Shown here piece after piece: positions 1 to 64,000 of a stretch of DNA of 64,000 nucleotides. The stretch is taken from the NCBI RefSeq assembly GCF_046294525.1, contig NZ_JBKBKQ010000001.1:231263-295262 (forward strand). The letters are read 5' to 3'. How positions within the stretch are numbered: the first letter of the stretch is position 1; every line of letters starts with the position of its first letter. A model generated the notes under the pieces. It searched no databases, was not told the DNA's origin, and worked only from the letters and a program-made list of their open reading frames with translations. The stretch is from Acidovorax sp. (GTDB lineage Bacteria > Pseudomonadota > Gammaproteobacteria > Burkholderiales > Burkholderiaceae_C). The position numbers were made by a program, and so were the translations under genes.

Positions 1-24
1 TCCTCGTTTCTGGGGGGGGTGGAT

Positions 25-675
25 TCAGGCGGCGGGGCGAATGGGCAGGCCCACCAGTTGCTCCAGCTCAGCGTGCGACAGGCCGGGCACGGTGTCGATG
101 AGCTGCAGCCCGGTGGGTGTGCAGGCCAGTGTGCACAGATCGGTGTAGATGCGCTTCACGCAGGCGACACCGGTGAGCGGGTAGGTGCATTGCGTGACGA
201 TCTTGCTGGCACCCTGCTTGGTCAGCAGGTCCATCATCACCCAGGTCTGCTTGGCGCCGATGGCCAGGTCCATGGCCCCGCCCACGGCGGGGATGGCGCC
301 GGGCTCGCCCGTGCTCCAGTTGGCCAGGTCGCCCGTGGCGCTGACCTGGAAGGCGCCCAGCACACAGATGTCGAGGTGCCCGCCGCGCATCATCGCGAAG
401 CTGTCGGCGTGGTGAAAGTACGCGCCGCCGGGCAGCAGCGTGACGGGCTGCTTGCCCGCGTTGATCAGGTCATAGTCCTCCAGCCCCGCAGCGGGCGCCG
501 GGCCCATGCCCAGGATGCCGTTTTCGCTTTGCAGGATGACCTCGCGGCCTGCCGGGATGTGATTGGCCACCAGGGTCGGCTGACCGATGCCCAGGTTGAC
601 GTAGGCGCCGTCGTGGATGTCTTGCGCCACGCGCTTCGCCAGTTCTTCTTTACTACGCTTTTGATAGCTGCTCAC
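25..675 (-). CDS. pcaJ: 3-oxoadipate CoA-transferase (succinyl-CoA:3-ketoacid CoA transferase) subunit B
   Basis: 216-aa ORF with glutaconate/3-oxoacid CoA-transferase beta-subunit-like sequence (SENG...MGP, ...GGAMDL), immediately downstream of the subunit A gene. Confidence 0.8.
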   Translation of the reverse strand: MSSYQKRSKEELAKRVAQDIHDGAYVNLGIGQPTLVANHIPAGREVILQSENGILGMGPAPAAGLEDYDLINAGKQPVTLLPGGAYFHHADSFAMMRGGHLDICVLGAFQVSATGDLANWSTGEPGAIPAVGGAMDLAIGAKQTWVMMDLLTKQGASKIVTQCTYPLTGVACVKRIYTDLCTLACTPTGLQLIDTVPGLSHAELEQLVGLPIRPAA

Positions 676-704
676 GCTTACTCCTCAGGCGGCAGGTGCC
701 AATT

Positions 705-1406
705 TCATGCTGATTTTTTGAATCCACCCGCCTGGGTCGCAGTGCGCGCGATCTGAACCACATGGCTCACGTAGATGCCGGGGGTGACGATGGCTTCGGG
801 GTCCAGCGCGCCCAGCTCCACCACCTCGTGCACGGTGGCAACCGTGGTCTTGGCAGCCGTGGCCATCACGGGGCCAAAGTTGCGCGCCGACATGCGGTAG
901 GTGAGGTTGCCCCAGCGGTCGCCCTTCTCGGCCTTGATCAGGGCCACGTCGCCGTGGATGGGGTACTCGAGCACGTAGTGTTTGCCGTTGATCTCGCGCG
1001 TCTCCTTGCCCGCAGCCAGTTCAGTGCCATAGGCGGTGGCGCAGAAGAAGGCGCCGATGCCCGCACCCGCAGCGCGCAGACGCTCGGCCAGGTTGCCCTG
1101 GGGCACGAGTTCGAGCTCCAGCTTGCCGCTGCGGTACAGGACGTCGAACACGTAGCTATCCACTTGGCGCGGAAAGCTGCAGATGATCTTGCGCACCTGG
1201 CCCGCCTTGAGCAACGCGGCCAGGCCCTGGTCGGCGTTGCCTGCGTTGTTGTTGACCACCGTTAGGTCACGCGCCCCCTGGGCGATGAGGCCATCGATCA
1301 GCTCGCCCGGAATGCCGGCGGTGCCGAACCCGCCTATCAACACCGTGGCACCATCCTTCACCCCCGCAAGGGCCTGGGCCACCGAGTCCGCCAGTTTGTT
1401 GATCAT
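705..1406 (-). CDS. pcaI: 3-oxoadipate CoA-transferase subunit A
   Basis: 233-aa ORF with a CoA-transferase alpha-subunit N-terminus (GGFGTAGIPGELI, LTVVNNNAG); it overlaps or abuts pcaJ. Confidence 0.8.
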   Translation of the reverse strand: MINKLADSVAQALAGVKDGATVLIGGFGTAGIPGELIDGLIAQGARDLTVVNNNAGNADQGLAALLKAGQVRKIICSFPRQVDSYVFDVLYRSGKLELELVPQGNLAERLRAAGAGIGAFFCATAYGTELAAGKETREINGKHYVLEYPIHGDVALIKAEKGDRWGNLTYRMSARNFGPVMATAAKTTVATVHEVVELGALDPEAIVTPGIYVSHVVQIARTATQAGGFKKSA

Positions 1407-1497
1407 TGCAACGCTTTCTTGGTTTCTCTGTTGTCTCTTTGAAATTTGTTCATATATAGAACAAATGTTCGCTTAAAGAATTATAGTTTGCATACGT

Positions 1498-2298
1498 ATG
1501 AATTCCCAAACCCCTGAAGCCAAAGACCCCAAACCGAGCGACAGCTATGTGCAGTCGTTCGCGCGCGGGCTGGAGGTGATCCGCTCGTTCAGCGCGGCCA
1601 CGCCGCAGCAAACCTTGAGTGAAGTCGCCGCGCAGACAGGCCTCACGCGCGCCGGCGCGCGCCGCATCCTGCTCACGCTGCAGACGCTGGGTTATGTGGA
1701 GACGGACGGCAAGCTGTTTCGCCTGACCCCGCGCATCCTGGACCTGGGGTTTGCGTACCTGTCCTCGCTGCCCATCTGGAACCTGGCCGAGCCGGTGATG
1801 GAAGACCTGGTGGAAGAGGTGCGCGAGTCGTCATCGGCGGCAGTGCTCGACGGCCTGGACATCGTCTATGTGCTGCGCGTGCCCACGCACAAGATCATGC
1901 GCACCAACCTGGGCGTGGGCTCGCGCCTGCCCGCGCCGTGGACGTCGATGGGCCGCGTGCTGCTGGCATCGCTGCCCGACGACGAACTGGAGGCCCGGCT
2001 GCAGGGCCACCCCATGGAGCGGTTCACCGAGCACACCACCACCGACGTGGATGCGCTGCTGGCCCACATCCGCACGGCACGCCAGCAGGGCTGGTGCCTG
2101 GTGAACCAGGAGCTGGAGGAGGGCCTGATATCCATTGCCACGCCCCTCACCGACCGCGCGGGTCGCACGGTGGCGGCGCTCAACATCAGCGGCCAGGCCA
2201 ACCGCACGAGCGAGGCGCAGATGCGCGAGCAGATGCTGCCCGCGCTGCTGCGCGCGGCGCGCATCATCTCGCGCATGATGGGCGCGCCGGGCCACTGA
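1498..2298 (+). CDS. pcaR: IclR-family transcriptional regulator (pca regulon regulator-like)
   Basis: 266 aa with an N-terminal HTH (SLSEVAAQTGLTRAGARRIL) and an IclR effector domain; it is divergent from pcaIJ. Confidence 0.7.
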   Translation: MNSQTPEAKDPKPSDSYVQSFARGLEVIRSFSAATPQQTLSEVAAQTGLTRAGARRILLTLQTLGYVETDGKLFRLTPRILDLGFAYLSSLPIWNLAEPVMEDLVEEVRESSSAAVLDGLDIVYVLRVPTHKIMRTNLGVGSRLPAPWTSMGRVLLASLPDDELEARLQGHPMERFTEHTTTDVDALLAHIRTARQQGWCLVNQELEEGLISIATPLTDRAGRTVAALNISGQANRTSEAQMREQMLPALLRAARIISRMMGAPGH

Positions 2299-2356
2299 CT
2301 GGCCCCCCAAAAAAAAGAAAGCCCGCGCAATGCGGGCTCACTTGGGCGTTGAACGC

Positions 2357-3874
2357 TTATGCAACAGCGGCCACGCCGGCACCGCGCTTCTTGCGCGCCA
2401 GCAGGCGCAGAAGGGGGGGCACCGACACCATGGCGGCCGCGCCAACCCACAGGCTGATGGAGATGGGGCTTTCCACCAGAATGCCCAGCTCGCCGTTGGT
2501 GATGGACAGCGCGCGGCGCAGGTTCTGCTCCATCATGTCGCCCAGCACAAAACCCAGGATCAGCGGCGCCATGGGCACGCCGCGCTTGCGCAGCAGGTAG
2601 CCCGCCACGCCAAAGCCGGCCATCAGCAGCAGGTCGAACGTGGTGGCATGCACCGAATACACACCCACCGCGCTCACGGCCAAAATGCCGGGCACCAGCA
2701 TCCAGTTGGGCAGGCGCAGCACGCGGGTGAACACGCCCACCAAAGGGATGTTGATAAACAGCAGCATCACGTTGGCGATGAACAGCGAGGCGATCAGCCC
2801 CCAGACCAGCGTGGGGTTCTGCGTGAACAGGGCGGGGCCGGGCGTGATGTTGTAGAGCGACAGCGCGCCCACCATCACCGCCGTGGTGCCCGAGCCCGGC
2901 ACGCCCAGCGTGAGCATGGGCACGAACGAGCCTGCGGCCGAGGCGTTGTTGGCGGCTTCGGGTGCCGCCACACCGCGGATGTCGCCCTCGCCAAAGCGGC
3001 CATCTTCACCGGCCAGGCGCTTTTCCATGGAGTAGGTCATGGCACTGGCAATGGTGGCACCCGCGCCCGGCAGCACGCCCACCACAAAGCCCACCACGCT
3101 GGAGCGCAGCGTGCTCCACCAAGTCTGCGCCACTTCCTTCAGGTTGAAAAGGCTCCGGCCGGTGACCTGGATGATCCCTTCGTTGCGGTGGTGCTGCTCC
3201 AGCATCAGCAGGATTTCGCTGACCGAGAACACGCCGATCACCACCACGATGAACTGGATGCCGTCAGACAGGTGCACGCTGTCGCCGGTGAAGCGGTACA
3301 CGCCCGAGTTGGAGTCCAGCCCCACGGTGGACAGCGACAGGCCGATGACGGCGGCCAGCACTGCCTTCATGGGCGCATCGCCCATCAGGCCCGTGATGCA
3401 GGCAAACGCAAAACACATCAGCGCAAAGTATTCGGCCGGTCCAAAGGCCAGCGCCCAGCGGGCCAGCAGCGGCGCGAACAGCACGATGCCCGCCGTGGCC
3501 ACCAGCGAGCCGATGAAGGAGCTCCAGGCCGAGATCGACAGCGCCACGCCGCCCAGCCCCTTGCGGGCCATGGGGTAGCCGTCCAGCGCGGTCATGATGG
3601 CGCCCGCGTCGCCGGGCACATTGAGCAGGATGGACGAGATGCGCCCGCCGTATTCGCAACCCATGTAAACGGCAGCCAGCAGGATCAGCGCCGTCTCGGG
3701 CGGCAGCTTGAGCGCAAAGGCCAGCGGCATGAGAATGGCCACGCCGTTGATGGGTCCCAGGCCCGGCAGCATGCCCACCACGGTGCCGATGAATGCACCC
3801 AGCGCCGCCACCATCAGGTTGGAGGGCGTGAGTGCCACGCCAAAGCCGGACCACAGGTATTGCAGCGTATCCAT
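2357..3874 (-). CDS. tctA: tripartite tricarboxylate transporter large permease TctA
   Basis: 505-aa polytopic membrane protein with a TctA-family N-terminus ([28 protein letters not shown]), in an operon with tctB and tctC. Confidence 0.85.
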
Positions 3875-3875
3875 C

Positions 3876-4385
3876 TCACCGCCCCCCGAAGATGAAGGCC
3901 AGCAGACCGGTGGGCAGGATCACGTCCAGCAGCTTGTCGAACATCAAGTACATCACCACGCCCATGCCCACCCCGGCAGCCAGCGACTGGCGCCAGGTGC
4001 CGCCAAACGCGATGCCCACGGGCAGCGCCATCAGCGCCGTGGCCAGCGGAAAGCCCAGCCACTGGAACAGCGTCACATACACGGCGATGGCCGCCAGCGC
4101 CAGCGCCAGCGGCTTGAGGTGCTGCCAGCGGTTGGCCGGGGCGCCCGTTACGCCCGGTACGCCTGCGGCATCCGCGTTAGCGTCGGCAGGTGCATGCGAA
4201 GCCGCCGCCGCACCGGGGCGCACCACCAGCCACGCGCCAGCGGCCACCATGAAGGCCGACAGCAGCAGCGGGAAGGCGCGCGGCCCCACGGGTTCGTACG
4301 AAATCTCGGCCGCGTAGCCTTGGGCGGCCCAGGCCATGCCGGCGCCCACGGCCACGGCCACAGCGCCCAGAATGCGATCACTCAT
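3876..4385 (-). CDS. tctB: tripartite tricarboxylate transporter small membrane subunit TctB
   Basis: 169-aa hydrophobic protein between tctC and tctA, with a 1-nt gap to tctA. Confidence 0.6.
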   Translation of the reverse strand: MSDRILGAVAVAVGAGMAWAAQGYAAEISYEPVGPRAFPLLLSAFMVAAGAWLVVRPGAAAASHAPADANADAAGVPGVTGAPANRWQHLKPLALALAAIAVYVTLFQWLGFPLATALMALPVGIAFGGTWRQSLAAGVGMGVVMYLMFDKLLDVILPTGLLAFIFGGR

Positions 4386-4476
4386 GTGGTTCTCCTCATG
4401 CGGCAGCCGCAGCTGCGCCCGGGCGGCATGCCCAGGCGGCTGCTCACGGCTGGCGTGATGAATGGGGAAGGGTCGG

Positions 4477-5469
4477 TTACTTGCTGACGTTCAGGCCGAA
4501 CTCGGCGGCCAGCGTGCGGTACTCGCCCACGCGCTTCTTCACGTAGGCATCAAGCTCAGGCCCGGTGAGCGTGAACTGGAACAGGCCGCGTTCGGCGCGC
4601 AGCTTCTGGAAGGCCGGCGTGGCCAGCATGCGGCTGAAGGTGTCCTGCCAGACCTTGTAGTCGGCATCGCTGACCTTGGGGCCCAGATAGAAGCCGCGGA
4701 TGATGGGCCATTCGATGTCCAGGCCTTGCTCCTTGGCGGTAGGCACTTGCGCCAGGCCACCGTCCAGCCGCTTGTCGGCCATCACGGCCAGCACGCGGAT
4801 CTTGGCGCCGGCCTTGATCTGCTCTTCGGCCTCGGACGCGTCGCCCGAGTACACGTGCACGTGACCCCCCTGCAGCGCAGTCAGCGCCTCGCCACCGCCT
4901 TCAAACGCCACGAAGCGCATGGACTTGGGGTTGAGCCCGGCCGCGCGCGCGGTGAGCGCAGCCTTCATCCAGTCCTGGCTGCCCACGGTGCCGCCCGCGC
5001 CAAACACCACCTTGGTGGGGTCGGCCTTCACGGCGGCAATCAGGTCCTGCAGGGTCTTGAAAGGCGACTTCTCGGCCACGACGACGGCGCCAAAGTCGGT
5101 GCCGATGGCGGCCAGCCAGCGCACGTCGTTTTCGTTGTAGCGGCCGAACTTGCCTTGTGCCAGGTTGAGCAGCGAGCCGCCGGAGAACGCCACCAGGGTG
5201 TTGGACTCGGCCGGGCGCTGCGCCACGATGGCGTTGTAGGCCACCGCGCCAATGCCGCCGGGCATGTACGAGATGCGCATCGCATCGCTGATGTGCTTGC
5301 CTTCCATCAGGCCCGACTGCACGAGCTTGCAGGTCAGGTCAAACCCGCCGCCGGGCTTGGCGGGTGCGATGCACTCGGGCTTGTCCAGCGGGCCAGCAGC
5401 GGCTGCGGTGGCGGCGCAGGCCAGCACCAGCGGCAGGGCCAAGGACAGGAAGGAAAACTTGCGGTTCAT
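4477..5469 (-). CDS. tctC: tripartite tricarboxylate transporter periplasmic substrate-binding protein TctC (Bug family)
   Basis: An internal Met (MNRKFSFLSLALPLVLACAATAAAA) gives a signal peptide, and the protein resembles Bug/TctC; the start was moved from the ORF-track Met at 5535 to 5469. Confidence 0.8.
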   Translation of the reverse strand: MNRKFSFLSLALPLVLACAATAAAAGPLDKPECIAPAKPGGGFDLTCKLVQSGLMEGKHISDAMRISYMPGGIGAVAYNAIVAQRPAESNTLVAFSGGSLLNLAQGKFGRYNENDVRWLAAIGTDFGAVVVAEKSPFKTLQDLIAAVKADPTKVVFGAGGTVGSQDWMKAALTARAAGLNPKSMRFVAFEGGGEALTALQGGHVHVYSGDASEAEEQIKAGAKIRVLAVMADKRLDGGLAQVPTAKEQGLDIEWPIIRGFYLGPKVSDADYKVWQDTFSRMLATPAFQKLRAERGLFQFTLTGPELDAYVKKRVGEYRTLAAEFGLNVSK

Positions 5470-5603
5470 GGGATCGTCTCCTGAAAAGTGTGTGTCCGGT
5501 CGGCAGAGCTGGCACGGGCTGAGCGGTGCACGCATGCCGACCGGTGCAGGGCACTGTATCGAGCGGCGACTTTCAAACCGCTTTCAGCGAAACGCCAAAA
5601 ATT

Positions 5604-7079
5604 TCAGGGTAAACCCGGTGCCATGGAGGGGGCCGTAGCCTGGTCCGCAGCGGCCATTGGCGGCAGGCAGAGACTCACGCACAGGCCCTGGCCCGCGGCC
5701 CCTGGGGCAAAGCGCAGCTGGCCGCCATGCCGCTCCACCACCGACTTGACGATGGCCAGCCCCAGGCCCGTGCCCGGCAGGCGGGCGCCGCTGGCGCGGT
5801 AGAAGCGTTCGCCCAGCCGCGCCATCTCAGGCTCGGCCACGCCGGGGCCCGTGTCCTCCACCATCACCGCCACGCAGTCGGCCTGGGTGCGCACGCGCAC
5901 CGTCACCTGCCCGCCGCGCGGCGTGTAGCGCAGGGCGTTGTGCAGCAAGTTGGACAGCGCTTCTTTGAGCAGCGCAGGGTGCGCCTGCGCCCAGGCGGGC
6001 TGGGGCGCGGGCTCCAGGCCCAGGTCCAGCCCGCGCTCGCGCGCATCGCTCCACCACTTGCGTGCCACGTCCCGCGCCAGGGCGTTCAGGTCTACGGGCT
6101 CGGCCGCAGCCTCGGCGCCCGCAGCGCTGTCGGCGCGCGCCAGCGCCAGCATCTGGTTGGTCTGGCGCACGGTCTCATCCAGCTGCTGCTTGATGGCTTC
6201 CAGCGCGCGGCGCTGCTCGTTGGCATCGGTCTCGCGCAGCGCAAAGCTGACCTGCGTGGCCAGCGTGGTGAGCGGTGTGCGCAGTTGGTGCGAGGCATCG
6301 TCCACAAACTGTCGGTGTGCCTGCGCCTGCCGGCGGTTGCGCTCCACATGGTGGTTGATGGCCTCCACCAGTGGCCGAACGTCGGCCGGTATGCCGTGCG
6401 TGGACACGGGCGTGAGGTCCAGCGCCGACCGCGACTGCACGCCGCTGCGCAGCCGCTGCAGCGGGCGCAGCGCCCAGCCCACGATGAGCACCATGGCGCC
6501 CATGGCCGCCACCACCAGCAGCACGTCCCGTGCAAGGGCCTGCAGCACCAGCACGCGGGTGAAGGCCTGGCGCGACTCCAGGGTTTCTGCAACCTGGATG
6601 ACCAGACGCTGCGGGCCCACCTGGCCTGCCAGCGGTGGGTCGATGAAGCGCGCGTACGAGCCGATGCGCACCGGCGTGTCGTAGTACACCGCGTCGCTGA
6701 ACTGCGGCCACTCTGTCACGAGCTCGTGCGGGGGCGCGGGCAGGTCGGCGTTGCCGATCTCCACCAGCTCGTTCTCGGTCGCCACGCGGTAGTACACGCG
6801 CCCGCTGGCCGTCAGCTCAAAGAACTCCAGCATGCGATAGGGCAGCTCCACGCCCAGACCTCCGCTGGCGGTGGAGATGTTGGCATCCATGGCCTTGATG
6901 GCGCCGAGCAACGACCGGTCGTAGGCCGCATTGGCAGCGTCCAGCGCGGTGCGCCAGGTCAGCCACAGCTCCATGCCCGCCAGCCCCAGCAAGCTGGGCA
7001 GCAGCACCAGCAGCAGCGTGCGCCGCAGGCTGAGCGTGTGCAACCGCTCCAGCAGGTCGCGGGCTTGCTGCCGGATCAA
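5604..7079 (-). CDS. tctE: sensor histidine kinase (TctE-like)
   Basis: 491 aa with two TM segments, an H-box (FVDDASHQLRTPL) and an HATPase_c G-box (GTGLGLAIVKSVVERHGG); it overlaps the response-regulator gene by 4 nt. Confidence 0.7.
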   Translation of the reverse strand: MIRQQARDLLERLHTLSLRRTLLLVLLPSLLGLAGMELWLTWRTALDAANAAYDRSLLGAIKAMDANISTASGGLGVELPYRMLEFFELTASGRVYYRVATENELVEIGNADLPAPPHELVTEWPQFSDAVYYDTPVRIGSYARFIDPPLAGQVGPQRLVIQVAETLESRQAFTRVLVLQALARDVLLVVAAMGAMVLIVGWALRPLQRLRSGVQSRSALDLTPVSTHGIPADVRPLVEAINHHVERNRRQAQAHRQFVDDASHQLRTPLTTLATQVSFALRETDANEQRRALEAIKQQLDETVRQTNQMLALARADSAAGAEAAAEPVDLNALARDVARKWWSDARERGLDLGLEPAPQPAWAQAHPALLKEALSNLLHNALRYTPRGGQVTVRVRTQADCVAVMVEDTGPGVAEPEMARLGERFYRASGARLPGTGLGLAIVKSVVERHGGQLRFAPGAAGQGLCVSLCLPPMAAADQATAPSMAPGLP

Positions 7080-7744
7080 GCCGCGTTCTCCAGCACGTAG
7101 CCCAGGCCACGCAGGGTGGTGATCTGCACGGTGGATGAAGCCAGGCGCTTGCGCAGGCGGTGCACCAGCACCTCGGTCACCTCCGGGTTCACGTCCTGCT
7201 CGTCGCTGAAGACGCGCTCGATGATCTCCTGCTTGGACAGCGGCTCGCCGCTGCGCTGGATGAGCGCGCGCAGCACGGCGTGCTCGCGCGGCGTGAGGGC
7301 CAGCGGCTGGTGGCCCAACGTGAACTGGCGCGCGCCCGGGTCGTACGCCAGCGGCCCGCAGGCCAGGCGCGGGTGCTCGCCCCCGCGCGCGCGGCGCACC
7401 AGCGCGACCAGGCGCGCCTCCAGCTCAGCCAATTCAAACGGCTTGGCCAGAAAGTCGTCGGCCCCTTCGTGCAGGGTGCTCACGCGCTCCATCAGCGAAT
7501 CGCGCGCGGTGAGGATGAGCACGGGCAGCGTGTGCCCCGCGTCGCGCAGGTCGGCCAGCACATCGTGCCCGCCCAGGCCGGGCAGGCCCAGGTCCAGGAT
7601 CAACGCGTCGTAGCGGGTGGCCTTGAGGCTGCGGCGCACCATGCGCCCGTCGTCCACCCAGTCCGCCTGAAAGTCGGCCTGCTGCAAGGCACGCACAAGC
7701 CACGTGGCCAGCTCGGGCTCGTCTTCTGCCAGAAGAATGCGCAT
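7076..7744 (-). CDS. tctD: OmpR-family response regulator (TctD-like)
   Basis: MRILLAEDEPELA receiver domain plus a winged-helix C-terminus; the start was set at the internal Met. Confidence 0.75.
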   Translation of the reverse strand: MRILLAEDEPELATWLVRALQQADFQADWVDDGRMVRRSLKATRYDALILDLGLPGLGGHDVLADLRDAGHTLPVLILTARDSLMERVSTLHEGADDFLAKPFELAELEARLVALVRRARGGEHPRLACGPLAYDPGARQFTLGHQPLALTPREHAVLRALIQRSGEPLSKQEIIERVFSDEQDVNPEVTEVLVHRLRKRLASSTVQITTLRGLGYVLENAA

Positions 7745-7855
7745 GGGACAACGGCCGCCGCCAAAGCAGCGGGAGAGTGAAAAGGCGGCCATTGTGCCGC
7801 TCCTTCACTCTCCCGTCGGGCGCGTTCCGCGGCGCCCCGTTTATCTACCCGCGCG

Positions 7856-8077
7856 TCAGTTGCGGCGGAAGCCCAGCACCAGCACCATGCCGCCCAGCAC
7901 CATCGCGCCCAGGCTGAGCCATTGCGGCACCTGAACAGATTCTTTTTCTTTCACAGTCAGCTCCAGGGGCCCGAGCTTGGCCTGCGTGGTGTCCTTGGTG
8001 AAGCTGAAGCCGCCGGTCAGGAACCCTGCCAGCCCCAGCACCAAGAGCAGCACACCTACGATTCGCATTGCAGTCAT
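7856..8077 (-). CDS. small hypothetical membrane protein (2 TM)
   Basis: 73-aa product from an internal Met (MTAMRIVGVLLLVLGLAGFLTGG...), with GC3-rich codon usage; upstream part of the ORF discarded as non-coding-like. Confidence 0.35.
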   Translation of the reverse strand: MTAMRIVGVLLLVLGLAGFLTGGFSFTKDTTQAKLGPLELTVKEKESVQVPQWLSLGAMVLGGMVLVLGFRRN

Positions 8078-8319
8078 GACAGTTCTCCCAAACAACCGGG
8101 CAGCAGCAAACACAAGAAGGGGAATCAACAAATACACGGGGTGTGCAAAGAAGACCCGGCTGGCTCCTCGTCTTTGCGCCACGCCACTGTAGGGTTGCCG
8201 CCGTTGCGCCCGCGTAGGACGCCGCCGCAGCCCTGCGTAGCGGGCACGCCTGAGAGATGCATTCCCCCCCCAACCCCACGCGCACATCGGCCAGGGGCTG
8301 CGTGCTACGCTCTCGCCCC

Positions 8320-8754
8320 ATGTTCAGCCCCTCCCAAGCCGACGTGCGCCGCTTTCTGTGCGGCGTGCATGCCAAAACCCGAGACGGCGCCCCCATGGAA
8401 GCCATCGAAACCCTGGCCAGCCTGTGGATCGCCGAGCATCCCGAATACCACGCCGACCTGTCCGACGCCGACGCGGCGGTAGCCCGCAACTACGACCAAA
8501 CGCCGGGCCAGACCAACCCCTTCCTGCACCTGTCCATGCACCTCTCGATCAGCGAGCAGTGCAGCATTGACCAGCCCCGCGGCATCCGCCAGGCGGTGGA
8601 GCTGCTGACCGCGCGGCTCGACTCATTGCACGATGCGCACCATGCCGCCATGGACTGCCTGGGGGAGATGCTGTGGGAGAGCCAGCGCGCGGGCCGCCCA
8701 CCGGACGGCGACGCGTACATTGCGTGCGTGCAGCGGCGCGCCACGCAGGACTAA
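8320..8754 (+). CDS. DUF1841-like conserved hypothetical protein
   Basis: 144 aa from MFSPSQ..., with NPFLHLSMHLSISEQ resembling the DUF1841 signature; a terminator follows. Confidence 0.45.
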   Translation: MFSPSQADVRRFLCGVHAKTRDGAPMEAIETLASLWIAEHPEYHADLSDADAAVARNYDQTPGQTNPFLHLSMHLSISEQCSIDQPRGIRQAVELLTARLDSLHDAHHAAMDCLGEMLWESQRAGRPPDGDAYIACVQRRATQD

Positions 8755-8786
8755 CCCTCTTACCTTGTCAACAGGCGCCGCTGCGT

Positions 8787-8846
8787 TGATATCATTTTGA
8801 TAGCTATTAGCGCTTGCTGCATAAGCGCTAGCGGCCATTTTTACTC
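8787..8846 (-). repeat. copy A of ~55-60 bp palindromic repeat family (core TAGCGCTT-N-AAGCGCTA flanked by AGCTAT and CAAAA)
   Basis: Its reverse complement aligns almost base-for-base with the copy at 18998-19057. Confidence 0.55.
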
Positions 8847-8860
8847 ATATCCGGAAGCAC

Positions 8861-8896
8861 AAAACAAAAAGCCCGCAAGACGCGGGCTTTGTTGTT
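8861..8896. terminator. bidirectional rho-independent terminator
   Basis: AAAGCCCGC-aaga-GCGGGCTTT hairpin with a T-run on both strands, lying between the convergent DUF1841 and cytochrome c4 genes. Confidence 0.5.
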
Positions 8897-8915
8897 CAAG
8901 CGATGGCTTTTACGT

Positions 8916-9578
8916 TCAGCGGAAGCGCGATTGCGGCGTGACGTGCAGGTCGCCCTCGATGCTGCCCAGGTAGTTAGACAGCGCCTTCAGCTCGGCGTTG
9001 GTGAACTGCTTGGCCACGCCGGCCATGATGGCGTTGCTGCGACCCATGGTGTTGTTCTTTTCCACCTTGTACGACTTGAGGGCCACGAACAGGTAGTCCG
9101 CGTGCTGGCCTGCGATCTTGGGATAGGACGGGTCGATGGGCTTGGCAAAGTTCTCGCCGTGGCAGGACACGCAGGCGCCCTTTTGCAGCAAGGCGGCCAC
9201 TTGCACGCTGGGCTCGCGCTTGGGTTTGGCGGCCAGCTCGGTGCTGGTCTTGCCGTGTTGTTCATAGTAGGCGGAGACGTCTGCGATGTCTTGTTCAGAC
9301 AGCGTCTCGGCGATGCCACGCATGGTGGGGTGCTTGCGCTCGCCCTTCTGGTAGGCGGTCAGTGCGGCGGCGATGTACTTGGCGCTCTGGCCCGAGATCA
9401 TGGGCACCTTGTGCACTTCCGGAAAGCTGGCCTGGTAGCCCGGGATGCCGTGGCAGCCAATGCACATGGCGATCTTTTGCTTGCCGGCTTCCACGTCGCC
9501 CTTGGCTTCCTGGGCATGGGAGATAGCGGTCACGGAAGCGACAGCCAGGGCGAATAGCGTGGTCAGCGTTTTGTTCAT
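8916..9578 (-). CDS. diheme cytochrome c4
   Basis: 220 aa with a signal peptide and two CxxCH haem-binding motifs (CIGCHG, CVSCHG). Confidence 0.8.
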   Translation of the reverse strand: MNKTLTTLFALAVASVTAISHAQEAKGDVEAGKQKIAMCIGCHGIPGYQASFPEVHKVPMISGQSAKYIAAALTAYQKGERKHPTMRGIAETLSEQDIADVSAYYEQHGKTSTELAAKPKREPSVQVAALLQKGACVSCHGENFAKPIDPSYPKIAGQHADYLFVALKSYKVEKNNTMGRSNAIMAGVAKQFTNAELKALSNYLGSIEGDLHVTPQSRFR

Positions 9579-9684
9579 TTTGCGCGCACAATCTCGTGGA
9601 AGTTCAGCTCTGGGCTCTGATCAACCGCAGATTATAGCCAGCGCCCTGTCAAGCCCATTCATCAACGATCCGGTGTTTTCCCCC

Positions 9685-10539
9685 ATGAAATTCCAAGGCT
9701 CCCAGAACTACGTCGCCACCCAGGACCTCATGCTCGCCGTCAACGCAGCCATCACGCTGCAACGGCCTCTGCTGATCAAGGGCGAACCTGGAACGGGCAA
9801 GACGATGCTGGCCGAGGAAGTGGCACAGGCGCTCGACATGCCGCTGCTGCAGTGGCACATCAAGTCCACCACCAAGGCCCAGCAGGGCCTGTATGAATAC
9901 GACGCCGTGAGCCGCCTGCGCGACAGCCAGCTCAATGACGAAGGCAGCGCCGAACGCGTGAAGAACATCCGCAACTACATCGTGCAGGGCGTTCTCTGGC
10001 AGGCCTTCACGGCCGACCGGCCGGTAGCGCTGCTCATCGACGAGATCGACAAGGCCGACATCGAATTCCCGAACGACCTGCTGCGCGAGATCGACCGCAT
10101 GGAGTTCTACTGCTACGAGACGCGCGAACTCATCAAGGCCAAGCACCGCCCGCTGGTGTTCATCACGTCGAACAACGAAAAGGAACTGCCCGACGCCTTC
10201 TTGCGTCGCTGCTTCTTCCACTTCATCAAATTCCCCGAGGCCGACACCATGCGGCAGATCATCAACGTGCATTTCCCCACGCTCAAGAGCGAGCTGCTGA
10301 GCGTGGCAATGAAGACGTTCTATGACGTGCGCAATCTGCCGGGTCTCAAGAAAAAGCCCTCCACCAGCGAACTGATCGACTGGCTCAAGCTGCTGGTGGC
10401 CGAGGACATTCCGCTCACCGCACTGCAAAGCGCCGACAACAAGGTGGCCGTGCCGCCGCTGGTGGGCGCGCTGTTGAAGAACGAACAGGACGTGAGCCTG
10501 TTTGAAAAGCTGGTGTTCATGAATCAGCGCAACCGCTGA
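9685..10539 (+). CDS. MoxR-family AAA+ ATPase (CoxD/NorQ/CbbQ-like)
   Basis: Walker A GEPGTGKT, Walker B LLIDEIDK and sensor TSNNE; the start was set at an internal Met to remove overlap with cytochrome c4. Confidence 0.8.
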   Translation: MKFQGSQNYVATQDLMLAVNAAITLQRPLLIKGEPGTGKTMLAEEVAQALDMPLLQWHIKSTTKAQQGLYEYDAVSRLRDSQLNDEGSAERVKNIRNYIVQGVLWQAFTADRPVALLIDEIDKADIEFPNDLLREIDRMEFYCYETRELIKAKHRPLVFITSNNEKELPDAFLRRCFFHFIKFPEADTMRQIINVHFPTLKSELLSVAMKTFYDVRNLPGLKKKPSTSELIDWLKLLVAEDIPLTALQSADNKVAVPPLVGALLKNEQDVSLFEKLVFMNQRNR

Positions 10540-10555
10540 AGACTGGAGCCCGGCC

Positions 10556-11158
10556 ATGAGTTTCGTGGAACCGCTGGTCATGCGCCACAACGGGGTGCGG
10601 CTCGAACCTCTGGCGCTGTCGCATGAGGACGGGCTGCGCGCAGCCGCCGCTGATGGCGAGCTGTGGACGCTGCGCATCACATCCGTACCCGAGCCCGAAA
10701 ACACCCGCAAGTACATCGAGGACGCGCTGCGCATGCGCGCCGATGGCAACCGCTTTGCGTTTGCCGTGGTGGATGAGGCCACCAGCACCGTGCTGGGCAC
10801 CACGAGCTACCACGACATCCTGCCCGCCGTGAAGCGCGTGGAGATCGGCTACACCTGGTACCGCCAGAGCGTGCAGCGCACGCACGTCAACACCACCGCA
10901 AAGCTCTTGATGATGGGCCACGCGTTCGACACGCTGGGCTGCCACGTGGTGGGCTGGCGCACCGACAATTTCAATTTCGCGTCGCAACGCGCCATCGAGC
11001 GCCTGGGCGCCCAAAAGGACGGCGTGATCCGCGGCCACGCGCTGCGCCGCGACGGCACGATCCGCGACACGGTGATGTACAGCATGCGCGCTGGCGAGTG
11101 GCCCGAGGCCAAAGCGCAGCTGCTATATCTTTTAGAGCGCCGAGCGCACGCCCAATAA
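10556..11158 (+). CDS. GNAT-family N-acetyltransferase
   Basis: 200 aa with an acetyltransferase fold signature (VEIGYTWY, GCHVVGWRTDNFNFASQRAIERLG). Confidence 0.7.
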   Translation: MSFVEPLVMRHNGVRLEPLALSHEDGLRAAAADGELWTLRITSVPEPENTRKYIEDALRMRADGNRFAFAVVDEATSTVLGTTSYHDILPAVKRVEIGYTWYRQSVQRTHVNTTAKLLMMGHAFDTLGCHVVGWRTDNFNFASQRAIERLGAQKDGVIRGHALRRDGTIRDTVMYSMRAGEWPEAKAQLLYLLERRAHAQ

Positions 11159-11176
11159 GCGCTGGAGGCCAAAAAC

Positions 11177-12364
11177 ATGCTGATCGACTTCTTCTACACC
11201 CTGCGTTCGGCCAAGCTGCCTGTGTCCGTGAAGGAATATCTCACGCTGCTCGAAGCGCTGCAGGCCGGCGTGGTGGGCCCGAAGTCGGATGACGCATGGA
11301 GCCTGGACGATTTTTACAGCCTCTCTCGCCTGACCTTGGTGAAGGACGAGAAGCACTACGACAAGTTCGATCGGGCCTTCGGCGCCTACTTCAAGGGCGT
11401 GGAGATGGTGGCCGATTTCACCAAGGAGATCCCGGCCGACTGGCTGCGCAAGATTCTGGAGAACGAACTCACGCCCGAGCAGAAGGCCGCCATCGAGAAG
11501 ATGGGCTGGGACGAGCTGATGGAGACGCTCAAGAAGCGCCTGGAAGAGCAGAAAGAGCGCCACGAGGGCGGCAACAAGTGGATCGGCACCGGCGGCACCA
11601 GCCCATTCGGCCACGGCGGCTACAACCCGCAGGGCGTGCGCATTGGCGGCGCGGGCAAGAACAAGAGCGCGGTGAAGGTGTGGGAGCAGCGCGCCTACAA
11701 GGACTACGACGACCAGCAAGAGCTGGGCACGCGCAACATCAAGGTGGCGCTGCGCCGCCTGCGCAAGTTTGCGCGCGAAGGGCATGAGCTGGAGCTGGAC
11801 CTGCCCGACACCATCCGCAGCACTGCCGCCAACGCGGGCTACCTGGACATCAAGATGGTGCCCGAGCGGCACAACAACGTGAAGGTGCTGCTGCTAATGG
11901 ACGTGGGCGGCACCATGGACGAACACATCCAGCGCGTGGAAGAACTCTTTTCCGCGGTGAAGAACGAGTTCAAGCACCTGGAGTTTTATTACTTCCACAA
12001 CTGCGTGTACGACTTCATGTGGAAGAACAACCGCCGCCGCTTTGCCGAGAAGTTCCCGACCTGGGACATCATCCGCAAGTACAACAAGGACTACAAGCTG
12101 ATCTTCGTGGGCGACGCGACCATGAGCCCGTACGAAATCCTGCAGCCCGGCGGCAGCGTGGAATACAACAACGAGGAGCCGGGTGCCGAATGGATCCAGC
12201 GCCTCACACATGCCTTCCCCAAGCACGCCTGGATCAACCCCGAGCCCCAGGGCGTATGGCAGTACCGCCAGAGCATCAGCATCATCCAGCAGCTGCTGGG
12301 CAACCGCATGTACCCGCTGTCGCTCAAGGGGCTGGAAGAGACCATGCGGCTGCTGTCCAAGTAG
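11177..12364 (+). CDS. VWA-domain protein, CoxE-like partner of MoxR ATPase
   Basis: 395 aa with an N-terminal MLIDFFYTLRSAKLPVSVKEYLTLLEAL typical of the VWA_CoxE family, and a C-terminal VWA-like region. Confidence 0.7.
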   Translation: MLIDFFYTLRSAKLPVSVKEYLTLLEALQAGVVGPKSDDAWSLDDFYSLSRLTLVKDEKHYDKFDRAFGAYFKGVEMVADFTKEIPADWLRKILENELTPEQKAAIEKMGWDELMETLKKRLEEQKERHEGGNKWIGTGGTSPFGHGGYNPQGVRIGGAGKNKSAVKVWEQRAYKDYDDQQELGTRNIKVALRRLRKFAREGHELELDLPDTIRSTAANAGYLDIKMVPERHNNVKVLLLMDVGGTMDEHIQRVEELFSAVKNEFKHLEFYYFHNCVYDFMWKNNRRRFAEKFPTWDIIRKYNKDYKLIFVGDATMSPYEILQPGGSVEYNNEEPGAEWIQRLTHAFPKHAWINPEPQGVWQYRQSISIIQQLLGNRMYPLSLKGLEETMRLLSK

Positions 12365-12493
12365 GCAGCGGGCGGCCTGCAAAGGCGCGACACTGTCTGA
12401 CACGGAAGGGGTATTTTTCAGGGCATAGTCGGGCGCAGCGCATACTGCGCGCTCCTCGCTCCTGACACCCCTTCACTCATACGTCCTCCTGCC

Positions 12494-14428
12494 GTGCTGT
12501 TCCGCGTTCTGCGCCTTTCCCCTGCGAATGCTCCAACGCCGACCCTCTGGTCGGCGTTGCTGCTTTTCGGCGCGCTGGGCTTGCAGGGCTGCAGCCTGCT
12601 GCCGCGCGGCGATGCCGACAATCAGGGCGATGGCAGCGACGGCGCCATGCCCCCCGTGATTGCCGAGTCGGCCACCCCTTCGTTTGCCGTGGAGGTACGC
12701 GCACCCGACACCGTGCGCGAAACACTGGAGCGCCACCTGGAACTGCAGCGCTTTCGCAACCTGCCCGACCTGCACGCCAACGAACTGCAGCGCCTGCTGG
12801 GCGCGGCCGATGCCAACGCCCGAGAACTACTGGGCACCTTGGGTTATTTCGCACCCACCATCACTGTGGAGCTGGTGGAAACGCCGGAGCACCCCACCAC
12901 CCCGCGCAAGGTGGTGGTCACGGTGGACACCGGCCCGCAGACCCGCATCGCCGGGGCCGACGTTACGTTTTCAGACCCCGCCGAGGGCAGCAACGACGCC
13001 GAAGGCCGGGCGCGCCAGTTGCGGCGCGTGCAGCGCGACTGGTCCCTGCCGCCGGGCCAGCCCTTTACGCAATCAGCCTGGGACGGTGCCAAGGCGGGCG
13101 GGCTGCGCCAGTTGCAGGCGCGCCGCTACCCCACGGCCCGTGTGGCCAACAGCCGTGCCGAGGTGGACGCCGACACCCACCAGGCCCAGCTGAGCGTGAC
13201 GTACGACCCAGGGCCCGTCTACCGCTTCGGGCCGCTGCGGGTCGAAGGCAACGAGCGCTACGACCCCGACGGCGCGCGCCGACTGGCCCGCCTGCCCACC
13301 GGCGCCATCTATGACGAGGCCGAGATGCTGGACGCGCAGCTGCGGCTGGCCAGCAGCGGGTACTACGACGCGGTGTTCCTGACGCTGGACACCGAAGGCA
13401 CCGACCCGCAGGCTGCGCCCGTGGTGGCCCAGGTGCGGGAGGCCCCTCTGCAGAAGCTGGTGTTTGGCCCCGGCTTTTCTACCGACAGCGGCGCACGCCT
13501 GTCGCTGGAGCACATCCACAACCAGTTGCCCGTGCTGGGCTGGCGCGCCGTGAGCAAGCTGTCATTGGACCGCGAGACCAAGCTCGCCAACACCGAATGG
13601 ACCGGCCTGCCCAACAACAACGGCTGGCGCTGGTTTACCGGCGCGCAGCTGCAGCGCGAGGCCACCGGCGACTATGACGTGAACAGCGGGCGGCTGCGCT
13701 ACGGCCGCAGCAAAAGCACCAAACACATCGACCGCAACTACTTTCTGCAGTACGACTATGCGCACAGCCAGGGGCTGGCCGAGCGCGAGCAACTGCCCTC
13801 CAACTCCAGCACGGCCATCAGCGCCAACTATGGGTGGACGGGCCGCTATTTCAACAGCCTCACGGCGCCCACGCGCGGCCACGGCATCGCGGTGGAACTG
13901 GGCCTGGGCACCACGCTGCGGCCGGAGCGCGACCCATTCGTGCGCACGCTGGTGCGCTGGCAATCCTTCATCCCCGCCGGCCGTGTGCGGGACGACGACG
14001 GCCAGAGCCGCAACGCACGCATTGCCCTGCGCGCCGAGGGTGGCGCAGTGCTGGCGCGTGACGGCGCGCAGGTGCCCGTCACGCAGCTGTTCTTGACAGG
14101 CGGCGACACCACGGTGCGTGGCTACGGCTACCGCAGCATCGGCGCACGCACCGACAACGGCCAACTTTATGGCGGCCGCTACATGGCCGTCGGCAGCGTG
14201 GAATGGCAGCGCCCCATCGTCTACAAGGGCCAGATGACCGACTGGGAAAGCACGCTGTTTGTGGACGCAGGCGCCGTGGCGGACCGCGCGGGCGACCTGG
14301 ACCCACGCGTGGGCGTGGGCGCCGGCGTGCGCTGGCGCAGCCCCGTGGGCCCGCTGCAGGCTGACCTGGCCTACGGCGTGAAGACCAAAGAGGTGCGGCT
14401 GCACCTGCGCCTGGGGTTCAGCTTCTGA
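12494..14428 (+). CDS. tamA: translocation and assembly module outer-membrane protein TamA (Omp85 family)
   Basis: 644 aa with POTRA-like repeats and a C-terminal beta-barrel ending ...LRLGFSF; it is followed by tamB and has an LQGC lipobox-like N-terminus. Confidence 0.8.
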   Translation: MLFRVLRLSPANAPTPTLWSALLLFGALGLQGCSLLPRGDADNQGDGSDGAMPPVIAESATPSFAVEVRAPDTVRETLERHLELQRFRNLPDLHANELQRLLGAADANARELLGTLGYFAPTITVELVETPEHPTTPRKVVVTVDTGPQTRIAGADVTFSDPAEGSNDAEGRARQLRRVQRDWSLPPGQPFTQSAWDGAKAGGLRQLQARRYPTARVANSRAEVDADTHQAQLSVTYDPGPVYRFGPLRVEGNERYDPDGARRLARLPTGAIYDEAEMLDAQLRLASSGYYDAVFLTLDTEGTDPQAAPVVAQVREAPLQKLVFGPGFSTDSGARLSLEHIHNQLPVLGWRAVSKLSLDRETKLANTEWTGLPNNNGWRWFTGAQLQREATGDYDVNSGRLRYGRSKSTKHIDRNYFLQYDYAHSQGLAEREQLPSNSSTAISANYGWTGRYFNSLTAPTRGHGIAVELGLGTTLRPERDPFVRTLVRWQSFIPAGRVRDDDGQSRNARIALRAEGGAVLARDGAQVPVTQLFLTGGDTTVRGYGYRSIGARTDNGQLYGGRYMAVGSVEWQRPIVYKGQMTDWESTLFVDAGAVADRAGDLDPRVGVGAGVRWRSPVGPLQADLAYGVKTKEVRLHLRLGFSF

Positions 14429-17400
14429 TGGCCGCGCCCAACCCGCCCCCGGTGCCGCGCGCGCCATCGTCCGATTTCAGCGCGGGTTCGTCTTCCACCC
14501 GGCGCGCCCCGCGCCAGCGCATGCGCCGCGCTGCGCGTGTGCTGGGCTGGCTGCTGGTGGGCGTGGTGGCGCTGCTGCTCGCGGCCGCCGCTGCCCTGTG
14601 GTGGTGGGCGGGCAGCAGCACATCACTGGCTACCGCCCTGGCACGTGCCGCGCAGCACCTGCCGGCCGAGCAGCGACTGGAAAGCCGGGATGTCACCGGC
14701 TCCCTGCGTAGCGGCGGCCAGATCGGCTGGCTGCGCTGGAGCAGCCCTGCCCTCAGCGTAGAAGTCACGGACATCCGCCTGGGCTGGCAGTTGCTGCCGC
14801 TGCTCCAACGCCGCCTGGAGCTGGGCGAAGTCCACGCGGCGCGCGTGCTGATCACGCCCCAGGCGGTGGAAAAGCCCGAGCCCGACACCCGGCCTGCGCC
14901 ACTCGAATCGCTGGTGCTGCCGCTGCAGATCAGCGTGCCTTTTCGCGTGGACGAGATCCAGTGGGCCGGGCCGCCCGCCGTGCAGGCGCTGGGCCTGCAG
15001 GGGGATTACCACTTTGACGGGGCCGAGCACCGGCTCAACATCGGCCAGGTAGCGCTCGCCCAGGGCCGCTATAGCGCCCGCGTCACGCTGCAGGCCCAGG
15101 CCCCCATGGCACTGCAGGCCACCGTGGACGGCACACTCGAGACCGCCGTGCCCGGCAGTACCCGCACCACGCCCATCGCCCTGGGCGCGCACGCCACGCT
15201 GCAAGGCACGCTGGCCACGGCCGCCGCGCAGTTGCAGCTGCAGGCAAACATCCGCCCGGTCGCCGATGCTGCGCAGTCTGCAGCGCCGATTGCTTCAGGT
15301 GCTTCACGCGCAGGGGCGAACGCACAGGCCACCCCCGCATCCCGCACGCGCGCCAATGCCGCTCCGGCGCCCGAACCCATGCAGGCCGAAGTACGGGCCA
15401 CGCTGGCCCCCTGGGCGCCCCAGCCCCTGCAGTCCGCCACCGCCACGCTGCGCGCTGTAGACCTGGCCACCCTGTGGTCCGAGGCCCCTGCAACCCTGCT
15501 GCAAGGCACGGTGCAGGCCGGCCCCACGCACGCTGCAGGGGGCTGGGCACTGCAAGCCGATTTGCGCAACGACCTGCCCGGCCCCTGGGACCGCAACCGC
15601 CTGCCGCTGACGGCTCTGCAGGCCAGCGCCACCTACGACGGCACGCGCTGGAACGTGCCCGGCGCCACGGCCAGCGCCGGCTCTGGCAGCGCCACGCTGC
15701 AGGGCCACTTCACGCCGGCTACGGGCGCGCTGGAAGGCCGCGCCGACCTGCGCGGCATCCGCCCCGACGCGCTGCACACCGCCATGGCGGCCGCGCCGCT
15801 GTCGGGCCGGTTGCAGGCGCAAACGCAAGGCGACAGCGTGAGCTTCAGCGCCGATGTGCGCGCGGCCGCGGCTGAACGCGCGGCACCCGCAGGCAACCGC
15901 CCCACACCGTTGCGCATCAACACCTTCTCTGCAGAAGGCCGCTGGCAGCCGGCCCCCGCGTCGGCTGCGGGCGCGCAAACCGGCGGCACCATTCAAGTAG
16001 ACCGCCTGCTGCTGGACGCGCTGCAAGCCCGCGCCGAGGCCACCAACCTGCGCGTGGCCCTCGGCGCCCGGTCCGCACAGGGGCAGTTCGCACTCACCAT
16101 GCCCGGCACCACGCTGCGCGCCAGCGGCCAGGCCGGCCCGCAATCAGGCAACGGCGAGGTTCAATGGCAAAGCAGCGATATCGAGCGCACGCTGCGCTGG
16201 CTGACCACCCTGCCCTTTGTGGGCACGCAAGTGCAAGACGCGCTGCGCGGCGCCACCGCCAAAGGCGGTGTGCAGCTCAACGCGCGCTGGAAGGGCTGCT
16301 GGCAGGCAGCCGCGGACCAGTTGCAGGCCGCCGCCGCAGGCGCCGCGCTGCCGCGCAGCAGCACCGCGTTCGATCTGCAGGCCACGCTGACCACGCCCCA
16401 GCTCGACCTGACCTTGCCTGCTGCTCCGTCCGCACCTGCGGCCGCACCCACGCCCATGCCAGCGACCCCATCGCAGGCATCGCCTTCCGCCCAGGTCGTG
16501 ACAGCACCGCAGACCATTGCGTTGCGCGGCGTGTCTGCGGAGCTTTCGGGCACACTGGCCCAGGCCACCCTCGCACTGACCGGCGAGGCCCGCACCATGG
16601 GCCCGGAGCCTGTGCGTGCCAGCGTGCAAGCGCGCATCGCCGGTGGGCTGACGGGCGCAGGCCAGTGGCAGGCCCAGATCAACAGCCTGCGGCTGCAGGC
16701 CCAGCAAGGTCAGCGCCCCGGCCCCTGGGCGGTGCAGTTGGCGCAACCGCTGTCCATCACTGCCACGCAGGCGGCCACCACCACCACGGTGCAAACCTCC
16801 GCAGGCCAGGCCCAGCTAACGGGCCCTGCGCCGGGCGCCGTCACGCTGCGCTGGTCGCCCGCACGCTTGGCCATGACGCCCGCTGGCACGGCGCTGCAAA
16901 CGCAGGGCACGCTGCAGGGCCTGCCCACCGCCTGGGTGGACGCTCTGGGCCTGGGCACCCCGGCGCCTGCCGCACAGGGCAGCGCAGCGCAGCCCGCGGC
17001 CCAGCCACTGCTCGCCCGCATGGGCCTGGCCACCACGCTGGTGCTGGACGGCCAATGGAATGTGGACACCACCCAGCCCAACGCCCCGCGCGCCAGCGCC
17101 AGCCTGCGCCGTGCGGGCGGCGACCTGCGCATCCTGGCGGGCGACCCCACCGCCGTCACCGCCGTGCAAAGCAGCGGCCAGGGCACGGGCGCCGGCGCAC
17201 CCACACCGATTGCCACCGAAGCCACCGACAGCGCGGGGACGGCCCGCACAGCCACCCTGAGAAGCGCCACACCCGAGGCGGGCACGCCCGCCGGCGTACG
17301 CCAGGCCGAACTGGCCATCGACCTGGACGGCGACACCCTTCGCGCACGCCTGCAATGGGCCAGCGACCGCGCAGGCGAGATCGACGCCAACGCCACCACC

Positions 17401-18858
17401 CGCCTCACCCAGCCCACGGCAGATGCCTCATGGACCTGGGCCGCCAGTGCGCCCCTTGAGGGTACGCTGCGCGCCCGCCTGCCCGATGTGGGTGTGTGGT
17501 CGGCCCTGGCGCCACCGGGCTGGCGCGTGCGCGGCACCGTGGACGCCAGCGCCACGCTGTCCGGCACGCGCGATGCGCCCCGCTGGTCGGGCACGCTGGG
17601 GGCGGACGACATGGCCGTGCGGTCGGTGGTGGATGGCGTGGACCTGCAAGGCGGGCGCCTGCGTGCCACGCTGGAGGGCAACCAGCTCAACATCACCGAG
17701 TTCCGCCTGCAAGGCGGCCGCGGCAGCAGCGCGCGCATTGCGGGCTTCAGCGGCAACCGCACCGCCGCGCCGCGCGATGGCGGCACCCTGACGGCCACCG
17801 GCCGCGTGAGCTGGGGCAACGCCAGCACAGCGGCCGCGAGCGGCCTGTCAGGCATCACCATGGCGCTGCAGGCCGAGGCGCGCGCGCTGCAAGTGCTGGT
17901 GCGCGCAGACCGGCAGGTCAGCGTGTCGGGCCAGCTGCAGGCGCAGTTGCAGCAGGGCCAGATAAGCCTGCGCGGCAAGCTCACCACCGACCGCGCCACC
18001 ATCATCCTTCCGGACGAGTCCGCCCCCAGCCTTGGATCGGACGTGGTGGTGCGCTCTGCCGCCAAGGACCGCGAAGCGCAGGCCAAGGCCCAGCAGGCCG
18101 CCAAGGCCAGCCAGAACGCCGCACAGGTCGAAGCCGCCAAACCGCCCGACATCGCCGTCACCCTCAACCTGGGCAACGACTTCGCGCTGCACGGCCACGG
18201 CATCACCACGCGCCTGACAGGCGAGCTGGACATTCGCAGCAGCCCTGTGCCCGGCGCGCCGCCCCGGGTGATCGGCGAGGTGCGCACCGAACAAGGGCGC
18301 TACCGCGCATGGGGCCAGATGCTGGACGTGGAGACCGGACTCATCCGCTTCAATGGGCCCTACAACAACCCCTCGCTCGACATCCTGGCGCTGCGCCCCA
18401 ACATCAGCGTGCGTGCGGGGGTGCAAGTCACCGGCAGCGCGCAGGCGCCGCGCGTCAAGCTCTATTCCGACCCCGAACTGCCTGATGCAGAAAAGCTGTC
18501 GTGGGTGGTGCTGGGCCGCAATGCTGCAGCCGGCGGCGCCGAGGCCGCCGTGCTGCAGCAGGCCGCCCTGGCCCTGCTGGGTCGCGGCGGCACCAACCCG
18601 GGCGGCGGCTTTGCCAAGCGCATCGGCCTCGATGAAATCGGCTTTCGCGGCGCAACGCCGGGAGACGATGCCAGCAGCGCCGCAGTCACCTTCGGCAAGC
18701 GCCTGTCGCAAGACCTGTACGTGACGTACGAGCGCAGTCTGTCGGGCACGCTGGGCACGCTGTACATCTTTTACGACCTCACCCGCAGCCTTACGCTGCG
18801 CGGGCAAACGGGCGAGAAAAGCGCGGTGGACATCATCTACACCGTGAAGTACGACTGA
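14428..18858 (+). CDS. tamB: translocation and assembly module protein TamB (DUF490)
   Basis: 1476 aa with an N-terminal TM anchor and a long Ala/Gln-rich beta-rich body; the C-terminus (DLYVTYERSLSGTLGTLYIFYDLTRSLTLRGQTGEKSAVDIIYTVKYD) matches the DUF490 end; the start overlaps the tamA stop. Confidence 0.8.
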   Translation: MAAPNPPPVPRAPSSDFSAGSSSTRRAPRQRMRRAARVLGWLLVGVVALLLAAAAALWWWAGSSTSLATALARAAQHLPAEQRLESRDVTGSLRSGGQIGWLRWSSPALSVEVTDIRLGWQLLPLLQRRLELGEVHAARVLITPQAVEKPEPDTRPAPLESLVLPLQISVPFRVDEIQWAGPPAVQALGLQGDYHFDGAEHRLNIGQVALAQGRYSARVTLQAQAPMALQATVDGTLETAVPGSTRTTPIALGAHATLQGTLATAAAQLQLQANIRPVADAAQSAAPIASGASRAGANAQATPASRTRANAAPAPEPMQAEVRATLAPWAPQPLQSATATLRAVDLATLWSEAPATLLQGTVQAGPTHAAGGWALQADLRNDLPGPWDRNRLPLTALQASATYDGTRWNVPGATASAGSGSATLQGHFTPATGALEGRADLRGIRPDALHTAMAAAPLSGRLQAQTQGDSVSFSADVRAAAAERAAPAGNRPTPLRINTFSAEGRWQPAPASAAGAQTGGTIQVDRLLLDALQARAEATNLRVALGARSAQGQFALTMPGTTLRASGQAGPQSGNGEVQWQSSDIERTLRWLTTLPFVGTQVQDALRGATAKGGVQLNARWKGCWQAAADQLQAAAAGAALPRSSTAFDLQATLTTPQLDLTLPAAPSAPAAAPTPMPATPSQASPSAQVVTAPQTIALRGVSAELSGTLAQATLALTGEARTMGPEPVRASVQARIAGGLTGAGQWQAQINSLRLQAQQGQRPGPWAVQLAQPLSITATQAATTTTVQTSAGQAQLTGPAPGAVTLRWSPARLAMTPAGTALQTQGTLQGLPTAWVDALGLGTPAPAAQGSAAQPAAQPLLARMGLATTLVLDGQWNVDTTQPNAPRASASLRRAGGDLRILAGDPTAVTAVQSSGQGTGAGAPTPIATEATDSAGTARTATLRSATPEAGTPAGVRQAELAIDLDGDTLRARLQWASDRAGEIDANATTRLTQPTADASWTWAASAPLEGTLRARLPDVGVWSALAPPGWRVRGTVDASATLSGTRDAPRWSGTLGADDMAVRSVVDGVDLQGGRLRATLEGNQLNITEFRLQGGRGSSARIAGFSGNRTAAPRDGGTLTATGRVSWGNASTAAASGLSGITMALQAEARALQVLVRADRQVSVSGQLQAQLQQGQISLRGKLTTDRATIILPDESAPSLGSDVVVRSAAKDREAQAKAQQAAKASQNAAQVEAAKPPDIAVTLNLGNDFALHGHGITTRLTGELDIRSSPVPGAPPRVIGEVRTEQGRYRAWGQMLDVETGLIRFNGPYNNPSLDILALRPNISVRAGVQVTGSAQAPRVKLYSDPELPDAEKLSWVVLGRNAAAGGAEAAVLQQAALALLGRGGTNPGGGFAKRIGLDEIGFRGATPGDDASSAAVTFGKRLSQDLYVTYERSLSGTLGTLYIFYDLTRSLTLRGQTGEKSAVDIIYTVKYD

Positions 18859-18913
18859 GGCTGCGCCCGCCAGAGGGTGTGCGTGGCCCCACTACAATGC
18901 GCGGCTGTCTTGC

Positions 18914-18988
18914 CTCCTCGTAGTTCAATGGATAGAACGAGTGCCTCCTAAGCGCTAGATACAGGTTCGATTCCTGTCGAGGGGACCA
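18914..18988 (+). tRNA. tRNA-Arg (anticodon CCT)
   Basis: 75-nt cloverleaf folded by hand: acceptor CTCCTCG/CGAGGGG, D-arm GTTC-AATGGATA-GAAC, anticodon arm AGTGC-CTCCTAA-GCGCT, T-arm ACAGG-TTCGATT-CCTGT, discriminator A, encoded CCA. Confidence 0.8.
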
Positions 18989-18997
18989 GATTTATGG

Positions 18998-19057
18998 TCA
19001 AAATGGCCTCTAGCGCTTATTGGATAAGCGCTAGCAGCTATCAAAACAGTAGTATCC
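18998..19057 (+). repeat. copy B of ~55-60 bp palindromic repeat family (CTAGCGCTTAT-TGG-ATAAGCGCTAG perfect palindrome)
   Basis: Lies immediately 3' of tRNA-Arg and upstream of hsdM; aligns with the copies at 8787, 26281, 44668 and 50490. Confidence 0.6.
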
Positions 19058-19149
19058 AAAGAAGAAGCAACCCCGTGGCAGGGTCTTCGCAGTGTGTGCG
19101 GCGGGCCTGCCCGCTTGACGGCCCCTTGCAGGCCACACACCGCAGCCAC

Positions 19150-20775
19150 ATGCTCCAAGACATCCAGAAAACCCTGTGGGCCACCGCCGACAAGCTGCGT
19201 GCCAACATGGACGCCGCCGAATACAAGCACCTGGTGCTCGGCCTCATCTTCGTCAAATACATCTCTGACACCTTTGCCGCCCACCACGCCACGCTGGTGC
19301 TGCGCCTGGCAGACCCCAACGACGAATACTTCTACGGTGACGCCGACCCCGCCGACATAGCCGCCGAGCTGGAAGACCGTGACTACTACAAGGAAGCCAA
19401 CGTCTTCTGGGTGCCCGAAGCCGCCCGGTGGGAGCAACTGCGCAGCAGCGCCAAGCAGCCCGACATTGGCAAACGCATTGACGACGCGCTGACGCTGATC
19501 GAGGCCGAGAACCCCACGCTCAAAGGCATCCTGGACAAACGCTACGCCCGTGCACAGCTGCCCGACGGCAAACTGGGCGAGCTGGTCGATTTGGTGTCAA
19601 CCATCGGCTTTGGCGACACCCCCGACGTGGCCCGCGACACCCTGGGCCAGGTGTACGAATACTTTCTGGGCATGTTCGCCAGCGCCGAAGGCAAACGCGG
19701 CGGGCAGTTCTACACGCCCGCCAGCATCGTCAAAACCCTGGTGGCCGTGCTCAACCCGCACACCGGCAAGGTGTACGACCCGTGCTGCGGCAGCGGCGGC
19801 ATGTTTGTGCAGAGTGAGAAGTTCATTGAGGCACACGGCGGCAAGAAGGGCGACGTCTCCATCTACGGGCAAGAGAGCAACCCCACCACCTGGCGCCTGG
19901 CCGCCATGAACCTGGCCATTCGCGGCATCGACTTCAACCTGGGCCGCGAACCCGCCGACACCTTTGTGCGCAACCAGCACCCCGACTTGCGCGCCGACTT
20001 CATCCTGGCCAACCCGCCCTTCAACATCAGCGACTGGTGGCACCCCAGTTTGGAGGGCGACGCCCGCTGGGTGTATGGCGACCCACCCCACGGTAACGCC
20101 AACACCGCCTGGCTGCAGCACATGCTGCACCACCTCAAAGCCACGGGCCGTGCGGGCATCGTGCTGGCCAACGGCAGCATGAGCAGCAGCCAGAACAACG
20201 AAGGCCAGATCCGCGCCGCCATGGTCGATGCCGACGTGGTGGAAGTGATGATCGCCCTGCCCGGCCAGCTGTTTTTCAACACGCAAATCCCGGCGTGCCT
20301 GTGGTTTTTGGCCAAAAGCAAGAAGCGCAAGGGCGAGGTGCTGTTCATCGACGCCCGCAAGCTCGCCACCCCTATCAGCCGCGTGCAGGGCGAGCTGACC
20401 GACGAAGTCATCGACCGCATCGCCGCCACTGTAGCCGCCTGGCGCGGCGAGCCCGCACCCACCGTCATCACGCCCTCGTCCTCGTCCACCCCAAACCCCG
20501 TTCGGGCTGAGCCCGTCGAAGCCCACCCCCACCCCACCCCCTACCAGGACATACCCGGCTTCTGCCGCAGCGTGCCCCTGGCCGAGATCGCCCAACACGG
20601 CCACGTACTCACCCCCGGCCGCTACGTGGGCGCCGAGGCGGTGGAGGACGACGACGAAGCCTTTGCCGACAAGATGGTGAAGCTGACGGAAAAGCTGGGT
20701 GAGCAGATGGCCAAGGGCGCGGAGCTGGATGCGGTGATTCGGCAGAAGTTGGGGGGGTTGGGGTATGAGTTCTGA
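19150..20775 (+). CDS. hsdM: Type I restriction-modification N6-adenine DNA methyltransferase subunit HsdM
   Basis: HsdM N-terminal domain ([32 protein letters not shown]), SAM-binding motif (DPCCGSGGM) and catalytic NPPF (LANPPFN). Confidence 0.9.
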
Positions 20776-22015
20776 GTGGCCTCAAGTCTCACTTCGAGAG
20801 TTTGCAGATCTACTCGCTGGGTTCGCATTTAAAAGCAGCGGCTACACAGACGACTCCTCGGATGTTCGACTCCTTCGAGGAGACAACATCGCACCCGGCC
20901 AAGTCCGGTGGGATGGTGTAAAGCGGTGGCCCAAAGCTCCGGCTCTCACACTGTCGAGATATCGCTTGGAACCCGGCGATGTCGTGCTCGCTATGGATCG
21001 ACCGTGGATACCCGCTGGTTTGAAGGTTGCGCAGGTTACCGAAACCGACACGCCTAGCTACTTGGTACAGCGCGTTGCTCGCCTTCGTACAACTTCACGA
21101 GAGGATCGCAGCTTTCTATTTGCGCTCTTATCAACGACAGATTTTGAGTCGTACATCCAGAACGCGACTACTGGAACAGCCGTTCCTCACATCAGCGCCA
21201 AGCAAATACTCGACTACAAATTTAATCTTCCACCAGCGACTGTACGAACTGGAATCGGCGCTCTCGCAGCTGCACTTAACGACCGCATCACCCTCCTGCG
21301 CGAAACCAACGCCACGCTCGAAGCCATTGCCCAGGCGCTGTTCAAGTCGTGGTTTGTCGATTTCGACCCCGTGCGCGCCAAGATGGAAGGCCGTGCCCCC
21401 GAAGGCATGGACGAAGCCACCGCCGCGCTGTTTCCCGATGCGCTGGAGGAGTCGGAGTTGGGGGAGGTGCCGAGGGGGTGGCTACCCGTTCGACTGAACT
21501 CGTTTTTGGAGCTTGCTTACGGGAAGGCACTCAAAGCAGAAAACCGCAACCCCGGTCCAGTGCCTGTGTATGGGTCTGGCGGAATTACGGGGTGGCACGA
21601 CACGCCGCTGATTGATAGCCCGTCGATCATCGTCGGCCGTAAGGGCACAGTTGGAAGCCTCTACTGGGAGAGCCGCCCGTTCTACCCAATCGATACGGTC
21701 TTTTACGTGAAGTCCAAGTGTCCGTTGACGTATTGCCACCAGCTTTTGAAGACTGTGGGTTTGCATGACATGAATACCGATGCAGCGGTCCCTGGGTTGA
21801 ACAGAGAAAACGTCTATCGCTTGCTGGTTCCAGATGCCCCTGCAAACGTTCTCGCAGCGTTCGATGCGTCGGCCAACGCATTGAGAAACAGCATCGACCA
21901 AAACGAAGCCCAAGCCCAAACCCTCTCCACCCTCCGCGACACCCTGCTCCCCCACCTGATCTCGGGCCAGTTGCGCTTGCCCGAGTCGCAGGCCGCTATG
22001 AAGGACGCGTTATGA
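20765..22015 (+). CDS. hsdS: Type I R-M specificity subunit HsdS
   Basis: 416 aa with two target-recognition domains separated by conserved repeats; both TRD regions are visibly lower in GC; overlaps the hsdM stop. Confidence 0.85.
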
Positions 22016-22713
22016 CCGAACGCATCCACATCTATTGCGACGAGTCGTGCCATCTGGAAAACGACCACATGCGTGCGATGGTGCTGGGCGCCGTGTGGTG
22101 CTCGGCGTCGCATCGGCAGTCGCTGGCAGACAAGATCAAACGCTTGAAAGCAGACTACGGTTTGCCAGCTCAGTTTGAAATCAAGTGGGTGAAGGTGTCA
22201 CCCGGAAAATTGCCGTTCTACCAAGCGTTGCTGGACTTGTTTTTCGACGAACCCTTGCTGCATTTCCGAGGATTGGTGGTGCCAGATAAGGGGGCCTTGG
22301 ATCATGGCCGTTTTTCCCAAAGCCATGACGATTTCTATTACAAGCAGTGGTACACGCTACTCAATCGACTGATCGACCCGAGCAACCGATACCGCATTTT
22401 TCTGGACATCAAGGACACACGCGGCCAAGCCAAGGTGCGCAAGCTGCACGATGTGCTGTGCAACGCCAACTATGACTTCGACCGCAATGTGATCGAGTCG
22501 ATCGAACTGGTGCATTCGCACGATGTGCTGCTACTCCAACTGGCAGACCTGCTGATTGGTGCGCTGGCGTATGTGCACCGGGGTTTGCACGGCAGCCCGG
22601 CCAAGCTGGCGCTGGTGGCGCATCTACGGCACCGCTCGGGCTTGCGGCTGGAACAAAGCTCACTGCTGCGGGCAGACAAGTTCAATCTGTTCATCTGGAG
22701 GCCGCAGTCTTGA
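22012..22713 (+). CDS. DUF3800-like protein embedded in Type I R-M locus
   Basis: 233-aa ORF beginning [15 protein letters not shown]... (the IYxDES motif is typical of DUF3800); GC is lower than its surroundings; ATGA start/stop overlap with hsdS. Confidence 0.55.
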   Translation: MTERIHIYCDESCHLENDHMRAMVLGAVWCSASHRQSLADKIKRLKADYGLPAQFEIKWVKVSPGKLPFYQALLDLFFDEPLLHFRGLVVPDKGALDHGRFSQSHDDFYYKQWYTLLNRLIDPSNRYRIFLDIKDTRGQAKVRKLHDVLCNANYDFDRNVIESIELVHSHDVLLLQLADLLIGALAYVHRGLHGSPAKLALVAHLRHRSGLRLEQSSLLRADKFNLFIWRPQS

Positions 22714-22715
22714 GC

Positions 22716-23216
22716 ATGCCGCCACCTTTGATGCCATTCAGTGGGGATGACGACTGGGCCGACTATGAAGATGCCATTTACGAGGTGTACTTGCAGACGG
22801 TTGCACATGCTCAGCTCACGTTCATGGGTGCCCCGGTCAAAGTGCGCTTTATGCCGACCACCAAACACAAAGGCTACGGGTTTTGGCACTTGATCTCTGA
22901 AGCACCCGACCAGGACAACCGGAATGAAGATGACCGCGTACCTGACCTGCGCCGATGCGAGCGGGTGCGCTGGGTGGCATGGTGCATTCAGAATGCAGGC
23001 AAGACGGGGTTTTCGTGGTGGGAAAACGACCGCAAAGGTCAAACCCATGTGGTCATATGGGCCGAGGAGCACGACTATGCGGTGATGCTGGGCAAGCGAA
23101 ACACGCCAGAAGGAGTTCGCTTTTATTTGCTCAAGACCGCCTACTGCCTGCGGTCACACAACGTACGCCGCTTTGCCAAGGAACGCGATGCGTATTGGGC
23201 AAGCCAGAAAGACTGA
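22716..23216 (+). CDS. hypothetical protein (166 aa) co-transcribed with DUF3800-like gene
   Basis: Its ATG lies 3 nt after the DUF3800 stop; moderately low GC; no recognisable motif. Confidence 0.4.
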   Translation: MPPPLMPFSGDDDWADYEDAIYEVYLQTVAHAQLTFMGAPVKVRFMPTTKHKGYGFWHLISEAPDQDNRNEDDRVPDLRRCERVRWVAWCIQNAGKTGFSWWENDRKGQTHVVIWAEEHDYAVMLGKRNTPEGVRFYLLKTAYCLRSHNVRRFAKERDAYWASQKD

Positions 23217-23391
23217 AGCCCCGGCACACGGATGTGCAAGGGCTTCGGATACTCCTTCTACACGTGGTAGATGAGCTGGGCTGATTGTAGCGGTGCAAGC
23301 AAATCAAGGCATTCCGAATGTTGTATTACCCACAAAAAGCGAAAAGCATACTGGCGGCGCGGGGCCGCTGCTGGGGAGTTGCCTGTGGGGC

Positions 23392-23453
23392 TCCGAACAT
23401 TCGCAGCTGAGGTCCGAACATTTACAGCTCAGCTCCGAACATTCGCAGATACC
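23392..23453. repeat. 3 tandem ~21-bp direct repeats (TCCGAACATTCGCAGCTGAGG-like)
   Basis: Read directly in the AT-richer intergenic region upstream of fic. Confidence 0.6.
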
Positions 23454-23620
23454 AAAAGCCGCGCGATGCCGAGAATCTCCGGCCACTTGCGCTTGTCCGA
23501 GGCGCAGGCGCTAATCAACGCGGTTTGAAACTGAACAGCTATGAAAGTGGTCTTTCACAGCGGCCCGACCTTTAAAGAGTTCTTTCACAGCTTGCCGGAC
23601 GACAAGCTGGGCGTCGCTGA

Positions 23621-23651
23621 CATGTATAGAAATCCGCGTTTTCTATACATG
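23621..23651. promoter_or_regulatory. perfect 12-bp inverted repeat CATGTATAGAAA-N7-TTTCTATACATG (candidate operator upstream of fic)
   Basis: Read directly; a second AAATCCG(C/T)GTTTT motif repeats ~25 bp downstream. Confidence 0.4.
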
Positions 23652-23764
23652 TCGCAGTCCACATGCTTAAAAATCCGTGTTTTTTGTACAGATGCTGGCT
23701 AACATGGTGAAGCCATTGCGTTTTTTCGCCATGTTTCCCCCTCCCCCACTCTGGATGCACCGGC

Positions 23765-24841
23765 ATGCCTTTTGACCGCAGCCAACCCCACAACGACCTG
23801 CCCCTGCTGCCGCCCGCAGTAGAGCTGGAGAGCAAGGCTGTGCTCAAGCAGGCGATTGCGGCCAACCGGGTGCTGGCCAACCTGCGCGGGCTGGCGGCGC
23901 AGATTCCGAACCAGGGCGTGCTGATCAACAGCATCGTGCTGCAGGAAGCGCGCTTGTCGTCGGAAATTGAAAACATCGTCACCACCAACGACGAGCTGTA
24001 TCGCGCCGACGCGGACGCTGACGGCAAGGCCGATGCCCATACCAAGGAGGTGTTGCGCTACCGCGAGGCGCTCTACCACGGCTTTGCCGCGCTGAAAGAC
24101 CGCCCTTTGAGCACCAATCTGTTCATAGAGATAGCCCAGCGCATCAAGCAGATGGATTTGCAGGTGCGCGCCGTGCCCGGCACGGCTTTGAAGAATGAGC
24201 GGGGCGAGGTGGTGTACACGCCGCCTGTGGGCGATGCGGTGATTCGCGACAAGCTGTCCAACCTTGAAAAGTTCATCCACGCCGATGACGACCTCGACCC
24301 GCTGGTAAAGATGGCGGTCATGCACTACCAGTTCGAGGCGATTCACCCGTTCCCGGATGGCAACGGCCGCACGGGGCGCATCCTGAACCTGCTGTTTCTG
24401 GTGGAAAAGGGCTTGCTGGACATTCCGGTGATGTTCCTGTCGCGCTACATCATTGCCCACCGTGCGGCCTACTACGAGGGTTTGCGCCGGGTGACGGAAG
24501 AGCAGGACTGGGAGAACTGGCTGCTTTACATGCTGCGTGCGGTGGAAAGCACGGCTCAGCAGACGTTTGATCAGGTCAACCGCATCCGTGACTTGATGGA
24601 GCAGGTGCGCGAGCGTGTGCAGCGCGAAGCGCCTGGCGTGTACAGCAAAGACCTGATCGAGGTGATCTTCAAGCAGCCCTATACAAAAATCCAGTTCGTG
24701 GTGGACGCTGGCATTGCCAAACGGCAAACCGCGTCCGGTTACCTGCAAACCCTGGCGGGCCTGGGCGTGCTGCGCGAAAGCAAGCACGGGCGCGAGAAGT
24801 ACTACATCAACGACGCCTTGTTGGCAGAGCTGGTGGGTTGA
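23765..24841 (+). CDS. fic: Fic/Doc-family protein (AMPylation-type Fic)
   Basis: Canonical Fic motif HPFPDGNGRTGR, sitting between hsdS and hsdR, which is a well-known association. Confidence 0.85.
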   Translation: MPFDRSQPHNDLPLLPPAVELESKAVLKQAIAANRVLANLRGLAAQIPNQGVLINSIVLQEARLSSEIENIVTTNDELYRADADADGKADAHTKEVLRYREALYHGFAALKDRPLSTNLFIEIAQRIKQMDLQVRAVPGTALKNERGEVVYTPPVGDAVIRDKLSNLEKFIHADDDLDPLVKMAVMHYQFEAIHPFPDGNGRTGRILNLLFLVEKGLLDIPVMFLSRYIIAHRAAYYEGLRRVTEEQDWENWLLYMLRAVESTAQQTFDQVNRIRDLMEQVRERVQREAPGVYSKDLIEVIFKQPYTKIQFVVDAGIAKRQTASGYLQTLAGLGVLRESKHGREKYYINDALLAELVG

Positions 24842-24921
24842 CCATATGGTGATGGCATCGACAGATCACGATAACTTGTCGATTTTCTTTGTTTTTTTAA
24901 ACATATTCTCCCCATCTGTCG

Positions 24922-27900
24922 ATGGCATCGACACATCCGCCACCTCTCAGCCCCGGACCTGACCGCATGACCGAAGACCAGCTCGAACGCGAAACCCTGG
25001 CCTGGCTGCAGGACGTGGGCTACACCCACATCGCCGGTCCCGACATCGCCCCCGACGGCCCCGCGCCCGAGCGCAGCGACTACCGCCAGGTGCTGCTGGC
25101 AGGCCGCCTGAAGGCAGCGCTGATGCGGCTGAACCCTGCCGTGCCCGTGGTGGCCATCGACGACGCGCTGGCGCAGGTGCAAGACCTGGGCGTGCCCGCG
25201 CTGCTGGCGGCCAACCGACGGTTTCACCGGCTGCTGGTGGCGGGCGTGCCGGTGCAGTACCAGCGCGGCAACGAGACAGTGGGCGACTTCGTGCGCCTGG
25301 TGGACTGGGCTGCGCCCGAGCGCAATGAGTGGCTGGCGGTGAACCAGTTCAGCGTGCGCGGGCCGCGCCACACGCGCCGGCCCGACGTGGTGCTGTTTGT
25401 GAACGGCCTGCCGCTGGTGCTGCTGGAGTTAAAAAACCCCGCCGACCAGGCCGCCAGTGTGTGGAAGGCGTACGACCAGATCCAGACGTACAAAGAGCAG
25501 ATCCCGGACCTGTTTAACACCAACGAGGTGCTGGTGATTTCAGACGGCACCGAGGCACTGCTGGGGTCGCTGAGCGCAAGCGCCGAGCGCTTCATGGCGT
25601 GGCGCACGATTGACGGCGTGGCGCTGGACCCGCTGGGCCAGTTCAACGAGCTGCAGACACTGGTGCGCGGCGTGCTGGCGCCGCAATACCTGCTGGACTA
25701 CCTGCGCTACTTTGTGCTGTTTGAGGACGATGGGCAGCTGGTCAAAAAGATCGCGGGCTACCACCAGTTTCATGCGGTACGCGCCGCCATTGCGCAGGTG
25801 GTGGCTGCTGCCACGCCGGGCAGCGGCGCAGACCCGGCCATCAAGGGCAAGGGCGGCGTGGTGTGGCACACGCAGGGCAGCGGCAAGAGCATCACCATGA
25901 CCTGCTTTGCCGCCCGCGTGATGCAGGAGCCCGCGCTGCAGAACCCCACCATCGTGGTCATCACCGACCGCAACGACCTGGACGGCCAGCTGCTGGGCGT
26001 GTTTGGCCTGGCGCAAGACCTGCTGCGCGAGCAGCCCGTGCAGGCCCGCACCCGGCAAGAGCTGCGCACGCTGCTGGCCAACCGCCCCTCGGGCGGCATT
26101 GTGTTTGCCACCATCCAGAAGTTCATGCCCAGCGAGGACGAAGACAGCTACCCCATGCTGTCGGACCGCCACAACATCGTGGTGATTGCCGACGAGGCGC
26201 ACCGCACGCAGTACGGGTTTGAGGCGCGACTGAAGGTGCGCAAGGCTGATGTGAAGGCCGATGGGAAGGAAGATTTCAAGCCAAATCAGGCTATAGCGCT
26301 TGATACACAAGCGTCACCAGCTACAAATAATGTAGCAAACCCCATCGCCACAGGCAGCGGCACCGCCCCCGCACACCGCGCCGAATTTGCGCCGCCCACC
26401 TACCGGGCAGGCACCGAAGCGAACACAGTGGAACACGCCCGCGAGCATTACCAGGTGGGCTACGCCCAGCACCTGCGCGATGCTCTGCCCAACGCCACCT
26501 TTGTGGCGTTTACCGGCACCCCGGTGAGCGGCACCGACCGCGACACGCGCGCCGTGTTTGGCGACTACATCCACGTGTATGACATGCAGCAGGCCAAGGA
26601 AGACGGCGCCACCGTGGCCATCTACTACGAAAGCCGCATGGTGAAGCTGGGCCTGAAGGCCGACGAGCTGCCCAGCATTGACGCCGAGGTGGACGAGCTG
26701 GCCGAGGACGAAGAAGAAAGCGTGCAGTCGCGCCTGAAAAGCCGCTGGGCGGCGCTGGAGCAGGTGGTGGGCGCCGAGCCCCGCGTGGCGCGCGTGGCGC
26801 AGGACCTGGTGGCGCATTTTGAAGAGCGCAACACCGCCCAGCTCGGCAAGGCCATGGTGGTGGCCATGAGCCGCGACATCTGCGCGCACCTGTACAACGA
26901 GATCGTGCGCCTGCGCCCCGACTGGCACAACGCCGACCCCGAGCTGGGCGCCATCAAGATCGTGATGACCGGCAGCGCCAGCGACAAAGCGCTGCTGCGC
27001 CCGCACATCTACAGCGCGCAGGTGAAAAAGCGGCTGGAAAAGCGCTTCAAAGACCCGGCCGACCCGCTGCGCATCGTGATCGTGCGCGACATGTGGCTGA
27101 CCGGCTTTGACGCGCCCTGCGTACACACCCTGTATGTAGACAAGCCCATGAAGGGCCATAACCTGATGCAGGCCATTGCCCGCGTGAACCGCGTGTTCAA
27201 GGACAAGCAGGGTGGCCTGGTGGTGGACTACATCGGCATTGGCAACGAGCTGAAAGCCGCCATGAAGGAATACACCGCCGCCCAAGGCCGGGGCCGCCCC
27301 ACGGTGGACGCGCACGAGGCCTTCAGCGTGGTGCTGGAAAAGCTGGATGTGCTGCGCGCCCTGCTGCACGGGTTTGACTACAGCGGCTTTCTGACGGGCG
27401 GCCACCGCGTGCTGGCGGGTGCTGCCAACCACGTGCTGGGCCTGCCGCGCCAGGCCGGGCAAGACGGCAAAAAACGGTTTGCCGACACTGCCCTGGCGAT
27501 GAGCCAGGCCTTTACCCTGAGCTGCACACTGGACGAGGCGAAGGGCGTGCGCGAGGAAGTGGCCTTCATGCAAGGCGTCAAGGTCATCCTGACCAAGCGC
27601 GACATCACCGCCAAGCAACGCACCGACGAGCAGCGCGAGCTGGCAGTGCGCCAGATCATCAGCCATGCAGTGGTGTCTGAAAGTGTGGTGGACATCTTTG
27701 ACGCCGTGGGGTTGGAGAAGCCCAACATCGGCCTGCTGGACGAAGGCTTTCTGGCCCAGGTGCGGGCGCTGCCCGAACGCAACCTGGCGGTGGAGTTGCT
27801 GGAGCGACTGCTGGAGGGCGAGATCAAGAGCCGCTTTGCCAGCAACGTGGTGCAAAGCAAAAAGTTCTCGGAGCTGCTGGGCGGCGTGATCGTGCGCTAC

Positions 27901-28296
27901 CAGAACCGCAGCATTGAAACCGCCCAGGTGATGGAAGAACTGCTGGACATGGCCCGCCAATTCCGCGAGGCACATGGTCTGGCCGACAAGCTGGGGCTGA
28001 GCGAAGACGAGGTGCGCTTTTACACCGCGCTGGCCGAGAACGAATCTGCCGTACGCACGCTGAGCGACGACACGCTGAAAAAAATCGCCCACGAACTGAC
28101 CGACAACCTGCGCAAAAACCTGACGGTGGACTGGACCGAGCGCGAGAGCGTGCAAGCCAAGCTGCGCCTGATGGTCAAACGCATCTTGCGCAAGTACAAA
28201 TACCCGCCGGACCTGGAAGCTGCAGCGGTGGAGCTTGTGCTGCAACAAGCGCAGGCATTGGGTGAAGAGTGGAGCGAGCTGGCTGCAGCGGTCTGA
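24922..28296 (+). CDS. hsdR: Type I R-M endonuclease/helicase subunit HsdR
   Basis: SF2 helicase motifs (GSGKS, DEAHRTQ, FTGTP); the start may be the second Met at 24967; it contains an unusually long low-GC insertion between DEAH and the FTGTP motif. Confidence 0.9.
26281..26340 (+). repeat. degenerate in-frame copy C of the ~55-60 bp palindromic repeat inside hsdR
   Basis: CAAATCAGGCTATAGCGCTTGATACACAAGCGTCACCAGCTACAAATAATGTAGC aligns with copy B; there is a local GC dip. Confidence 0.45.
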
Positions 28297-28378
28297 ACAA
28301 ACCGACACAAAAAACACCCTCTGTCGTTTGCCACACACCACGCTTGCAATTGGTGACAAACGAACACATTGACATGAT

Positions 28379-28882
28379 ATGTCGATGCACCTATTCTCCC
28401 GATCCATGCAGGCACACGGACTTTCTCCCGGCCGCCTGCCCCACCCGCACGACGAAGGAGACGCCGTGGCCACTTTGCTGGAACAACTCAACAACCTGGA
28501 CGTGCTGACTTCGGCACTCATGGGCGGTGTGGCGGTGCAGTTGCAGCCGATTGCGGGCGATGTGCCCGTGGTGCAGGTCAGCATTGAGGGGCGCGATGAG
28601 CTGCCCATCTTCGTGACCTGCTCGGACATGCAGATGATCTGCCTGTGCTACCTGTGGACCGATGCCGATGTGCGGCCCGAGCGCCGGGCCGAACTGATGG
28701 AGGCGCTGCTGGACCTGAACCCTTCCGTGCCCCTGTCGGCCTTTGGCCGCGTGGATGGCCGCTTTGTGCTGGTGGGCGCCCTGGCCCGCGCAGCGCGTGC
28801 TGAAGACGTGGCGCACGAGGTGGCCGTGCTCAGCGACAACGCGCTGGATGCGCTGGATGCGCTGGCGGAATTCCTGCATTGA
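28379..28882 (+). CDS. YjfI-like (DUF2170) or YbjN-type chaperone-like protein
   Basis: 167 aa, acidic, lying immediately upstream of a PspA-family gene as in the enterobacterial yjfI-yjfJ arrangement; the family assignment is from memory. Confidence 0.45.
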   Translation: MSMHLFSRSMQAHGLSPGRLPHPHDEGDAVATLLEQLNNLDVLTSALMGGVAVQLQPIAGDVPVVQVSIEGRDELPIFVTCSDMQMICLCYLWTDADVRPERRAELMEALLDLNPSVPLSAFGRVDGRFVLVGALARAARAEDVAHEVAVLSDNALDALDALAEFLH

Positions 28883-28961
28883 ACAGGCGCCCCGTCATCC
28901 CCGCTTCTTCCTCTTCACACCGTTTCGGTCCCGCAATTTTCGACATTGACAGGAGAACACC

Positions 28962-29723
28962 ATGTCGGTCATCAAGAAACTCGTCACCCTGCTGCGCGGC
29001 AGCGCCCGCGAACTGGGCCAGAGCGTGGTCGATGGCAACGCCACGCGCATTTATGAACAAGAGATCATCGACGCCAAGGCCAGCATCGCCGAAGCGAAGA
29101 CCGAACTCACCGGTGTGATGGCCAAACAGATGCAGACGGCGCGCGACATCGAGCGCATCAAGGGCGACATGCTGCGCCACGAAGACATGGCCGTGCAGGC
29201 GCTGGACAAGGCTAACGAAGGCCTGGCGCTGGAAGTGGCCGAGCGCGTGGCCGGCCTGGAGGCCGAGCTGAACGAGCAGACGCAGGCCCACGCCAGCTAT
29301 GCGATGCAGGTGTCGCGCCTGAAGGACCTGATCCGCAGCGCGGAAGGCCGTGTGCGAGAGCACGAGCGCGAGATCGGCATTGCCAAGACCACCGAGAGCG
29401 TGTACCGCGCCACGCAGAGCATCTCTGAAAGCATCGGCGCCACGGGTTCGCAGCTGACCAGCGCGCGCGATTCGCTGGAGCGCATCAAGAAGCGCCACGA
29501 AGACCTGGCCGACCGCATGGCCGCCGCCGAGCAGCTGGACCAGGAGTTCGGCCACCGCGCGCTGGAGCGCAAGCTGGCAGACGCGGGCATTGGCGACAGC
29601 GACAAGGTGCGTGCCGCCAAGGTGATGGAGCGCCTGCGCGCCCGCCAGGCCGGGGCTGCCGCTGCAACCACCGCCGCCGCCCCCCACGCGCTGCCCTCCC
29701 CCACGCCCACACAGGCCCCATGA
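28962..29723 (+). CDS. PspA/IM30 (ESCRT-III-like) family protein, YjfJ-like
   Basis: 253 aa, all coiled-coil, with a PspA-like N-terminus (MSVIKKLVTLLRGSARELGQSVVD) and an Ala/Pro-rich tail. Confidence 0.8.
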   Translation: MSVIKKLVTLLRGSARELGQSVVDGNATRIYEQEIIDAKASIAEAKTELTGVMAKQMQTARDIERIKGDMLRHEDMAVQALDKANEGLALEVAERVAGLEAELNEQTQAHASYAMQVSRLKDLIRSAEGRVREHEREIGIAKTTESVYRATQSISESIGATGSQLTSARDSLERIKKRHEDLADRMAAAEQLDQEFGHRALERKLADAGIGDSDKVRAAKVMERLRARQAGAAAATTAAAPHALPSPTPTQAP

Positions 29724-30097
29724 GCCCCGCACCGCGCAAGCCCGCGCGGTGGCAGGGCTCCGAGCCCGCTCTGCGCGCCGTCCAGGTGGCGTTTGACGTG
29801 GAAGAAGCCGTGATGGAGGCCATCCGCGTGGCGGCTTTCCATGCCAACGTGTCCACCTCCACGCAGATCCGCAGCGTACTGGACTTGCCCGTGGCGGCCC
29901 GGCCCAAGCGGCCGCGCCTGACGGTGACGCTGGACGCAGCCGACTACGAGTTGCTGGCGCAGCGCTACGGCCTCACACCGGAAGACCGCCTGGGCATCAA
30001 GGAGGCGGCCACGCGCGAGCTGATTGCTTTTGTGCAGCAGCCACCGCGCGCGGCCCGGGCGGGCACCGGCGGCGGCAAGAAGAAAAACAGTCGATAA
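29720..30097 (+). CDS. hypothetical protein with two ribbon-helix-helix-like repeats
   Basis: 125 aa; a beta-alpha-alpha pattern is repeated twice (LRAVQVAFDVEEAVMEAIRV..., RLTVTLDAADYELLAQRYGL...); ATGA overlap with the PspA-like gene. Confidence 0.35.
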   Translation: MSPAPRKPARWQGSEPALRAVQVAFDVEEAVMEAIRVAAFHANVSTSTQIRSVLDLPVAARPKRPRLTVTLDAADYELLAQRYGLTPEDRLGIKEAATRELIAFVQQPPRAARAGTGGGKKKNSR

Positions 30098-30197
30098 AAA
30101 ATTAAGAGAACCGCTTCACAAACAAGACATAAAAAGCGGTTCCCGGTGTCTTCGGTTCACAAACCAACACACAACACAACGAGGGGGGATTTGATTC

Positions 30198-30842
30198 ATG
30201 TTTGCCAGTCTTCTTGGGGCGGTCTCCGCGTTCCCGACCGCCATCTACACCGTGCTGTTGGGCGTGGTGCTGGTGTATTGGCTGATGGCCATGCTGGGCA
30301 TGGTGGACTTCGAGTCCAGCGGCATCGACGTGGCGATTGACGCCCACGCCGACGCCAGCGTGGACGACCTGGGCACCATTGCCAGCTATGTGGTGGCCTT
30401 CGGCCTGCACGGGGTGCCGTTCTCCATTGTGGTGAGCCTGCTGGTGCTGGTGGGATGGACGCTGTCCTTCCTGGCCGGCGTCACGCTGCTGGCCTGGGTG
30501 CCCACCGACATCCTGCGCTGGGCAGCTGGCGCCGTGGTGCTGGTGGTGACTGCGGCGCTGTCGGTGGTGATCACGGCGCGCATCGTGCGGCCGCTGCGCG
30601 GGCTGTTTGTGCACCACACGGCGCAAAGCAATGCCTCGCTGGTGGGCCAGACCTGCAAGGTGCTGACCGGCGTGGTGGACGAGCGCCAGGGCCGTGCCGA
30701 AGTGGCCCAGCGCGGCGCCAGCATCAACATCCGCGTGTGGTCGCCCAGCCCCAACACCTTGAAGCGCGGCGACGCCGCGCTGATCACCGAATACGACCCG
30801 GGCAGCCACCGCTACCTGGTTGTGCCGCTGCCACCCGCGTGA
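30198..30842 (+). CDS. YqiJ/NfeD-like inner membrane protein (DUF1449-like), flotillin partner
   Basis: 214 aa with N-terminal TM helices and a C-terminal OB-like soluble domain, directly upstream of the flotillin gene as in yqiJ-yqiK. Confidence 0.6.
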   Translation: MFASLLGAVSAFPTAIYTVLLGVVLVYWLMAMLGMVDFESSGIDVAIDAHADASVDDLGTIASYVVAFGLHGVPFSIVVSLLVLVGWTLSFLAGVTLLAWVPTDILRWAAGAVVLVVTAALSVVITARIVRPLRGLFVHHTAQSNASLVGQTCKVLTGVVDERQGRAEVAQRGASINIRVWSPSPNTLKRGDAALITEYDPGSHRYLVVPLPPA

Positions 30843-30937
30843 TGTGGCGCCCCACGGGGCGTCCGCCGGGCCAGGCTCCGTCGTTTTTCCAAGTTTCCTT
30901 TTCTCTCTCCACCCTTTCACCAGAAAGCGTACTTCTC

Positions 30938-33064
30938 ATGCCGCAATCCTTCATGGTCATCCTGATTGCCGTTGGCATCTTTGTCTTCCTGATCCTGGCG
31001 ATGTTCGCCATGTTCGCGAAGTTCTACCGGAAGGTGGAGCAAGGCCACGCGCTCATCATCAACACCCTGCGCTCCGAGCCCGAAGTCACCTTCACCGGCC
31101 GCATGGTCTACCCCATCATCCACAAGGCCGAGCTGATGGACATCTCGGTCAAGACCATCGAGATCGACCGCTCGGGCGACCAGGGCCTGATCTGCGCGGA
31201 CAACATCCGCGCCGACATCAAGGTGAAGTTCTTCGTGCGGGTGAACAAGACGGCCGAGGACGTGCTGCGCGTGGCGCAAGGCATTGGCTGTGCGCGCGCG
31301 TCCAACCACGAGATTCTGGAAGACCTGTTCTCGGCCAAGTTCTCCGAGGCGCTCAAGACCGTGGGCAAGTCGCTCGACTTCGTGGACCTGTACCAGGCGC
31401 GCGATGCCTTCCGCGACAAGATCATCGAGCAGATCGGCGACGACCTGTCGGGCTATGTGCTGGAAGACGCGGCGATTGACTACCTGGAGCAGACGCCGCT
31501 GTCCAAGCTTGATGCCAACAACATCCTCGACGCGCAGGGCATCAAGAAGATCACCCAACTCACTGCAGTGGAACACGTGGTGACCAATGAGCTGCGCCGC
31601 AACGAGGAAATGCAGATCAAGAAGAAGAACGTGGAAACGCAGGAAGCCCTGCTGGAGCTGGAGCGCCAACAGGCCGACGCCACCGCCCGCCAGGCGCGCG
31701 AAGTGGCCAGCGTGAAGGCGCGCGAAGAAGCCGAAACCGCCAAGGTGCGTGCCGAAGAACACACACGCGCCGAGATGGCGCGCCTGCAGTCCGAACAGTT
31801 GCTGGCCGTGCAGAACGAGAACGTGTTGCGCGAGAAGGAAGTGGCCGAGAACAACCGCAAGCGTGCGGTGGTGATCGAGCAGGAGCGCGTGACCCGCGCG
31901 CAAGACCTGGAAGTGGTGGCGCGCGAGAAGGAAGTGACGCTGCAACGCATTGAAAAAGACAAGGCGGTGGAGGTACAGAAGAAGGCCATTGCCGACGTGG
32001 TGCGCGAACGCATCGTGGTCGAACGCACGGTGGCCGAGCAGGAAGAAGCCATCAAGGAAGTGCGCGAAGTGGCCGAGGCCGACCGCACCCGCAAGGCCGT
32101 AGTCATCGGCGCCGAAGCAGCTGCCGAAGAAAAGGTGATCCTGGAAGTGAAGGCTGCTGAAGCCCAGGAACGCAAGGCGCGCCACAAGGCCGCCGAAGAC
32201 CTGGTGCTGGCCGACGCCCGTCTGAAGGTGGCCGAGCGCGAGGCCGAAGCCAAGAAGCGCGAAGCCGAAGGCATTGAAGCCCTGACCGCCGCGCCCGGCC
32301 TGGCCGATGCCAAGGTGCAGATGGCCAGCGCCAGCGCCAAACTGGCCACCATGGAAGCCGAAGCCAGCGGCAAGGAAAAAATTGGCCGTGCCGAAGCCCA
32401 GGTGACCGAAGCCCAGGCACATGCCGACGCCGTGGGCCTGCGCGCCCGCATGGAAGCTGAAGCCGCCGGCAAGGAAAAGGTCGGCCAGGCCGAAGCCTTG
32501 GTGCGCACCGTGGACGCCGAAGCCCTGGCCAAGATGGGCGACGCCGAAGCGCACAACATCGACGTGAAGTTCAACGCCGAGGCGCGCGGCCTGAAGGAAA
32601 AGTTCGAGGCCATGAAAGCCATGAGCACCGAAACGCGCGAGCACGAGGAGTACCGCATGCGCCTGGAGCGCGCGCACCTCGAAACCCTGAAGCAGATCGA
32701 GGCGCAGCAGCACATCGCCAAGGAACAGGCCGAAGTGCTGGGCGTGGCGCTGAAGAACGCGCGCATCGACATCGTGGGCGGCCAGGGCGACTACTTCGAC
32801 AGCTTTGTGCGTGCGCTGTCCGTTGGCAAGGGCATCGACGCGGCCGTGAACAAAAGCGACACGCTGCAGGTGGCCTTCAAAGACCAGCTCAGCGGCGAGC
32901 GCGACGTGGTGGAAGACGTGAAACAGATCCTGGGCGCTGCAGGCCAGTCGGCAGGCGAGCTGCAGAACCTGAGCGTCTCGGCCCTCATCGCACGGGTGAT
33001 GCAGACCGGCACCGACAGCCAGAAGCAGGCCTTGCAGCAACTGGCACAGAGCTTTCGCAAGTAA
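30938..33064 (+). CDS. flotillin-family protein (SPFH/band 7 domain, YqiK-like) with a long coiled-coil extension
   Basis: N-terminal TM segment then an SPFH domain (...PIIHKAELMDISVKTIEIDRSG...ICADNIRADIKVKFFVRV...), followed by ~450 aa of E/A/K-rich coiled coil; 708 aa. Confidence 0.85.
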   Translation: MPQSFMVILIAVGIFVFLILAMFAMFAKFYRKVEQGHALIINTLRSEPEVTFTGRMVYPIIHKAELMDISVKTIEIDRSGDQGLICADNIRADIKVKFFVRVNKTAEDVLRVAQGIGCARASNHEILEDLFSAKFSEALKTVGKSLDFVDLYQARDAFRDKIIEQIGDDLSGYVLEDAAIDYLEQTPLSKLDANNILDAQGIKKITQLTAVEHVVTNELRRNEEMQIKKKNVETQEALLELERQQADATARQAREVASVKAREEAETAKVRAEEHTRAEMARLQSEQLLAVQNENVLREKEVAENNRKRAVVIEQERVTRAQDLEVVAREKEVTLQRIEKDKAVEVQKKAIADVVRERIVVERTVAEQEEAIKEVREVAEADRTRKAVVIGAEAAAEEKVILEVKAAEAQERKARHKAAEDLVLADARLKVAEREAEAKKREAEGIEALTAAPGLADAKVQMASASAKLATMEAEASGKEKIGRAEAQVTEAQAHADAVGLRARMEAEAAGKEKVGQAEALVRTVDAEALAKMGDAEAHNIDVKFNAEARGLKEKFEAMKAMSTETREHEEYRMRLERAHLETLKQIEAQQHIAKEQAEVLGVALKNARIDIVGGQGDYFDSFVRALSVGKGIDAAVNKSDTLQVAFKDQLSGERDVVEDVKQILGAAGQSAGELQNLSVSALIARVMQTGTDSQKQALQQLAQSFRK

Positions 33065-33175
33065 GCAAAAACCATAGCATCTGGCGCTTGGTGCACAAGG
33101 GCTTCAGATGTTTTTCATTTGAAACCCAATGAAATCAAGCGCCAAAAGCTCTCATTTTCATAGCACAACACAGCC

Positions 33176-33751
33176 ATGACCCCACGCTTGCATTGCAGCT
33201 GCACCCTGCGCTCCGTGCTTAAAAACGTGGCGCTGGACGAAGGCCTTCCCGCACTGGCCTGTCCCGACTGCGGCGCCGTGCTGCTGAAGATGGACGACTG
33301 GCGCCGCTGGCGCAGCCGCTCGCCTGCGGCAGTGGCGCTCGGTGTTTCCGTAGCCGCTGATGCCGTCTCTGCCGACCCAGGCCGTGCGCGCGCCTGCCCG
33401 GCCTGCACACGGCTCATGGAACGCCTGCCCTTGGACGCCGCCGGTGCCCTGCGCCTGGACCGTTGCAGCACTTGCCAGACGGTGTGGCTGGACCCGGGCG
33501 AATGGCAGGCCCTGGTGGAGCGTGGCCTGGCGTCACAGCTGGACGCTCAGATGTCGGACGGCGGTCAACGCCGCCTGCAGGCCGAACGTCTGCATGCAAG
33601 CCGCATTCAGGCTTTGCGCCAACGCCACGGCGACGCTTGCATGGACGAAGTGCTGCGCATCCGCCGCTGGCTGGCCGAACAGCCGCGCCGTGACGAAGTG
33701 CTGGCGCTGTTGCAGGCGCCCGAAGCGGCAGCGCCCTCACAAAGAAACTGA
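33176..33751 (+). CDS. zinc-ribbon domain protein (hypothetical)
   Basis: 191 aa with two Cys clusters (CPDCG...CPAC...CSTC); GC-rich coding. Confidence 0.45.
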   Translation: MTPRLHCSCTLRSVLKNVALDEGLPALACPDCGAVLLKMDDWRRWRSRSPAAVALGVSVAADAVSADPGRARACPACTRLMERLPLDAAGALRLDRCSTCQTVWLDPGEWQALVERGLASQLDAQMSDGGQRRLQAERLHASRIQALRQRHGDACMDEVLRIRRWLAEQPRRDEVLALLQAPEAAAPSQRN

Positions 33752-33817
33752 AATAAGACGACGGGCAACGCATATCAACGCTCTCGCGTCTGCCTTAAAT
33801 TTGAACTGGATAGCTGC

Positions 33818-35227
33818 ATGACCTACAAATCCACCTGGCAATTGCCCGGCCATAACCCGCCAATGCTTGTCCAGCTTTCCATCGTTCCCTATGGCGCCAA
33901 CGGCACAGCTTCTTTCCGAATCTCAAGCTGCGTACTTAAAAAGGACCCGAGTCCCACCATTTTTCCCGGCGGCGAGGTGCTTCAGCTGACGCAGCCGGAC
34001 GGCGACCGAATCGTTGTGCAGAAGTATCTGGACTGGATTGCAGCCAACCCTGGGGTAATTCCGCGGTTCGACAACAACAACGGTCTTTTCCCTGAGTACT
34101 TCTTGGAGCCACAAGGTCGGCGCAAGACAGCCACTGAACTCCTGCTCGACGAAGCCATGTTGCGAGTGGAGCTGGGAGACTACGAGATTGCCCAGACCCT
34201 TCTCAACTCCATCGTTGAGCCTTCAGACTGCATGTTTCACCACACCGTGCTGCGCCGTCTTTATGCCAACTGGGCCACCGACGCTGCTGGCGCACCGGCA
34301 CAAGTGCATGCACAACGGGCAGTGCACCATGCAGAAGTCATCGTTGACATCTATCGCAAGATGGAGTCGGTGCATGAATACCCTGACAGATATGTTTGCT
34401 ACTACTTCGGTGACTACAGCACCGCCGGCTCTCAAGTCTCCAGCGCATGCGCGACCTTGGTGAGACATCGGTTACAGCAGCGGCAATTCCAAGCTGCGCT
34501 GGAAATCGCCGCATACGGAATCGCCGCAAATCGCTGGGACAGCGACTTGCGTGAACTGCAGATTCGCGCCCTGATGGCTATGGGCCGCAATGAGGAGGTT
34601 TGGCCGATATACGCCCTAAATCATCGCGGTATCGGCCCCATGCCGGAGGTAACCGAAACGGAAGGCTATCGCGCCTACATACGCGCGCAGTCTGAAGAAG
34701 CGCAGACCCAAGAGAAAAAGCGCCGCGCCAGCGTCGTCTTGCGCTATCACGATAGCCCTCTCCTCACCGACACAGAGCAGGCTGCATGGAAGGCACGGTA
34801 TCTGAATCTGCCGCAGAACTTTCTGTCCTGGGTCTCCAGCGGCCAGCGTACGCATCTGAAGGGCAGCGTGGAAACGGACGAGTACGAATACCGTCTGTTC
34901 AACCTGCAACAAAGCCAAGAATGGCACACCGACTTCATGGGGTGGCTCAATCTGCACGCAAAAAGCAGCCCAGACTTTCATGCGGAGATTTGGCAACACA
35001 TCCACGCAAGCGGCATTGATCCCGAACGCATGACTCCCATCCTAGGTGATACACACACGCCAGATGGCTTTCTGGTGCGATGCGACGGCGGGCCCGGAGA
35101 GTATGGCGCCGTCTACTTCTGGAGCCATGAGGAACTGCCAGTGTTCGAAAAAATCGCTGACAGCGCCCAAGACCTAATGCCGTGGCTTGCGACCGCAATA
35201 AGAGAAGGCAAGCCATTCATTTTGTAA
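33818..35227 (+). CDS. hypothetical protein with C-terminal SUKH-1 (SMI1/KNR4) immunity-like domain
   Basis: 469 aa; the C-terminal ~130 aa carry the SUKH-1 hallmarks LPQNFLSWV ... DGGPGEYGAVYFWSHEELPVFEKIADSAQDLMPWL; the gene is markedly lower in GC than its flanks. Confidence 0.5.
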   Translation: MTYKSTWQLPGHNPPMLVQLSIVPYGANGTASFRISSCVLKKDPSPTIFPGGEVLQLTQPDGDRIVVQKYLDWIAANPGVIPRFDNNNGLFPEYFLEPQGRRKTATELLLDEAMLRVELGDYEIAQTLLNSIVEPSDCMFHHTVLRRLYANWATDAAGAPAQVHAQRAVHHAEVIVDIYRKMESVHEYPDRYVCYYFGDYSTAGSQVSSACATLVRHRLQQRQFQAALEIAAYGIAANRWDSDLRELQIRALMAMGRNEEVWPIYALNHRGIGPMPEVTETEGYRAYIRAQSEEAQTQEKKRRASVVLRYHDSPLLTDTEQAAWKARYLNLPQNFLSWVSSGQRTHLKGSVETDEYEYRLFNLQQSQEWHTDFMGWLNLHAKSSPDFHAEIWQHIHASGIDPERMTPILGDTHTPDGFLVRCDGGPGEYGAVYFWSHEELPVFEKIADSAQDLMPWLATAIREGKPFIL

Positions 35228-35313
35228 CCGCCTTGCTTCTCAATGCATGCAAATTTGATAGCGCGTAGCGCTCATTGGATTAACGCCACAGCGACTTTTA
35301 ACAAAATTCCGCC

Positions 35314-38300
35314 ATGACCTCCATGTCCGAAACGCACGATGACGCCATCGACACCAGCGTGGCCGAAAGCAGCAGCTATGAGTTGCTGAAGAAACGCCTG
35401 GAAGCCCAGGGCGACACGCTGTTGTCCAAAGCACAGGCGCTCAACGCGGCGCGCATTGGCCAGTTCGGCCAGCGCGACCAGCAACTGCTGATGCGTTTGC
35501 GTGCGCGCACCGAGCACAGCTGCGTGGCGCGTGACCTGGCCTACATCGGCGGCAACCGGCTGCTGTTTGGCTACAACGTGTTCATGGGCCTCAAGCGCGA
35601 AACGCGGGTGGAGGACGTTTTCGCGCTGTACGAGTTGGCGCACCACGATGCGACCCGTGAAGAAGCGGGCGCTCCCGACAGCGACGAGCTGGTGCAGGTG
35701 CCGATGGCGGGCGGCTTTCTGGACGACCCACGTTTTGTGGCCGACTTCAACGAGCTCTACACCTACTACAAGCAGGCCACGCTGCAGTTGCTGCGCCCCA
35801 CGCCCGAATTTTTGTTGGCCGCGTTTCAGATCGGCCAGCAGGCGCAGGACATTCGAGTGTTTCGCTGGCGGCGTGAAAGCGATGGCTCGCTGAAGTACGT
35901 GGACAACCGCGGCGAGCGCGACCTGGCGCCGCCGCCCAGCCACGATTTCAGCTGGACGCCGCTGACACGCGAACACCATGTGGGCGGCGCGCACCCGCAC
36001 ATCAATGTGCTGGACACCATCTTTGTGGAAACCACCGGTGGCACGCTGACGGTGAAGGTGGAGAACAACACCGAGTCTGGCCTGGGCATCTACGATGAGC
36101 CCGTGGAAGACGCCAACCAGGCGCTGGGCGATGCCGAGTTTGCCTACGCCAAGCTGGGCCTGTTGATCCTGCTGCAGGTGCGCCCCTACCGCGAGAGCAC
36201 CACGCGCTACCTGGTGTTCAACCAGCGCACGCGGCAGGTGGTGCGCATCGACGCCATTGGCGCATCGTGCATGCAGCTGCCGGAGGACCACGGCATCATC
36301 TTCCCCGGCGGGTACTACCTGCAGTCGGGCGAGACCAAGCGCTTTGACCTGCCGCCCGAGCTGACCGAGCAGCTGCGCTATACGCGCATGAAGCGCTCGC
36401 CGAACGGGGAAGACGTGGCCTACATCTTCTACGGCACGGTGCCCCCGCCGCAGGGCAGCCCGGCCACGCTGGATGCGGGCTGCTATGCCATCTTCACCTA
36501 CAACCTCATCGACAAGTCGCTCGCGCCGCCCGTCCTGGCCGATGGGTACAGCACCTTCCCGGACGGGCGCATGCTGGTGTTCCAGGCCGCGCGCGGCGAG
36601 GCCGCGCGCGTACACCCTATGCAGCTGTGGCGCACACCCTTTGCCACCGAGGAACACGCCAGCCGCCAGCCCGCCGGCACGGGCTTCTTTGGCCGCGTGG
36701 GCAATGCCGACCTGGTGCGCGGCATCTCGGACCTGCTGGGCATTGCCCGCATGGTGCGCGAGCAGGTGCCCACGCGCACTGCGTACGAAGACCTGATACG
36801 CCAGTGCCAGCGCGCACGCGACGCCTACTTCTGGCTGGACGCCGGCGAGGTGCAGAACGCTGCGGCTGACCTGTCGGCCATCGAGCAGGCCGCGCAGGCC
36901 ACGCTGGGCGAGTTTGAAAAGGTTGAGAGCATCCGCCAGGACACGGCCCGCGCATTGCACAAGGCCGAAGGCCAGCAGCGCGAGCTGATGACCGCCATTG
37001 CCAGCCAGATGTGGCGCAGCCCCAGCGACTTTGTGCAGGCGCTCAACCGCCTGCGCCAGCGCCAGGGCGAGCTGCACCTGCTGCGCGAGCTGCGCTATGC
37101 CGACCTGGCCGCCGTGGATGCCATGGCCGCGCAGCTCACGGCCGAGCAGCAGCGCGTGGGCGAACGCGCGCTGCAGTTCCTGTCCGACGAAAAAGCCTTT
37201 GACGGCCAGCGCCAGGCCCTGACCAAGGTGGCCACCACCCTGCCCCAGGCCGCCACCGCCGCGCAACTGGCCGAGCAGTTGGACACGCTGGACGCCGAAG
37301 CCGCCAGCCTGGACCTGCTAAGCGAACAACTGGGCAACCTGCCCGGCGGCGATGCCGTGCAGCGCACCACCATCCTCGACCGCATTGCGCTGCTGTACGC
37401 TGACATCAACCGCCTGCGCGCCGATGCCCGCGCGCGCCGCCGCAACCTGGGTGCGGCCGAGCAGCGGGCGGAGTTTGGCGCGCAGTTCAAGCTGTTCGGC
37501 CAGGCCGTGGAAAACGCGCTGGAGCTGTCGGACACGCCCGAAAAGTGCGACGAGGCGCTGACCCGCCTGCTGGCGCAGCTGGAAGACATCGAAGGCCGCT
37601 TTGCCGAGCAGGAAGAGTTTCTGGCCGACATCGCCACCCAGCGCGAAAGCGTGTACGAGGCCCTGTCGGCCCGTCGCCAAAGCCTGGTGGATGCACAGCA
37701 GCGCCGCGCCAAGGCCCTGGCCGATGCGGCCGGGCGCGTGCTGGACGGCGTGCCGCGCCGCATTGCCGGCTTTGGCGAGCTGGCCCAGGTGCACAGCTAC
37801 TTCGCGTCCGACCCCATGCTGACCAAGCTGCGCGAGCAGGTGGCCGAGCTGCGCCGCCTGGGCGCGGCCGTGGCGGCCGACGACATCGACACGCGCCTGA
37901 AGACCGCCCGCGACCAGGCCGTGCGCGCGGTGCGCGACCAGCGGGAGCTCTCGGCCGGCGCCGAGGGCGGCCTGAAGCTGGGCAGCCACACCTTCACCAT
38001 CAACAAGCAGCCGCTAGACCTGACCCTCGTCGCCCACGGCAATGGACTGGCCTGGCAGATCACCGGCACCGACTACCTGGCCCCGGCGCACGACGCGCGG
38101 CTGCAGGTGCTGCGCCCCTTCTGGCAGCAGGCCCTGGTGTCGGAGACGCCGCAGTTGGCACGCGCCGAATACCTGGCCGCCGAATGGCTGGAAGCCCAGC
38201 AGCGCGGCGAGGCCGAGCCCGGCTGGAGCGAGCTGCTGGTGCAGCTGGCCGAGCATGCGCGCACGGATGGCATCGATGGCACCGAGCCCACCACCCCGCC

Positions 38301-40944
38301 CGCCGTGCTGCTCGATTCACTACGCCGCTTTGCCGCCAGCCGCTATCAAGAGGGCTACCAGCGCGGCATCCACGACGACGACGCCCTGGCCATCGTGCGC
38401 GTGCTCGCGCCCATCCAGGATGCGGCCGGGCTGCTGGTCTATGGCCCATCCGAGCGCGCGCTGGCCAAGCTCTACTGGCACCTGGGCCTGCGCGAGGAGA
38501 GCCGCAACTCCCTGGCCCGCCGCGCTCGCAGCGCCCAGCACATCGCGCAGCTGTTTTCACAGACCACGCTGCGGGACACGCTGGAGGCCGAGGCTGCGCA
38601 GGGTCTGCGCCAGTTTGTGGAGCAGCACCCCGTGCTGGCCGATGAGTGGCTGCCGGAGCTGGCCCAAGCACTGGGAACCGACAGCGCGGAAGGCGGGAGC
38701 GACGAGGCTTTGCTGCGCACGCTTGTGGAAGAAGCCAGCGCCTACCTGGTGCGCGAGCTGGCCCACACCGACATCGGAACGGCCGAGCTGGCCTCCGTCA
38801 CGCCGCAATGGGTGATCAGCAACACGGGCGCGGACCTGGTGCAGGCCCTGCAGCGCGCGCTGGACCATGGGGGCCTGGCCAGCGCCTGGCAGCGCGACCT
38901 GGCGGCCGCCGAGCCGCTGGAGCGCTGGCGCCTCGCGCGCGGCTGGCTGCGCGCGTTTGCCGCATCGCAGGCGGATGCCGACGGTGCCACGCCAGCCCTC
39001 GCCTGGATTGACGATGCCGCCACGGCGCTCACCTTCCAGGGTACGCGCCGCCGCATCAACGCCACGCTGGACGCGCAGGTGGCCGGGCTGCGCAGCGAGC
39101 ACATGCGCATCCAGCACGGCGCGCTGGCGTTCAACCTCAACGACTTTCGCCGGCGCGTGCGCCATCACCGCAGCCACGCGGTGCGCGGCTTTTTGCAGTT
39201 GCAGGCCCTGCGGCACGAGCTGCTGGTGCAAGAAAAAGCGCGCCTGCACCTGGCCCAGTTCCAGGCCAAACCGCTGGCCACCTTTGTGCGCAACCGGCTC
39301 ATCGACGAGGTGTACCTGCCGCTGGTGGGCAACAACCTGGCCAAGCAACTGGGCGCCGCAGGCGAGAGCGCACGCACCGACCGCATGGGCATGCTGCTGC
39401 TGATCTCGCCGCCCGGCTATGGCAAGACCACGCTGATGGAATATGTAGCCAACCGCTTGGGCCTGGTGTTTGTGCGCATCAACTGCCCGGCCCTGGGCCA
39501 TGGCGTGACCAGCATCGACCCCAGCACCGCGCCCAACAGCGCGGCGCGGCAAGAGCTGGAAAAGCTCAACCTGGGCCTGGCTATGGGCAGCAACGTGATG
39601 CTGTACCTGGACGATATCCAGCACACGCACCCCGAGTTTTTGCAGAAGTTCATCGCTCTGGCCGACGGCACCCGCCGCATTGAAGGCGTGTGGCAGGGCC
39701 AGCCCCGCACCTGGGACATGCGCGGCAAGCGCTTTGCCATCGTGATGGCGGGCAACCCGTACACCGAATCGGGCGACGTGTTCCGCATCCCCGACATGCT
39801 GGCCAACCGCGCCGACATCTACAACCTGGGCGACGTGCTCTCGGGCCGCGAGGCCGTGTTTGCGCTGTCGTACATCGAAAACAGCCTGACCGCCCACCCC
39901 GTGACCCAGCCCCTGGCCGCGCGCGAACCGCAGGACGTGCACGTGCTGGTGCGCATGGCCCAGGGCGAGGCCATCGACACCAGCAGCTTTGCCCACCCCT
40001 ACAGCGCGGTGGAGCTGCAGGAACTCAAGGGCCTGCTGCAGCGCCTGTTCAAAGTGCGCGACGTGCTGCTGAAGGTGAACCTGGCCTACATCGCCTCGGC
40101 CGCGCAGGACGACCGCTACCGCGAGGCGCCGCCCTTCCGCCTGCAAGGCAGCTACCGCAACATGGCGCGCCTGGCGCCGCAGGTCACGCCGCTGATGCAG
40201 GACGACGAGCTCGATGCGCTGCTGCGCGACCACTACCGCGGCGAGGCGCAGACTCTGACCACTGGCGCCGAAGAAAACTTGCTGCAGCTGGCGCAGCTGA
40301 TCGGCCGCCCCACGCCCCAGGAGCAAGAGCGCTGGGACCAGATCCGGGGCGACTACCAGCGCCAGCGCAAGATGGGCGGCGCCGAGGACGACCCGAGCGT
40401 GCGCGTGACGCGTGGGCTGCTGGACATTGCCCGCAGCGTGGAAGCCCTGCAGCCCCGCCAGGCCACCGAGCAGCTCACGCAGCAGATCGCAAAGCCGTTG
40501 GCCGCTATTGCGCAGCAGCTGGCCCAGCCCTCGCCCGCGCAGCAGGCCCAGGCCGCGGCGTTGGACCGCATCGAACCCGCGCTGAACGCCCTGGCGGAGC
40601 TGGCCCAGCACCTGCAAAAGGGCACCACCCAGACCCAGGCGCAGATGCGCGCCAGCCTGGACGCCACGGCAGAGGCGCTGCTAGCCCTGCAGGCCAGCAC
40701 CCAGGTCCTGCACGCCCACAGCGACCAGGCCCAGAGCCAGCGCATGGTGGACGCACTGCTGTCGCTGTCGGTCACCTACCGCCAGCTCATCATGCCGCTG
40801 GTGCGGGCGGTGGAAAGCCGCGTGGGGGCCGACGCCAAGATGCACCAGGAGGTGGAACGACTGGAGGGCATGATCGACAACCTGCGCGAGGCTCCGCCAT
40901 CAAGGGAAGCGCCGCCACCAAAGAAGAAGCCCCATCAGACTTAG
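35314..40944 (+). CDS. giant (1876 aa) uncharacterised protein with C-terminal-proximal MoxR/midasin-like AAA+ ATPase module
   Basis: Walker A LLISPPGYGKTT, Walker B VMLYLDDIQH and sensor-1 IVMAGNPYTESGD at about residues 1370-1480; roughly 700 aa of coiled-coil-like Ala/Leu/Gln/Arg-rich sequence precede it, and an N-terminal ~500-aa globular region; the frame stays open across 5.6 kb of high-GC DNA. Confidence 0.8.
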   Translation: MTSMSETHDDAIDTSVAESSSYELLKKRLEAQGDTLLSKAQALNAARIGQFGQRDQQLLMRLRARTEHSCVARDLAYIGGNRLLFGYNVFMGLKRETRVEDVFALYELAHHDATREEAGAPDSDELVQVPMAGGFLDDPRFVADFNELYTYYKQATLQLLRPTPEFLLAAFQIGQQAQDIRVFRWRRESDGSLKYVDNRGERDLAPPPSHDFSWTPLTREHHVGGAHPHINVLDTIFVETTGGTLTVKVENNTESGLGIYDEPVEDANQALGDAEFAYAKLGLLILLQVRPYRESTTRYLVFNQRTRQVVRIDAIGASCMQLPEDHGIIFPGGYYLQSGETKRFDLPPELTEQLRYTRMKRSPNGEDVAYIFYGTVPPPQGSPATLDAGCYAIFTYNLIDKSLAPPVLADGYSTFPDGRMLVFQAARGEAARVHPMQLWRTPFATEEHASRQPAGTGFFGRVGNADLVRGISDLLGIARMVREQVPTRTAYEDLIRQCQRARDAYFWLDAGEVQNAAADLSAIEQAAQATLGEFEKVESIRQDTARALHKAEGQQRELMTAIASQMWRSPSDFVQALNRLRQRQGELHLLRELRYADLAAVDAMAAQLTAEQQRVGERALQFLSDEKAFDGQRQALTKVATTLPQAATAAQLAEQLDTLDAEAASLDLLSEQLGNLPGGDAVQRTTILDRIALLYADINRLRADARARRRNLGAAEQRAEFGAQFKLFGQAVENALELSDTPEKCDEALTRLLAQLEDIEGRFAEQEEFLADIATQRESVYEALSARRQSLVDAQQRRAKALADAAGRVLDGVPRRIAGFGELAQVHSYFASDPMLTKLREQVAELRRLGAAVAADDIDTRLKTARDQAVRAVRDQRELSAGAEGGLKLGSHTFTINKQPLDLTLVAHGNGLAWQITGTDYLAPAHDARLQVLRPFWQQALVSETPQLARAEYLAAEWLEAQQRGEAEPGWSELLVQLAEHARTDGIDGTEPTTPPAVLLDSLRRFAASRYQEGYQRGIHDDDALAIVRVLAPIQDAAGLLVYGPSERALAKLYWHLGLREESRNSLARRARSAQHIAQLFSQTTLRDTLEAEAAQGLRQFVEQHPVLADEWLPELAQALGTDSAEGGSDEALLRTLVEEASAYLVRELAHTDIGTAELASVTPQWVISNTGADLVQALQRALDHGGLASAWQRDLAAAEPLERWRLARGWLRAFAASQADADGATPALAWIDDAATALTFQGTRRRINATLDAQVAGLRSEHMRIQHGALAFNLNDFRRRVRHHRSHAVRGFLQLQALRHELLVQEKARLHLAQFQAKPLATFVRNRLIDEVYLPLVGNNLAKQLGAAGESARTDRMGMLLLISPPGYGKTTLMEYVANRLGLVFVRINCPALGHGVTSIDPSTAPNSAARQELEKLNLGLAMGSNVMLYLDDIQHTHPEFLQKFIALADGTRRIEGVWQGQPRTWDMRGKRFAIVMAGNPYTESGDVFRIPDMLANRADIYNLGDVLSGREAVFALSYIENSLTAHPVTQPLAAREPQDVHVLVRMAQGEAIDTSSFAHPYSAVELQELKGLLQRLFKVRDVLLKVNLAYIASAAQDDRYREAPPFRLQGSYRNMARLAPQVTPLMQDDELDALLRDHYRGEAQTLTTGAEENLLQLAQLIGRPTPQEQERWDQIRGDYQRQRKMGGAEDDPSVRVTRGLLDIARSVEALQPRQATEQLTQQIAKPLAAIAQQLAQPSPAQQAQAAALDRIEPALNALAELAQHLQKGTTQTQAQMRASLDATAEALLALQASTQVLHAHSDQAQSQRMVDALLSLSVTYRQLIMPLVRAVESRVGADAKMHQEVERLEGMIDNLREAPPSREAPPPKKKPHQT

Positions 40945-40969
40945 GCGATGTCGTCGCGCACGGTTCTAC

Positions 40970-41185
40970 TTACTTCAGCCAGCTGCGCTTGGGCCGGGGC
41001 TGCACCGTGATATCCACCGCCTGGCGCACAGTGGGCTGGCCGCTGGCGGGGTCGGTGTCTACCACATCTTCCAGATCAATGTCCTTTACATCGGAGTCGG
41101 TGGACTCTTCCAGCTCTTCCAGAACGGCGTTGACCTTGCGTTCGGCCTGCTGGACTGCGGCCTCGGAAACAGGGGGGTTGCCCAT
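40970..41185 (-). CDS. small acidic hypothetical protein (71 aa)
   Basis: GC3-rich codon usage; convergent with the giant gene and 26 bp from its stop. Confidence 0.3.
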   Translation of the reverse strand: MGNPPVSEAAVQQAERKVNAVLEELEESTDSDVKDIDLEDVVDTDPASGQPTVRQAVDITVQPRPKRSWLK

Positions 41186-41301
41186 GGCGGTGGCTCCTCA
41201 GGTTGGCGGATATCCCCCATTCTTGCCGCAGTACAGCCTGTGCGCTGTCAGCCGATGCCGGCGGACAGGGGTAGGCGGCGGGCTCGCTCAGGCTCCCGCG
41301 T

Positions 41302-42204
41302 TCAGGCCGGTTGGGTAGCGGCGCGCTGCGCCGCGGGCGCCCGGGCCGTGGCCGCGCTGCCCATGGACGCGGCCATGATGCAGCCGATGGCCAGCCACTG
41401 CACCGCACTCAAGTGTTCGCCCAGCAGCACCATGGCCACCAGCGCAGCCACGGCGGGCTCCATGCTGATCATGATTCCGAAGGCCTCCTTGGGCAGGCGC
41501 TTGAGGGCCATCATCTCCAGCGATATGGGCACGGCGCTGGAGACTGCCGCCACCGCCACGCCGATCAGCAGCAGGCTGGGCGACAGCAACGCCGCGCCCG
41601 CATGCGCCACGCCCACCGGCACCACCACCAATGCGGCCACCAGCAACCCCAGCGACACCGAATGCCCCGCGTGCAGGTGTCCTGCCCGCTTGCCGAACAC
41701 GATATACATCGCCCAGAACACCGCAGCACCCAGCGCATAGGCCACGCCTACTGGGTCCAGCATGCTGCCGCTCAGCCCCAAGGGCAGCAGCAGCCCCAGG
41801 CCCGCCATGGCCAGCAGCACCCACACAAAATCCACCGCGCGGCGCGACGACCAGATGGCCACGGCCAGCGGCCCCGCAAACTCGATGGCCACCGCCAGCC
41901 CGAACGGCAGCGTGCGCAATGACATGTAGAACATCAGGTTCATGCCGCCCAGGGCCGCGCCGTACAGCACCACCGACTTCGCGTCGGCCCGGCTCAGGTG
42001 CCAGCGCCAGGGCCGCCACAGCAGCAGCACCAACAGCGCCGAAAACCCCACGCGCAACGCCGTGGTGCCCTGTGCGCCCACGGCCGGAAACAGCCAGTGC
42101 TTGGCCCACGATGTGCCGATGCCCAGGGCCGTGACGGAGCCCAGGACGGCAAGAAAAGGAAGAAAACGGTGGAACACCGCAGAGGTGGAGGAAGAAACTG
42201 GCAT
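41302..42204 (-). CDS. DMT-superfamily (EamA-like) transporter
   Basis: ~300 aa with 10 predicted TM helices and two EamA-like halves; the start was set at an internal Met. Confidence 0.75.
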   Translation of the reverse strand: MPVSSSTSAVFHRFLPFLAVLGSVTALGIGTSWAKHWLFPAVGAQGTTALRVGFSALLVLLLWRPWRWHLSRADAKSVVLYGAALGGMNLMFYMSLRTLPFGLAVAIEFAGPLAVAIWSSRRAVDFVWVLLAMAGLGLLLPLGLSGSMLDPVGVAYALGAAVFWAMYIVFGKRAGHLHAGHSVSLGLLVAALVVVPVGVAHAGAALLSPSLLLIGVAVAAVSSAVPISLEMMALKRLPKEAFGIMISMEPAVAALVAMVLLGEHLSAVQWLAIGCIMAASMGSAATARAPAAQRAATQPA

Positions 42205-42305
42205 GCGCAAAAATATAGTTCGCCCACGCCGTTTTTTTGACTCTGATTTGAGGGGTAAAACGCAACTTTCACTCACCCCGTTCTCGCCCCCGCAGAAGGT
42301 TCCGC

Positions 42306-42818
42306 ATGACCGCACCCACCGCACTCGACCGCTTCGACCTCGCCATCCTGGACATCCTGCAGGCCGACAACACCACGCCCCAGCGCGTGATCGCCCAGGC
42401 CGTGAACCTCTCGGCCCCGGCCGTGCAGCGGCGCATTCAGCGGCTGCAAAGCACCGGCGTGATCCGCGCCAACGTGGCCGTGCTGGACCCGGAGAAGGTC
42501 GGCAAGCCGCTGACCATCATCGTGGAGGTGCACCTGGAGAACGAGCGCCCCGACCGCACCGCCCCGCTGCGCGCACGCATCGCTGCCGAAGAGGCCGTGC
42601 AGCAGTGCTACTACGTGACGGGCGAGGCGGACTACCTGCTGGTGGTGACGGTGGCCTCCATGGCCGACTACGAGGCGCTGACGCGGCGGCTGTTTGATGG
42701 GGATGACAACGTGCGGCGGTTTCGCACGTCGGTGGCGCTGGGGTGCTTGAAGGCGGGGCTGAGGGTGCCGCTGGGAACGGCGCCCGCGTCACCCGTAGGT
42801 CGGGTTAGCGAAGCGTAA
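42306..42818 (+). CDS. Lrp/AsnC-family transcriptional regulator
   Basis: HTH_AsnC N-terminus (RFDLAILDILQADNTTPQRVIAQAVNLSAPAVQRRIQRLQSTGVI) plus a RAM domain; the last ~9 codons and the stop are supplied by a REP element. Confidence 0.8.
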   Translation: MTAPTALDRFDLAILDILQADNTTPQRVIAQAVNLSAPAVQRRIQRLQSTGVIRANVAVLDPEKVGKPLTIIVEVHLENERPDRTAPLRARIAAEEAVQQCYYVTGEADYLLVVTVASMADYEALTRRLFDGDDNVRRFRTSVALGCLKAGLRVPLGTAPASPVGRVSEA

Positions 42819-42824
42819 CCCGAC
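42795..42824. repeat. REP element (GTAGGTCGGGTTAGCGAAGCGTAACCCGAC hairpin) upstream of RAYT
   Basis: Inverted-repeat hairpin of the same family as the four copies downstream of the RAYT gene. Confidence 0.7.
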
Positions 42825-42850
42825 ACCCTCTTCAGAAGCCCGCCCGACCC

Positions 42851-43369
42851 ATGCAATACCGCCGCGCCTTCACCCCGGGCGCCACTTTGTTCTTCACCGT
42901 CGTCACCCACGACCGCCGCCCCCTCTTGCAAAGCGAGGACGCCGTGGAAACGCTGCGCGCCGCTTTCCGCAGGGTGCGCTCGGCGCGACCCTTCGTGATC
43001 GACGCCATGGTGGTGCTGCCGGACCATGTGCATTGCATCTGGACACTGCCGCCAGACGACGCGGATTTTGCGACCCGGTGGCGGCTGATCAAGACTTGGT
43101 TCACCAAGCACGGCCCTGCGAACCAGCGAGGCCCGCAGAATGCCGCCCGCGCCGCCAAGCAGGAGCAAGCCGTTTGGCAACACCGCTACTGCGAGCATCG
43201 AATCCGGGACGAAGAGGACTACGCCCGGCATGTGGACTACATCCACTACAACCCGGTCAAGCACGGGTGGGCGAAATCTGCGGGGGGCATGGCCGTATTC
43301 GAGTTTTGGGCGGTATGTGGCGGCGGGGATTTATCCGCCCGATTGGGGGCACTCCGCGCCAGATCTTGA
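42851..43369 (+). CDS. REP-associated tyrosine transposase (RAYT, IS200/IS605 TnpA-like)
   Basis: 172 aa with an HUH motif (HVHCIW), a catalytic Tyr region (HYNPVKHGW) and an N-terminus (YRRAFTPGATLFFT) typical of IS200-like Y1 transposases; flanked by REPs. Confidence 0.8.
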   Translation: MQYRRAFTPGATLFFTVVTHDRRPLLQSEDAVETLRAAFRRVRSARPFVIDAMVVLPDHVHCIWTLPPDDADFATRWRLIKTWFTKHGPANQRGPQNAARAAKQEQAVWQHRYCEHRIRDEEDYARHVDYIHYNPVKHGWAKSAGGMAVFEFWAVCGGGDLSARLGALRARS

Positions 43370-43371
43370 AG

Positions 43372-43552
43372 GGGTAGGTCGGGAGTGAGCGGTGGCGTGC
43401 GTCGGGTTACGCCCTTCGGGCTAACCCGACCTACGGTCGAGTACCCGCGTCCTGGGCCTCTTGGCCGCGTCGGGTTACGCTGCGCTAACCCGACCTACGG
43501 GAGCGAACGGGCCCCATGGTAGGTCGGGTTAGCCCGAAGGGCGTAACCCGAC
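43372..43552. repeat. cluster of 3-4 REP hairpins (GTCGGGTTACGC...TAACCCGACCTAC) downstream of RAYT
   Basis: Copies at about 43372-43390 (partial), 43402-43435, 43469-43498 and 43518-43552, in alternating orientation. Confidence 0.75.
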
Positions 43553-43563
43553 AAGCCCCGCTC

Positions 43564-44556
43564 CTACACCCCCGCCATCCGGCGCATCTCCATGCCCGAA
43601 AGCCGCAGCCGCGGCCCGCTGAGCAGCTCGCACATCCTCGCATTCAGCGGCGCAGCCATCCCCTGCTGCGCTGCCAGCCGCACCACCGCGCCGCACAGCG
43701 CATCGACCTCTGTGACGCGCCCGGCCTCCAGGTCGTCCCACATGGACGAGCGGGCCGTGGCGTCGATCTGCAGCATGCGTTGGGCCAGCCGCGTGAACAG
43801 CCAGTTGGGCAGGCGCAGCACATGGGGCAGGAGCTTGGGCGCCACCGCCGTGACCTTGGCCGGCTGGATGCCCGCGCGGGCCATCACGGCCAGGGCTTCG
43901 GATTGCAGGGCGGCGAAGACGCGGCGGTAGTCACGGTCCAGCAGCTGCTGGCGCAGGGGCAGGTCGGACAGCGCATTGACAGGGTTGTTGAGGTTGAGCA
44001 GAAGCTTGCCCCACTGCACCGCCCGGATGTCCGGCGGCAGCACGGTGGCGAGGCCCGCGGCTTCGAAGACCGGGGCGATGCGCTCGGTGGCGGCATCGCG
44101 CTGCAGTTGCAGTTGCCCCGCCGTGGCCCGGTGCACGTGCGCGCCGCGCAGCACCACGTTGTACGGCACCATGCCGGCCAGCGCGCGCAGGGCCGGTGCC
44201 TGGGCCGCGATGCGGGCCACGTTGTCCACGCCGTTCTGCAGCGAGACGACCGCCGTGCCGGGCGCGCACGCGGCCGCCAGCTCGCGCGCGGCGGATTCGG
44301 TGGCGCCGCTTTTCACACACAGCAGGACGACGCTGCCCCCGAGGGGCGCGGCCTCGGCCAGGGTGGAGGCAAGCTGCATTGCGGCCGCGGGCACCGTGCG
44401 GTCAAAGCCGTCCAGGTCGGTCACGCGCAGGCCCTGCGCGGCGATGGGCTGCAGGGCGTGGGCACGGCCCACCAGCGTGACGGCCTGGCCGTGGGCCGCA
44501 AGGCGACCGCCCACATAGCAGCCGATGGCGCCGGCGCCGAGAACGATGAAATGCAT
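43564..44556 (-). CDS. panE: 2-dehydropantoate 2-reductase (ketopantoate reductase)
   Basis: 330 aa with an N-terminal Rossmann motif (MHFIVLGAGAIGCYVGGRLA), ApbA family. Confidence 0.75.
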   Translation of the reverse strand: MHFIVLGAGAIGCYVGGRLAAHGQAVTLVGRAHALQPIAAQGLRVTDLDGFDRTVPAAAMQLASTLAEAAPLGGSVVLLCVKSGATESAARELAAACAPGTAVVSLQNGVDNVARIAAQAPALRALAGMVPYNVVLRGAHVHRATAGQLQLQRDAATERIAPVFEAAGLATVLPPDIRAVQWGKLLLNLNNPVNALSDLPLRQQLLDRDYRRVFAALQSEALAVMARAGIQPAKVTAVAPKLLPHVLRLPNWLFTRLAQRMLQIDATARSSMWDDLEAGRVTEVDALCGAVVRLAAQQGMAAPLNARMCELLSGPRLRLSGMEMRRMAGV

Positions 44557-44667
44557 GGCTGCGAGGTCCTCTTTGAAAAGCGGGCTCTGTACCCGGGTGG
44601 CATTGTGAGGGCCTTCCCCAACAACCGTCTGGCGCCCAGGCGACGCTCAGCTCTGCGGCAGAAATTT

Positions 44668-44725
44668 CAAGCCATTTCGGCATCTAGCGCTTATCTATCA
44701 AGCGCCAGGAGCTATTGTTTCAGGA
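44668..44725 (+). repeat. copy D of ~55-60 bp palindromic repeat family
   Basis: CATCTAGCGCTTATCTATCAAGCGCCAGGAGCTATTGTTTC; it overlaps the stop codon of the histidine kinase gene. Confidence 0.5.
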
Positions 44726-46080
44726 GCAAAAACAACCGCCACTCGCAGGCCACCCAAGCGTTCCGATGCGCCCAGCTCCACCGCCGCGCCATGCCGCTGC
44801 GCGATGGCCTGCACGATGGCCAGGCCCAGGCCGCTGCCGGTGGCTGCGCTGTCGCTGCCCACGCGCACAAAGCGCTGCAGGGCGCGGTCGCGGTGCTCGG
44901 GGGCAATGCCCGGGCCGCTGTCTTCCACGGTGAGCCGCACGGCATGGCCTGAGGCCTCGGCACGCACCTGCACGTCCACCTGTCCGCCGGGCGGGGTGTA
45001 TTTGATGGCGTTGTCGAGCAGGTTGCGCACCAGCATGCGCAGCGCTTCGGCGTTGCCGGGCACGGTCGCGGCGTCGGAGTCGAGCAGGCCCGCATCCGTG
45101 CCGCGCGCCTGGGCGGCAGCGGCCACGTCGGCCAGCGCCAGTTGGGCCACGGCCCGCAGATCGACCGGCTCGGTCGGGGTGGCGGCGGCCTCCTGCCGGG
45201 CCAGGGCCAGCAGCTGCTCCACCAGGCGTGTCGCGCGGTCGATACCGGAAGACAGGCGCTCTGCCGCCGCGGCGCGCGCAGCGTCGTCACTCGCGCGCTG
45301 CAGGCCCTGCAGCTGCAGGCGCAGCGCAGCCAAAGGCGAGCGCAACTCGTGCGCGGCGTCGGCCACAAAGTGCTGCTGAATTTCAAACGCGCGCTGCACG
45401 CGCTCGAACAGCAGGTTGAGTTCGCTCACCAGCGGCTGCACTTCGTCGGGCAGCTGCGCATCGCTCACGGGCGAGAGGTCGTCGGCCTGGCGCTCGGCCA
45501 GCTGGCGGCGCACGCGCTCCACCGGGGCCAGGGATCGGCTCACGCCCCACCAGACGGCCACCACCAGGAGCGGCGCCATGAAGGCCAGCGGCGCCAGCGT
45601 GCGCAGAGCCAGGCTGCGCGCCATGCCCTGACGCACGGCCATGTTCTGCGCCACCTGGATGACCTGCGCGCGCGTCTGCAGGGAGAACACCCGGTAGGTG
45701 CCGCCACGCGCCTGCACGTTGGCGAAGCCCAGCACGGCAATCTGCGGAAGGTCGGCACCGACGGCGGATTCAAAAATGCGCAGGCCCTCGTTGGTCCACA
45801 CCTGCACGATGAACTCATGGTTCTCGTCCTCCGGGTCCAGCCCCGGGCCCAAGCCCTGCGCATCCACGGGCAGGCCCGAGCGCAGCGCCAGCGCGGTCTG
45901 CTGCATGTGGTAGTCGAACAGCGCATCGGCCTCGCCCAGCGCGCCGCGGTAGGCCAGCGCGCCCTGCACAGCACCGGCCAGCACGATGGCTGCGAGCAGG
46001 AAGGCCAGCAGCCGCATGCGCAGAGAACGGGGGAGCAACGACCGCAGCTTGGAGTACCGAGAAGTCACTTGCTTGTTCAT
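44698..46080 (-). CDS. sensor histidine kinase (QseC/PhoQ-like)
   Basis: 460 aa from an internal Met (MNKQVTS...), with two TM segments, an H-box (ADAAHELRSPLAAL) and an HATPase_c domain (GSGLGLAIVQAIAQRHG). Confidence 0.8.
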   Translation of the reverse strand: MNKQVTSRYSKLRSLLPRSLRMRLLAFLLAAIVLAGAVQGALAYRGALGEADALFDYHMQQTALALRSGLPVDAQGLGPGLDPEDENHEFIVQVWTNEGLRIFESAVGADLPQIAVLGFANVQARGGTYRVFSLQTRAQVIQVAQNMAVRQGMARSLALRTLAPLAFMAPLLVVAVWWGVSRSLAPVERVRRQLAERQADDLSPVSDAQLPDEVQPLVSELNLLFERVQRAFEIQQHFVADAAHELRSPLAALRLQLQGLQRASDDAARAAAAERLSSGIDRATRLVEQLLALARQEAAATPTEPVDLRAVAQLALADVAAAAQARGTDAGLLDSDAATVPGNAEALRMLVRNLLDNAIKYTPPGGQVDVQVRAEASGHAVRLTVEDSGPGIAPEHRDRALQRFVRVGSDSAATGSGLGLAIVQAIAQRHGAAVELGASERLGGLRVAVVFAPETIAPGA

Positions 46081-46183
46081 GGTCGTGCCTGCCCAAAGTG
46101 TGCCGCTCACCTCTGGGCCTCCAAGACTGGCGCTGCCAAGCCCAGTGCCCCCGCGCAAGGGCCTCCCCGCCGCGCTGGGGGCG

Positions 46184-46222
46184 TCCCCCTCTCGCATTGC
46201 GCAGCAATGCGAGAGAGGGGGA
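46184..46222. promoter_or_regulatory. long imperfect palindrome (TCCCCCTCTCGCATTGC-gca-GCAATGCGAGAGAGGGGGA) in the RR-HK intergenic gap
   Basis: Read directly; a ~17-bp stem, lying in the 178-bp gap between the co-oriented regulator and kinase genes. Confidence 0.3.
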
Positions 46223-46258
46223 AGGCGCGAAGCGACTCAGGGGGTGCCATCCGAGCCA

Positions 46259-46918
46259 TCACATTTTGGGTACGAGATAACCGACGCCGCGCACGTTCAG
46301 CACCAACTCGGGCCCCAGCTTCTTGCGCAGGCCGTGGATGTACACCTCCACTGCGTTGCTGCTGACCTCGTCGCCCCAGCCGTAGAGCTTGTCTTCAAGC
46401 TGCTGGCGCGACAGCACCATGCCGGGCCGGGCGATGAGCGGCTCCAGCACCGCCCATTCGCGGCCGGACAGCACCACGGGCACGCCGCGCACCGTCACCT
46501 CGCGCGTGGCGGGGTTGATGCTCACGCCCTGGTGCTCGTACACCGGCTCGGCGCGTCCGGCAGCGCGGCGCAGCAGCGCGCGGATGCGGGCGAGCAGCTC
46601 GTCCAGGTCATAGGGCTTGAGCACGTAGTCGTCGGCGCCTGCGTCCAGCCCCTCGATGCGCTGGGCCACGGCATCGCGGGCGGTGGCCACCAACACGGGG
46701 GTGCGGTCCTTGCGGGTGCGCAGGTCGCGCAGCACGGTCAGGCCATCGCGGTGCGGCAGGCCCAGGTCCAGCAGCACCAGGTCGTACGCCTGGGTGCGCA
46801 GGGCCGTGTCGGCTGCGTTGCCGTCGCGGGTCCAGTCCACGGCGTACTGCTCGGCGCGCAGCAGGTCCTGCACGGCCTCGCCGATCATGGGGTCGTCTTC
46901 TACTAGCAGCAGGCGCAT
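46259..46918 (-). CDS. OmpR-family response regulator
   Basis: MRLLLVEDDPMIGEAV receiver domain plus a winged-helix DNA-binding C-terminus. Confidence 0.85.
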   Translation of the reverse strand: MRLLLVEDDPMIGEAVQDLLRAEQYAVDWTRDGNAADTALRTQAYDLVLLDLGLPHRDGLTVLRDLRTRKDRTPVLVATARDAVAQRIEGLDAGADDYVLKPYDLDELLARIRALLRRAAGRAEPVYEHQGVSINPATREVTVRGVPVVLSGREWAVLEPLIARPGMVLSRQQLEDKLYGWGDEVSSNAVEVYIHGLRKKLGPELVLNVRGVGYLVPKM

Positions 46919-47030
46919 GGGGTGAGCATAGCCAATGGTGGAACACAAAGGCTGTGCCCTGGCTTCGACAGGCCCAGCCCGAACGGGTTGGGGTCAAGGC
47001 TCGTTGCCCGACCCCGCCCGCCCTACCCCA

Positions 47031-48565
47031 TCAACCCACCCGCACCGGCACAAAGATCTTGTTGCCGTCGCGCTCGATCAGCAGCGCCACCGACTTGCCC
47101 GCCTTGGCCATGGCCGCGCGCACCTGTTCGATGCTCTTGGCTGGGGCGCCGTTGATGGCCAGCAGCACGTCGCCGGGCTGCACGCCCGCGGCCGCGGCGG
47201 GGCCGCGCGCCTGCTCGATCACCAGGCCATCGACGCCGACCTCACGGCGCTCCTGCGGGTCCAGCGGGCGCAGCGACAGGCCCAGCTGGCCCTTGCGCAC
47301 GGCCTCGTCGTCATTGCGCGCCTGCTTGCTGCCCGCTTTGGCGCTGGCATCGCCCAGGGTGGCGGTCAGCTCCACGGGCTTGCCCTGGCGCCACACCGAC
47401 AGCTTGGCCTGCTGGCCGGGCTGCGCCTGGCCCACCCAGGCGGGCAAGTCGCCCGAGGCCACGATGGGCTGGCCGTCCACCTGGCGGATCACGTCGCCGG
47501 GCTGCAGGCCGGCCTTGTCGGCAGGGCCGCCGGGCGCGACGCTGGCCACCAGCGCGCCTTCGGGCTTGTCGAGGTTGAACGACTCGGCAAACGCCTGGTT
47601 CACCTCCTGCACGGCCACGCCCAGCTGCGCGTGGCGCACCTTGCCGGTGGCGACGATCTGGTCCTTGATCTTGCCGGCCAGCTCGATGGGGATGGCGAAC
47701 GACACGCCCTGGTAGCCGCCCGAGCGGCTTAGATCTGCGAGTTGATGCCCACCACCTCGCCGCGCGCATTGAACAGCGGCCCGCCGGAGTTGCCCGGATT
47801 CACCGCCACATCGGTCTGGATGAAGGGCACCAGGCTGTCGTCGGGCAGCGAGCGGCCCTTGGCGCTGACCACGCCCGCAGTCACGCTGTTTTCAAAGCCG
47901 AAGGGCGAGCCGATGGCCAGCACCCATTCGCCTACCTGCAGATCGCGCGTGCTGCCCAGGCGCACGGTAGGCAGGTTCTTGGCGTCGATCTTGAGCACGG
48001 CCACGTCGGTCTTGGCGTCGGCGCCCAGCACCTTGGCGCGGAACTCGCGCCGGTCGGTGAGCTTGACCACCACCTCGCTAGCACCCTTGACCACGTGCGC
48101 ATTGGTCAGCACCAGCCCGTCGGGGCTGACGATGAAGCCCGAGCCCAGGCCGTGCGTGGGCACGTTGCGCGGCGCCTGCTGCATGCCAGGCGCGGGAAAA
48201 CCGAACTGGCGGAAGAACTCGTAGAACGGATCGTTCGGGCCCATCTGCGGGCCGCGCCCCTGGCGCACCGTGGGCTGCTCGTCATCCTCATCGTCGTCGT
48301 CCGCAGCCATCGCTGTCTTGGTCGTGCCGGTGACGCTGATGTTGACCACGGCCGCACCGTTCTGCGCGGTGATCTGCGCAAAACTGGGCAGCGCTGCCGC
48401 CCCCGGTGCCGCCGCCTGGATGGCGGGCGCGCTGGTAGCCGCCACCGGCGCCGGGTTGGCCTGCGCGCGGTGCCCCACCACAATGCCCGCCCCCGTGCCG
48501 CCGATGGCGCCAGCGGCCACCAGGGCCAGGATGAGACGGCGGGGGGTGATTGCAACGGTGTTCAT
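47031..48565 (-). pseudogene. periplasmic serine endoprotease DegP/MucD (HtrA family), disrupted by a 1-bp frameshift
   Basis: The N-terminal ORF (47729-48565) carries the trypsin domain (TNAHVV, GNSGGPL) and ends ...GINSQI-stop; the C-terminal ORF (47031-47705) has two PDZ domains; the reading GINSQIYSRSGGYQGVSFAIPIE is restored by inserting one C near 47725. Confidence 0.6.
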
Positions 48566-48658
48566 GGTGTCTGCCTTTCCTTGGCTGAGATTGCGATGGA
48601 AGGCAGTGTGGGAGCGCAGACTTAGACGAGGCTTAGGCGCCGTTGCAGGCGCCTGCCG

Positions 48659-49450
48659 TCACAGGAACATCCCGCCCGAAGCCTCGACGCGCTGCGCATT
48701 CACCCAGCGCGTGGACGGCTGCAGCAGCGCAGCCACCAGCGGGCCGATGTCGTCGGGCACGCCCACGCGGCCCAGGGCCGTCTGGCTGGCGATGAAGGCG
48801 TTGAGCTGTGCGTTGTCGCGCACGGCGCCGTCGCCAAAGTCGGTTTCGATGGCGCCGGGGGCCACGACGTTCACCGCAATGCCGCGCGGGCCCAGCTCTT
48901 TGGCCAGGTAGCGGCTCAGTACTTCGATGGCGCCCTTCATGGCCGCATAGGCGGCGTAGCCCGGCAGCGCGAAGCGGGCCAGGCCCGACGACACGTTCAG
49001 GATGCGGCCGCCGTCGTTCATCAGCGGCAGCAGCTTCTGGGTGAGGAAGAACACGCCCTTGAAATGCACGTTGGCGAGGGCGTCGAACTGCGCCTCGGTG
49101 GTCTCGGCAAAAGGCGTGTGCACGCCCATGCCGGCGTTGTTCACCAGGAAGTCAAAGCGCTCGCGCTGCCAGGTGGTCTGCAGGGCCTGCGCAAGTTGCG
49201 CGGCAAAGGCGCCGAAGCTGGCGACGTCGCCCACGTCCAGCGCCAGGGCCACGGCGCGGCGGCCCAGGGATTCGATCTCGGCCACCACGGCATGCGCTTC
49301 GGCGGCCTGCTGGCGGTAGGTCAGCACCACGTCGATGCCGCTCTTGGCAGCAGCCAGCGCGGCACTGCGGCCCAGGCCGCGGCTGCCGCCGGTGATGAGA
49401 ACGATGGGACTGGAGGATGAAGAAGGTGTCAAGGTCACAGAGGTCGTCAT
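48659..49450 (-). CDS. SDR-family short-chain dehydrogenase/reductase
   Basis: TGGSRGLG cofactor motif, NNAG motif and a YxxxK catalytic pair (YAAMK). Confidence 0.8.
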   Translation of the reverse strand: MTTSVTLTPSSSSSPIVLITGGSRGLGRSAALAAAKSGIDVVLTYRQQAAEAHAVVAEIESLGRRAVALALDVGDVASFGAFAAQLAQALQTTWQRERFDFLVNNAGMGVHTPFAETTEAQFDALANVHFKGVFFLTQKLLPLMNDGGRILNVSSGLARFALPGYAAYAAMKGAIEVLSRYLAKELGPRGIAVNVVAPGAIETDFGDGAVRDNAQLNAFIASQTALGRVGVPDDIGPLVAALLQPSTRWVNAQRVEASGGMFL

Positions 49451-49558
49451 GGCAAGGTCCTTTGCAGAGAGGAATGGTTGATGGGTATGGACTTTATTGA
49501 TTGCCAAAGGACCGATAAATCACCAAAATTCAGATTCATTGTCCAGATTAAACAAACA

Positions 49559-50509
49559 ATGAACCCCCTCCTCGACCAGATGCAAACTTTTGCCCGCGTG
49601 GCGGAGCTGGCCAGCTTTACCCAGGCCGCGCAGGTGCTGGGCATTCCCAAGGCCACCGCGTCGCTGGCGGTGCAGCAGCTGGAGGCGCAGCTGGGCACGC
49701 GCCTGCTGCACCGCACAACGCGGCGCGTGCAGCTCACGCAGGACGGCCAGGCGTATTACGAGCGCTGCAAGGACCTGCTGGACGATGTGGACGAGCTGCA
49801 AGCCCTGTTCCAGCAGCCGGGCGGGGCGGCCCTGCGCGGGCGGGTCCGCATCGACATGTCCACTGGCATTGCGCGGCAGCTGGTGCTGCCGCGCCTTCCG
49901 GAGCTGATGGACCGCCACCCGCTGCTGGAGGTGGAGCTGAGCAGCACCGACCGCCGCGTGGACCTGGTGCGCGAGGGCTTTGACTGCGTGATCCGTGTAG
50001 GCCCCGTGGCCGAGCCCAGCCTGGTGGCGCGCCCGCTGGGCAATGTGCGCGTGGCCACCTGCGCCAGCCCAGGCTACCTGGCGCGCAAGGGCTGGCCCCA
50101 CACGCTGGTCGACCTGGCGCAGCACGACCTGGTGCACTACGTGAGCACGCTGGGCACGCGCTCGGCGGGGTTTGAAACACTGGATTCCAACGGCGAGACC
50201 CGCTTCCACACCATGGCGGGCCGCATCACGGTGAACAGCGCCGAGGCCTACCTGGGCGCCTGCGCTGCCGGGCTGGGGCTGATCCAGGCGCCGCTGCTGG
50301 GCGTGCGCGAACTGATTGACCGTGGCCTGCTGGTGGAGGTGATGCCTGAGCACCCCGCCCCGCCCATGCCGGTGACTCTGCTGTACGCCCATCGGCGCCA
50401 CCTGTCGCAGCGTGTGCGGGTGGTGATGGACTGGCTGGCGGAGGTGGTGCAGGCGCACCTGCGCAGCGAAGCAGAGACTGCGGACGCCCAAAAACTATCA
50501 AAAAAATAG
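49559..50509 (+). CDS. LysR-family transcriptional regulator
   Basis: N-terminal HTH (MQTFARVAELASFTQAAQVLGIPKATASLAVQQLE) plus a LysR substrate-binding domain; divergent from the SDR gene. Confidence 0.85.
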   Translation: MNPLLDQMQTFARVAELASFTQAAQVLGIPKATASLAVQQLEAQLGTRLLHRTTRRVQLTQDGQAYYERCKDLLDDVDELQALFQQPGGAALRGRVRIDMSTGIARQLVLPRLPELMDRHPLLEVELSSTDRRVDLVREGFDCVIRVGPVAEPSLVARPLGNVRVATCASPGYLARKGWPHTLVDLAQHDLVHYVSTLGTRSAGFETLDSNGETRFHTMAGRITVNSAEAYLGACAAGLGLIQAPLLGVRELIDRGLLVEVMPEHPAPPMPVTLLYAHRRHLSQRVRVVMDWLAEVVQAHLRSEAETADAQKLSKK

Positions 50510-50552
50510 CTGCCAGCGCTTGCTGGATAAGCGCTAGAAGCCAAAAACACTT
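50490..50552 (-). repeat. copy E of ~55-60 bp palindromic repeat family
   Basis: Its reverse complement, TTTTTGGCTTCTAGCGCTTATCCAGCAAGCGCTGGCAGCTATTTTTTT, aligns with copy B; it overlaps the LysR stop codon and last codons. Confidence 0.5.
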
Positions 50553-50576
50553 CAAACCCTGTGAATTGACGGATAG

Positions 50577-51704
50577 CTACGCGCCAGAGAACCGGTACAC
50601 GATGGCGCCACGCGCCACCTCGCCCGGTTGCCACCAACGGGTAGGGAAGGCAGGGTGGTTCGGGGCGTCGGGGTACTCCATGGGCTCCAGGCAGATGCCA
50701 TCGCCGGGTTGCCACAGCCAGCCCTCGCCAGGTGCGCCCACGGCGGGGCGCCCCAGGTCGCGCGCAGGGTCAGCCTTCAGGCCGTGGCCCGCGTACACCT
50801 GCACGCCCGGTACGCTGCTCCACACCTCCATGGCGCGGCCACTGACGGGCTCGGCCAGCAACGCGGCCAAGCGCAGGCCTGCGGGCGTGACGGCCGAGGT
50901 GGGCATGTGCGGTGGTGAGGCGTGCGCGCGGTCGTCCAGCACCAGGTAATGGTCCAGCCCGCCAGCGCGTGCCAGCTGCTCGTGCGGCTGCGCCACGGCG
51001 TCGCCCACGCGGCGCGGTTGAAGAAAATCGAACGGCGTGCCCTGCGCCGGCGCCAGCGCGCCGCTGGGGCACACGTCGGCCTCCAGCGGCACGTAGCGGC
51101 TGGCGGGCACCTGCAGGGTGTGGGCGTGCGTGCTGCCTGCGCCAGCCAGATTGAAAAACGCGTGGCCGGTGGGGTTGAACACCGTGGAGGCATCAGCCAC
51201 CTCGGCGGTCCACGCCATGTGCAAGGCGTTGTCGGGCGCGGCATGCAGCACCAGCTGCAGTCGCACCGAGCCGGGTACGCCATCGTCTTCGGTGCGGAAG
51301 GTGTGGCCCAGCACCAGGGTGTCGGGCTGCACATCCTGCACCACAAACACCTGGAACCGGCTGCCGCGCGGGCCGCCATGGTGGTGGTGCGGGCCGCTGT
51401 TGGTGGGCAGCTGCAGCGCTGCGCCATCGGGCAATGCCAACTTTCCCTGGCGCAGCCGCCCGGCCCATCGGCCGATGAAGGCGCCCATGGAGAGCTGGCC
51501 GTCCAGGTAGCCCTGCAGGCTGTCATAGCCCAGGGCCACATCGACCAGACCGCCCTGCGCGTCGGGCACGGCCACCTGCACCAGGCGGGCGCCGTAGTTG
51601 CTCACGGCCACCTGCAGGCCGCCTGCGCCGTGCAGGGTGAAAAGATCGGTGCGCTGGCCATGCAGGTCGCGCTGGAATGCGTCGCGGGAGAGTGTGAAAG
51701 CCAT
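50577..51704 (-). CDS. aldose 1-epimerase (galactose mutarotase-like)
   Basis: 375 aa with a mutarotase-like fold signature (NPTGHAFFNL, catalytic His/Glu context). Confidence 0.65.
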   Translation of the reverse strand: MAFTLSRDAFQRDLHGQRTDLFTLHGAGGLQVAVSNYGARLVQVAVPDAQGGLVDVALGYDSLQGYLDGQLSMGAFIGRWAGRLRQGKLALPDGAALQLPTNSGPHHHHGGPRGSRFQVFVVQDVQPDTLVLGHTFRTEDDGVPGSVRLQLVLHAAPDNALHMAWTAEVADASTVFNPTGHAFFNLAGAGSTHAHTLQVPASRYVPLEADVCPSGALAPAQGTPFDFLQPRRVGDAVAQPHEQLARAGGLDHYLVLDDRAHASPPHMPTSAVTPAGLRLAALLAEPVSGRAMEVWSSVPGVQVYAGHGLKADPARDLGRPAVGAPGEGWLWQPGDGICLEPMEYPDAPNHPAFPTRWWQPGEVARGAIVYRFSGA

Positions 51705-51714
51705 GGCGGCAAGT

Positions 51715-52644
51715 CTATTTGTTGGCAGGCGGCGCGTCGCGCGTCACCAGCCAGATGCCCGCGCACACCAGCACCAGGGCCAGCAGGTTCTTCCACTCCA
51801 GCAGCGCCTCGCCCAGAAAGAGTGCCGACAGCGCTGCGCCGAAGATCGGCACCGTGAAGTTGAACACCGTGACCTGGCTCACGCGGTTGTGCTTGAGCAG
51901 AATGCTCCACAACGAAAACGCGGCCGAGGACAACAGCGCCAGGTAGATCAGCAGCACGGTCGAGCCCACTGTGAAACCTGTGAGCGAGCCCCCCAGCGCC
52001 CAGCCGATGGCCAGCAGCGCCACGCCGCCAATGCCCAGCTGCCAGCCGGTCATCACCACCGAATCCATGCGCTGCGACACCTGCTTGCCGTAGATGCTGG
52101 CCGCGGCCAGCACGAAGGCGGCGAACACCACAAAGCCCTCGCCCAGCAGGGTGAAGTCCAGGTCCAGCGTGCCGCGCCCGAGGTTCACCACCATCACACC
52201 CACAAAGCCCACCACGCAGCCCCAAAGCTTGGCATGGCTCAGGCGGTCGTTGTGATAGACCCAGTGCGCCAGCAGCACGCTAAAAAACGTGCCCGTGGCA
52301 TTCATGATGGAGCCCTTGACGCCCGTGGTGTGCGCGAGGCCCACGTAGAAGAACACGTACTGCAGTGTCGTCTGTGCCAACCCCAGCACCACCAGCTGGC
52401 GCCCGGCCCCGGGCCCCAGACCCCAGATGGCCTTGCGCGTGGCCACGGCCCAGGCCAGCAGGATCAGCCCCGCGCCCAGAAAGCGCCAGCCTGCGAATAC
52501 GAGCTGCGTGGGAATGTCATTGCGGACGATGCCAAACCAGGCGTAGCCGGTCTTGATGGCCGGGTACGAGCTGCCCCATAGCAGACAGCACAGCAGCGCC
52601 AGCGCCACCACGACCTTGCGGTCGGAAAAACGGGTGTGACCCAT
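51715..52644 (-). CDS. DMT-superfamily (EamA-like) transporter
   Basis: 10-TM protein with two EamA halves; the start was set at an internal Met. Confidence 0.75.
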   Translation of the reverse strand: MGHTRFSDRKVVVALALLCCLLWGSSYPAIKTGYAWFGIVRNDIPTQLVFAGWRFLGAGLILLAWAVATRKAIWGLGPGAGRQLVVLGLAQTTLQYVFFYVGLAHTTGVKGSIMNATGTFFSVLLAHWVYHNDRLSHAKLWGCVVGFVGVMVVNLGRGTLDLDFTLLGEGFVVFAAFVLAAASIYGKQVSQRMDSVVMTGWQLGIGGVALLAIGWALGGSLTGFTVGSTVLLIYLALLSSAAFSLWSILLKHNRVSQVTVFNFTVPIFGAALSALFLGEALLEWKNLLALVLVCAGIWLVTRDAPPANK

Positions 52645-52727
52645 GAGAAACGGTCTTTCAAGGACAACAGCCCTTGCAGGCAAGGGCTGTTGGAGGGGAA
52701 ACACAAGGGGCCATAGCCCCTATAACT

Positions 52728-54305
52728 TCACGTCACCGGCGCCGGGTTGAACAGCCCCAGCGCGTTGTGCAGCTTCCACTGCTCGGCCCAAGTCTTCTTG
52801 CGGCCGCTGGCCACGTCGAGCAGCAGGTGGAACATCTCCCAGCCCAGGTCTTCGATGGTGGCCTCGCCGTCGGCTATCTTGCCCGCGTTGATGTCCATCA
52901 GGTCGTGCCAACGGCGCGCCAGGTCGCTGCGCGTGGCCACTTTGACCACGGGGCATTCGGCCAGGCCGTAGGGCGTGCCCCGGCCGGTGGTGAAGACATG
53001 CAGGTTCATGCCCGCAGCCAGCTGCAGCGTGCCGCAGATGAAGTCGCTGGCGGGCGTGGCGGCGTACACCAGGCCGCGCTGGTCGCGGCGCAGTTTTTCG
53101 CCCGGAGCCAGCACGTGCGCAATGGGCGCAGTGCCGCTCTTGATGATGGAGCCCATGGCCTTCTCGGCGATGTTCGACAGCCCGCCCGCCTTGTTGCCGG
53201 GGGTGGTGTTGGCTGCGCGGTCCACACGGCCGCGGTCCAGGTAGCGGTCGTACCAGCCGAGTTCGCGCACGATGGCTTGCGCGACTTCAGGCGTGGCGGC
53301 GCGGCTGGTGAGCTGCTCCACGGCGTCGCGCACCTCGGTGTTCTCGCTGAACATCACCGTGGCACCCGCGCGCACCAGCAGGTCTGCGCAAAAGCCCACG
53401 GCCGGGTTTGCGGTGACGCCCGAGAACGCATCGCTGCCGCCGCACTGCACGCCCAGCACCAGCTCGCTGGCCGGGAGGGTCTCGCGGCGGCGGGCGTTGA
53501 GGCGTTCGAGGTGCGGGCGCGCGCTTTGCACGATGTGGTCGAGCATGGACATGAAGCCGACATGCTCTTCGGCCTGCAGGCACACGGTCTCTGGGCCCAA
53601 GGCCGCATCGCGTTCGTCGGTGATGGGAAAGCTGCCCGGGGGCAGCAGGCGGTCGGGTTGCAGCTTTTCGCAACCGAGACTCACCACCATGACCTCGCCG
53701 CCAAAGTTGGGGTTGAGGCTGATGTTGCGCAGCGTGCGGATCGGGATGATGGCGTCGGGCGCATCAATGGCCACGCCGCAGCCGTAGGTGTGCTCCAGGC
53801 CGATCACATCATCCACATGGGGGTACAGAGGCAGCAGCTCGGCCTTGATGCGGCGCACGGCCTGCGTCACCACACCGGCCACACACTGCACGGTGGTGGT
53901 GATGGCCAGGATGTTGCGCGTGCCAACCGAGCCGTCGGCGTTGCGGTAGCCCTCGAAGGTGTAGCCGGTCAAAGGCTCCGGCACCGGCGGCTTCACCGTG
54001 GCCATGGGCAGGCCCTCGAGCGCGCGGGCCGAGGGCATCTGCAGCAGGCGTTCGTGCACCCAACTGCCGGCTGAAATATCTTTCAACGCATAGCCGATGG
54101 GCACGTTGTAGCGGCGCACCACCTCGCCTTCGGCAATGTTTTGCAGCGCCACCTTATGGCCTTGCGGTACCTTGTCGCGCAGCGCCAGGCCTGCGCCGGG
54201 CACCCCGGGAGGCAGCACGGTGCCAGCGGGCAGGCCGCCATCGTTGGCGACGATGGCGACGTTGTCATCCGCGTGCATGCGGATGGTGAGGGCGGGTCGG
54301 GTCAT
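52728..54305 (-). CDS. garD: galactarate dehydratase / altronate dehydratase family (UxaA/GarD, SAF + dehydratase domains)
   Basis: 525 aa with an N-terminal SAF domain and a C-terminal UxaA-family region; sits in an operon with uronate genes. Confidence 0.75.
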
Positions 54306-54345
54306 CGGTGGTGGGGTCTTGGCAAAGTCGGCAATGCAGCAAAGG

Positions 54346-55374
54346 TCATGCCTCAGGCTGCAGGGGCAGCATCGTGATCCAGTTCGGATTCAGGCCCACA
54401 TCGTGCTCTGCCACCTGCGTCAGCGCGCCGCTGGCGGGCGCAATCAAGTGCACGCCGACCCGGTGGCTCAGCTGGCCTGCGGCCAGCAGGTGGCGGCCGT
54501 CGGGCGCGATGGCGAAGCCGCGAGGCTGAAGCTGGGTGTGCCAATGTCCGATGGGGTTCAGCAGGCCACTGGTGGCGTCCACGGCAAAGCCCGCCAGTGT
54601 GTGGCTGTTGCGCTCGCTGGTGTACAGCCAGCGGCCGTCCGGGCTGAGGTGAATATCAGCAGCCCAGGCCGTACCGACAAAGCCGGGCGGCAGCGTGGGC
54701 AGGCTTTGCAACAGCTCCAGGCCGCCGCTTGCTTCGTCCCACGCCAGCACATGCACGAAGGCGTCGAGCTCGCCCAACAGATAGACCCGGTCGCCCCGCG
54801 CGTTAAAGCGCAAGTGCCTTGGACCGGTGCCCGCAGGCAGGGCGAAGACAGCGGGCTCGCTTGGCTGCAAAGCCCCCGTGGCCGCATCGAGGCGGTAACG
54901 GTGCAGCTGCCCACCACCCAGCGATGCCGCCAGCACAAAACCGTTGCCAGGGCTGGGCAGCGCGCTGTGCGCATGGCGGCCCGTGGCGTAGGTGGCGGCG
55001 GCAGCAGCAGCATCCACGACACCATTGGGGCCGATGGGCTGCACAGCCACCAGGTCGGACCCGTACGAGGCTGTAAGCAGCCAGCGTCCCGTGCCATCCG
55101 TGGCCACATGGGCCATGCTGGCAGGTAGCGGCGCCTCGCCCAGCACCTCGGCGCGGCCTGCGCGGCTGTCCACGGCCAGCGTGACCACAGCCAGCGGATC
55201 GCTGCGCCGAGCGACATACAGGCGGGTGCTGTCGGGACTCAATGCCATGGGCATGAGCTGGCCACCCAGAGGCAGTACCTGCTCGGTGCGCAGCTGGCCC
55301 GTGTGGGACGCCAGATGAAGCACGTGCAACTCGCCGCTGTCGGCGCAAGAAACCAAAACCAGGGTATCGCTCAT
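54346..55374 (-). CDS. 7-bladed beta-propeller lactonase (putative uronolactone/galactarolactone-acting)
   Basis: 342 aa with repeated beta-propeller blades (…LSPDGRWLY…, …IAPDGRHLL…), in the 3-carboxymuconate cyclase/6-phosphogluconolactonase family. Confidence 0.6.
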
Positions 55375-55390
55375 CGAACAAGCCCCATGG

Positions 55391-56674
55391 TCAGAGCCCC
55401 ATCGCGCGCGGCAGCGACAGCGAGATGGCCGGCACGTAGGTGATCATCAGTAGCACCACAAACAGCGCCGTAAAGAACGGCAGCATGGCGCGCGAGACGA
55501 TGCCAAGCGGCAGCTTAGCCACGGCCGCACCGGTGAACAGCACCGTGCCCACGGGCGGCGTGATGAGACCGATGCCCAGGTTGACCATCATGATCATGCC
55601 GAAGTGCACCGGGTCCACGCCCAGCAGCTTGACCACGGGCAGCAGGATGGGCGTGAGGATGAGGATGAGGGGCGACATGTCCATCAGGCAGCCCAGCAGC
55701 AGCAGCATGATATTGATCAGCGCAAGGATGACGTACTTGTTGTCCGACAGGCTGGTGAGGAACATGGTGACCTTCATGGGGATCATCATCATCGTCATGA
55801 GGTAGCCAAACGCTGCCGCAAAGCCGATGAGGATCATCACCACGGTCACCGTCTTCACGGTGCGGTGCACCAGCTTGGGCAGGTCGCGCCAGCGGTAGTC
55901 GCGGTAGATGAACATGGTCACGAAGAACGCCCACAGCACCGCAATCGACGCCGATTCGTTGGCAGTGAACACGCCCGACAGGATGCCGCCCAGGATGATG
56001 ACCATGGTCATCAGGCCCCACAGGGCTTCCACACAGATCTTGAGCGCCTGCTTGAGCGGGATGACCTCGCCCTTGGGGTAGCCCTGCCTGTGGGCCGTGA
56101 ACAGGCACAGGCCCGCCAGCGTGAGCCCCAGCATCAGCCCTGGCAGCACGCCGGCCATGAACAGCGCAGCAATGGACACGGAGCCCCCCGCTGCCAGCGA
56201 ATACAGCACCGCGTTGTGGCTGGGCGGGATGAGGATGGCCTGCACCGAGCCGCTGACGGTAACGGCCGTGGCGAACGGGCGTGGGTAGCCCTGCTTTTCC
56301 ATCTGCGGAATCAGCACCGAACCGATGGAGGCCGTGTCGGCCACCGACGAGCCCGAGATGGCGCCAAAGAACGTGGAAGCCAGGATGTTGACCAGCGACA
56401 GCCCGCCGCGGATAAAACCCACCAGCACGCCCGCAAACGCCACCAGCCGCCGCGCCATGCCGCCTTCGGCCATGATGGCGCCGGCCAGCACAAAAAACGG
56501 AATCGCCAGCAGCGAGAACTTGTTGACGCCCGAGGCGAGCTGGATCATCACCGCGTCCAGCGGCAGCTCGATCCACAGTGCACCGGCCAGCGCCGCCAGG
56601 CCCAGCGAATAGGCAATGGGCACGCCAATCATCATCAGCACGAAGAACGTGCCCAGCAGTACGAGGGTGTCCAT
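55391..56674 (-). CDS. dctM: TRAP transporter large permease DctM
   Basis: 427 aa with 12+ TM helices and a DctM family signature. Confidence 0.85.
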   Translation of the reverse strand: MDTLVLLGTFFVLMMIGVPIAYSLGLAALAGALWIELPLDAVMIQLASGVNKFSLLAIPFFVLAGAIMAEGGMARRLVAFAGVLVGFIRGGLSLVNILASTFFGAISGSSVADTASIGSVLIPQMEKQGYPRPFATAVTVSGSVQAILIPPSHNAVLYSLAAGGSVSIAALFMAGVLPGLMLGLTLAGLCLFTAHRQGYPKGEVIPLKQALKICVEALWGLMTMVIILGGILSGVFTANESASIAVLWAFFVTMFIYRDYRWRDLPKLVHRTVKTVTVVMILIGFAAAFGYLMTMMMIPMKVTMFLTSLSDNKYVILALINIMLLLLGCLMDMSPLILILTPILLPVVKLLGVDPVHFGMIMMVNLGIGLITPPVGTVLFTGAAVAKLPLGIVSRAMLPFFTALFVVLLMITYVPAISLSLPRAMGL

Positions 56675-56676
56675 GG

Positions 56677-57195
56677 TCAGGCTCCGTCAGCGAGTTCTTC
56701 GTAGCGCACGATGCGCCGATGGGCCTGCGTGCCGAACACCATTTTTTCCAGCACGAACAGCAGCGTCACTGCCGCGCCGATGGGCAGCGATGCATACGTG
56801 GCACCCACGGGCAGCCAGGGTAGTTCGGCAATGCCCTGCCCCCAGGTTTCAATGCAGAGGTTGGTGCCATACCAGGCCACAAAGCCGCAGATGACCAGCA
56901 TGAGCAAGTCCACCACCGTGCCCAACACGTGTTGCACAGCACGGGGCAGTTTTTCGGTGAGCATGTTGACGGCAATGTGGCCGCCCGCCCGGTAGGCTGC
57001 TGCGGCGCCGATGAAGGTGAACACCATCATGAGCAGGATGGCGATGGGCTCGGGCCATTGAGACCCCGTGCCCATCACGTAGCGACTGAACACGCCCCAC
57101 GGGATGATCAGCGACATGAAGAAGATGGCCGTGCCGGCGGCCCAGATGGTGGCCAGATACAGGCGGTCCATCCAGCGCAAGAAGGGGTGGTCCAT
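56677..57195 (-). CDS. dctQ: TRAP transporter small permease DctQ
   Basis: ~172 aa with 4 TM helices, between dctP and dctM; start at an internal Met. Confidence 0.7.
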   Translation of the reverse strand: MDHPFLRWMDRLYLATIWAAGTAIFFMSLIIPWGVFSRYVMGTGSQWPEPIAILLMMVFTFIGAAAAYRAGGHIAVNMLTEKLPRAVQHVLGTVVDLLMLVICGFVAWYGTNLCIETWGQGIAELPWLPVGATYASLPIGAAVTLLFVLEKMVFGTQAHRRIVRYEELADGA

Positions 57196-57287
57196 ACGAA
57201 TGGGTCCAGGAGAGGTCCAGGGGGCAAGGAAAAAGGCGCAGGCGCCCCACCAGGAGCTTTGCCTGCGCAAGACGTGAACGGTGGTGC

Positions 57288-58277
57288 TTACTTCACCGCC
57301 TCGATGCGCTTCATAAGGTCCGCATAGTTGGCGCCGTACTTGGCGCGCACGGGGGCTGTGGCGTCAAAGAACGGCTTGTTGTCCACAGTGATGAACTCCA
57401 CACCTGCCGCCTTGAGCTTGGCGGTGTAGTCCTCCACACTCTTGTCCCACAGCGCGCGCTGCTCCATCTGGGCTTCGCGCCCAAACTTCTTCAGGAGGGC
57501 CTGGTCATCCTTGCTGAGCTTGTCCCACGTCACCTTCGACACCACCAGCAACTCGGGGATGATCAGGTGGTTGGTCTGCGTGTAGAACTTGGCGCCCGTG
57601 CTGTAGTGGTTGCTGGTGAAGAAGCTGGGCGCATTGTTTTCAGCGCCATCCACCACGCCGGTCTGCAAGGCGGTGAACACTTCGCCGTAACCCATCGAGA
57701 TGCCGTTGCCGCCCATGGCATTCATGGTGTCCACGAACAGCGGGTTGCCCATCATGCGCACCTTCTGGCCCTTGAGGTCGGAGGGGCTGCGCACAGGCTT
57801 CTTGGTGTACAGGCTGCGCGATCCGCCGTCCATCCAGCCGATGGCCACCAGCTTGGCGGGCGATGCGCTGATCTTGGCCAGCAGTTCGTCGCCAATCGCG
57901 CCGTCGATCACCGCGCGCATGTGGTCCTGGCTGCGGAACACGAAGGGCATGTTGAACACGTTCACCTCCGGCACCACCGTTCCCACCGGGCCGAGCGAAG
58001 TGCGCAGGATGTTGATGGCGCCGAACTGCGTCTGCTCGATCATTTCCTTCTCGCCGCCCAGCACGCCGCCGGGGAAGGTCTGGATCTTCAGGCGGCCTTG
58101 CGTGGCGGCTTCGAGCTTTTTGCCCATGTTTTCCACCGCCACCACATTGGGGTAACCGGCGGGGTGCACGTCGGCCGCCTTCAGCACCATGGACTGGGCC
58201 TGGGCGGCAAGGGGAAGCATTGCCATCGCGGCCACAGCGGCGGCGCAGGCAGTCAGCAGGGATCGGCGAAAGGTCAT
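57288..58277 (-). CDS. dctP: TRAP transporter substrate-binding protein DctP (uronate/sugar-acid-type)
   Basis: 329 aa with a signal peptide and a DctP family signature. Confidence 0.85.
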   Translation of the reverse strand: MTFRRSLLTACAAAVAAMAMLPLAAQAQSMVLKAADVHPAGYPNVVAVENMGKKLEAATQGRLKIQTFPGGVLGGEKEMIEQTQFGAINILRTSLGPVGTVVPEVNVFNMPFVFRSQDHMRAVIDGAIGDELLAKISASPAKLVAIGWMDGGSRSLYTKKPVRSPSDLKGQKVRMMGNPLFVDTMNAMGGNGISMGYGEVFTALQTGVVDGAENNAPSFFTSNHYSTGAKFYTQTNHLIIPELLVVSKVTWDKLSKDDQALLKKFGREAQMEQRALWDKSVEDYTAKLKAAGVEFITVDNKPFFDATAPVRAKYGANYADLMKRIEAVK

Positions 58278-58340
58278 GGTTTGTCTCCGGTGGAATGGTT
58301 TTTGAGAGATGTGGAATGGACTGAAATCCCGGCGCCGGGG

Positions 58341-59159
58341 TCATTCGAAAGGACCAGTGCGCACGAACGGACCGCCCTGGTAGATCACGGCGGGGTCGGT
58401 CATGTCGGGATGCGGGTCGGCCGCCTCCACTTTCGCGCGGAAGGGCTCAGAGCTGTCCTCTGGGCGGTAGCCGATGTGGCGCGCCAGGGTGTTGTCCCAC
58501 CAGGTAGTGGTGTTATCGCCCATGCCATAGATGATGCTGTGGCCTACCACTGGCGCCGTGAGGCTGGCGACCACCAGGCGCTCCAAGTCGTCGTAGCTCA
58601 TCCAAGTGGCCAGCATGCGGCGGTTGCGCGGCTCGGGAAAGGATGAGCCAATGCGCAGGCACACGGTCTCGATACCGTAACGGTCGAAGTAGAAGCGCGA
58701 GAGGTCTTCGCCAAACGCCTTTGAAACGCCGTAAAGCCCATCGGGCCGCGCAGGGTCGCGCAGGCCCACGACTTCGTCCTGGCGATAGAAACCGGTGACA
58801 TGGTTGGAGCTGGCAAACACCACGCGCTTGACGCCCTGCTTGCGCGCCGCTTCGTACAAGTTAAAGACGCCCACGATGTTGGCGTGCAAGATGGGCTCCC
58901 AGGGCTGCTCGGTGGACACGCCGCCCAGATGCACCACAGCCTGAACACCCGCCAGCAGGGCCAGCATGGCGCCTGCATCTTCGAGCCGTGCAGGGCGCAG
59001 CTCTTCACCCTCGCTGGCGGCGCCCAGGTCAGCGATGTCGGAAATGCGCAGCGTGGCGCAATAAGCCTTGAGCCTTGGGCGCAGCTGCCGCCCCAGCCCT
59101 CCCGCGGCACCAGTCAACAGAAGTCGTTGGAATCGGATCGGCGTCGGGTGGCAGGGCAT
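58341..59159 (-). CDS. udh: NAD-dependent epimerase/dehydratase-family enzyme, probable uronate dehydrogenase
   Basis: ~270 aa with a TGAAGGLG Rossmann motif and a YxxxK motif; its size and context (lactonase, garD, TRAP) match bacterial Udh. Confidence 0.6.
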   Translation of the reverse strand: MPCHPTPIRFQRLLLTGAAGGLGRQLRPRLKAYCATLRISDIADLGAASEGEELRPARLEDAGAMLALLAGVQAVVHLGGVSTEQPWEPILHANIVGVFNLYEAARKQGVKRVVFASSNHVTGFYRQDEVVGLRDPARPDGLYGVSKAFGEDLSRFYFDRYGIETVCLRIGSSFPEPRNRRMLATWMSYDDLERLVVASLTAPVVGHSIIYGMGDNTTTWWDNTLARHIGYRPEDSSEPFRAKVEAADPHPDMTDPAVIYQGGPFVRTGPFE

Positions 59160-59280
59160 GGCAGTGGCGAAGGTTCTTGGTACAGTGGCGTTACACGGGG
59201 TTGCACGTCATCAGTTGTCGTACAACAATGCGGCAATGTACCCGTCTCTCCGTCGCCGCCACATAGGGATAACACCGAGA

Positions 59281-60009
59281 ATGAACACCGATACCCTGCT
59301 CCGCCGCAAGCCCCGCACCCTGGCCCTGGAGCTGGTTGAGTCACTGGGCGACCGCATCCGCGACGGCCGGTTGGCGCTGGGCGCCAAGCTGCCCACAGAG
59401 GCAGCGATCATGGACGAGTTCAGCGTGAGCCGCACGGTGGTGCGCGAGGCAATTTCCAAGCTGCAGGCGTCGGGGCTGGTGGAAACGCGCCACGGCATCG
59501 GCACGTTTGTATTGGGCCTGGGGCAGGCCCCGGGCTTCAAGATTACGCCAGACCAAGTCAGCACGCTGCGCGATGTGATTGCCGTGCTGGAACTGCGCAT
59601 CGGTGTGGAAACCGAAGCCGCGGCCCTGGCCGCGCAGCGACGCACCGACGCCAACTTGGCAACCATGCGCGAGGCGCTGAATGCCGTGGCGTCGGCCGTG
59701 GACGCAGGACGGGATGCAGTGGCGGCGGATTTCCAGTTCCATCTGGAAATCGCCCGTGCGACACAGAACAGCCACTTTGCCGAGCTGATGGGCACGCTGG
59801 GCAGCATGATCATTCCCCGCGCGCGGCTGGATGCCACCGACGCACTGAACGACGAGCGTCGCCAATACCTGCGCCGTGTAAACGGCGAACACGAGAGCAT
59901 CTACGATGCCATCGTGGCGCAAGACCCGGACGCCGCACGCGCCGCCATGCGCACCCACCTGGCCAACAGCCGCGAGCGCCGCCGCCGCGCGCAGGCCGAA
60001 GCCAGCTGA
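59281..60009 (+). CDS. GntR-family (FadR/FCD subfamily) transcriptional regulator
   Basis: Winged HTH (AIMDEFSVSRTVVREAISKLQASGLVETRHGIGTFV) plus an FCD domain; divergent from the uronate operon. Confidence 0.8.
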   Translation: MNTDTLLRRKPRTLALELVESLGDRIRDGRLALGAKLPTEAAIMDEFSVSRTVVREAISKLQASGLVETRHGIGTFVLGLGQAPGFKITPDQVSTLRDVIAVLELRIGVETEAAALAAQRRTDANLATMREALNAVASAVDAGRDAVAADFQFHLEIARATQNSHFAELMGTLGSMIIPRARLDATDALNDERRQYLRRVNGEHESIYDAIVAQDPDAARAAMRTHLANSRERRRRAQAEAS

Positions 60010-60286
60010 TATCAGAGACCCGCTGCAGCGACCAACCGCTCGGCGCTGCGGCCGAAGCAACTGCGCCGATACCTGCTACAGGGAGCTCCGCTACAGCTGA
60101 CTCCCGATACCAAAACCTCTCGCATTGTTGTACGATGACATACAACAAAATATCATTCTGTCACCGCTTTGAGCGCGGCATGTGCCCGGCCGCGGGCGTT
60201 ACGCAAGCGACTGCCACGTACTCCCATCGTGCCGTGCACGGGCCTCGTACCAACTTTCTTCCACCACCAACCACACCACCACAGCC

Positions 60287-61726
60287 ATGCATGCAAACCT
60301 GATCGGCGGCGCCTGGATCGACGGCGTCCGCACCTACCAGAACACCAACCCCTCTGACACACGCGACGTGATTGGCGACTACGCCGTGGCCAGCCGTGAG
60401 CAGGCGCTCGATGCCGTGGCCGCCGCACACGCTGCTTTCCCGGCATGGAGCCTGTCCACCCCACAGCAGCGCTTTGACATCCTAGATGCCGTGGGCAACG
60501 AAATCATCGCCCGCAAGGCCGAGCTGGGCGACCTGCTGGCCCGCGAGGAAGGCAAGACCCTGCCCGAAGCGATTGGCGAAGTGGGCCGCGCCGCCGCCAT
60601 CTTCAAGTTCTTTGCTGGTGAGGCGCTGCGCCCCGGTGGCGAGATGATCCCATCCGTGCGCCCTGGCGTGGGCATCGAGATCACACGCGAGCCGCTAGGC
60701 GTGATCGGCATCATCACGCCGTGGAACTTCCCCATCGCCATCCCGGCCTGGAAGATTGCCCCCGCCCTGGCCTACGGCAACACGGTGGTGTTCAAACCCG
60801 CTGAAGTGGTGCCAGGCTCTGCCTGGGCGCTGGCCGACATCCTGCACCGCGCGGGCCTGCCCGCCGGTGTGTTCAACCTGGTGATGGGCAGGGGATCGGA
60901 CGTGGGCGCCGTGCTGCTGGAAGACGAACGCATTGCGGGCGTGAGCTTTACCGGCTCGGTCGGCACCGGCCAGCGTGTGGCCGCCGCCTGCGTGCCGCGC
61001 GGTGCCAAGGTGCAGCTGGAGATGGGCGGCAAGAACCCGTTTGTGGTGCTGGACGACGCCGACCTGAACGTTGCTGTGGGCGCCGCCATCAACAGCGGGT
61101 TCTTCTCGACCGGCCAGCGCTGCACCGCCAGCAGTCGCGTGATCGTGACCGAAGGCATCCACGACCGCTTCGTGGCCGCCATGGTCGAGAAAATGAAGAC
61201 CTTGAAGGTGGACGACGCCCGCAGGGCTGGCACCGACATCGGCCCCGTGGTGGACGACCGCCAGCTCGCGCAAGACCTGGAATACATCGGCATCGGCCAG
61301 CAGGAAGGCGCCAAGCTCACCTACGGCGGCGAAGCCCTGGAGAAGAACGCCGACGGCGCGCCCGGCTACTACCTGCGCCCCGCCCTGTTCACCGAGACCA
61401 CGCCCGGCATGCGCATCAACCGCGAAGAAATCTTCGGCCCCGTGGTGAGCGTGTTGCGCGCCAAGAACTACGAAGAGGCCCTGGCCCTGGCCAACGACAC
61501 GCCCTTCGGCCTGGCCAGCGGCATTGCCACCACCAGCCTCAAGCACGCCACGCACTTCAAGCGCCACGCGCAAGCCGGCATGGTGATGGTGAACCTGCCC
61601 ACGGCGGGCGTGGACTACCACGTGCCCTTCGGCGGCCGCAAGGGCAGCAGCTACGGCCCACGCGAGCAAGGGCGTTACGCGGCGGAGTTCTACACCACGG
61701 TGAAGACGGCGTACACGCAAGCGTGA
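60287..61726 (+). CDS. aldehyde dehydrogenase, probable 2-oxoglutarate (alpha-ketoglutarate) semialdehyde dehydrogenase
   Basis: 479 aa with ALDH motifs (ELGGKNP, catalytic-Cys context GQRCTA); follows the GntR gene next to the uronate cluster. Confidence 0.75.
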   Translation: MHANLIGGAWIDGVRTYQNTNPSDTRDVIGDYAVASREQALDAVAAAHAAFPAWSLSTPQQRFDILDAVGNEIIARKAELGDLLAREEGKTLPEAIGEVGRAAAIFKFFAGEALRPGGEMIPSVRPGVGIEITREPLGVIGIITPWNFPIAIPAWKIAPALAYGNTVVFKPAEVVPGSAWALADILHRAGLPAGVFNLVMGRGSDVGAVLLEDERIAGVSFTGSVGTGQRVAAACVPRGAKVQLEMGGKNPFVVLDDADLNVAVGAAINSGFFSTGQRCTASSRVIVTEGIHDRFVAAMVEKMKTLKVDDARRAGTDIGPVVDDRQLAQDLEYIGIGQQEGAKLTYGGEALEKNADGAPGYYLRPALFTETTPGMRINREEIFGPVVSVLRAKNYEEALALANDTPFGLASGIATTSLKHATHFKRHAQAGMVMVNLPTAGVDYHVPFGGRKGSSYGPREQGRYAAEFYTTVKTAYTQA

Positions 61727-61939
61727 AGCGGCCAGCCCGCAACCCACCGGACAGGCGGCGCAGCGGGTTGCTGAAAATATGAGGAAAAAATAGGCCCTGC
61801 CGCTCTACCACATTGCGTCACAAGCTATACATTTAATAGCAAGCAGAACGCACGGGGCCTATCTCCTGATGGGAGGCTCGCCCCTCCCCCATGCCGGCCT
61901 CAGCGCGGGACTGGATCCCCTCCGCTATCATCGCGCCCC

Positions 61940-62299
61940 ATGACCGCCCCCCGACGAACCTTTGCTGCGCTGCGCCTGTGGGTGCTCGCATGGTTCGTGG
62001 CGTCAATGGGGGTGGCCATTGCATCGCCGCTAGCGCACCCGCAATCCTTTGAGGTGATCTGCTCGGGCGCGGGCACCATCAAGCTGCTGGTGCAGACCGA
62101 CGATGGCACCGTCGAAATGGGCGCGATGGGCATGGACTGCCCCTTGTGCTCCACCCCCAGCGCCCCGCCACCCACACCGGCAGCCGCCGTGCTGCCACCC
62201 CATCCCCTGGCCCATGCGCTGCAGCCTGTAGAGGCTGCCCGCATCGCGGCCGCCACTGCGGCGCCCCTGCCCGCACGCGGGCCCCCATCGCGCTCTTGA
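61940..62299 (+). CDS. DUF2946-like small secreted protein (copper-related, precedes TonB receptor)
   Basis: 119 aa with a signal peptide and Cys/Met/His-rich motifs (GMDCPLC). Confidence 0.45.
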   Translation: MTAPRRTFAALRLWVLAWFVASMGVAIASPLAHPQSFEVICSGAGTIKLLVQTDDGTVEMGAMGMDCPLCSTPSAPPPTPAAAVLPPHPLAHALQPVEAARIAAATAAPLPARGPPSRS

Positions 62300-62433
62300 T
62301 CTGAAGCTTGTTGGCAGTGCCCGGTACCTGGTGGTCGGGTGCTGCCCTGTTCCCGCTGTTTTCCAGATCGCGCAGCCCTGCGTGCAACTCACGCAGGCCC
62401 GGCTGCGCTGTCGCCTCAAGACAAGAGCGTTTT

Positions 62434-64000
62434 CATGTCCTGTATTTCCTTTGCTTCGCGCAGCGCTGCGGCCTTGCCGCGCCTGCCCCTTTCCCCTCTG
62501 TGCCTGGGCGTGCTTGCCACCTGCGCGCTGGCCTCGGCCGCCACCCATGCACAGCAGCCCACTACACCCACATTGCAGGCCGTGGACGTGGTCGATGCCA
62601 CTGCATCCCCCAACGGCAAACTCAACCTGGACACCCCCGTGGACACCGGCAGCCGCCTGGGCCTGACGGTGCGCGAGAACCCCGCCTCCGTCACCGTGGT
62701 AGACCGCGCCACCATCGACGCACGCGGCGCACAGGACACGCAGGAAATTCTGCGCGCCGTGCCGGGCGTGGTGGCGCACAACGCGCCGGGTTCGATGTCC
62801 GCGCACTACCGGGGCTTTACCAGCAACTCGGTGGCGCAGCTCTACAACGGCATCAACCCGCAATACGGCAGCGCCACGCGCGCGGTCGATAGCTGGATCT
62901 ACGACCGCGTGGAAGCCATCGGCGGTGCCTCAAGCTTTTTGTACGGCTCGGGCGGAGTGGGTGGCTCCATCAACTACATCACCAAGACGGCCGAGCGCAG
63001 CGACTTTGCCGAAGGCCAAGTGCGCCTGGGCTCGTACGACCTGAAAGAAGTGTCTGTGGGCTTGAACCGCCGCATCGCAGGCGGCGACGGCACTGCAGGC
63101 CCCACGCACTACGCACGCATCGACCTCAACCACCGCGACGCAGGCAGCTGGACCGAGGGCACCAAGACGCAGTCCACCCAGCTCGCTACCTCGCTGCTGT
63201 CGGACCTGGGCGGCGGCTTCAGCCACACGCTGGCCTACGAATACCAGAAGGACCATGTGGACCGCCCTTACTGGGGCACGCCGGTGCTGAACCCTGCCGT
63301 GGGCGCGCTGACCATCGACCCCGCCACGCGCTTCAAGAACTACAACAGCGCCGACGGCATGTACGAGCACCGCGTGCAGTGGCTGCGCTCGGTGGCGCAA
63401 TGGCGCGTGTCCGATGCGCTGCAGCTCAAGAACACGCTCTACGTGTACGACGCGCTGCGCGACTATCGCAACGTGGAGATCTACACCTTCAACGCCACCA
63501 ACACTGCCGTCACCCGCACCTCCCCCCTGCTCCAGCGGCACGACCAGCAACTGCTGGGCAACCGCATTGAAGGCACGTACCTGGGGCAACTGGCTGGCAG
63601 GAAAAGCGACTGGGCGTTTGGCCTGGACGTGAGCGTGAACAAGCAAACCCGATTCCCGCTGGGCCCGTCGGTCACCGTAAGCACGGTCAACCCCTACAAC
63701 TTCTCCACCGAGAACTTCTTCAGCATCACTGGCATCTCGCCCGTCTGGAGCCCCGACAAGGACAACAAGATCACCAACACCGCGCTGTACCTGGAAAACC
63801 GCACGGCCGTGGTGCCTGGCGTGAATCTGATCACCGCGCTGCGGCACGAGCGCATCGATCTCGACCTGGTGAACCGCCGCGCCGTCACAGCCACCGCGCC
63901 CGCCACCTTCAGCCGCAGCTACAGCCCCACCACTGGCCGCCTGGGCGTGGTGTGGGACATTGCGCCTGGCGCCAACCTGTATGCGCAGGCCTCCAACGCG
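62434..64000 (+). CDS. TonB-dependent outer-membrane receptor (copper/OprC-NosA-like), 3'-partial
   Basis: Hand-translated from the ATG at 62434: signal peptide, plug domain (NPASVTVVDRATIDARGAQDTQEILRAVPGV) and beta-barrel repeats; the frame is open to the window end and is not in the ORF track because it lacks a stop. Confidence 0.8.

Follow-up and report, generated by a model that had tools for sequence, protein, structure and literature searches.

An Acidovorax copy of a bac-class PspA-flotillin-AAA+ operon with a candidate operator and a rare foreign gene

Operons that join a CesT/Tir-PspA pair to YqiJ/YuaF, Band-7/flotillin, and beta-propeller/coiled-coil/AAA+ proteins have been described as a class, with the Dokdonia locus of ANH61663.1 as an example and a PLD/HKD gene after the ATPase gene "in some Proteobacteria" (Ravi et al., 2024; PMC11237479). 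The bac locus (biofilm-associated cluster) of Pseudomonas aeruginosa has been studied experimentally (PMC2587700; PMC10948618). Its six genes are co-transcribed (PMC10948618), mutants have defects in biofilm, swarming, rhamnolipid production, and virulence, and PA3731 accumulates upon osmotic shock (PMC2587700). In P. aeruginosa, BacA has been proposed as a negative regulator of the operon and a sigma-54 site has been proposed for bacA; neither is seen in the locus described here. In Bacillus subtilis (pspA-ydjGHI), PspA is connected with the membrane through an SPFH protein (PMC8581546). Multimers of YbbK/YbbJ and of HflK/C interact with the FtsH protease (PMC2636767).

Gene content and conservation of the operon

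The window analyzed here is a 64-kb stretch of Acidovorax sp. DNA. Its region at 28.37-40.94 kb is orthologous to a conserved chromosomal operon, of which it represents the Acidovorax (Comamonadaceae) type (Table 1). All ORFs listed in an earlier note on this DNA were recovered at the same coordinates, and its account of the gene content was largely right. The ten co-oriented genes that it counted are eight, at 28.4-40.9 kb, plus one small convergent ORF. The earlier note did not recognize the arrangement and put it forward as a new system; the arrangement was already known, because both the class of Ravi et al. (2024; PMC11237479) and the P. aeruginosa bac locus match it. The window reveals no new system and instead holds an Acidovorax copy of a known operon carrying one rare foreign gene, G.

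Table 1. Coordinates of the operon genes and of the predicted regulatory features within the window.
Feature	Position	Strand	Description
Predicted sigma-70-type promoter	28369..28397	+	TTGACA-17 nt-TATTCT, upstream of A
Palindromic operator candidate GACATGATATGTC	28371..28383		GACAT-N3-ATGTC, overlaps the -35 box
Gene A	28466..28882	+	DUF2170/YjfI (CesT/Tir-like), BacA homologue
Gene B	28962..29723	+	PspA/IM30 family (YjfJ type), BacB homologue
Gene C	29720..30097	+	125-aa tandem ribbon-helix-helix-like protein
Gene D	30198..30842	+	214-aa membrane protein, YqiJ/NfeD position, BacC homologue
Gene E	30938..33064	+	708-aa flotillin-like SPFH protein, BacD homologue
Gene F	33176..33751	+	191-aa zinc-ribbon protein, Zn_ribbon_TFIIB
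Gene G	33818..35227	+	469-aa protein, TPR-like helical middle, weakly SUKH-like C-terminus
Gene H	35314..40944	+	1876-aa DUF3686 + DUF7902 + AAA+ protein, BacE homologue

The first two products resemble the E. coli YjfI-YjfJ pair. A matches DUF2170 (Pfam, 2.2e-26), the PDB entry 8q8o, a "DUF2170 family protein" (1.5e-5), E. coli YjfI (BLASTP, 5.5e-8), and the NCBIfam BacA model (1.9e-10, below the model cutoff). Translation probably starts at the GTG at 28466, preceded by a GAAGGAG Shine-Dalgarno sequence, giving 138 aa as in the gene call of locus L081; an earlier ORF reading began at 28379. After a gap of 79 nt, the DUF2170 gene is followed directly by the PspA/IM30 gene. B matches PspA_IM30 (Pfam, 5.1e-33), E. 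coli YjfJ (31% identity; BLASTP, 1e-23; hhalign, 99.3%), and Vipp1/sll0617 in the PDB (5e-4), and it scores just 11 bits against the NCBIfam PspA equivalog, which has a cutoff of 243. The stop of B and the start of C share 4 nt. Among the nine ORFs of the region, none has a Pfam or NCBIfam match to PspB, PspC, or a PspF-type enhancer-binding protein.

D has three hydrophobic segments and then a soluble C-terminal part in its hydropathy profile, an architecture that fits the description of NfeD (PMC2636767), and it lies directly upstream of the flotillin gene, the position of BacC and of YqiJ/YuaF. A profile of the D family matches BacC (1e-45), a 217-aa protein of pQBR103 (7e-43), and a Hymenobacter "DUF1449 family protein" (6.6e-30). 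Position and three-TM architecture fit the earlier label of a YqiJ/NfeD-like membrane protein. Direct comparison with E. coli YqiJ was not significant (hhalign probability 0.3%), Pfam returned no match to YqiJ_N, YqiJ_OB, or NfeD up to E 10, and a profile search of the PDB gave nothing useful. The Hymenobacter relative itself matches YqiJ at 2.6e-4, in a five-sequence database only.

The description of E as a 708-aa flotillin with a long tail holds: E matches the E. coli flotillin YqiK (BLASTP, 6e-38; hhalign, 99.7%), is 55% identical to BacD, and has an N-terminal TM segment (residues 1-31) and a long charged helical tail. Neither E nor its homologues match Band_7 or Flot in Pfam, and a PDB sequence search found no match for E; homology is shown via YqiK instead. 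F carries a Zn_ribbon_TFIIB domain (Pfam, 1.5e-6). A similarity of its C-terminal part to the BacE N-terminus (BLASTP, 1e-5 in a four-sequence database) is treated as chance, because the F-family profile gives only 3.7 bits.

H comprises an N-terminal DUF3686 domain (Pfam, 4.5e-176), DUF7902 (1.4e-20), a long helical region, one AAA+ module (AAA_5 and AAA, 3.3e-6), and a C-terminal helical/low-complexity tail. Its Walker A (GYGKT, 1368-1372) and Walker B (DD, 1433-1434) motifs are invariant in the homologue alignment; Walker B reads DD, not DE. The AAA_5 match (27.6 bits against a cutoff of 22, spanning 126 positions of the profile) agrees with the earlier assignment to a MoxR/midasin type, but classical AAA scores equally and just as weakly, leaving that type as one of two assignments. 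By sequence, H is best matched in the PDB by Rix7 and Rpt3, both of which we take to be classical-clade AAA+ proteins. A 12-sequence profile, tried against the PDB for placing the clade, gave matches confined to the P-loop region, and the operon encodes no VWA protein, the partner of MoxR/midasin ATPases. Homologues of H number more than 4697 at 90% clustering and occur in Proteobacteria, Bacteroidota, Actinomycetota, and Deinococcota; the N-terminal domain falls into 678 clusters at 50% identity. Relatives at 40-48% identity include proteins of Deinococcus, Streptomyces, Hymenobacter, and Vibrio.

Conservation was assessed in 80 related loci from Comamonadaceae, Rhodocyclaceae, Massilia, and Moraxellaceae (1.70 Mb in total). 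Homologues are tightly clustered there in the order A-B-C-D-E-(F)-H, contrary to the possibility, raised earlier, that they are never co-localized in other genomes; the earlier reading of a real, conserved, co-transcribed-looking module is borne out. H is present in all 80 loci, E in 77, D in 72, and A, B, and C in 61 each, with C in every locus that has both A and B. F is a frequent but optional accessory, found in 48 loci and always directly upstream of H. An abbreviated D-E-H version also occurs (e.g., L029, L037, L044, L064). Outside this set, Hymenobacter (L091) has the same neighborhood (Tir chaperone-PspA-DUF1449-flotillin-like-"DNA repair ATPase"), Streptomyces has a flotillin-ATPase neighborhood, and one operon copy lies on the megaplasmid pQBR103. 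The flanks of the operon are conserved among Variovorax species. This widespread operon family brings three membrane-remodeling themes together, with a PspA of ESCRT-III-like type, a flotillin, and an AAA+ enzyme of giant size.

The promoter palindrome and gene C

The predicted promoter upstream of A matches at 10 of 12 positions and is the sole promoter-like site in 28.2-41.4 kb. Its TTGACA box, together with a TAnnnT box, is conserved across the aligned upstream regions of about 60 loci. Because the promoter region falls within a block syntenic with loci L005 and L012, it is not part of the restriction-modification (R-M) insertion that precedes the operon. A search of 28297-28465 for a sigma-54 promoter upstream of A found no TGGCAC-N5-TTGCW site with two or fewer mismatches.

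The palindrome GACATNNNATGTC overlaps the sigma-70-type promoter and is found upstream of A in 61 of 61 A-B-C loci. It has one exact match in the 64-kb window and 82 in the 80 loci, all of them 33-128 bp upstream of the estimated start of A. Each A-B-C locus carries one to three copies, spaced by 15 or 24 bp in most multi-copy loci. There are no copies elsewhere in the 1.70 Mb of the 80 loci and none in D-E-H-only loci.

C was earlier described as tandem-RHH-like. Its single-sequence AF2 model (pLDDT 64) agrees, with two strand-helix-helix units (E21-26/H29-42/H48-54 and E66-71/H73-82/H90-106), but the sequence has no match in Pfam or the PDB, and a PDB profile search was likewise unhelpful. 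The best fold match in the PDB, to F-plasmid relaxosome chains of ~110 aa, is weak (E 0.16, TM 0.40). Among 21 C sequences, 36 columns are invariant. P. aeruginosa BacA, at 206 aa, has an N-terminal extension, but C showed no homology to it. Strand-helix-helix (RHH) proteins read palindromes, and this palindrome probably serves as operator for the RHH-like protein that the operon itself encodes. Transcription would proceed from the sigma-70-type promoter, whose -35 box lies inside the conserved palindrome, and C, translationally coupled to PspA, would bind the palindrome and autorepress the operon. The promoter, the palindromic operator candidate, and the link to C are new in this analysis.

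Insertions and alternative readings

The locus is a vertically inherited core beside and within which the Type I R-M island and gene G are two independent insertions. The island, which also holds Fic and DUF3800 genes, spans 19.0-28.3 kb and ends before the operon promoter; the operon therefore adjoins the tRNA-linked island inside which it had been placed. In L005 and L012 the tRNA-Arg flank is joined directly to the operon, which marks the island as a separate insertion, and the downstream EamA/AsnC/ApbA genes are syntenic with both loci. No direct repeats of at least 9 nt flank the R-M insertion, and tRNA is the only Rfam family in 18-42 kb. Downstream of H, a 71-aa ORF and the convergent EamA gene are present and no PLD/HKD hydrolase gene (BacF) was found; the convergent 71-aa ORF lies within a ~400-bp indel that only 1 of 80 relatives shares.

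G occupies an indel of 1.6 kb (~33709-35342) delimited against L003, L004, and L012. Of the earlier description, a low-GC SUKH-1 immunity-like protein, the composition stands (GC3 0.65) but the SUKH match is sub-threshold: G matches SMI1_KNR4 at E 0.013 (16.5 bits, cutoff 25.4; profile positions 17-122 of 125), and although 4 of 4 G-family members match this profile (best 6e-4), all fall under the curated cutoff. A structure predicted from the four-sequence alignment was poor (AF2 pLDDT 53.6) and unusable in the SUKH-like C-terminal part (below 50). A search of 5.8 billion proteins yielded only three homologues of G, all on Acidovorax-like contigs. It was earlier counted as a component of the module, a place that its rarity and its absence from 80 of 80 loci do not bear out.

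What binds the palindrome and what G does each admit a second reading. A, B, and C always co-occur and the palindrome accompanies all three perfectly, so co-occurrence cannot tell which protein, or unlinked regulator, is the binder. It is conceivable, if doubtful, that A (DUF2170) or an unlinked regulator binds it and C has a non-DNA-binding role: disruption of bacA in P. aeruginosa raises BacB-F 6- to 13-fold, in keeping with the proposal of BacA as a negative regulator, and C has no significant Pfam or PDB match. DUF2170, however, is a CesT-like chaperone fold with no DNA binding among its known activities, C is missing from the versions of P. aeruginosa, pQBR103, and Hymenobacter, although A and B are there, the P. 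aeruginosa locus L088 (the sole one of these three scanned) has no palindrome, and the model of C contains two units of the palindrome-reading type. C is the probable ligand of the palindrome. Gene G, for its part, might act on the giant ATPase or the flotillin as a lineage-specific adaptor or regulator, and so be neither a passive hitch-hiker nor an orphan polymorphic-toxin immunity gene, although this seems unlikely. Its homologues, down to 60-63% identity, keep the same slot wherever flanks are available (L085 has none), the gene is co-oriented with its neighbors across short gaps of 66 and 86 nt, and three lineages have an intact ORF, which must therefore have persisted in them for a while. 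Set against this are its absence even from L005, which is 94% identical, a GC3 well apart from that of the other seven operon genes (0.76-0.90), and an L084 copy apparently split into two ORFs. No toxin gene or cassette adjoins G either: its neighbors in the window, L081, and L082 are the Zn-ribbon and giant ATPase genes, and in L084 the upstream neighbor is the flotillin gene. The slot between the flotillin and ATPase genes also takes unrelated cargo in other lineages, namely an RHH+PIN toxin-antitoxin pair in L014 and a PD-(D/E)XK-like gene in L002 and L007. This intergenic slot before the ATPase gene repeatedly acquires foreign genes, and G is one of them, a lineage-specific foreign insertion and apparently a hitch-hiker.

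The same cargo, conflict-type in character like the SUKH-like gene, together with the position of the operon directly after the Type I R-M system with its Fic and DUF3800 genes and the copy on pQBR103, might suggest a new anti-phage, abortive-infection, or membrane-integrity defense system on a tRNA-linked defense island. The earlier note favored phage defense on the strength of this setting, but such a role is very improbable. L005 and L012 lack the R-M island, hsdR adjoins the operon in just 2 of 80 loci, and flanks are syntenic within genera. PADLOC (PADLOC-DB v2) returned only marginal coiled-coil/P-loop matches (JetC, LmuB, IetA; E 0.001-0.008) and no relatives of H were found in IMG/VR viral contigs, which leaves a phage-defense role without support; the phenotypes published for the homologue in P. 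aeruginosa relate to biofilm, motility, virulence, and osmotic stress. What looks like a link to a defense island stems from the two independent insertions and not from the operon itself. Least probable of all is that H is a DNA-repair ATPase and that the operon, instead of remodeling the membrane, connects it with DNA transactions. The Pfam description of DUF3686 reads "ATPase involved in DNA repair", homologues of H carry the NCBI name "DNA repair ATPase", and H has weak P-loop matches to RuvB. Those matches, however, span just ~45-70 residues around the P-loop, Rix7, Rpt3, and CDC48 match H equally well, and the conserved neighbors are all membrane or PspA-type proteins. Within the literature library searched, DUF3686, PF12458, and DUF7902 are not mentioned in any paper. 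The name is probably misleading; no evidence behind it was found.

Proposed mechanism and comparison with known systems

Taken as a whole, the locus is best explained, with good confidence, as a bac-class membrane operon with proposed membrane-remodeling roles and probable autorepression by C, the R-M island and G being independent insertions. The mechanism proposed here draws on the protein families involved and on the cited literature. SPFH assemblies cage FtsH, itself an AAA+ enzyme, and an AAA+ enzyme recycles ESCRT-III polymers. By analogy, B, an ESCRT-III-fold PspA, might polymerize on the stressed inner membrane, with the CesT-like A serving it as chaperone or holdase. E, the flotillin, and its three-TM partner D would form a membrane microdomain or dome by which the system is positioned, a role that would parallel SPFH recruitment of PspA in B. 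subtilis and HflK/C caging of FtsH. H would engage the PspA/flotillin assemblies through its N-terminal domain and long helical arm, and its putative ATP hydrolysis might assemble, remodel, or recycle them in a Vps4-like manner. A more speculative extension, which we consider quite unlikely, is that in its betaproteobacterial version the operon forms a self-contained Psp-like circuit with no need of PspF or sigma-54. C would repress via GACATN3ATGTC and come off once damaged membrane recruits PspA and DUF2170, and the flotillin-ATPase slot would be an "adaptor slot" whose lineage-specific occupants (the Zn ribbon, the SUKH/TPR protein G) retarget or gate the giant ATPase.

The likeness to B. 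subtilis pspA-ydjGHI, HflK/C-FtsH, and ESCRT-III-Vps4 lies in functional logic only. H has no sequence relationship to FtsH or Vps4 beyond the P-loop and contains neither a protease nor an MIT domain. Compared with the classical Psp system (PspF-PspABC), the operon region lacks PspB, PspC, and PspF-type genes. In E. coli, counterparts of A (YjfI), B (YjfJ), and E (YqiK) occur in yjfIJ(KLMC) and yqiJK, but these pairs are not linked to each other, a giant ATPase is missing, and D is not significantly similar to YqiJ. E. coli yjfIJ continues with polyamine-related genes, and pQBR103 joins both kinds of cluster.

The class of Ravi et al. (2024; PMC11237479) is closer. Its Table S3 architecture string equals A-B-D-E-H of the window, and the abbreviated D-E-H version that it mentions also occurs among the 80 loci. 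The Hymenobacter locus L091 has a CesT_Tir_1 protein instead of DUF2170, and Bacteroidota versions have a divergent LexA-like regulator in place of the RHH-like gene. The tandem-RHH gene, a Zn-ribbon gene in this operon, and an operator are absent from that paper, whereas the window has all three, the operator as a candidate.

P. aeruginosa bacABCDEF (PA3732-PA3727; PA14_16140-16200) has the same five families in the same order as A, B, D, E, and H, and its locus L088 reads DUF2170-PspA-213 aa-688 aa-DUF3686/DUF7902/AAA-PLD. Identities are 26% for A/BacA (tblastn, 2.7e-7), 37% for B/BacB (5.8e-33), 34% for D/BacC, 55% for E/BacD (over 648 aa), and 45% for H/BacE (full length, 1871 aligned positions). 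The window lacks the PLD gene bacF (PLDc_2 is present in L088) and adds C (tandem RHH-like), F (Zn ribbon), and G (SUKH-like). Where bacA has a proposed sigma-54 site, the window has a sigma-70-type promoter and GACATN3ATGTC; with this promoter, a sharp palindrome, and its own RHH-like gene, the Burkholderiales/Rhodocyclales version offers a simple handle on the inducers of the operon.

Gene content and conservation of the operon

The operon consists of eight co-oriented ORFs, A to H, spaced -4 to 111 nt apart; the earlier note had the ORFs and the gene inventory right, and its count of ten becomes eight. Profile searches identify genes A, B, F and H (see table) and return no match for C, D or E. 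Judged by its similarity to E. coli YqiK (BLASTP 6e-38, 28% over 464 aa; hhalign 99.7%), gene E is a flotillin despite its empty profile search. Gene B matches E. coli YjfJ (BLASTP 1e-23), and gene A matches E. coli YjfI (BLASTP 5.5e-8) and PDB 8q8o, a "DUF2170 family protein". From its most likely start, a GTG with GAAGGAG in front, gene A encodes a 138-aa product, the length of the gene call in a near-identical contig.

Coordinates and matches of the operon, its flanks and the cargo of the flotillin-to-ATPase slot
Feature	Position	Content or match
tRNA-Arg(CCT)	18914-18988	Only tRNA in window
Type I R-M system	18994-28296	HsdM, HsdS, HsdR with DUF3800 and Fic genes in between (Pfam)
Inserted R-M block	18994-28342	
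Promoter	28369-28397	TTGACA-17-TATTCT; sole sigma-70-like site in 28.2-41.4 kb
Exact palindrome	28371-28383	GACATNNNATGTC; single copy in 64-kb window
Operon A-H	28.38-40.94 kb	
Gene A	28466 (most likely start)	DUF2170, 2.2e-26 (profile search)
Gene B		PspA_IM30, 5.1e-33 (profile search)
Gene F		Zn_ribbon_TFIIB, 1.5e-6 (profile search)
Gene H		DUF3686, 4.5e-176; DUF7902, 1.4e-20; AAA_5 / AAA, ~4e-6 (profile search)
1.6-kb indel	~33709-35342	Contains G; relative to loci L003, L004, L012
~400-bp indel	40899-41301	Contains 71-aa ORF
71-aa ORF	40970-41185	Minus strand
Slot cargo, L014	8300-9932	RHH+PIN toxin-antitoxin pair (PIN 4.8e-11)
Slot cargo, L002	4924-5469	PD-(D/E)XK-like 181-aa gene
Slot cargo, L007	9394-9939	PD-(D/E)XK-like 181-aa gene
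Slot cargo, L005	9654-9965	Small TM or unknown ORF
Slot cargo, L032	9650-9898	Small TM or unknown ORF

At E < 1e-10 the giant ATPase H matches more than 4,697 homologues, which NCBI names "DNA repair ATPase"; the nearest are from Acidovorax and Xenophilus. A search with the DUF3686 N-terminal region of H by itself retrieves 678 clusters at 50% identity. Scanning one genome per species yielded 80 loci from Comamonadaceae, Rhodocyclaceae, Massilia and Moraxellaceae, in which tblastn with the window proteins recovers the single fixed order A-B-C-D-E-(F)-H. H is present in all 80, E in 77, D in 72, A, B and C in 61 each, F in 48, hsdR in 2 and G in none; a subset carries D-E-(F)-H alone. In one MAG contig (L013), 8.8 kb of ORFs separate a flotillin fragment from the giant gene, the operon being rearranged or broken. 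Relatives of H at 40-48% identity occur in Deinococcus, Streptomyces, Nonomuraea, Hymenobacter, Vibrio, Proteus and the plasmid pQBR103. The annotated neighbourhood reads Tir chaperone-PspA-DUF1449-flotillin-like-ATPase in Hymenobacter and small protein-flotillin-ATPase in Streptomyces.

Converging on the operon end is an acidic 71-aa ORF, possibly a real gene, with GAGGAG as a good Shine-Dalgarno sequence. Of the 80 loci, tblastn finds it in one: it is kept in L001 alone, the closest relative (82%), and is missing from L005, L004, L012 and L081.

The tRNA flank and the Type I R-M block

GC content (1-kb windows) is high, spanning ~0.56-0.75 across the window, with a dip to 0.61-0.65 at 8-13 kb and a peak of 0.72-0.75 at 14-18 kb. 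The R-M block lies directly behind the tRNA and is without an integrase; between its S and R genes come DUF3800, a 168-aa ORF of unknown kind and a Fic/SoFic-like gene. The insertion is not flanked by direct repeats of at least 9 nt. The upstream flank of L005 (Acidovorax sp. GW101-3H11, H 94% identical) and L012, tRNA included, aligns up to window position 19016 or 19096 and then jumps to 28343 or 28337; because the alignment jumps across it, the 9.3-kb block was inserted behind the tRNA and ahead of a core operon that was already in place. The insertion left the operon promoter intact. At the same site L012 has a different 1.3-kb insert and L005 has none, and the EamA/AsnC/ApbA genes downstream of the operon are syntenic in this comparison.

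The operon had been placed inside a tRNA-linked island, with phage defence, abortive infection or membrane integrity as the favoured role. It is not island cargo, the tRNA flank meeting it directly in L005. The defence-island argument falls because the R-M block is separate, the operon flanks are kept across Variovorax species, PADLOC gave no convincing match and IMG/VR held no relatives; neither these searches nor flank synteny supported a defence role.

Promoter, gene C and the flotillin-to-ATPase slot

Sequence upstream of A, aligned across ~60 loci, is almost unconserved except for TTGACAT-N3-ATGTC(G/A) and a TAnnnT box. The palindrome occurs 82 times in the 80 loci, each time 33-128 bp ahead of the point where A is estimated to begin, and zero times elsewhere in 1.70 Mb or in loci with D-E-H only. 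All 61 A-B-C loci carry one to three copies; where there are several, the spacing is mostly 15 or 24 bp. Gene C accompanies A and B in the same 61 of 61 loci, overlaps the B stop codon by 4 nt and is very conserved in alignment. Two strand-helix-helix units can be read in its sequence, 'RAVQVAFDVEEAV..STSTQIRSVL' and 'KRPRLTVTLDAADYELLAQRYGL..', and an AF2 model reproduces both. The best PDB fold matches, which are weak, are ~110-aa chains in the F-plasmid relaxosome, namely TraY, a single-chain tandem RHH protein. We infer that gene C encodes an autorepressor occluding the -35 box. Binding of the palindrome by A, which is equally constant beside it, or by an unlinked factor seems somewhat unlikely; it is C that looks RHH-like. 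The promoter, the candidate operator and the RHH-like gene are new here, and the operator/RHH pair offers a practical handle for studying the operon family.

The flotillin-to-ATPase gap measures 16-215 bp in most loci without F and ~480-930 bp in most loci with F, and is a variable slot that repeatedly holds unrelated cargo. Gene G has a GC3 of 0.65 against 0.76-0.90 in the other seven operon genes. A search of 5.8 billion proteins returned three homologues only (91, 60 and 63% identity), one of them apparently split. In profile searches G reaches only sub-threshold matches to TPR_19 (0.003) and SMI1_KNR4 (0.013); each of the four family members individually matches SMI1_KNR4 under its curated threshold, and confidence in the AF2 model of G is limited to the helical middle. 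No toxin gene adjoins G. In those Acidovorax-like contigs that have flanks (L085 has none), the G homologues share one slot, immediately ahead of the giant gene and with the Zn-ribbon or flotillin gene on the other side. This would fit a lineage-specific role, which is nonetheless rather unlikely beside the composition of G and the other cargo of this slot; the best reading of G is as a further foreign insertion.

Mechanism and the known operon family

Gene content, orthology, conservation and the regulatory motif are established, and the mechanism is drawn from the families involved. The DUF2170 fold is that of a CesT-like chaperone (PMC10948618, PMC11237479). As family members, PspA (B) would form an ESCRT-III-fold membrane-repair polymer and the SPFH protein E would scaffold membrane domains. 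An SPFH protein can tether PspA (PMC8581546); SPFH proteins also interact with the FtsH protease, and their NfeD-like partners have three hydrophobic segments and a beta domain (PMC2636767). Protein D resembles these partners in having three hydrophobic segments plus a further domain. H contains a single AAA+ module, which the AAA_5 and AAA profiles match equally well and whose Walker A, GYGKT, is invariant. Its Walker B carries an unusual, invariant Asp-Asp (LYLDDIQH, residues 1433-1434) rather than Asp-Glu in 12 of 12 aligned homologues, which raises the question of whether H might be a slow or regulated ATPase. In the most economical model, H would be an ATP-driven remodeller that works at the inner membrane on assemblies of PspA, of the flotillin or of both.

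Ravi et al. 2024 describe an operon group comprising a CesT/Tir-PspA dyad and three further genes, including a 3-TM YqiJ/YuaF protein; a PLD gene occurs in some members of the group, abbreviated flotillin-YqiJ-ATPase versions occur too, and a Dokdonia entry in their table has the identical domain string (PMC11237479). The megaplasmid copy on pQBR103 (NC_009444.1, 84437-97641) merges two classes of operon kept apart by Ravi et al.: a yjfIJKLMC-like cluster of the polyamine-type PspA kind, enlarged by a rhomboid-protease gene, is followed directly by D-like-SPFH-ATPase.

P. aeruginosa PA3732-PA3729 received the name bac in 2008; mutation of the PspA-like PA3731 impairs biofilm formation, swarming, rhamnolipid production and virulence, and osmotic shock causes PA3731 to build up (PMC2587700). 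In 2024 the operon was enlarged to bacA-F, six genes transcribed together, and the BacA structure was solved (PMC10948618). BacA was retrieved with a partial 8q8o sequence rebuilt from the PDB alignment, and its locus (L088) was then fetched. BacA is called at 206 aa there, as in the NCBIfam BacA model (206 positions), and the crystallised 8q8o protein is 146 aa. The extra 60 N-terminal residues resemble a strand and a helix, and a direct repeat, TTACATGTGA, occurs twice just upstream of the 206-aa ATG (L088 ~9940-10180). Should the longer ORF prove genuine, it may be worth revisiting both the sigma-54 site that has been published and the role of BacA as a regulator. The 206-aa form shows no similarity to window protein C by hhalign, and the palindrome was not found in this locus.

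The P. aeruginosa order is DUF2170-PspA-213 aa-688 aa-1746 aa (DUF3686+DUF7902+AAA)-PLDc_2. Because A, B, D, E and H match its proteins at 26, 37, 34, 55 and 45% identity, H along its whole length, the window operon is a bacABCDE orthologue. What had been put forward as a candidate new system is a further member of an operon family already described by Ravi et al. and as P. aeruginosa bac, differing from the latter in its lack of bacF and its three extra genes.

Follow-up and report, generated by a model that had tools for sequence, protein, structure and literature searches.

A rare, low-GC SUKH-1 gene with a three-domain architecture in a variable slot of an Acidovorax PspA/flotillin/AAA+ ATPase operon

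[quoted passage not shown] The SUKH topology was described by Zhang et al. (2011; PMC3113570), and members of the superfamily also have roles outside immunity, as in the Syd-SecY pair, Smi1/Knr4, and FBXO3 (PMC3113570). Zhang et al. (2012; PMC3482391) reported polyimmunity proteins that combine SUKH with further immunity domains. The same work lists fusions of Imm66-Imm69 with SUKH and with TPR repeats, and regards immunity genes that have no adjoining cognate toxin as pre-emptive back-ups. An operon composed of CesT-like, PspA, band-7/flotillin, and AAA+ ATPase genes was described by Ravi et al. (2024; PMC11237479), who noted that its novel AAA+ ATPase has a coiled coil and a β-propeller. Here we analysed a gene of a SUKH-1 protein, referred to as X469, that lies within such an operon in a 64-kb stretch of Acidovorax DNA (the window).

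The genes around X469 are those of the PMC11237479 operon in content and order, namely DUF2170/CesT-like, PspA, membrane protein, flotillin-like, and giant AAA+ ATPase (Table 1), and the giant ATPase matches the coiled-coil/β-propeller ATPase described there. X469, by contrast, is no described component of that operon and is an insertion rather than a member. The window operon is also related to the bac cluster of Pseudomonas aeruginosa (PA3732-PA3729; PMC10948618). On Pfam, the giant ATPase is matched by DUF3686 (E=4.5e-176), DUF7902 (E=1.4e-20), AAA_5, and AAA, and over its N-terminus it has 97% identity with the ATPase of an Acidovorax MAG; a literature search on DUF3686 found nothing. The source of the window is an Acidovorax-like bacterium of the Comamonadaceae. 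The flotillin-like protein has no Pfam match. We placed the start of its gene at 30938 rather than at 30455, the start of the longest ORF (869 aa), which overlaps the 214-aa gene, because its orthologues have 708 residues as called in L001 and as listed among the ORFs of L018 and L062. The gene order of the operon upstream of the insertion is the same in L001 and in most related loci. All genes from 28379 to 40944 are on the plus strand. Consensus matching gave a promoter-like site at 28369-28397. Over positions 33000-35400 it gave no terminator-like site on the plus strand, and none separates the zinc-ribbon gene, X469, and the ATPase gene. Because X469 shares the strand of its neighbours, is separated from them by spacers of only 66 and 86 bp, and is flanked by no plus-strand terminator-like site, its co-transcription with the operon is plausible.

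Table 1. Positions in the window of X469, its domains, and the genes and spacers around it
Feature	Position	Strand	Basis or remark
Upstream core operon	28379..33064	+	
DUF2170/CesT-like	28379-28882	+	Pfam DUF2170
PspA/IM30	28962-29723	+	Pfam PspA_IM30
125-aa gene	29720-30097	+	translation
214-aa membrane protein	30198-30842	+	translation
Flotillin-like membrane/coiled-coil protein, 708 aa	30938-33064	+	label from position and literature
Zinc-ribbon protein, 191 aa	33176..33751	+	Pfam Zn_ribbon_TFIIB E=1.5e-6; frequent, not universal slot occupant
Spacer, 66 bp	33752..33817	+	zinc-ribbon gene to X469; left edge of inserted segment (sequence)
X469	33818..35227	+	469-aa three-domain protein (N α/β + TPR-like + SUKH-1); low-GC inserted gene
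N-terminal α/β domain	33818..34117	+	aa 1-100; four strands, helix, fifth strand (AF2 model secondary structure)
TPR-like helical repeat domain	34130..34729	+	aa ~105-304
SUKH-1 (SMI1/KNR4) domain	34730..35227	+	aa ~305-469
Spacer, 86 bp, AT-rich	35228..35313	+	X469 to ATPase start; right edge of inserted segment (sequence)
Giant DUF3686/DUF7902/AAA+ ATPase, 1876 aa	35314..40944	+	core operon gene

An earlier reading of the window from its sequence only had proposed the X469 ORF and quoted two motifs from its product. The ORF indeed encodes 469 residues, and both motifs (LPQNFLSWV and DGGPGEYGAVYFWSHEELPVFEKIADSAQDLMPWL) are found in the translation. The gene has a GC content of 0.564 and a GC3 of 0.653, and the window as a whole has a GC content of 0.661. 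The neighbours of X469 have a GC content of about 0.69 and a GC3 of 0.76-0.90; specifically, the zinc-ribbon gene has values of 0.689 and 0.755, and the ATPase gene has values of 0.686 and 0.885. The deficit against the neighbours, put at 10-15 points by the sequence-only reading, is thus about 10-12 points, at the low end of that range. The spacer between X469 and the ATPase gene has a GC content of 0.53-0.54. Between the window and L001, the dN/dS of X469 is 0.17 with a dS of 0.23, and its neighbours have dS values of 0.30-0.53. X469 is under purifying selection in all three domains. Given this dN/dS and the 91%-identity homologues in the same position on four metagenome contigs, X469 is a real, constrained gene.

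The full-length protein was modelled with AlphaFold2. A 20-sequence alignment gave a model with a pLDDT of 90.2 and a pTM of 0.73, and a 4-sequence alignment gave an unusable one with a pLDDT of 54. The sequence-only reading had left the N-terminal 320 residues as one unassigned domain. In the model there are two, an α/β domain of about 100 residues, which indeed has no assignment, and a TPR-like domain of about 200 residues, which can be assigned. The α/β domain found no Pfam match, either for the window protein or for the family members taken one by one. A PDB sequence search matched it to the HSA region of INO80 (E=0.005); we judged this match spurious, because the matched segment is presumably helical whereas the domain is predicted to be mostly β. 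Among the family members, this type of N-terminal domain occurs solely alongside the TPR module. In P0018 the two are joined to a different C-terminal sequence, which is itself a weak SMI1_KNR4 match. The second domain is built of helical hairpin repeats matching TPR profiles or structures; its match to Pfam TPR_19 (E=0.0032) is sub-threshold.

The C-terminal domain was assigned to SUKH-1 by transitive homology, not by the score of X469 itself. Searches with X469 alone against Pfam, NCBIfam, and PADLOC gave sub-threshold matches or none. SMI1_KNR4 (PF09346) aligns with residues 330-453 over profile positions 17-122 of 125, with a score of 16.5 bits (E=0.013), where the cut-off is 25.4. The equivalent C-terminal region of four full-length homologues exceeds the gathering score (P0005, 46.9 bits; P0010, 31.5; P0009, 30.5; P0007, 27.2). 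When the 20 family members were scanned singly, SMI1_KNR4 matched 16 at E<=1 and SUKH_6 matched nine. The modelled domain runs helix, helix, β-hairpin, helix, extra helix, four-strand meander, helix, and the extra helix (residues 385-397) lies between hairpin and meander. As this order of helices and strands is the SUKH topology of Zhang et al. (2011), the model supports a divergent SUKH-1 domain, and the assignment made by the sequence-only reading stands on both the homologues' scores and the predicted fold. A PDB sequence search returned no SUKH chain with a profile of the 4-sequence full-length alignment, the C-terminal domain, or the N-terminal domain.

Among known systems, X469 is close to the immunity-type domains of SUKH-1 (SMI1/KNR4, PF09346), for example Bacillus subtilis YobK (PDB 2PRV), 3D5P, and Lin2918 (2ICG). 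Compared with SUKH-1 immunity domains, that of X469 falls below the Pfam cut-off, has the extra helix, and is fused to about 300 residues of other domains. X469 resembles polyimmunity proteins (PMC3482391) in combining a SUKH domain with a helical repeat module, but differs from them in having one recognisable immunity domain, since Pfam assigns the N-terminal domain to no Imm family, and in being encoded outside a polyimmunity locus. X469 is a new, rare, and divergent member of the known SUKH superfamily.

A search of a word-indexed set of 5.8 billion proteins found three relatives of X469, and an exhaustive HMMER scan of 1.84 billion cluster representatives found 22 matches to the family at E<=0.001. 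Most of the 22 have 460-480 residues and can be aligned with X469 end to end. With about 20 clusters among these representatives, the family is a very rare, divergent SUKH-1 subfamily with a fixed N-domain/TPR/SUKH architecture, which Pfam mostly leaves unannotated. Its distant members (30-35% identity; L086, L087, L092, L093, and L095-L098) are single genes in unrelated neighbourhoods, with genes of metabolism, transport, and signalling beside them and none of PspA, flotillin, or DUF3686 nearby. Their GC content is close to that of their surroundings where the flanks are comparable. One relative from a Pseudomonas MAG (P0017; L086 10001-11083) has the SUKH domain of the X469 subfamily, and a hydrophobic, apparently membrane-spanning N-terminus replaces the N-domain and TPR module. 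An immunity-type gene with Ank repeats and Imm-NTF2 (L086 13406-14353) lies 2.3 kb downstream of it. The link to phages and viruses suggested earlier was not borne out: tblastn against phage and plasmid collections found no relative of X469, and a viral structure search (BFVD) gave weak matches (E>=0.011), mainly annotated as TPR or glycosyltransferase. A literature search combining SUKH with anti-phage found nothing relevant.

We inspected the site of X469 by running tblastn with the operon genes and X469 against 80 GTDB species-representative loci that carry the ATPase. X469 is in none of the 80 and is therefore not conserved across the distribution of the operon; the other operon genes were found in most. 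The loci without X469 include L056, the ATPase of which is 95% identical to that of the window, and L007 and L062 (94%). Occupancy of the slot by X469 is limited to the window and five metagenome contigs of one Acidovorax-like clade. Four of them (L001-L003 and L094) have a homologue of 91% identity in the same slot. The fifth (L005, 777-2236) has a copy of about 63% identity, split by a frameshift into ORFs of 152 and 345 residues; this contig lacks the zinc-ribbon gene, and its identity with the window is 97% in the flotillin-like gene and 86% in the ATPase gene. For the L005 copy, the explanation is decay to a pseudogene or an error of assembly, together with either fast divergence or replacement of the allele.

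The slot between the flotillin-like and ATPase genes is variable. Many loci have an interval of 20-230 bp without any gene. The zinc-ribbon gene, as detected by tblastn, occupies an interval of about 600-700 bp in Variovorax and other betaproteobacteria. A conserved TerB-like ORF of 79-82 residues occupies the slot in Rhodocyclales-like, Rhizobacter, and Pseudomonas-group operons (L043 9537-9776, L044 9184-9423, L048 9650-9898, L074 9557-9901). As called in L074 it has 114 residues, and its TerB match (E=0.0013) is below the cut-off; it may be another optional component of the operon. In L018 (9259-10124, minus strand), a ParE toxin gene (E=1.2e-17) and an RHH antitoxin gene lie on the opposite strand between the zinc-ribbon and ATPase genes, and L015 (9634-10035) has an antitoxin ORF homologous to that of L018. 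In L007 (4924-5469) and L062 (9394-9939), a low-GC gene of a 181-residue PD-(D/E)XK-like protein replaces the zinc-ribbon gene and X469; its matches to PDDEXK_5 (E=3e-4) and Mrr_cat (E=0.009) are both below the cut-offs. A nuclease-like gene and a SUKH gene are thus alternative occupants of one slot.

In L010 nothing separates the zinc-ribbon gene from the ATPase gene, and their stop and start were read as overlapping at the junction (..TTC ATG AAC..). Comparison with this X469-less junction indicates that about 1.56 kb, AT-rich at the edges, has been inserted in the window. No convincing pair of flanking or terminal repeats of a mobile element was found around the insertion. The sole candidate junction repeat is an imperfect direct repeat of 14 nt (AACGCCACGGCGAC, 33621-33634; AACGCCACAGCGAC, 35282-35295), the copies of which are 1661 bp apart and bracket the 3' end of the zinc-ribbon gene together with X469; it is probably due to chance.

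The low GC content and the absence from all 80 species-representative operons support that X469 is foreign to its lineage and was acquired horizontally. The sequence-only reading had called the acquisition recent. Its foreign part holds on both lines of evidence, and its recent part has to be qualified, because the dS of X469 is near that of its neighbours and X469 therefore predates the split between the window and L001. The common ancestor of the two lineages already had the gene. Its acquisition falls after the split from GW101-3H11-like Acidovorax strains, not after the last divergence of strains.

The genes within about 10 kb of X469 are a type I restriction-modification system, a DUF3800 gene, a SoFic gene, the operon itself, and genes of an EamA transporter, an AsnC regulator, an IS200-like Y1 transposase, a PanE reductase, and a histidine kinase. 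The restriction-modification operon (hsdM, hsdS, hsdR; 18994-28296) lies directly upstream of the PspA operon, so that a defence island abuts it. Between hsdS and hsdR are the DUF3800 gene, an unassigned 168-aa ORF, and a SoFic-type Fic gene (PADLOC SoFic E=2.7e-123); the stretch from hsdS to the 168-aa ORF also has a low GC content of 0.56-0.57. The Y1 transposase (172 residues, 42851-43369, E=1.4e-6), possibly REP-associated, is encoded 1.9 kb downstream of the ATPase gene. In L001, the AsnC-family gene abuts the ApbA (PanE) gene, with no transposase gene called between them. Farther upstream, genes of a MoxR-like AAA+ ATPase, a GNAT acetyltransferase, and a VWA (CoxE-like) protein stand in a row (9445-12364), followed downstream by tamA/tamB (12494-18858).

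No toxin or secretion gene lies within about 10 kb of X469 in the window, and no toxin, T6SS, Rhs, or CDI gene lies beside the family members in L001, L094, L086, L087, L092, L093, and L095-L098. Tandem SUKH genes were seen neither in the window nor in the loci read. Hence, in roughly 12 independent contexts, the X469 family differs from SUKH-1 immunity proteins in being found neither beside a toxin gene nor in a tandem or polyimmunity array. The suggestion that the giant ATPase might carry a cryptic toxin-like module was rejected. Pfam finds only DUF3686, DUF7902, and AAA domains in it, and conservation of its C-terminal part extends to L056, a locus without X469 (81% identity over query residues 2-633).

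The reading that we favour, with confidence about evenly balanced, is that X469 is a horizontally acquired, stand-alone SUKH-1 protein-binding cargo of a variable operon slot, with an immunity-like role of the orphan or polyimmunity type. X469 would have landed between the flotillin-like and giant AAA+ ATPase genes of the conserved CesT-like/PspA/flotillin/AAA+ operon in an Acidovorax-like lineage. Read-through from the operon promoter would account for its expression, and it would not contribute to the work of the operon. With its SUKH cleft, and possibly the TPR surface as well, it would bind and neutralise a protein toxin that competitors deliver or some other incoming protein. Because no toxin gene adjoins X469 in the window or in the other contexts, it is the analogy with described immunity proteins that suggests such binding and immunity. 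The length of 469 residues, the extra N-terminal domain, and the constant occurrence as a single gene argue against an immunity role, as do the roles that SUKH domains have outside immunity.

The main rival, which we regard as unlikely, is that X469 serves the PspA/flotillin/AAA+ membrane system as an accessory subunit specific to its lineage, in the manner of an adaptor or regulator. Its SUKH and TPR surfaces would recruit to the ATPase or PspA a substrate or signal such as a membrane-targeting protein that is damaged or foreign. The common strand and short spacers, which make co-transcription probable, fit this proposal, and so does the purifying selection on X469. The slot is identical in the window, in the four contigs with 91% identity, and in L005, and its retention in at least two forms as diverged as 91% and about 63% could reflect a functional tie to the operon. 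SUKH and TPR domains act as adaptors elsewhere: Escherichia coli Syd, of the SUKH-2 group, binds SecY and so provides a precedent for a SUKH fold working with a membrane machine instead of a toxin, and FBXO3 is an F-box adaptor (PMC3113570). The operon, moreover, already has a chaperone-like protein of the CesT/Tir type. Against this proposal, X469 is missing from all 80 representative operons, some with an ATPase of 94-95% identity, and its slot takes up unrelated cargo such as ParDE and the PD-(D/E)XK-like gene. The ATPase has no matching architectural change, the distant family members are nowhere near PspA, flotillin, or DUF3686 genes, and the L005 copy is broken by a frameshift.

It is also unlikely, and ranks next, that X469 is a general cytoplasmic interaction scaffold, for instance a regulator or chaperone cofactor, that has no part in conflict and stands in the operon by accident. 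A TPR module together with a small binding domain is a common layout among adaptors. The distant members, as single genes of native GC content in ordinary chromosomal neighbourhoods, would suit such a role, as would the finding that toxin, T6SS, Rhs, and CDI genes were seen beside no member. Against it stand the rare and patchy distribution (22 matches in 1.84 billion representatives), the foreign composition of X469 in the Acidovorax-like lineage, the capture of a toxin-antitoxin module and a nuclease-like gene by the same slot, and the immunity-type gene 2.3 kb from the SUKH-only relative P0017; these are features of a conflict gene rather than of a housekeeping gene. Improbable in our estimate is that PspA, flotillin, and the giant ATPase form the basis of a membrane-associated conflict system, in which the slot takes exchangeable cassettes for specificity or effector function and X469 is a sensor or adaptor. 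The SUKH and TPR surfaces would then capture an incoming toxin or phage protein and pass it to the ATPase and the membrane-repair machinery, and related strains would hold the PD-(D/E)XK-like nuclease, the zinc-ribbon protein, or the TerB-like protein as alternative cassettes. That the ORF is a chance open frame or a decaying, functionless remnant of a mobile element, as its GC3 of just 0.65 against about 0.85 for the genes of the genome and the frameshift in L005 might suggest, is effectively refuted by full-length copies of 91% identity on four other contigs, the dN/dS of 0.17, homologues of 30-35% identity with the same length and architecture, and a confidently predicted fold (pLDDT 90).

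The location of X469 is unusual but probably incidental. Its capture shows an integration hot spot in a widespread, uncharacterised PspA/flotillin/AAA+ operon, and this hot spot gathers selfish or conflict-related cargo, namely ParDE, a nuclease-like gene, and a SUKH gene. If X469 and the ATPase turned out to act together, X469 would give a first handle on what the operon senses; otherwise it adds to the orphan immunity-like genes and is ordinary as such.

Follow-up and report, generated by a model that had tools for sequence, protein, structure and literature searches.

The bacABCDEF operon of Pseudomonas aeruginosa is known as a 'biofilm-associated cluster'. The genes bacA to bacF are co-transcribed, and the BacE protein was increased 8.9-fold in a bacA mutant (PMC10948618). 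It matches the PspA–Band-7–AAA+ operon of Ravi et al. (2024), for which these authors proposed roles in membrane dynamics and as chaperones (PMC11237479). The genes PA3728–PA3732 were induced by phage infection (PMC12041424), and a mutant of the SPFH gene paFlo3 was only mildly affected, its biofilm being reduced by about 20% (PMC13086221). What bacterial flotillins and non-canonical PspA systems do is poorly understood, and a 2025 review stated that no Vps4-like ATPase was known for bacterial ESCRT-III/PspA polymers (PMC7619361).

The window analyzed here is a stretch of 64,000 nucleotides from Acidovorax sp. It carries an operon related to bacABCDEF, the genes of which are given below. The occurrence of each gene was counted in 84 sequences, namely 83 fetched loci and the window.

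28379-28882, + strand: DUF2170/YjfI gene (CesT-like, BacA-like; PF09938, E 2.2e-26; in 39/84 sequences)
28962-29723, + strand: PspA/IM30 gene (YjfJ/BacB-like; PF04012, E 5.1e-33; in 37/84 sequences)
29720-30097, + strand: gene of a 125-aa protein, the start of which overlaps the PspA stop by 4 nt (22/84 sequences)
30198-30842, + strand: gene of a multi-pass membrane protein of 214 aa (YqiJ/short-NfeD/BacC type), its C-terminal domain soluble
30938-33064, + strand: gene of a 708-aa SPFH/Band-7 protein (PaFlo3/BacD-like; Band_7 match)
33176-33751, + strand: gene of a 191-aa zinc-ribbon protein, between the SPFH and ATPase genes (Zn_ribbon_TFIIB, E 1.5e-6; 18/84 sequences)
33818-35227, + strand: 469-aa ORF of lower GC inserted within the operon (weak TPR match only)
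35314-40944, + strand: giant gene of an 1876-aa DUF3686-DUF7902-AAA+ protein (BacE/PA3728 family; ORF, GC3, Pfam, homologs)

The order DUF2170, PspA, short NfeD, SPFH and giant ATPase was shared with bacABCDEF (five of six gene types), and the Pseudomonas orthologs of the 1876-aa protein were full length and 47% identical. Judged from synteny, other Pseudomonas species and the published gene descriptions, BacE (PA3728/PA14_16190) would be the ortholog. The protein also fitted the published wording of an AAA+ module fused to a coiled-coil and a beta-propeller (PMC11237479). However, the window operon was without the PLD gene (bacF) and contained the 125-aa protein, the zinc-ribbon protein and the foreign 469-aa ORF as extras. 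The DUF2170 protein of the window scored 40.5 bits on the Pseudomonas BacA equivalog model (cut-off 300), whereas that of locus L030 reached 344 bits. The absence of the PLD gene and the low score indicated a homologous operon, not the equivalog set.

The accessory genes differed in their distribution. The 125-aa protein, which had no family match and may be a ribbon-helix-helix regulator judging from its sequence, was confined to betaproteobacterial-type operons in the 84 sequences, and the zinc-ribbon gene occurred in some Burkholderiales. Hydrophobic segments were visible in the translation of the 214-aa protein, which had no Pfam match; the equivalent gene was annotated DUF1449 in Hymenobacter, and the P. 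aeruginosa equivalent is the 'short NfeD' PA14_16160 (PMC13086221). The SPFH protein had one N-terminal hydrophobic (putative transmembrane) helix, the SPFH/Band-7 domain and a long charged helical region. Its full-length sequence had no Pfam, NCBIfam or PDB match, probably due to the HMMER composition filter, and only the trimmed N-terminus (231 aa) matched Band_7 (E 2.6e-10, 41 bits, cut-off 23.6). The Pfam flotillin domain did not match the C-terminal 173 aa, although Ravi et al. reported a flotillin domain via profile–profile searches (PMC11237479). The 469-aa ORF had no tblastn match in the 83 related loci and was found only in this genome. The 34-36 kb block had a GC of 0.587, compared with about 0.69 in the following blocks; neither target-site duplication nor terminal repeats were found around the ORF, which probably does not belong to the system. 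A search upstream of the operon revealed no convincing bacA-like sigma-54 promoter, the matches in the window numbering 50 against the 58 expected by chance. A sigma-70-like site was located at 28369-28397. The giant gene was the final gene of the operon in this genome, with neither an intrinsic terminator nor a stable hairpin found 3' of it.

The 1876-aa protein noticed by the first-pass annotation is encoded by a real gene. The ORF ran from ATG to stop, with GC contents of 0.73/0.45/0.89 at the three codon positions (GC3 0.89), a typical coding pattern at a genome GC of 65-70%. More than 4,600 homologs were obtained at E<=1e-5 (8,000 candidates scored), with a query coverage of 91-100% in all 120 homologs among the matches listed, which ruled out an artefact of high GC. 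A further 563 relatives came from GTDB species genomes. Full-length homologs numbered in the thousands and spanned at least seven phyla, the range covering Proteobacteria, Myxococcota, Acidobacteriota, Actinomycetota, Bacteroidota, Deinococcota and others. Apparent flotillin–ATPase fusions (P0339, P0369) and an NfeD-protease–ATPase fusion (P0320) were seen in metagenomes; these were set aside because they resembled truncated, frameshifted or chimeric gene calls. The protein is predicted to be soluble and cytoplasmic, without transmembrane segments, because the maximum 19-residue Kyte–Doolittle score was 1.7 and was located within a confidently folded domain.

The Pfam matches were PF12458 (DUF3686; aa 36-506, 586 bits, cut-off 25, E 4.5e-176), PF25472 (DUF7902; aa 627-711, 73.7 bits, cut-off 26, E 1.4e-20) and, for the C-terminal module, AAA and AAA_5 (27.6 bits each, cut-offs 21.2 and 22). 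With DUF3686 and DUF7902 above their gathering scores and followed by a C-terminal AAA module, the sequence places the protein in the uncharacterized Pfam family DUF3686 + DUF7902 + AAA. Nothing meaningful in NCBIfam or PADLOC matched it. The position of the ATPase far along the chain, thought atypical and novel at first reading, is the invariant norm of this known family, which comparative-genomics papers had already noticed in an operon described before (PMC11237479; PMC10948618). The NCBI product name of the family, "DNA repair ATPase", was given without evidence and was unsupported by the present analysis. A DNA-repair or SMC-like ATPase, as suggested by the Pfam and NCBI names and by weak P-loop matches to RuvB, is almost certainly the wrong reading, since the fold is a contiguous AAA+ and not an ABC/SMC head, the RuvB NCBIfam scores were 18 bits against cut-offs of 282-299, the gene context concerned membrane proteins in every phylum sampled, and DUF3686/PF12458 was mentioned in no paper of the literature searched. 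Neither an ABC head split by an antiparallel coiled coil nor a DNA-metabolism context, as in SMC/Rad50-type proteins, was found, and the matches to JetC and LmuB were weak and in the coiled-coil only (E>1e-3).

The structure of the protein was predicted with AlphaFold2 (AF2; pLDDT 84-88). The models gave the order of a beta-propeller, a helical region of fixed length, a middle helical domain, a single AAA+ module with its lid and a variable tail. The regions and motifs are as follows.

35374-36831, + strand: N-terminal helix (aa 21-51), beta-propeller (aa ~57-440) and first helices, together DUF3686 (PF12458, AF2/DSSP, Foldseek)
36832-37956, + strand: helical region of fixed length, aa 507-881, containing DUF7902 at nt 37192-37446 (AF2 DSSP, PF25472)
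37957-39246, + strand: middle region with a beta subdomain, a helical domain, a second beta element and a linker helix (AF2, pLDDT mostly >90; conservation profile, motifs)
39295-39843, + strand: AAA+ alpha/beta core, aa 1328-1510
39409-39432, + strand: Walker A, PPGYGKTT, aa 1366-1373
39601-39624, + strand: Walker B, LYLDDIQH, aa 1430-1437, reading DD and not DE
aa 1455-1468: pre-sensor-1 beta-hairpin, strands 1455-1460 and 1463-1468 just before beta4 (AF2)
39748-39759, + strand: sensor 1, AGNP, aa 1479-1482, the Asn being N1481
39799-39816, + strand: LANRAD with the putative arginine finger R1499
39844-40413, + strand: lid and C-terminal helical domain, aa 1511-1700 (high-pLDDT helices, very high conservation)
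40144-40164, + strand: invariant motif QGSYRNM, aa 1611-1617, with the sensor-2-like R1615
40414-40941, + strand: variable Ala/Gln/Pro-rich tail, aa 1701-1876 (pLDDT, gaps, composition, alignment)

The first-pass annotation had described an N-terminal domain of about 500 aa of unknown fold and a very long coiled coil of about 700 aa, neither of which agreed with the models. The former corresponded to DUF3686 and was confidently modelled as a propeller of about 6-7 blades (AF2 and DSSP; overall pLDDT of the N-terminal model 87.5), and the Foldseek matches of the N-terminal half were propeller proteins (Elp1, IFT-A, the clathrin terminal domain, EED and PON1). Although IFT-A, nucleoporin and clathrin ranked high in Foldseek, they were not counted as homologs because the TM scores were 0.08-0.16. 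The supposed coiled coil was modelled as helices of 15-58 residues with short connecting loops (aa 457-881), which are presumably packed together, and as small domains. The block pLDDT was mostly 80-97 over the supposed coiled coil as a whole and 68-97, mostly 80-95, at aa 507-881, and no indels occurred between aa 391 and 960 across 80 family members. The modelled region thus appears to be folded and invariant in length, which is new with respect to the literature. In the middle region, AF2 placed a small beta subdomain (aa 886-924), a helical domain (aa 950-1240) whose loops at 961-990 and 1081-1170 were variable, another small beta element (aa 1245-1274) and a long linker helix (aa 1275-1311) running into the ATPase. 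Some motifs of this region were invariant, among them RYQEGYxxGxHDxDA (aa 1010-1024).

The ATPase motifs had been located correctly at first reading, with Walker A lying in LLISPPGYGKTT (aa 1362-1373). The extent then given to the ATPase (~1370-1560) was too short and that of the Gln-rich tail (~300 aa) too long, as the module reached ~1700 and the tail covered ~1711-1876. The tail had low-confidence helices (pLDDT 40-70), frequent indels among homologs (gap fraction up to 0.87) and a composition of 18% A and 14% Q. Walker A, Walker B (with DD), the sensor-1 Asn, R1499 and R1615 were invariant in 52-86 diverse homologs. The Walker motifs, polar sensor 1, putative arginine finger and helical lid characterized the module as a member of the AAA+ superfamily, with the DD Walker B as the sole deviation. 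The invariant Asp at the expected catalytic Glu suggests that hydrolysis may be slow or that the ATPase may be a switch.

The closest structures to the module were the MoxR chaperones CbbQ and NorQ. CbbQ was aligned over 243/267 of its own residues at 3.4 Å, so that core and lid superposed together. Both the pre-sensor-1 beta-hairpin and these closest structural neighbours were those of the MoxR clade 7 with helix-2 insert. In the helix-2 region, where this clade carries a beta-hairpin insert, AF2 predicted helix alpha2 preceded by a short helix (aa 1391-1394) and a conserved loop of 14 residues, but no hairpin. Searches of PDB chains, whether by the 1876-aa protein alone or by a profile of 52 AAA-module sequences, could not assign the clade; the matches were confined to the P-loop region of classical AAA proteins (Rix7, p97) and RuvB. 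AAA_3 was absent among the Pfam matches of the protein, and AAA_5 lay just above its threshold. No aromatic pore loop was present in the beta2-alpha2 loop, and a threading mechanism was therefore not indicated. MoxR relatives usually depend on a VWA adaptor. The first-pass annotation had seen no obvious VWA or MIDAS partner, and the operon proteins of the window and of Variovorax, Eleftheria, pQBR103 and Hymenobacter were all without such a domain. According to the models, the protein is an ATPase of the MoxR/midasin/dynein type without a VWA partner. This type and the invariant DD Walker B are new with respect to the literature.

The gene neighbourhood of the ATPase was strongly conserved. 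Its obligate partner, the SPFH/flotillin-like gene, was immediately upstream of it in 80 of the 84 sequences, and the YqiJ/short-NfeD-like gene preceded the SPFH gene in 75/84. The facultative CesT-like/PspA pair occurred in about 45%, with PspA missing in more than half, and a PLD (PLDc_2) gene followed the ATPase gene in 22/84 (about 26%) but not in the window. The SPFH, NfeD-like and PspA genes were always upstream and on the same strand, and an identical gene order was found on a Hymenobacter plasmid and on pQBR103. The core is a conserved three-gene membrane module, in which the giant AAA+ protein is accompanied by a YqiJ/short-NfeD protein and an SPFH/flotillin-like scaffold with a putative TM anchor; in the window, the module was extended by the CesT-like/PspA pair. 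Among ATPases, only the DUF3686 family was consistently encoded with the flotillin/NfeD pair. The link to the neighbouring flotillin and PspA genes proposed at first reading was borne out by these counts, with PspA present in 37 of the sequences.

Since the ATPase gene was almost always beside the gene of a flotillin-like scaffold, the protein probably remodels this scaffold. On balance, we lean towards a DUF3686/BacE-family ATPase of the flotillin module that uses ATP to remodel assemblies of flotillin and PspA; the gene context suggests such motor action. The AAA+ modules would assemble into a ring, by analogy with related AAA+ proteins. The propeller and the helical arms may dock on the cytoplasmic flotillin assembly, and on PspA polymers where present, and ATP hydrolysis would drive the assembly, opening or disassembly of the scaffold during envelope stress. 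Functional analogues would be Vps4, which acts on ESCRT-III, and the recurring pairs of an SPFH cage and an AAA+ protein, such as HflK/C with FtsH. The DD Walker B, the lack of an aromatic pore loop and of a VWA adaptor, the mild paFlo3 mutant and the absence of PspA in more than half of the sequences are points against a remodeller.

CbbQ acts on Rubisco and NorQ on NorB. The structural proximity of these MoxR chaperones suggests that the ring might instead remodel one client enzyme for its maturation or activation, with the flotillin as platform and not as substrate. The client could be the downstream PLD/BacF protein, the gene of which lies 3' of the ATPase gene in the 22 sequences above, or a protein of the membrane that the flotillin microdomain retains; such microdomains were reported to stabilize client proteins (PMC11222466). 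However, no operon variant contained a VWA/MIDAS adaptor, and about three in four sequences, the window among them, had no PLD gene, whereas SPFH was nearly universal. This chaperone role is credible but unlikely.

A more specific form of remodelling is an 'uncoating' motor for flotillin cages, in which a relative of midasin and dynein with a single module would form a ring, using the helical region of fixed length as lever or linker and gripping the SPFH or PspA lattice with the propeller. We consider this possibility speculative and unlikely. If true, the protein would be the missing functional counterpart of Vps4 for the turnover of bacterial membrane scaffolds, and the propeller-plus-helical N-terminal half would be a genuine membrane-coat-like element.

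An ATP-gated structural scaffold that performs little mechanical work is a doubtful alternative, of low probability. Nucleotide binding would then control the oligomerization of a propeller-and-helix membrane coat element, consistent with the invariant Asp in place of the catalytic Glu and with the coat-like best Foldseek matches of the N-terminal half (IFT-A, nucleoporins, clathrin). The very low TM scores of these matches speak against it, and the strict conservation of sensor 1, the putative arginine finger and the sensor-2-like Arg argues for hydrolysis.

An anti-phage or abortive-infection ATPase, which would sense membrane damage via flotillin and PspA and use a PLD-family nuclease/phospholipase as effector, is very improbable. 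The PLD protein resembled NucT, DISARM DrmC and DpdK (E 1e-10 to 1e-13, well below the family cut-offs), the PA3728–PA3732 genes respond to phage infection (PMC12041424), and a type I R-M system with a Fic gene adjoined the operon in the window. However, this R-M island was a window-specific insertion, and TamB was directly upstream in its place in the closest syntenic relative. The genes hsdM and hsdR were found in 0/83 related loci, which ruled out a defence island as a conserved feature. Moreover, meaningful PADLOC matches were lacking, and the PLD gene was facultative and absent in the window.

Consistent pairing with flotillin/NfeD and the wide range of phyla make the DUF3686 family a concrete candidate, which is genetically testable as bacE in P. 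aeruginosa. The protein differs from the MoxR chaperones (CbbQ, NorQ and RavA) in the absence of a VWA/MIDAS partner, in the DD of Walker B and in about 1300 additional N-terminal residues; with neither this partner nor an AAA_3 match, it is not a MoxR protein proper. Midasin/Rea1 and the dynein heavy chain have six concatenated AAA+ modules, whereas the present protein has one per chain and is without a MIDAS domain, stalk or microtubule-binding domain. The MIT domain, aromatic pore loop 1 and second region of homology of Vps4 and the classical-clade AAA proteins were not found either. The pairs Vps4/ESCRT-III and FtsH/HflK/C (an SPFH cage) are functional analogies, in which an AAA+ machine is coupled genetically or physically to a polymer of the PspA/ESCRT-III type or to an SPFH cage.

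The 1876-residue open reading frame described in the first-pass annotation was found to run from ATG to stop at 35314–40944 (+ strand), and its translation contained all of the quoted motifs: LLISPPGYGKTT at residues 1362–1373, LYLDDIQH at 1430–1437 and AGNP at 1479–1482. The GC contents at the three codon positions were 0.73/0.45/0.89, which is the pattern of a real gene in sequence of 65–70% GC. A search of 5.8 billion proteins, with 8,000 candidates scored, gave more than 4,600 matches to this giant ATPase at E ≤ 1e-5. The homologs and the coding-type GC pattern ruled out a high-GC artefact. Query coverage was 91–100% in 120 of the 120 matches listed, among which the closest named were from Xenophilus and other Comamonadaceae (82–84% identity), and at least 563 relatives came from GTDB, scanned at one genome per species. 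The first observation was real, with parts of it mis-described.

In Pfam, DUF3686 (PF12458) covered residues 36–506 (E 4.5e-176) and DUF7902 covered residues 627–711, and weak AAA and AAA_5 matches lay at 1361–1487; the NCBIfam and PADLOC searches gave no meaningful match. Residues 1–520 were compared with 1.84 billion representatives by HMMER, and 228 clusters were recovered at E ≤ 1e-30. The domain was N-terminal in every case, the full-length members had 1590–2036 residues, and the shorter matches look like fragments. Since the full-length members share this size range and N-terminal domain, the domain order once reported as atypical is the invariant norm of the family and no peculiarity of the window gene.

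Two AlphaFold2 models were built from an alignment of 86 sequences (Burkholderiales, Acidobacteriota and Myxococcota), one for residues 1–900 (pLDDT 87.5, pTM 0.66) and the other for residues 861–1876 (pLDDT 84.3, pTM 0.75). The predicted layout was as follows.

Predicted domains of the giant ATPase (residues, AlphaFold2)
1–20: disordered
21–51: helix
~57–440: beta-propeller of about 6–7 blades
457–881: helices of 15–58 residues with short loops between them
886–924: small beta subdomain
950–1240: helical domain
1245–1274: second small beta element
1275–1311: long linker helix
1328–1510: AAA+ alpha/beta core
1511–1700: lid and helical extension
1711–1876: low-confidence tail

The N-terminal domain, previously assigned an unknown fold, was modelled as a beta-propeller. 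Its Foldseek matches (Elp1, IFT-A, nucleoporins, the clathrin terminal domain, EED, PON1 and sialidases) indicate the fold class only because their TM scores were low. Among 80 family members, residues 1–960 were conserved with zero indels in 391–960, the ATPase module (1320–1700) was the most conserved part, and the variation was located in residues 961–1230 and the tail. The modelled layout and the absence of indels therefore replace the proposed 700-residue coiled coil with a folded, length-constrained helical region and small domains; a propeller is followed by a rigidly conserved helical part. The Gln-rich tail was confirmed in composition (A 18%, Q 14%) and shortened to the last ~170 residues only.

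The AAA+ module scored 13.3 against CbbQ, 13.1 against midasin, 13.0 against NorQ, 12.8 against ClpA, 12.7 against the dynein motor and 9.5 against Vps4. The core and lid superpose together on CbbQ, because 243 of 267 CbbQ residues aligned at 3.4 Å. In the model, a pre-sensor-1 beta-hairpin occupied residues 1455–1468, and the helix-2 hairpin position held a conserved loop only. Walker A, Walker B (as DD, not DE), N1481, the PDMLANRAD motif with R1499 and the QGSYRNM motif with R1615 were invariant in 52–86 homologs; we read R1499 as corresponding in position to the Arg finger of MoxR-like proteins and R1615 as sensor-2-like. Against solved structures, the module profile matched around the P-loop only (Rix7, p97 and RuvB). 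The fold scores support the MoxR/midasin/dynein-like assignment made at first reading, but the protein lies outside MoxR proper. No VWA/MIDAS partner, of which none was obvious at first reading, was found in any operon variant examined.

The giant gene was the last of an operon in which all genes lay on the + strand, with gaps of 66–111 nt and one 4-nt overlap.

Genes of the operon in the window
28379–28882, +, DUF2170/YjfI
28962–29723, +, PspA
29720–30097, +, 125-aa protein, its start and the PspA stop overlapping by 4 nt
30198–30842, +, 214-aa multi-pass membrane protein
30938–33064, +, 708-aa protein with a TM helix and SPFH domain (Band_7 on the trimmed N-terminus)
33176–33751, +, zinc-ribbon protein
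33818–35227, +, 469-aa ORF
35314–40944, +, giant ATPase

The N-terminal 231 residues of the SPFH protein matched Band_7 (41 bits, E 2.6e-10), and the full-length protein had no match in Pfam, NCBIfam or PDB sequences. The HMMER composition filter probably rejects its charged helical region, which could systematically under-annotate this flotillin subfamily. A sigma-70-like promoter (28369–28397; TTGACA, 17 nt, TATTCT) overlapped the initial ATG of the DUF2170 ORF. Translation probably starts at a codon further downstream, because the Pfam match begins at residue 49 and the Variovorax homolog has 138 residues. A search for a sigma-54 site of the kind published for bacA of P. aeruginosa found none. 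By eye, the 125-aa protein seems to contain two repeats of ribbon-helix-helix type, as would befit a local regulator; Pfam gave no match supporting this fold. The 469-aa ORF, with a weak TPR match only, lay in a block of lower GC (0.587 at 34–36 kb) between the zinc-ribbon and giant genes. It had no counterpart in 83 related loci, no flanking repeats were found, and it was probably inserted recently from a foreign source. In place of the PLDc_2 and ~260-aa genes, which were absent 3′ of the giant gene, a convergent 71-aa acidic ORF was present (40970–41185, −), with a purine-rich stretch (GGAG) before it as a potential ribosome-binding site.

Each window neighbour was compared by tblastn with 84 sequences, namely 83 fetched loci carrying relatives of the giant gene and the window.

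Occurrence of the neighbours (of 84 sequences)
SPFH: 80, directly upstream of the giant gene on the same strand
NfeD/YqiJ-like: 75
DUF2170: 39
PspA: 37
125-aa protein: 22, mostly Betaproteobacteria
PLDc_2, downstream: 22
Zinc-ribbon protein: 18
469-aa ORF: 1, the window itself

The giant gene was at or near a contig end in three of the four SPFH misses; this was not so in Sorangium (L071). The hosts sampled included Beta- and Gammaproteobacteria, Myxococcota, Longimicrobium, Amycolatopsis and one Clostridia MAG, and plasmid and chromid records extended them to Deinococcus, Streptomyces and Hymenobacter. The Hymenobacter order was 'chaperone Tir', PspA, DUF1449 (the YqiJ family), a hypothetical protein and the giant gene. 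The frequencies of the SPFH and NfeD-like genes, against the lower counts of the others, indicate an obligate unit of the NfeD-like, SPFH and giant ATPase genes, with PspA/CesT and PLD as optional additions. The first interpretation, a MoxR/midasin-like AAA+ protein linked to flotillin and PspA, held up well. In Variovorax, Eleftheria and Pseudomonas, the giant gene was followed by PLDc_2 and ~260-aa genes (15252–16762 in L001); the former is NucT/DrmC-like, of the BacF type, and the latter had a weak CorA-like match. On the P. fluorescens megaplasmid pQBR103 (NC_009444.1, 86431–103326), the NfeD-like, SPFH and giant genes directly followed yjfK/L/M/C-type polyamine genes (DUF2491, DUF350, DUF1190 and the glutathionylspermidine synthase family), and no DUF2170 or PspA gene was annotated in the 6 kb upstream shown. 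This cluster unites both of the operon classes that Ravi et al. linked to PspA. In three metagenomic representatives (P0339, P0369 and P0320), the reading frame of the giant ATPase was continuous with that of a C-terminal flotillin segment or of an NfeD/ClpP-like protease domain; these might be Rosetta-stone fusions but resemble frameshifted or chimeric gene calls more closely.

Exactly this operon, together with shorter versions without PspA, has been described (Ravi et al., 2024; PMC11237479). Three Pseudomonas loci (L029, L030 and L039) had the order DUF2170, PspA, NfeD, SPFH, giant, PLD, and the DUF2170 protein of L030 scored 344 bits on the BacA equivalog model (cut-off 300). PA14_16160 encodes a short NfeD and PA14_16180 the SPFH protein PaFlo3 (PMC13086221), and a further published description fits the gene order (PMC8855297). 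The bacA–F genes form a single transcript, and the PA14_16190 protein was up 8.9-fold in a bacA mutant (PMC10948618). From gene order and these descriptions, we thus infer that the giant ATPase is the ortholog of BacE (PA3728). Phage infection induces PA3728–PA3732 (PMC12041424), and CF isolates carry recurrent mutations in PA3728 (PMC8190622).

The giant ATPase is a soluble protein whose AAA+ site, of the MoxR/midasin/dynein type, looks competent, and its gene is almost obligatorily linked to those of an SPFH scaffold and the NfeD-type partner of that scaffold. SPFH cages are recurrently paired with AAA+ machines, such as HflK/C with FtsH. The protein may form a ring, its propeller and helical arms would dock on the cytoplasmic flotillin assembly, and also on PspA where present, and ATP would drive the assembly or disassembly of these scaffolds under envelope stress. 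The family is a natural candidate for the Vps4-like ATPase of bacterial PspA, of which none was known in a 2025 review (PMC7619361). The DD form of Walker B, the absence of an aromatic pore loop and of a VWA adaptor, and the only mild phenotypes of paFlo3 mutants argue against this scaffold-remodelling mechanism, which as a whole is judged slightly better than an even chance. A MoxR-like chaperone for one specific client, for example the PLD protein, is distinctly less probable, and an ATP-gated scaffold is somewhat less probable again.

An anti-phage system is improbable. The neighbouring type I R-M system would be its context, but hsdM and hsdR were absent from all 83 loci, and the order in the closest syntenic relative (L006) is TamB, operon, EamA/AsnC. 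The R-M region is an inserted island, because it is absent from L006, where TamB abuts the operon; this window-specific insertion weakens the anti-phage explanation. A true DNA-repair ATPase is hardly credible: the NCBI product name 'DNA repair ATPase' takes its wording from the Pfam description, and no paper naming DUF3686 or PF12458 was found in a literature search, so the name is without experimental basis.

Other features around the operon
9445–10539, +, canonical MoxR-type AAA_5 ATPase
10556–11158, +, GNAT acetyltransferase
11177–12364, +, CoxE-like VWA protein
12494–18858, +, TamA (Omp85/POTRA) and TamB (1476 aa), the translocation-and-assembly module pair, directly upstream of the R-M island; GC up to 0.73–0.74
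18994–28296, +, hsdM, hsdS and hsdR, with DUF3800 and Fic/SoFic-like genes between hsdS and hsdR; lower GC (0.56–0.65)
42851–43369, +, IS200-like Y1 transposase homolog, 172 aa (PF01797, E 1.4e-6), just 3′ of an AsnC-family regulator

The genes at 9445–12364 are a textbook MoxR-VWA pair unrelated to the giant ATPase, and the product of 42851–43369 is possibly a REP-associated tyrosine transposase.

The giant gene belongs to a known and widespread family, described computationally and uncharacterised by experiment, for which no biochemical or structural study was found in the literature, and its novelty is limited. The family is of moderate interest because it offers a tractable way into the dynamics of bacterial membrane scaffolds. 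The giant ATPase differs from MoxR proper in that its operons have no VWA/MIDAS partner. The window operon is homologous to bacA–F of P. aeruginosa and lacks the PLD gene 3′ of the giant gene.
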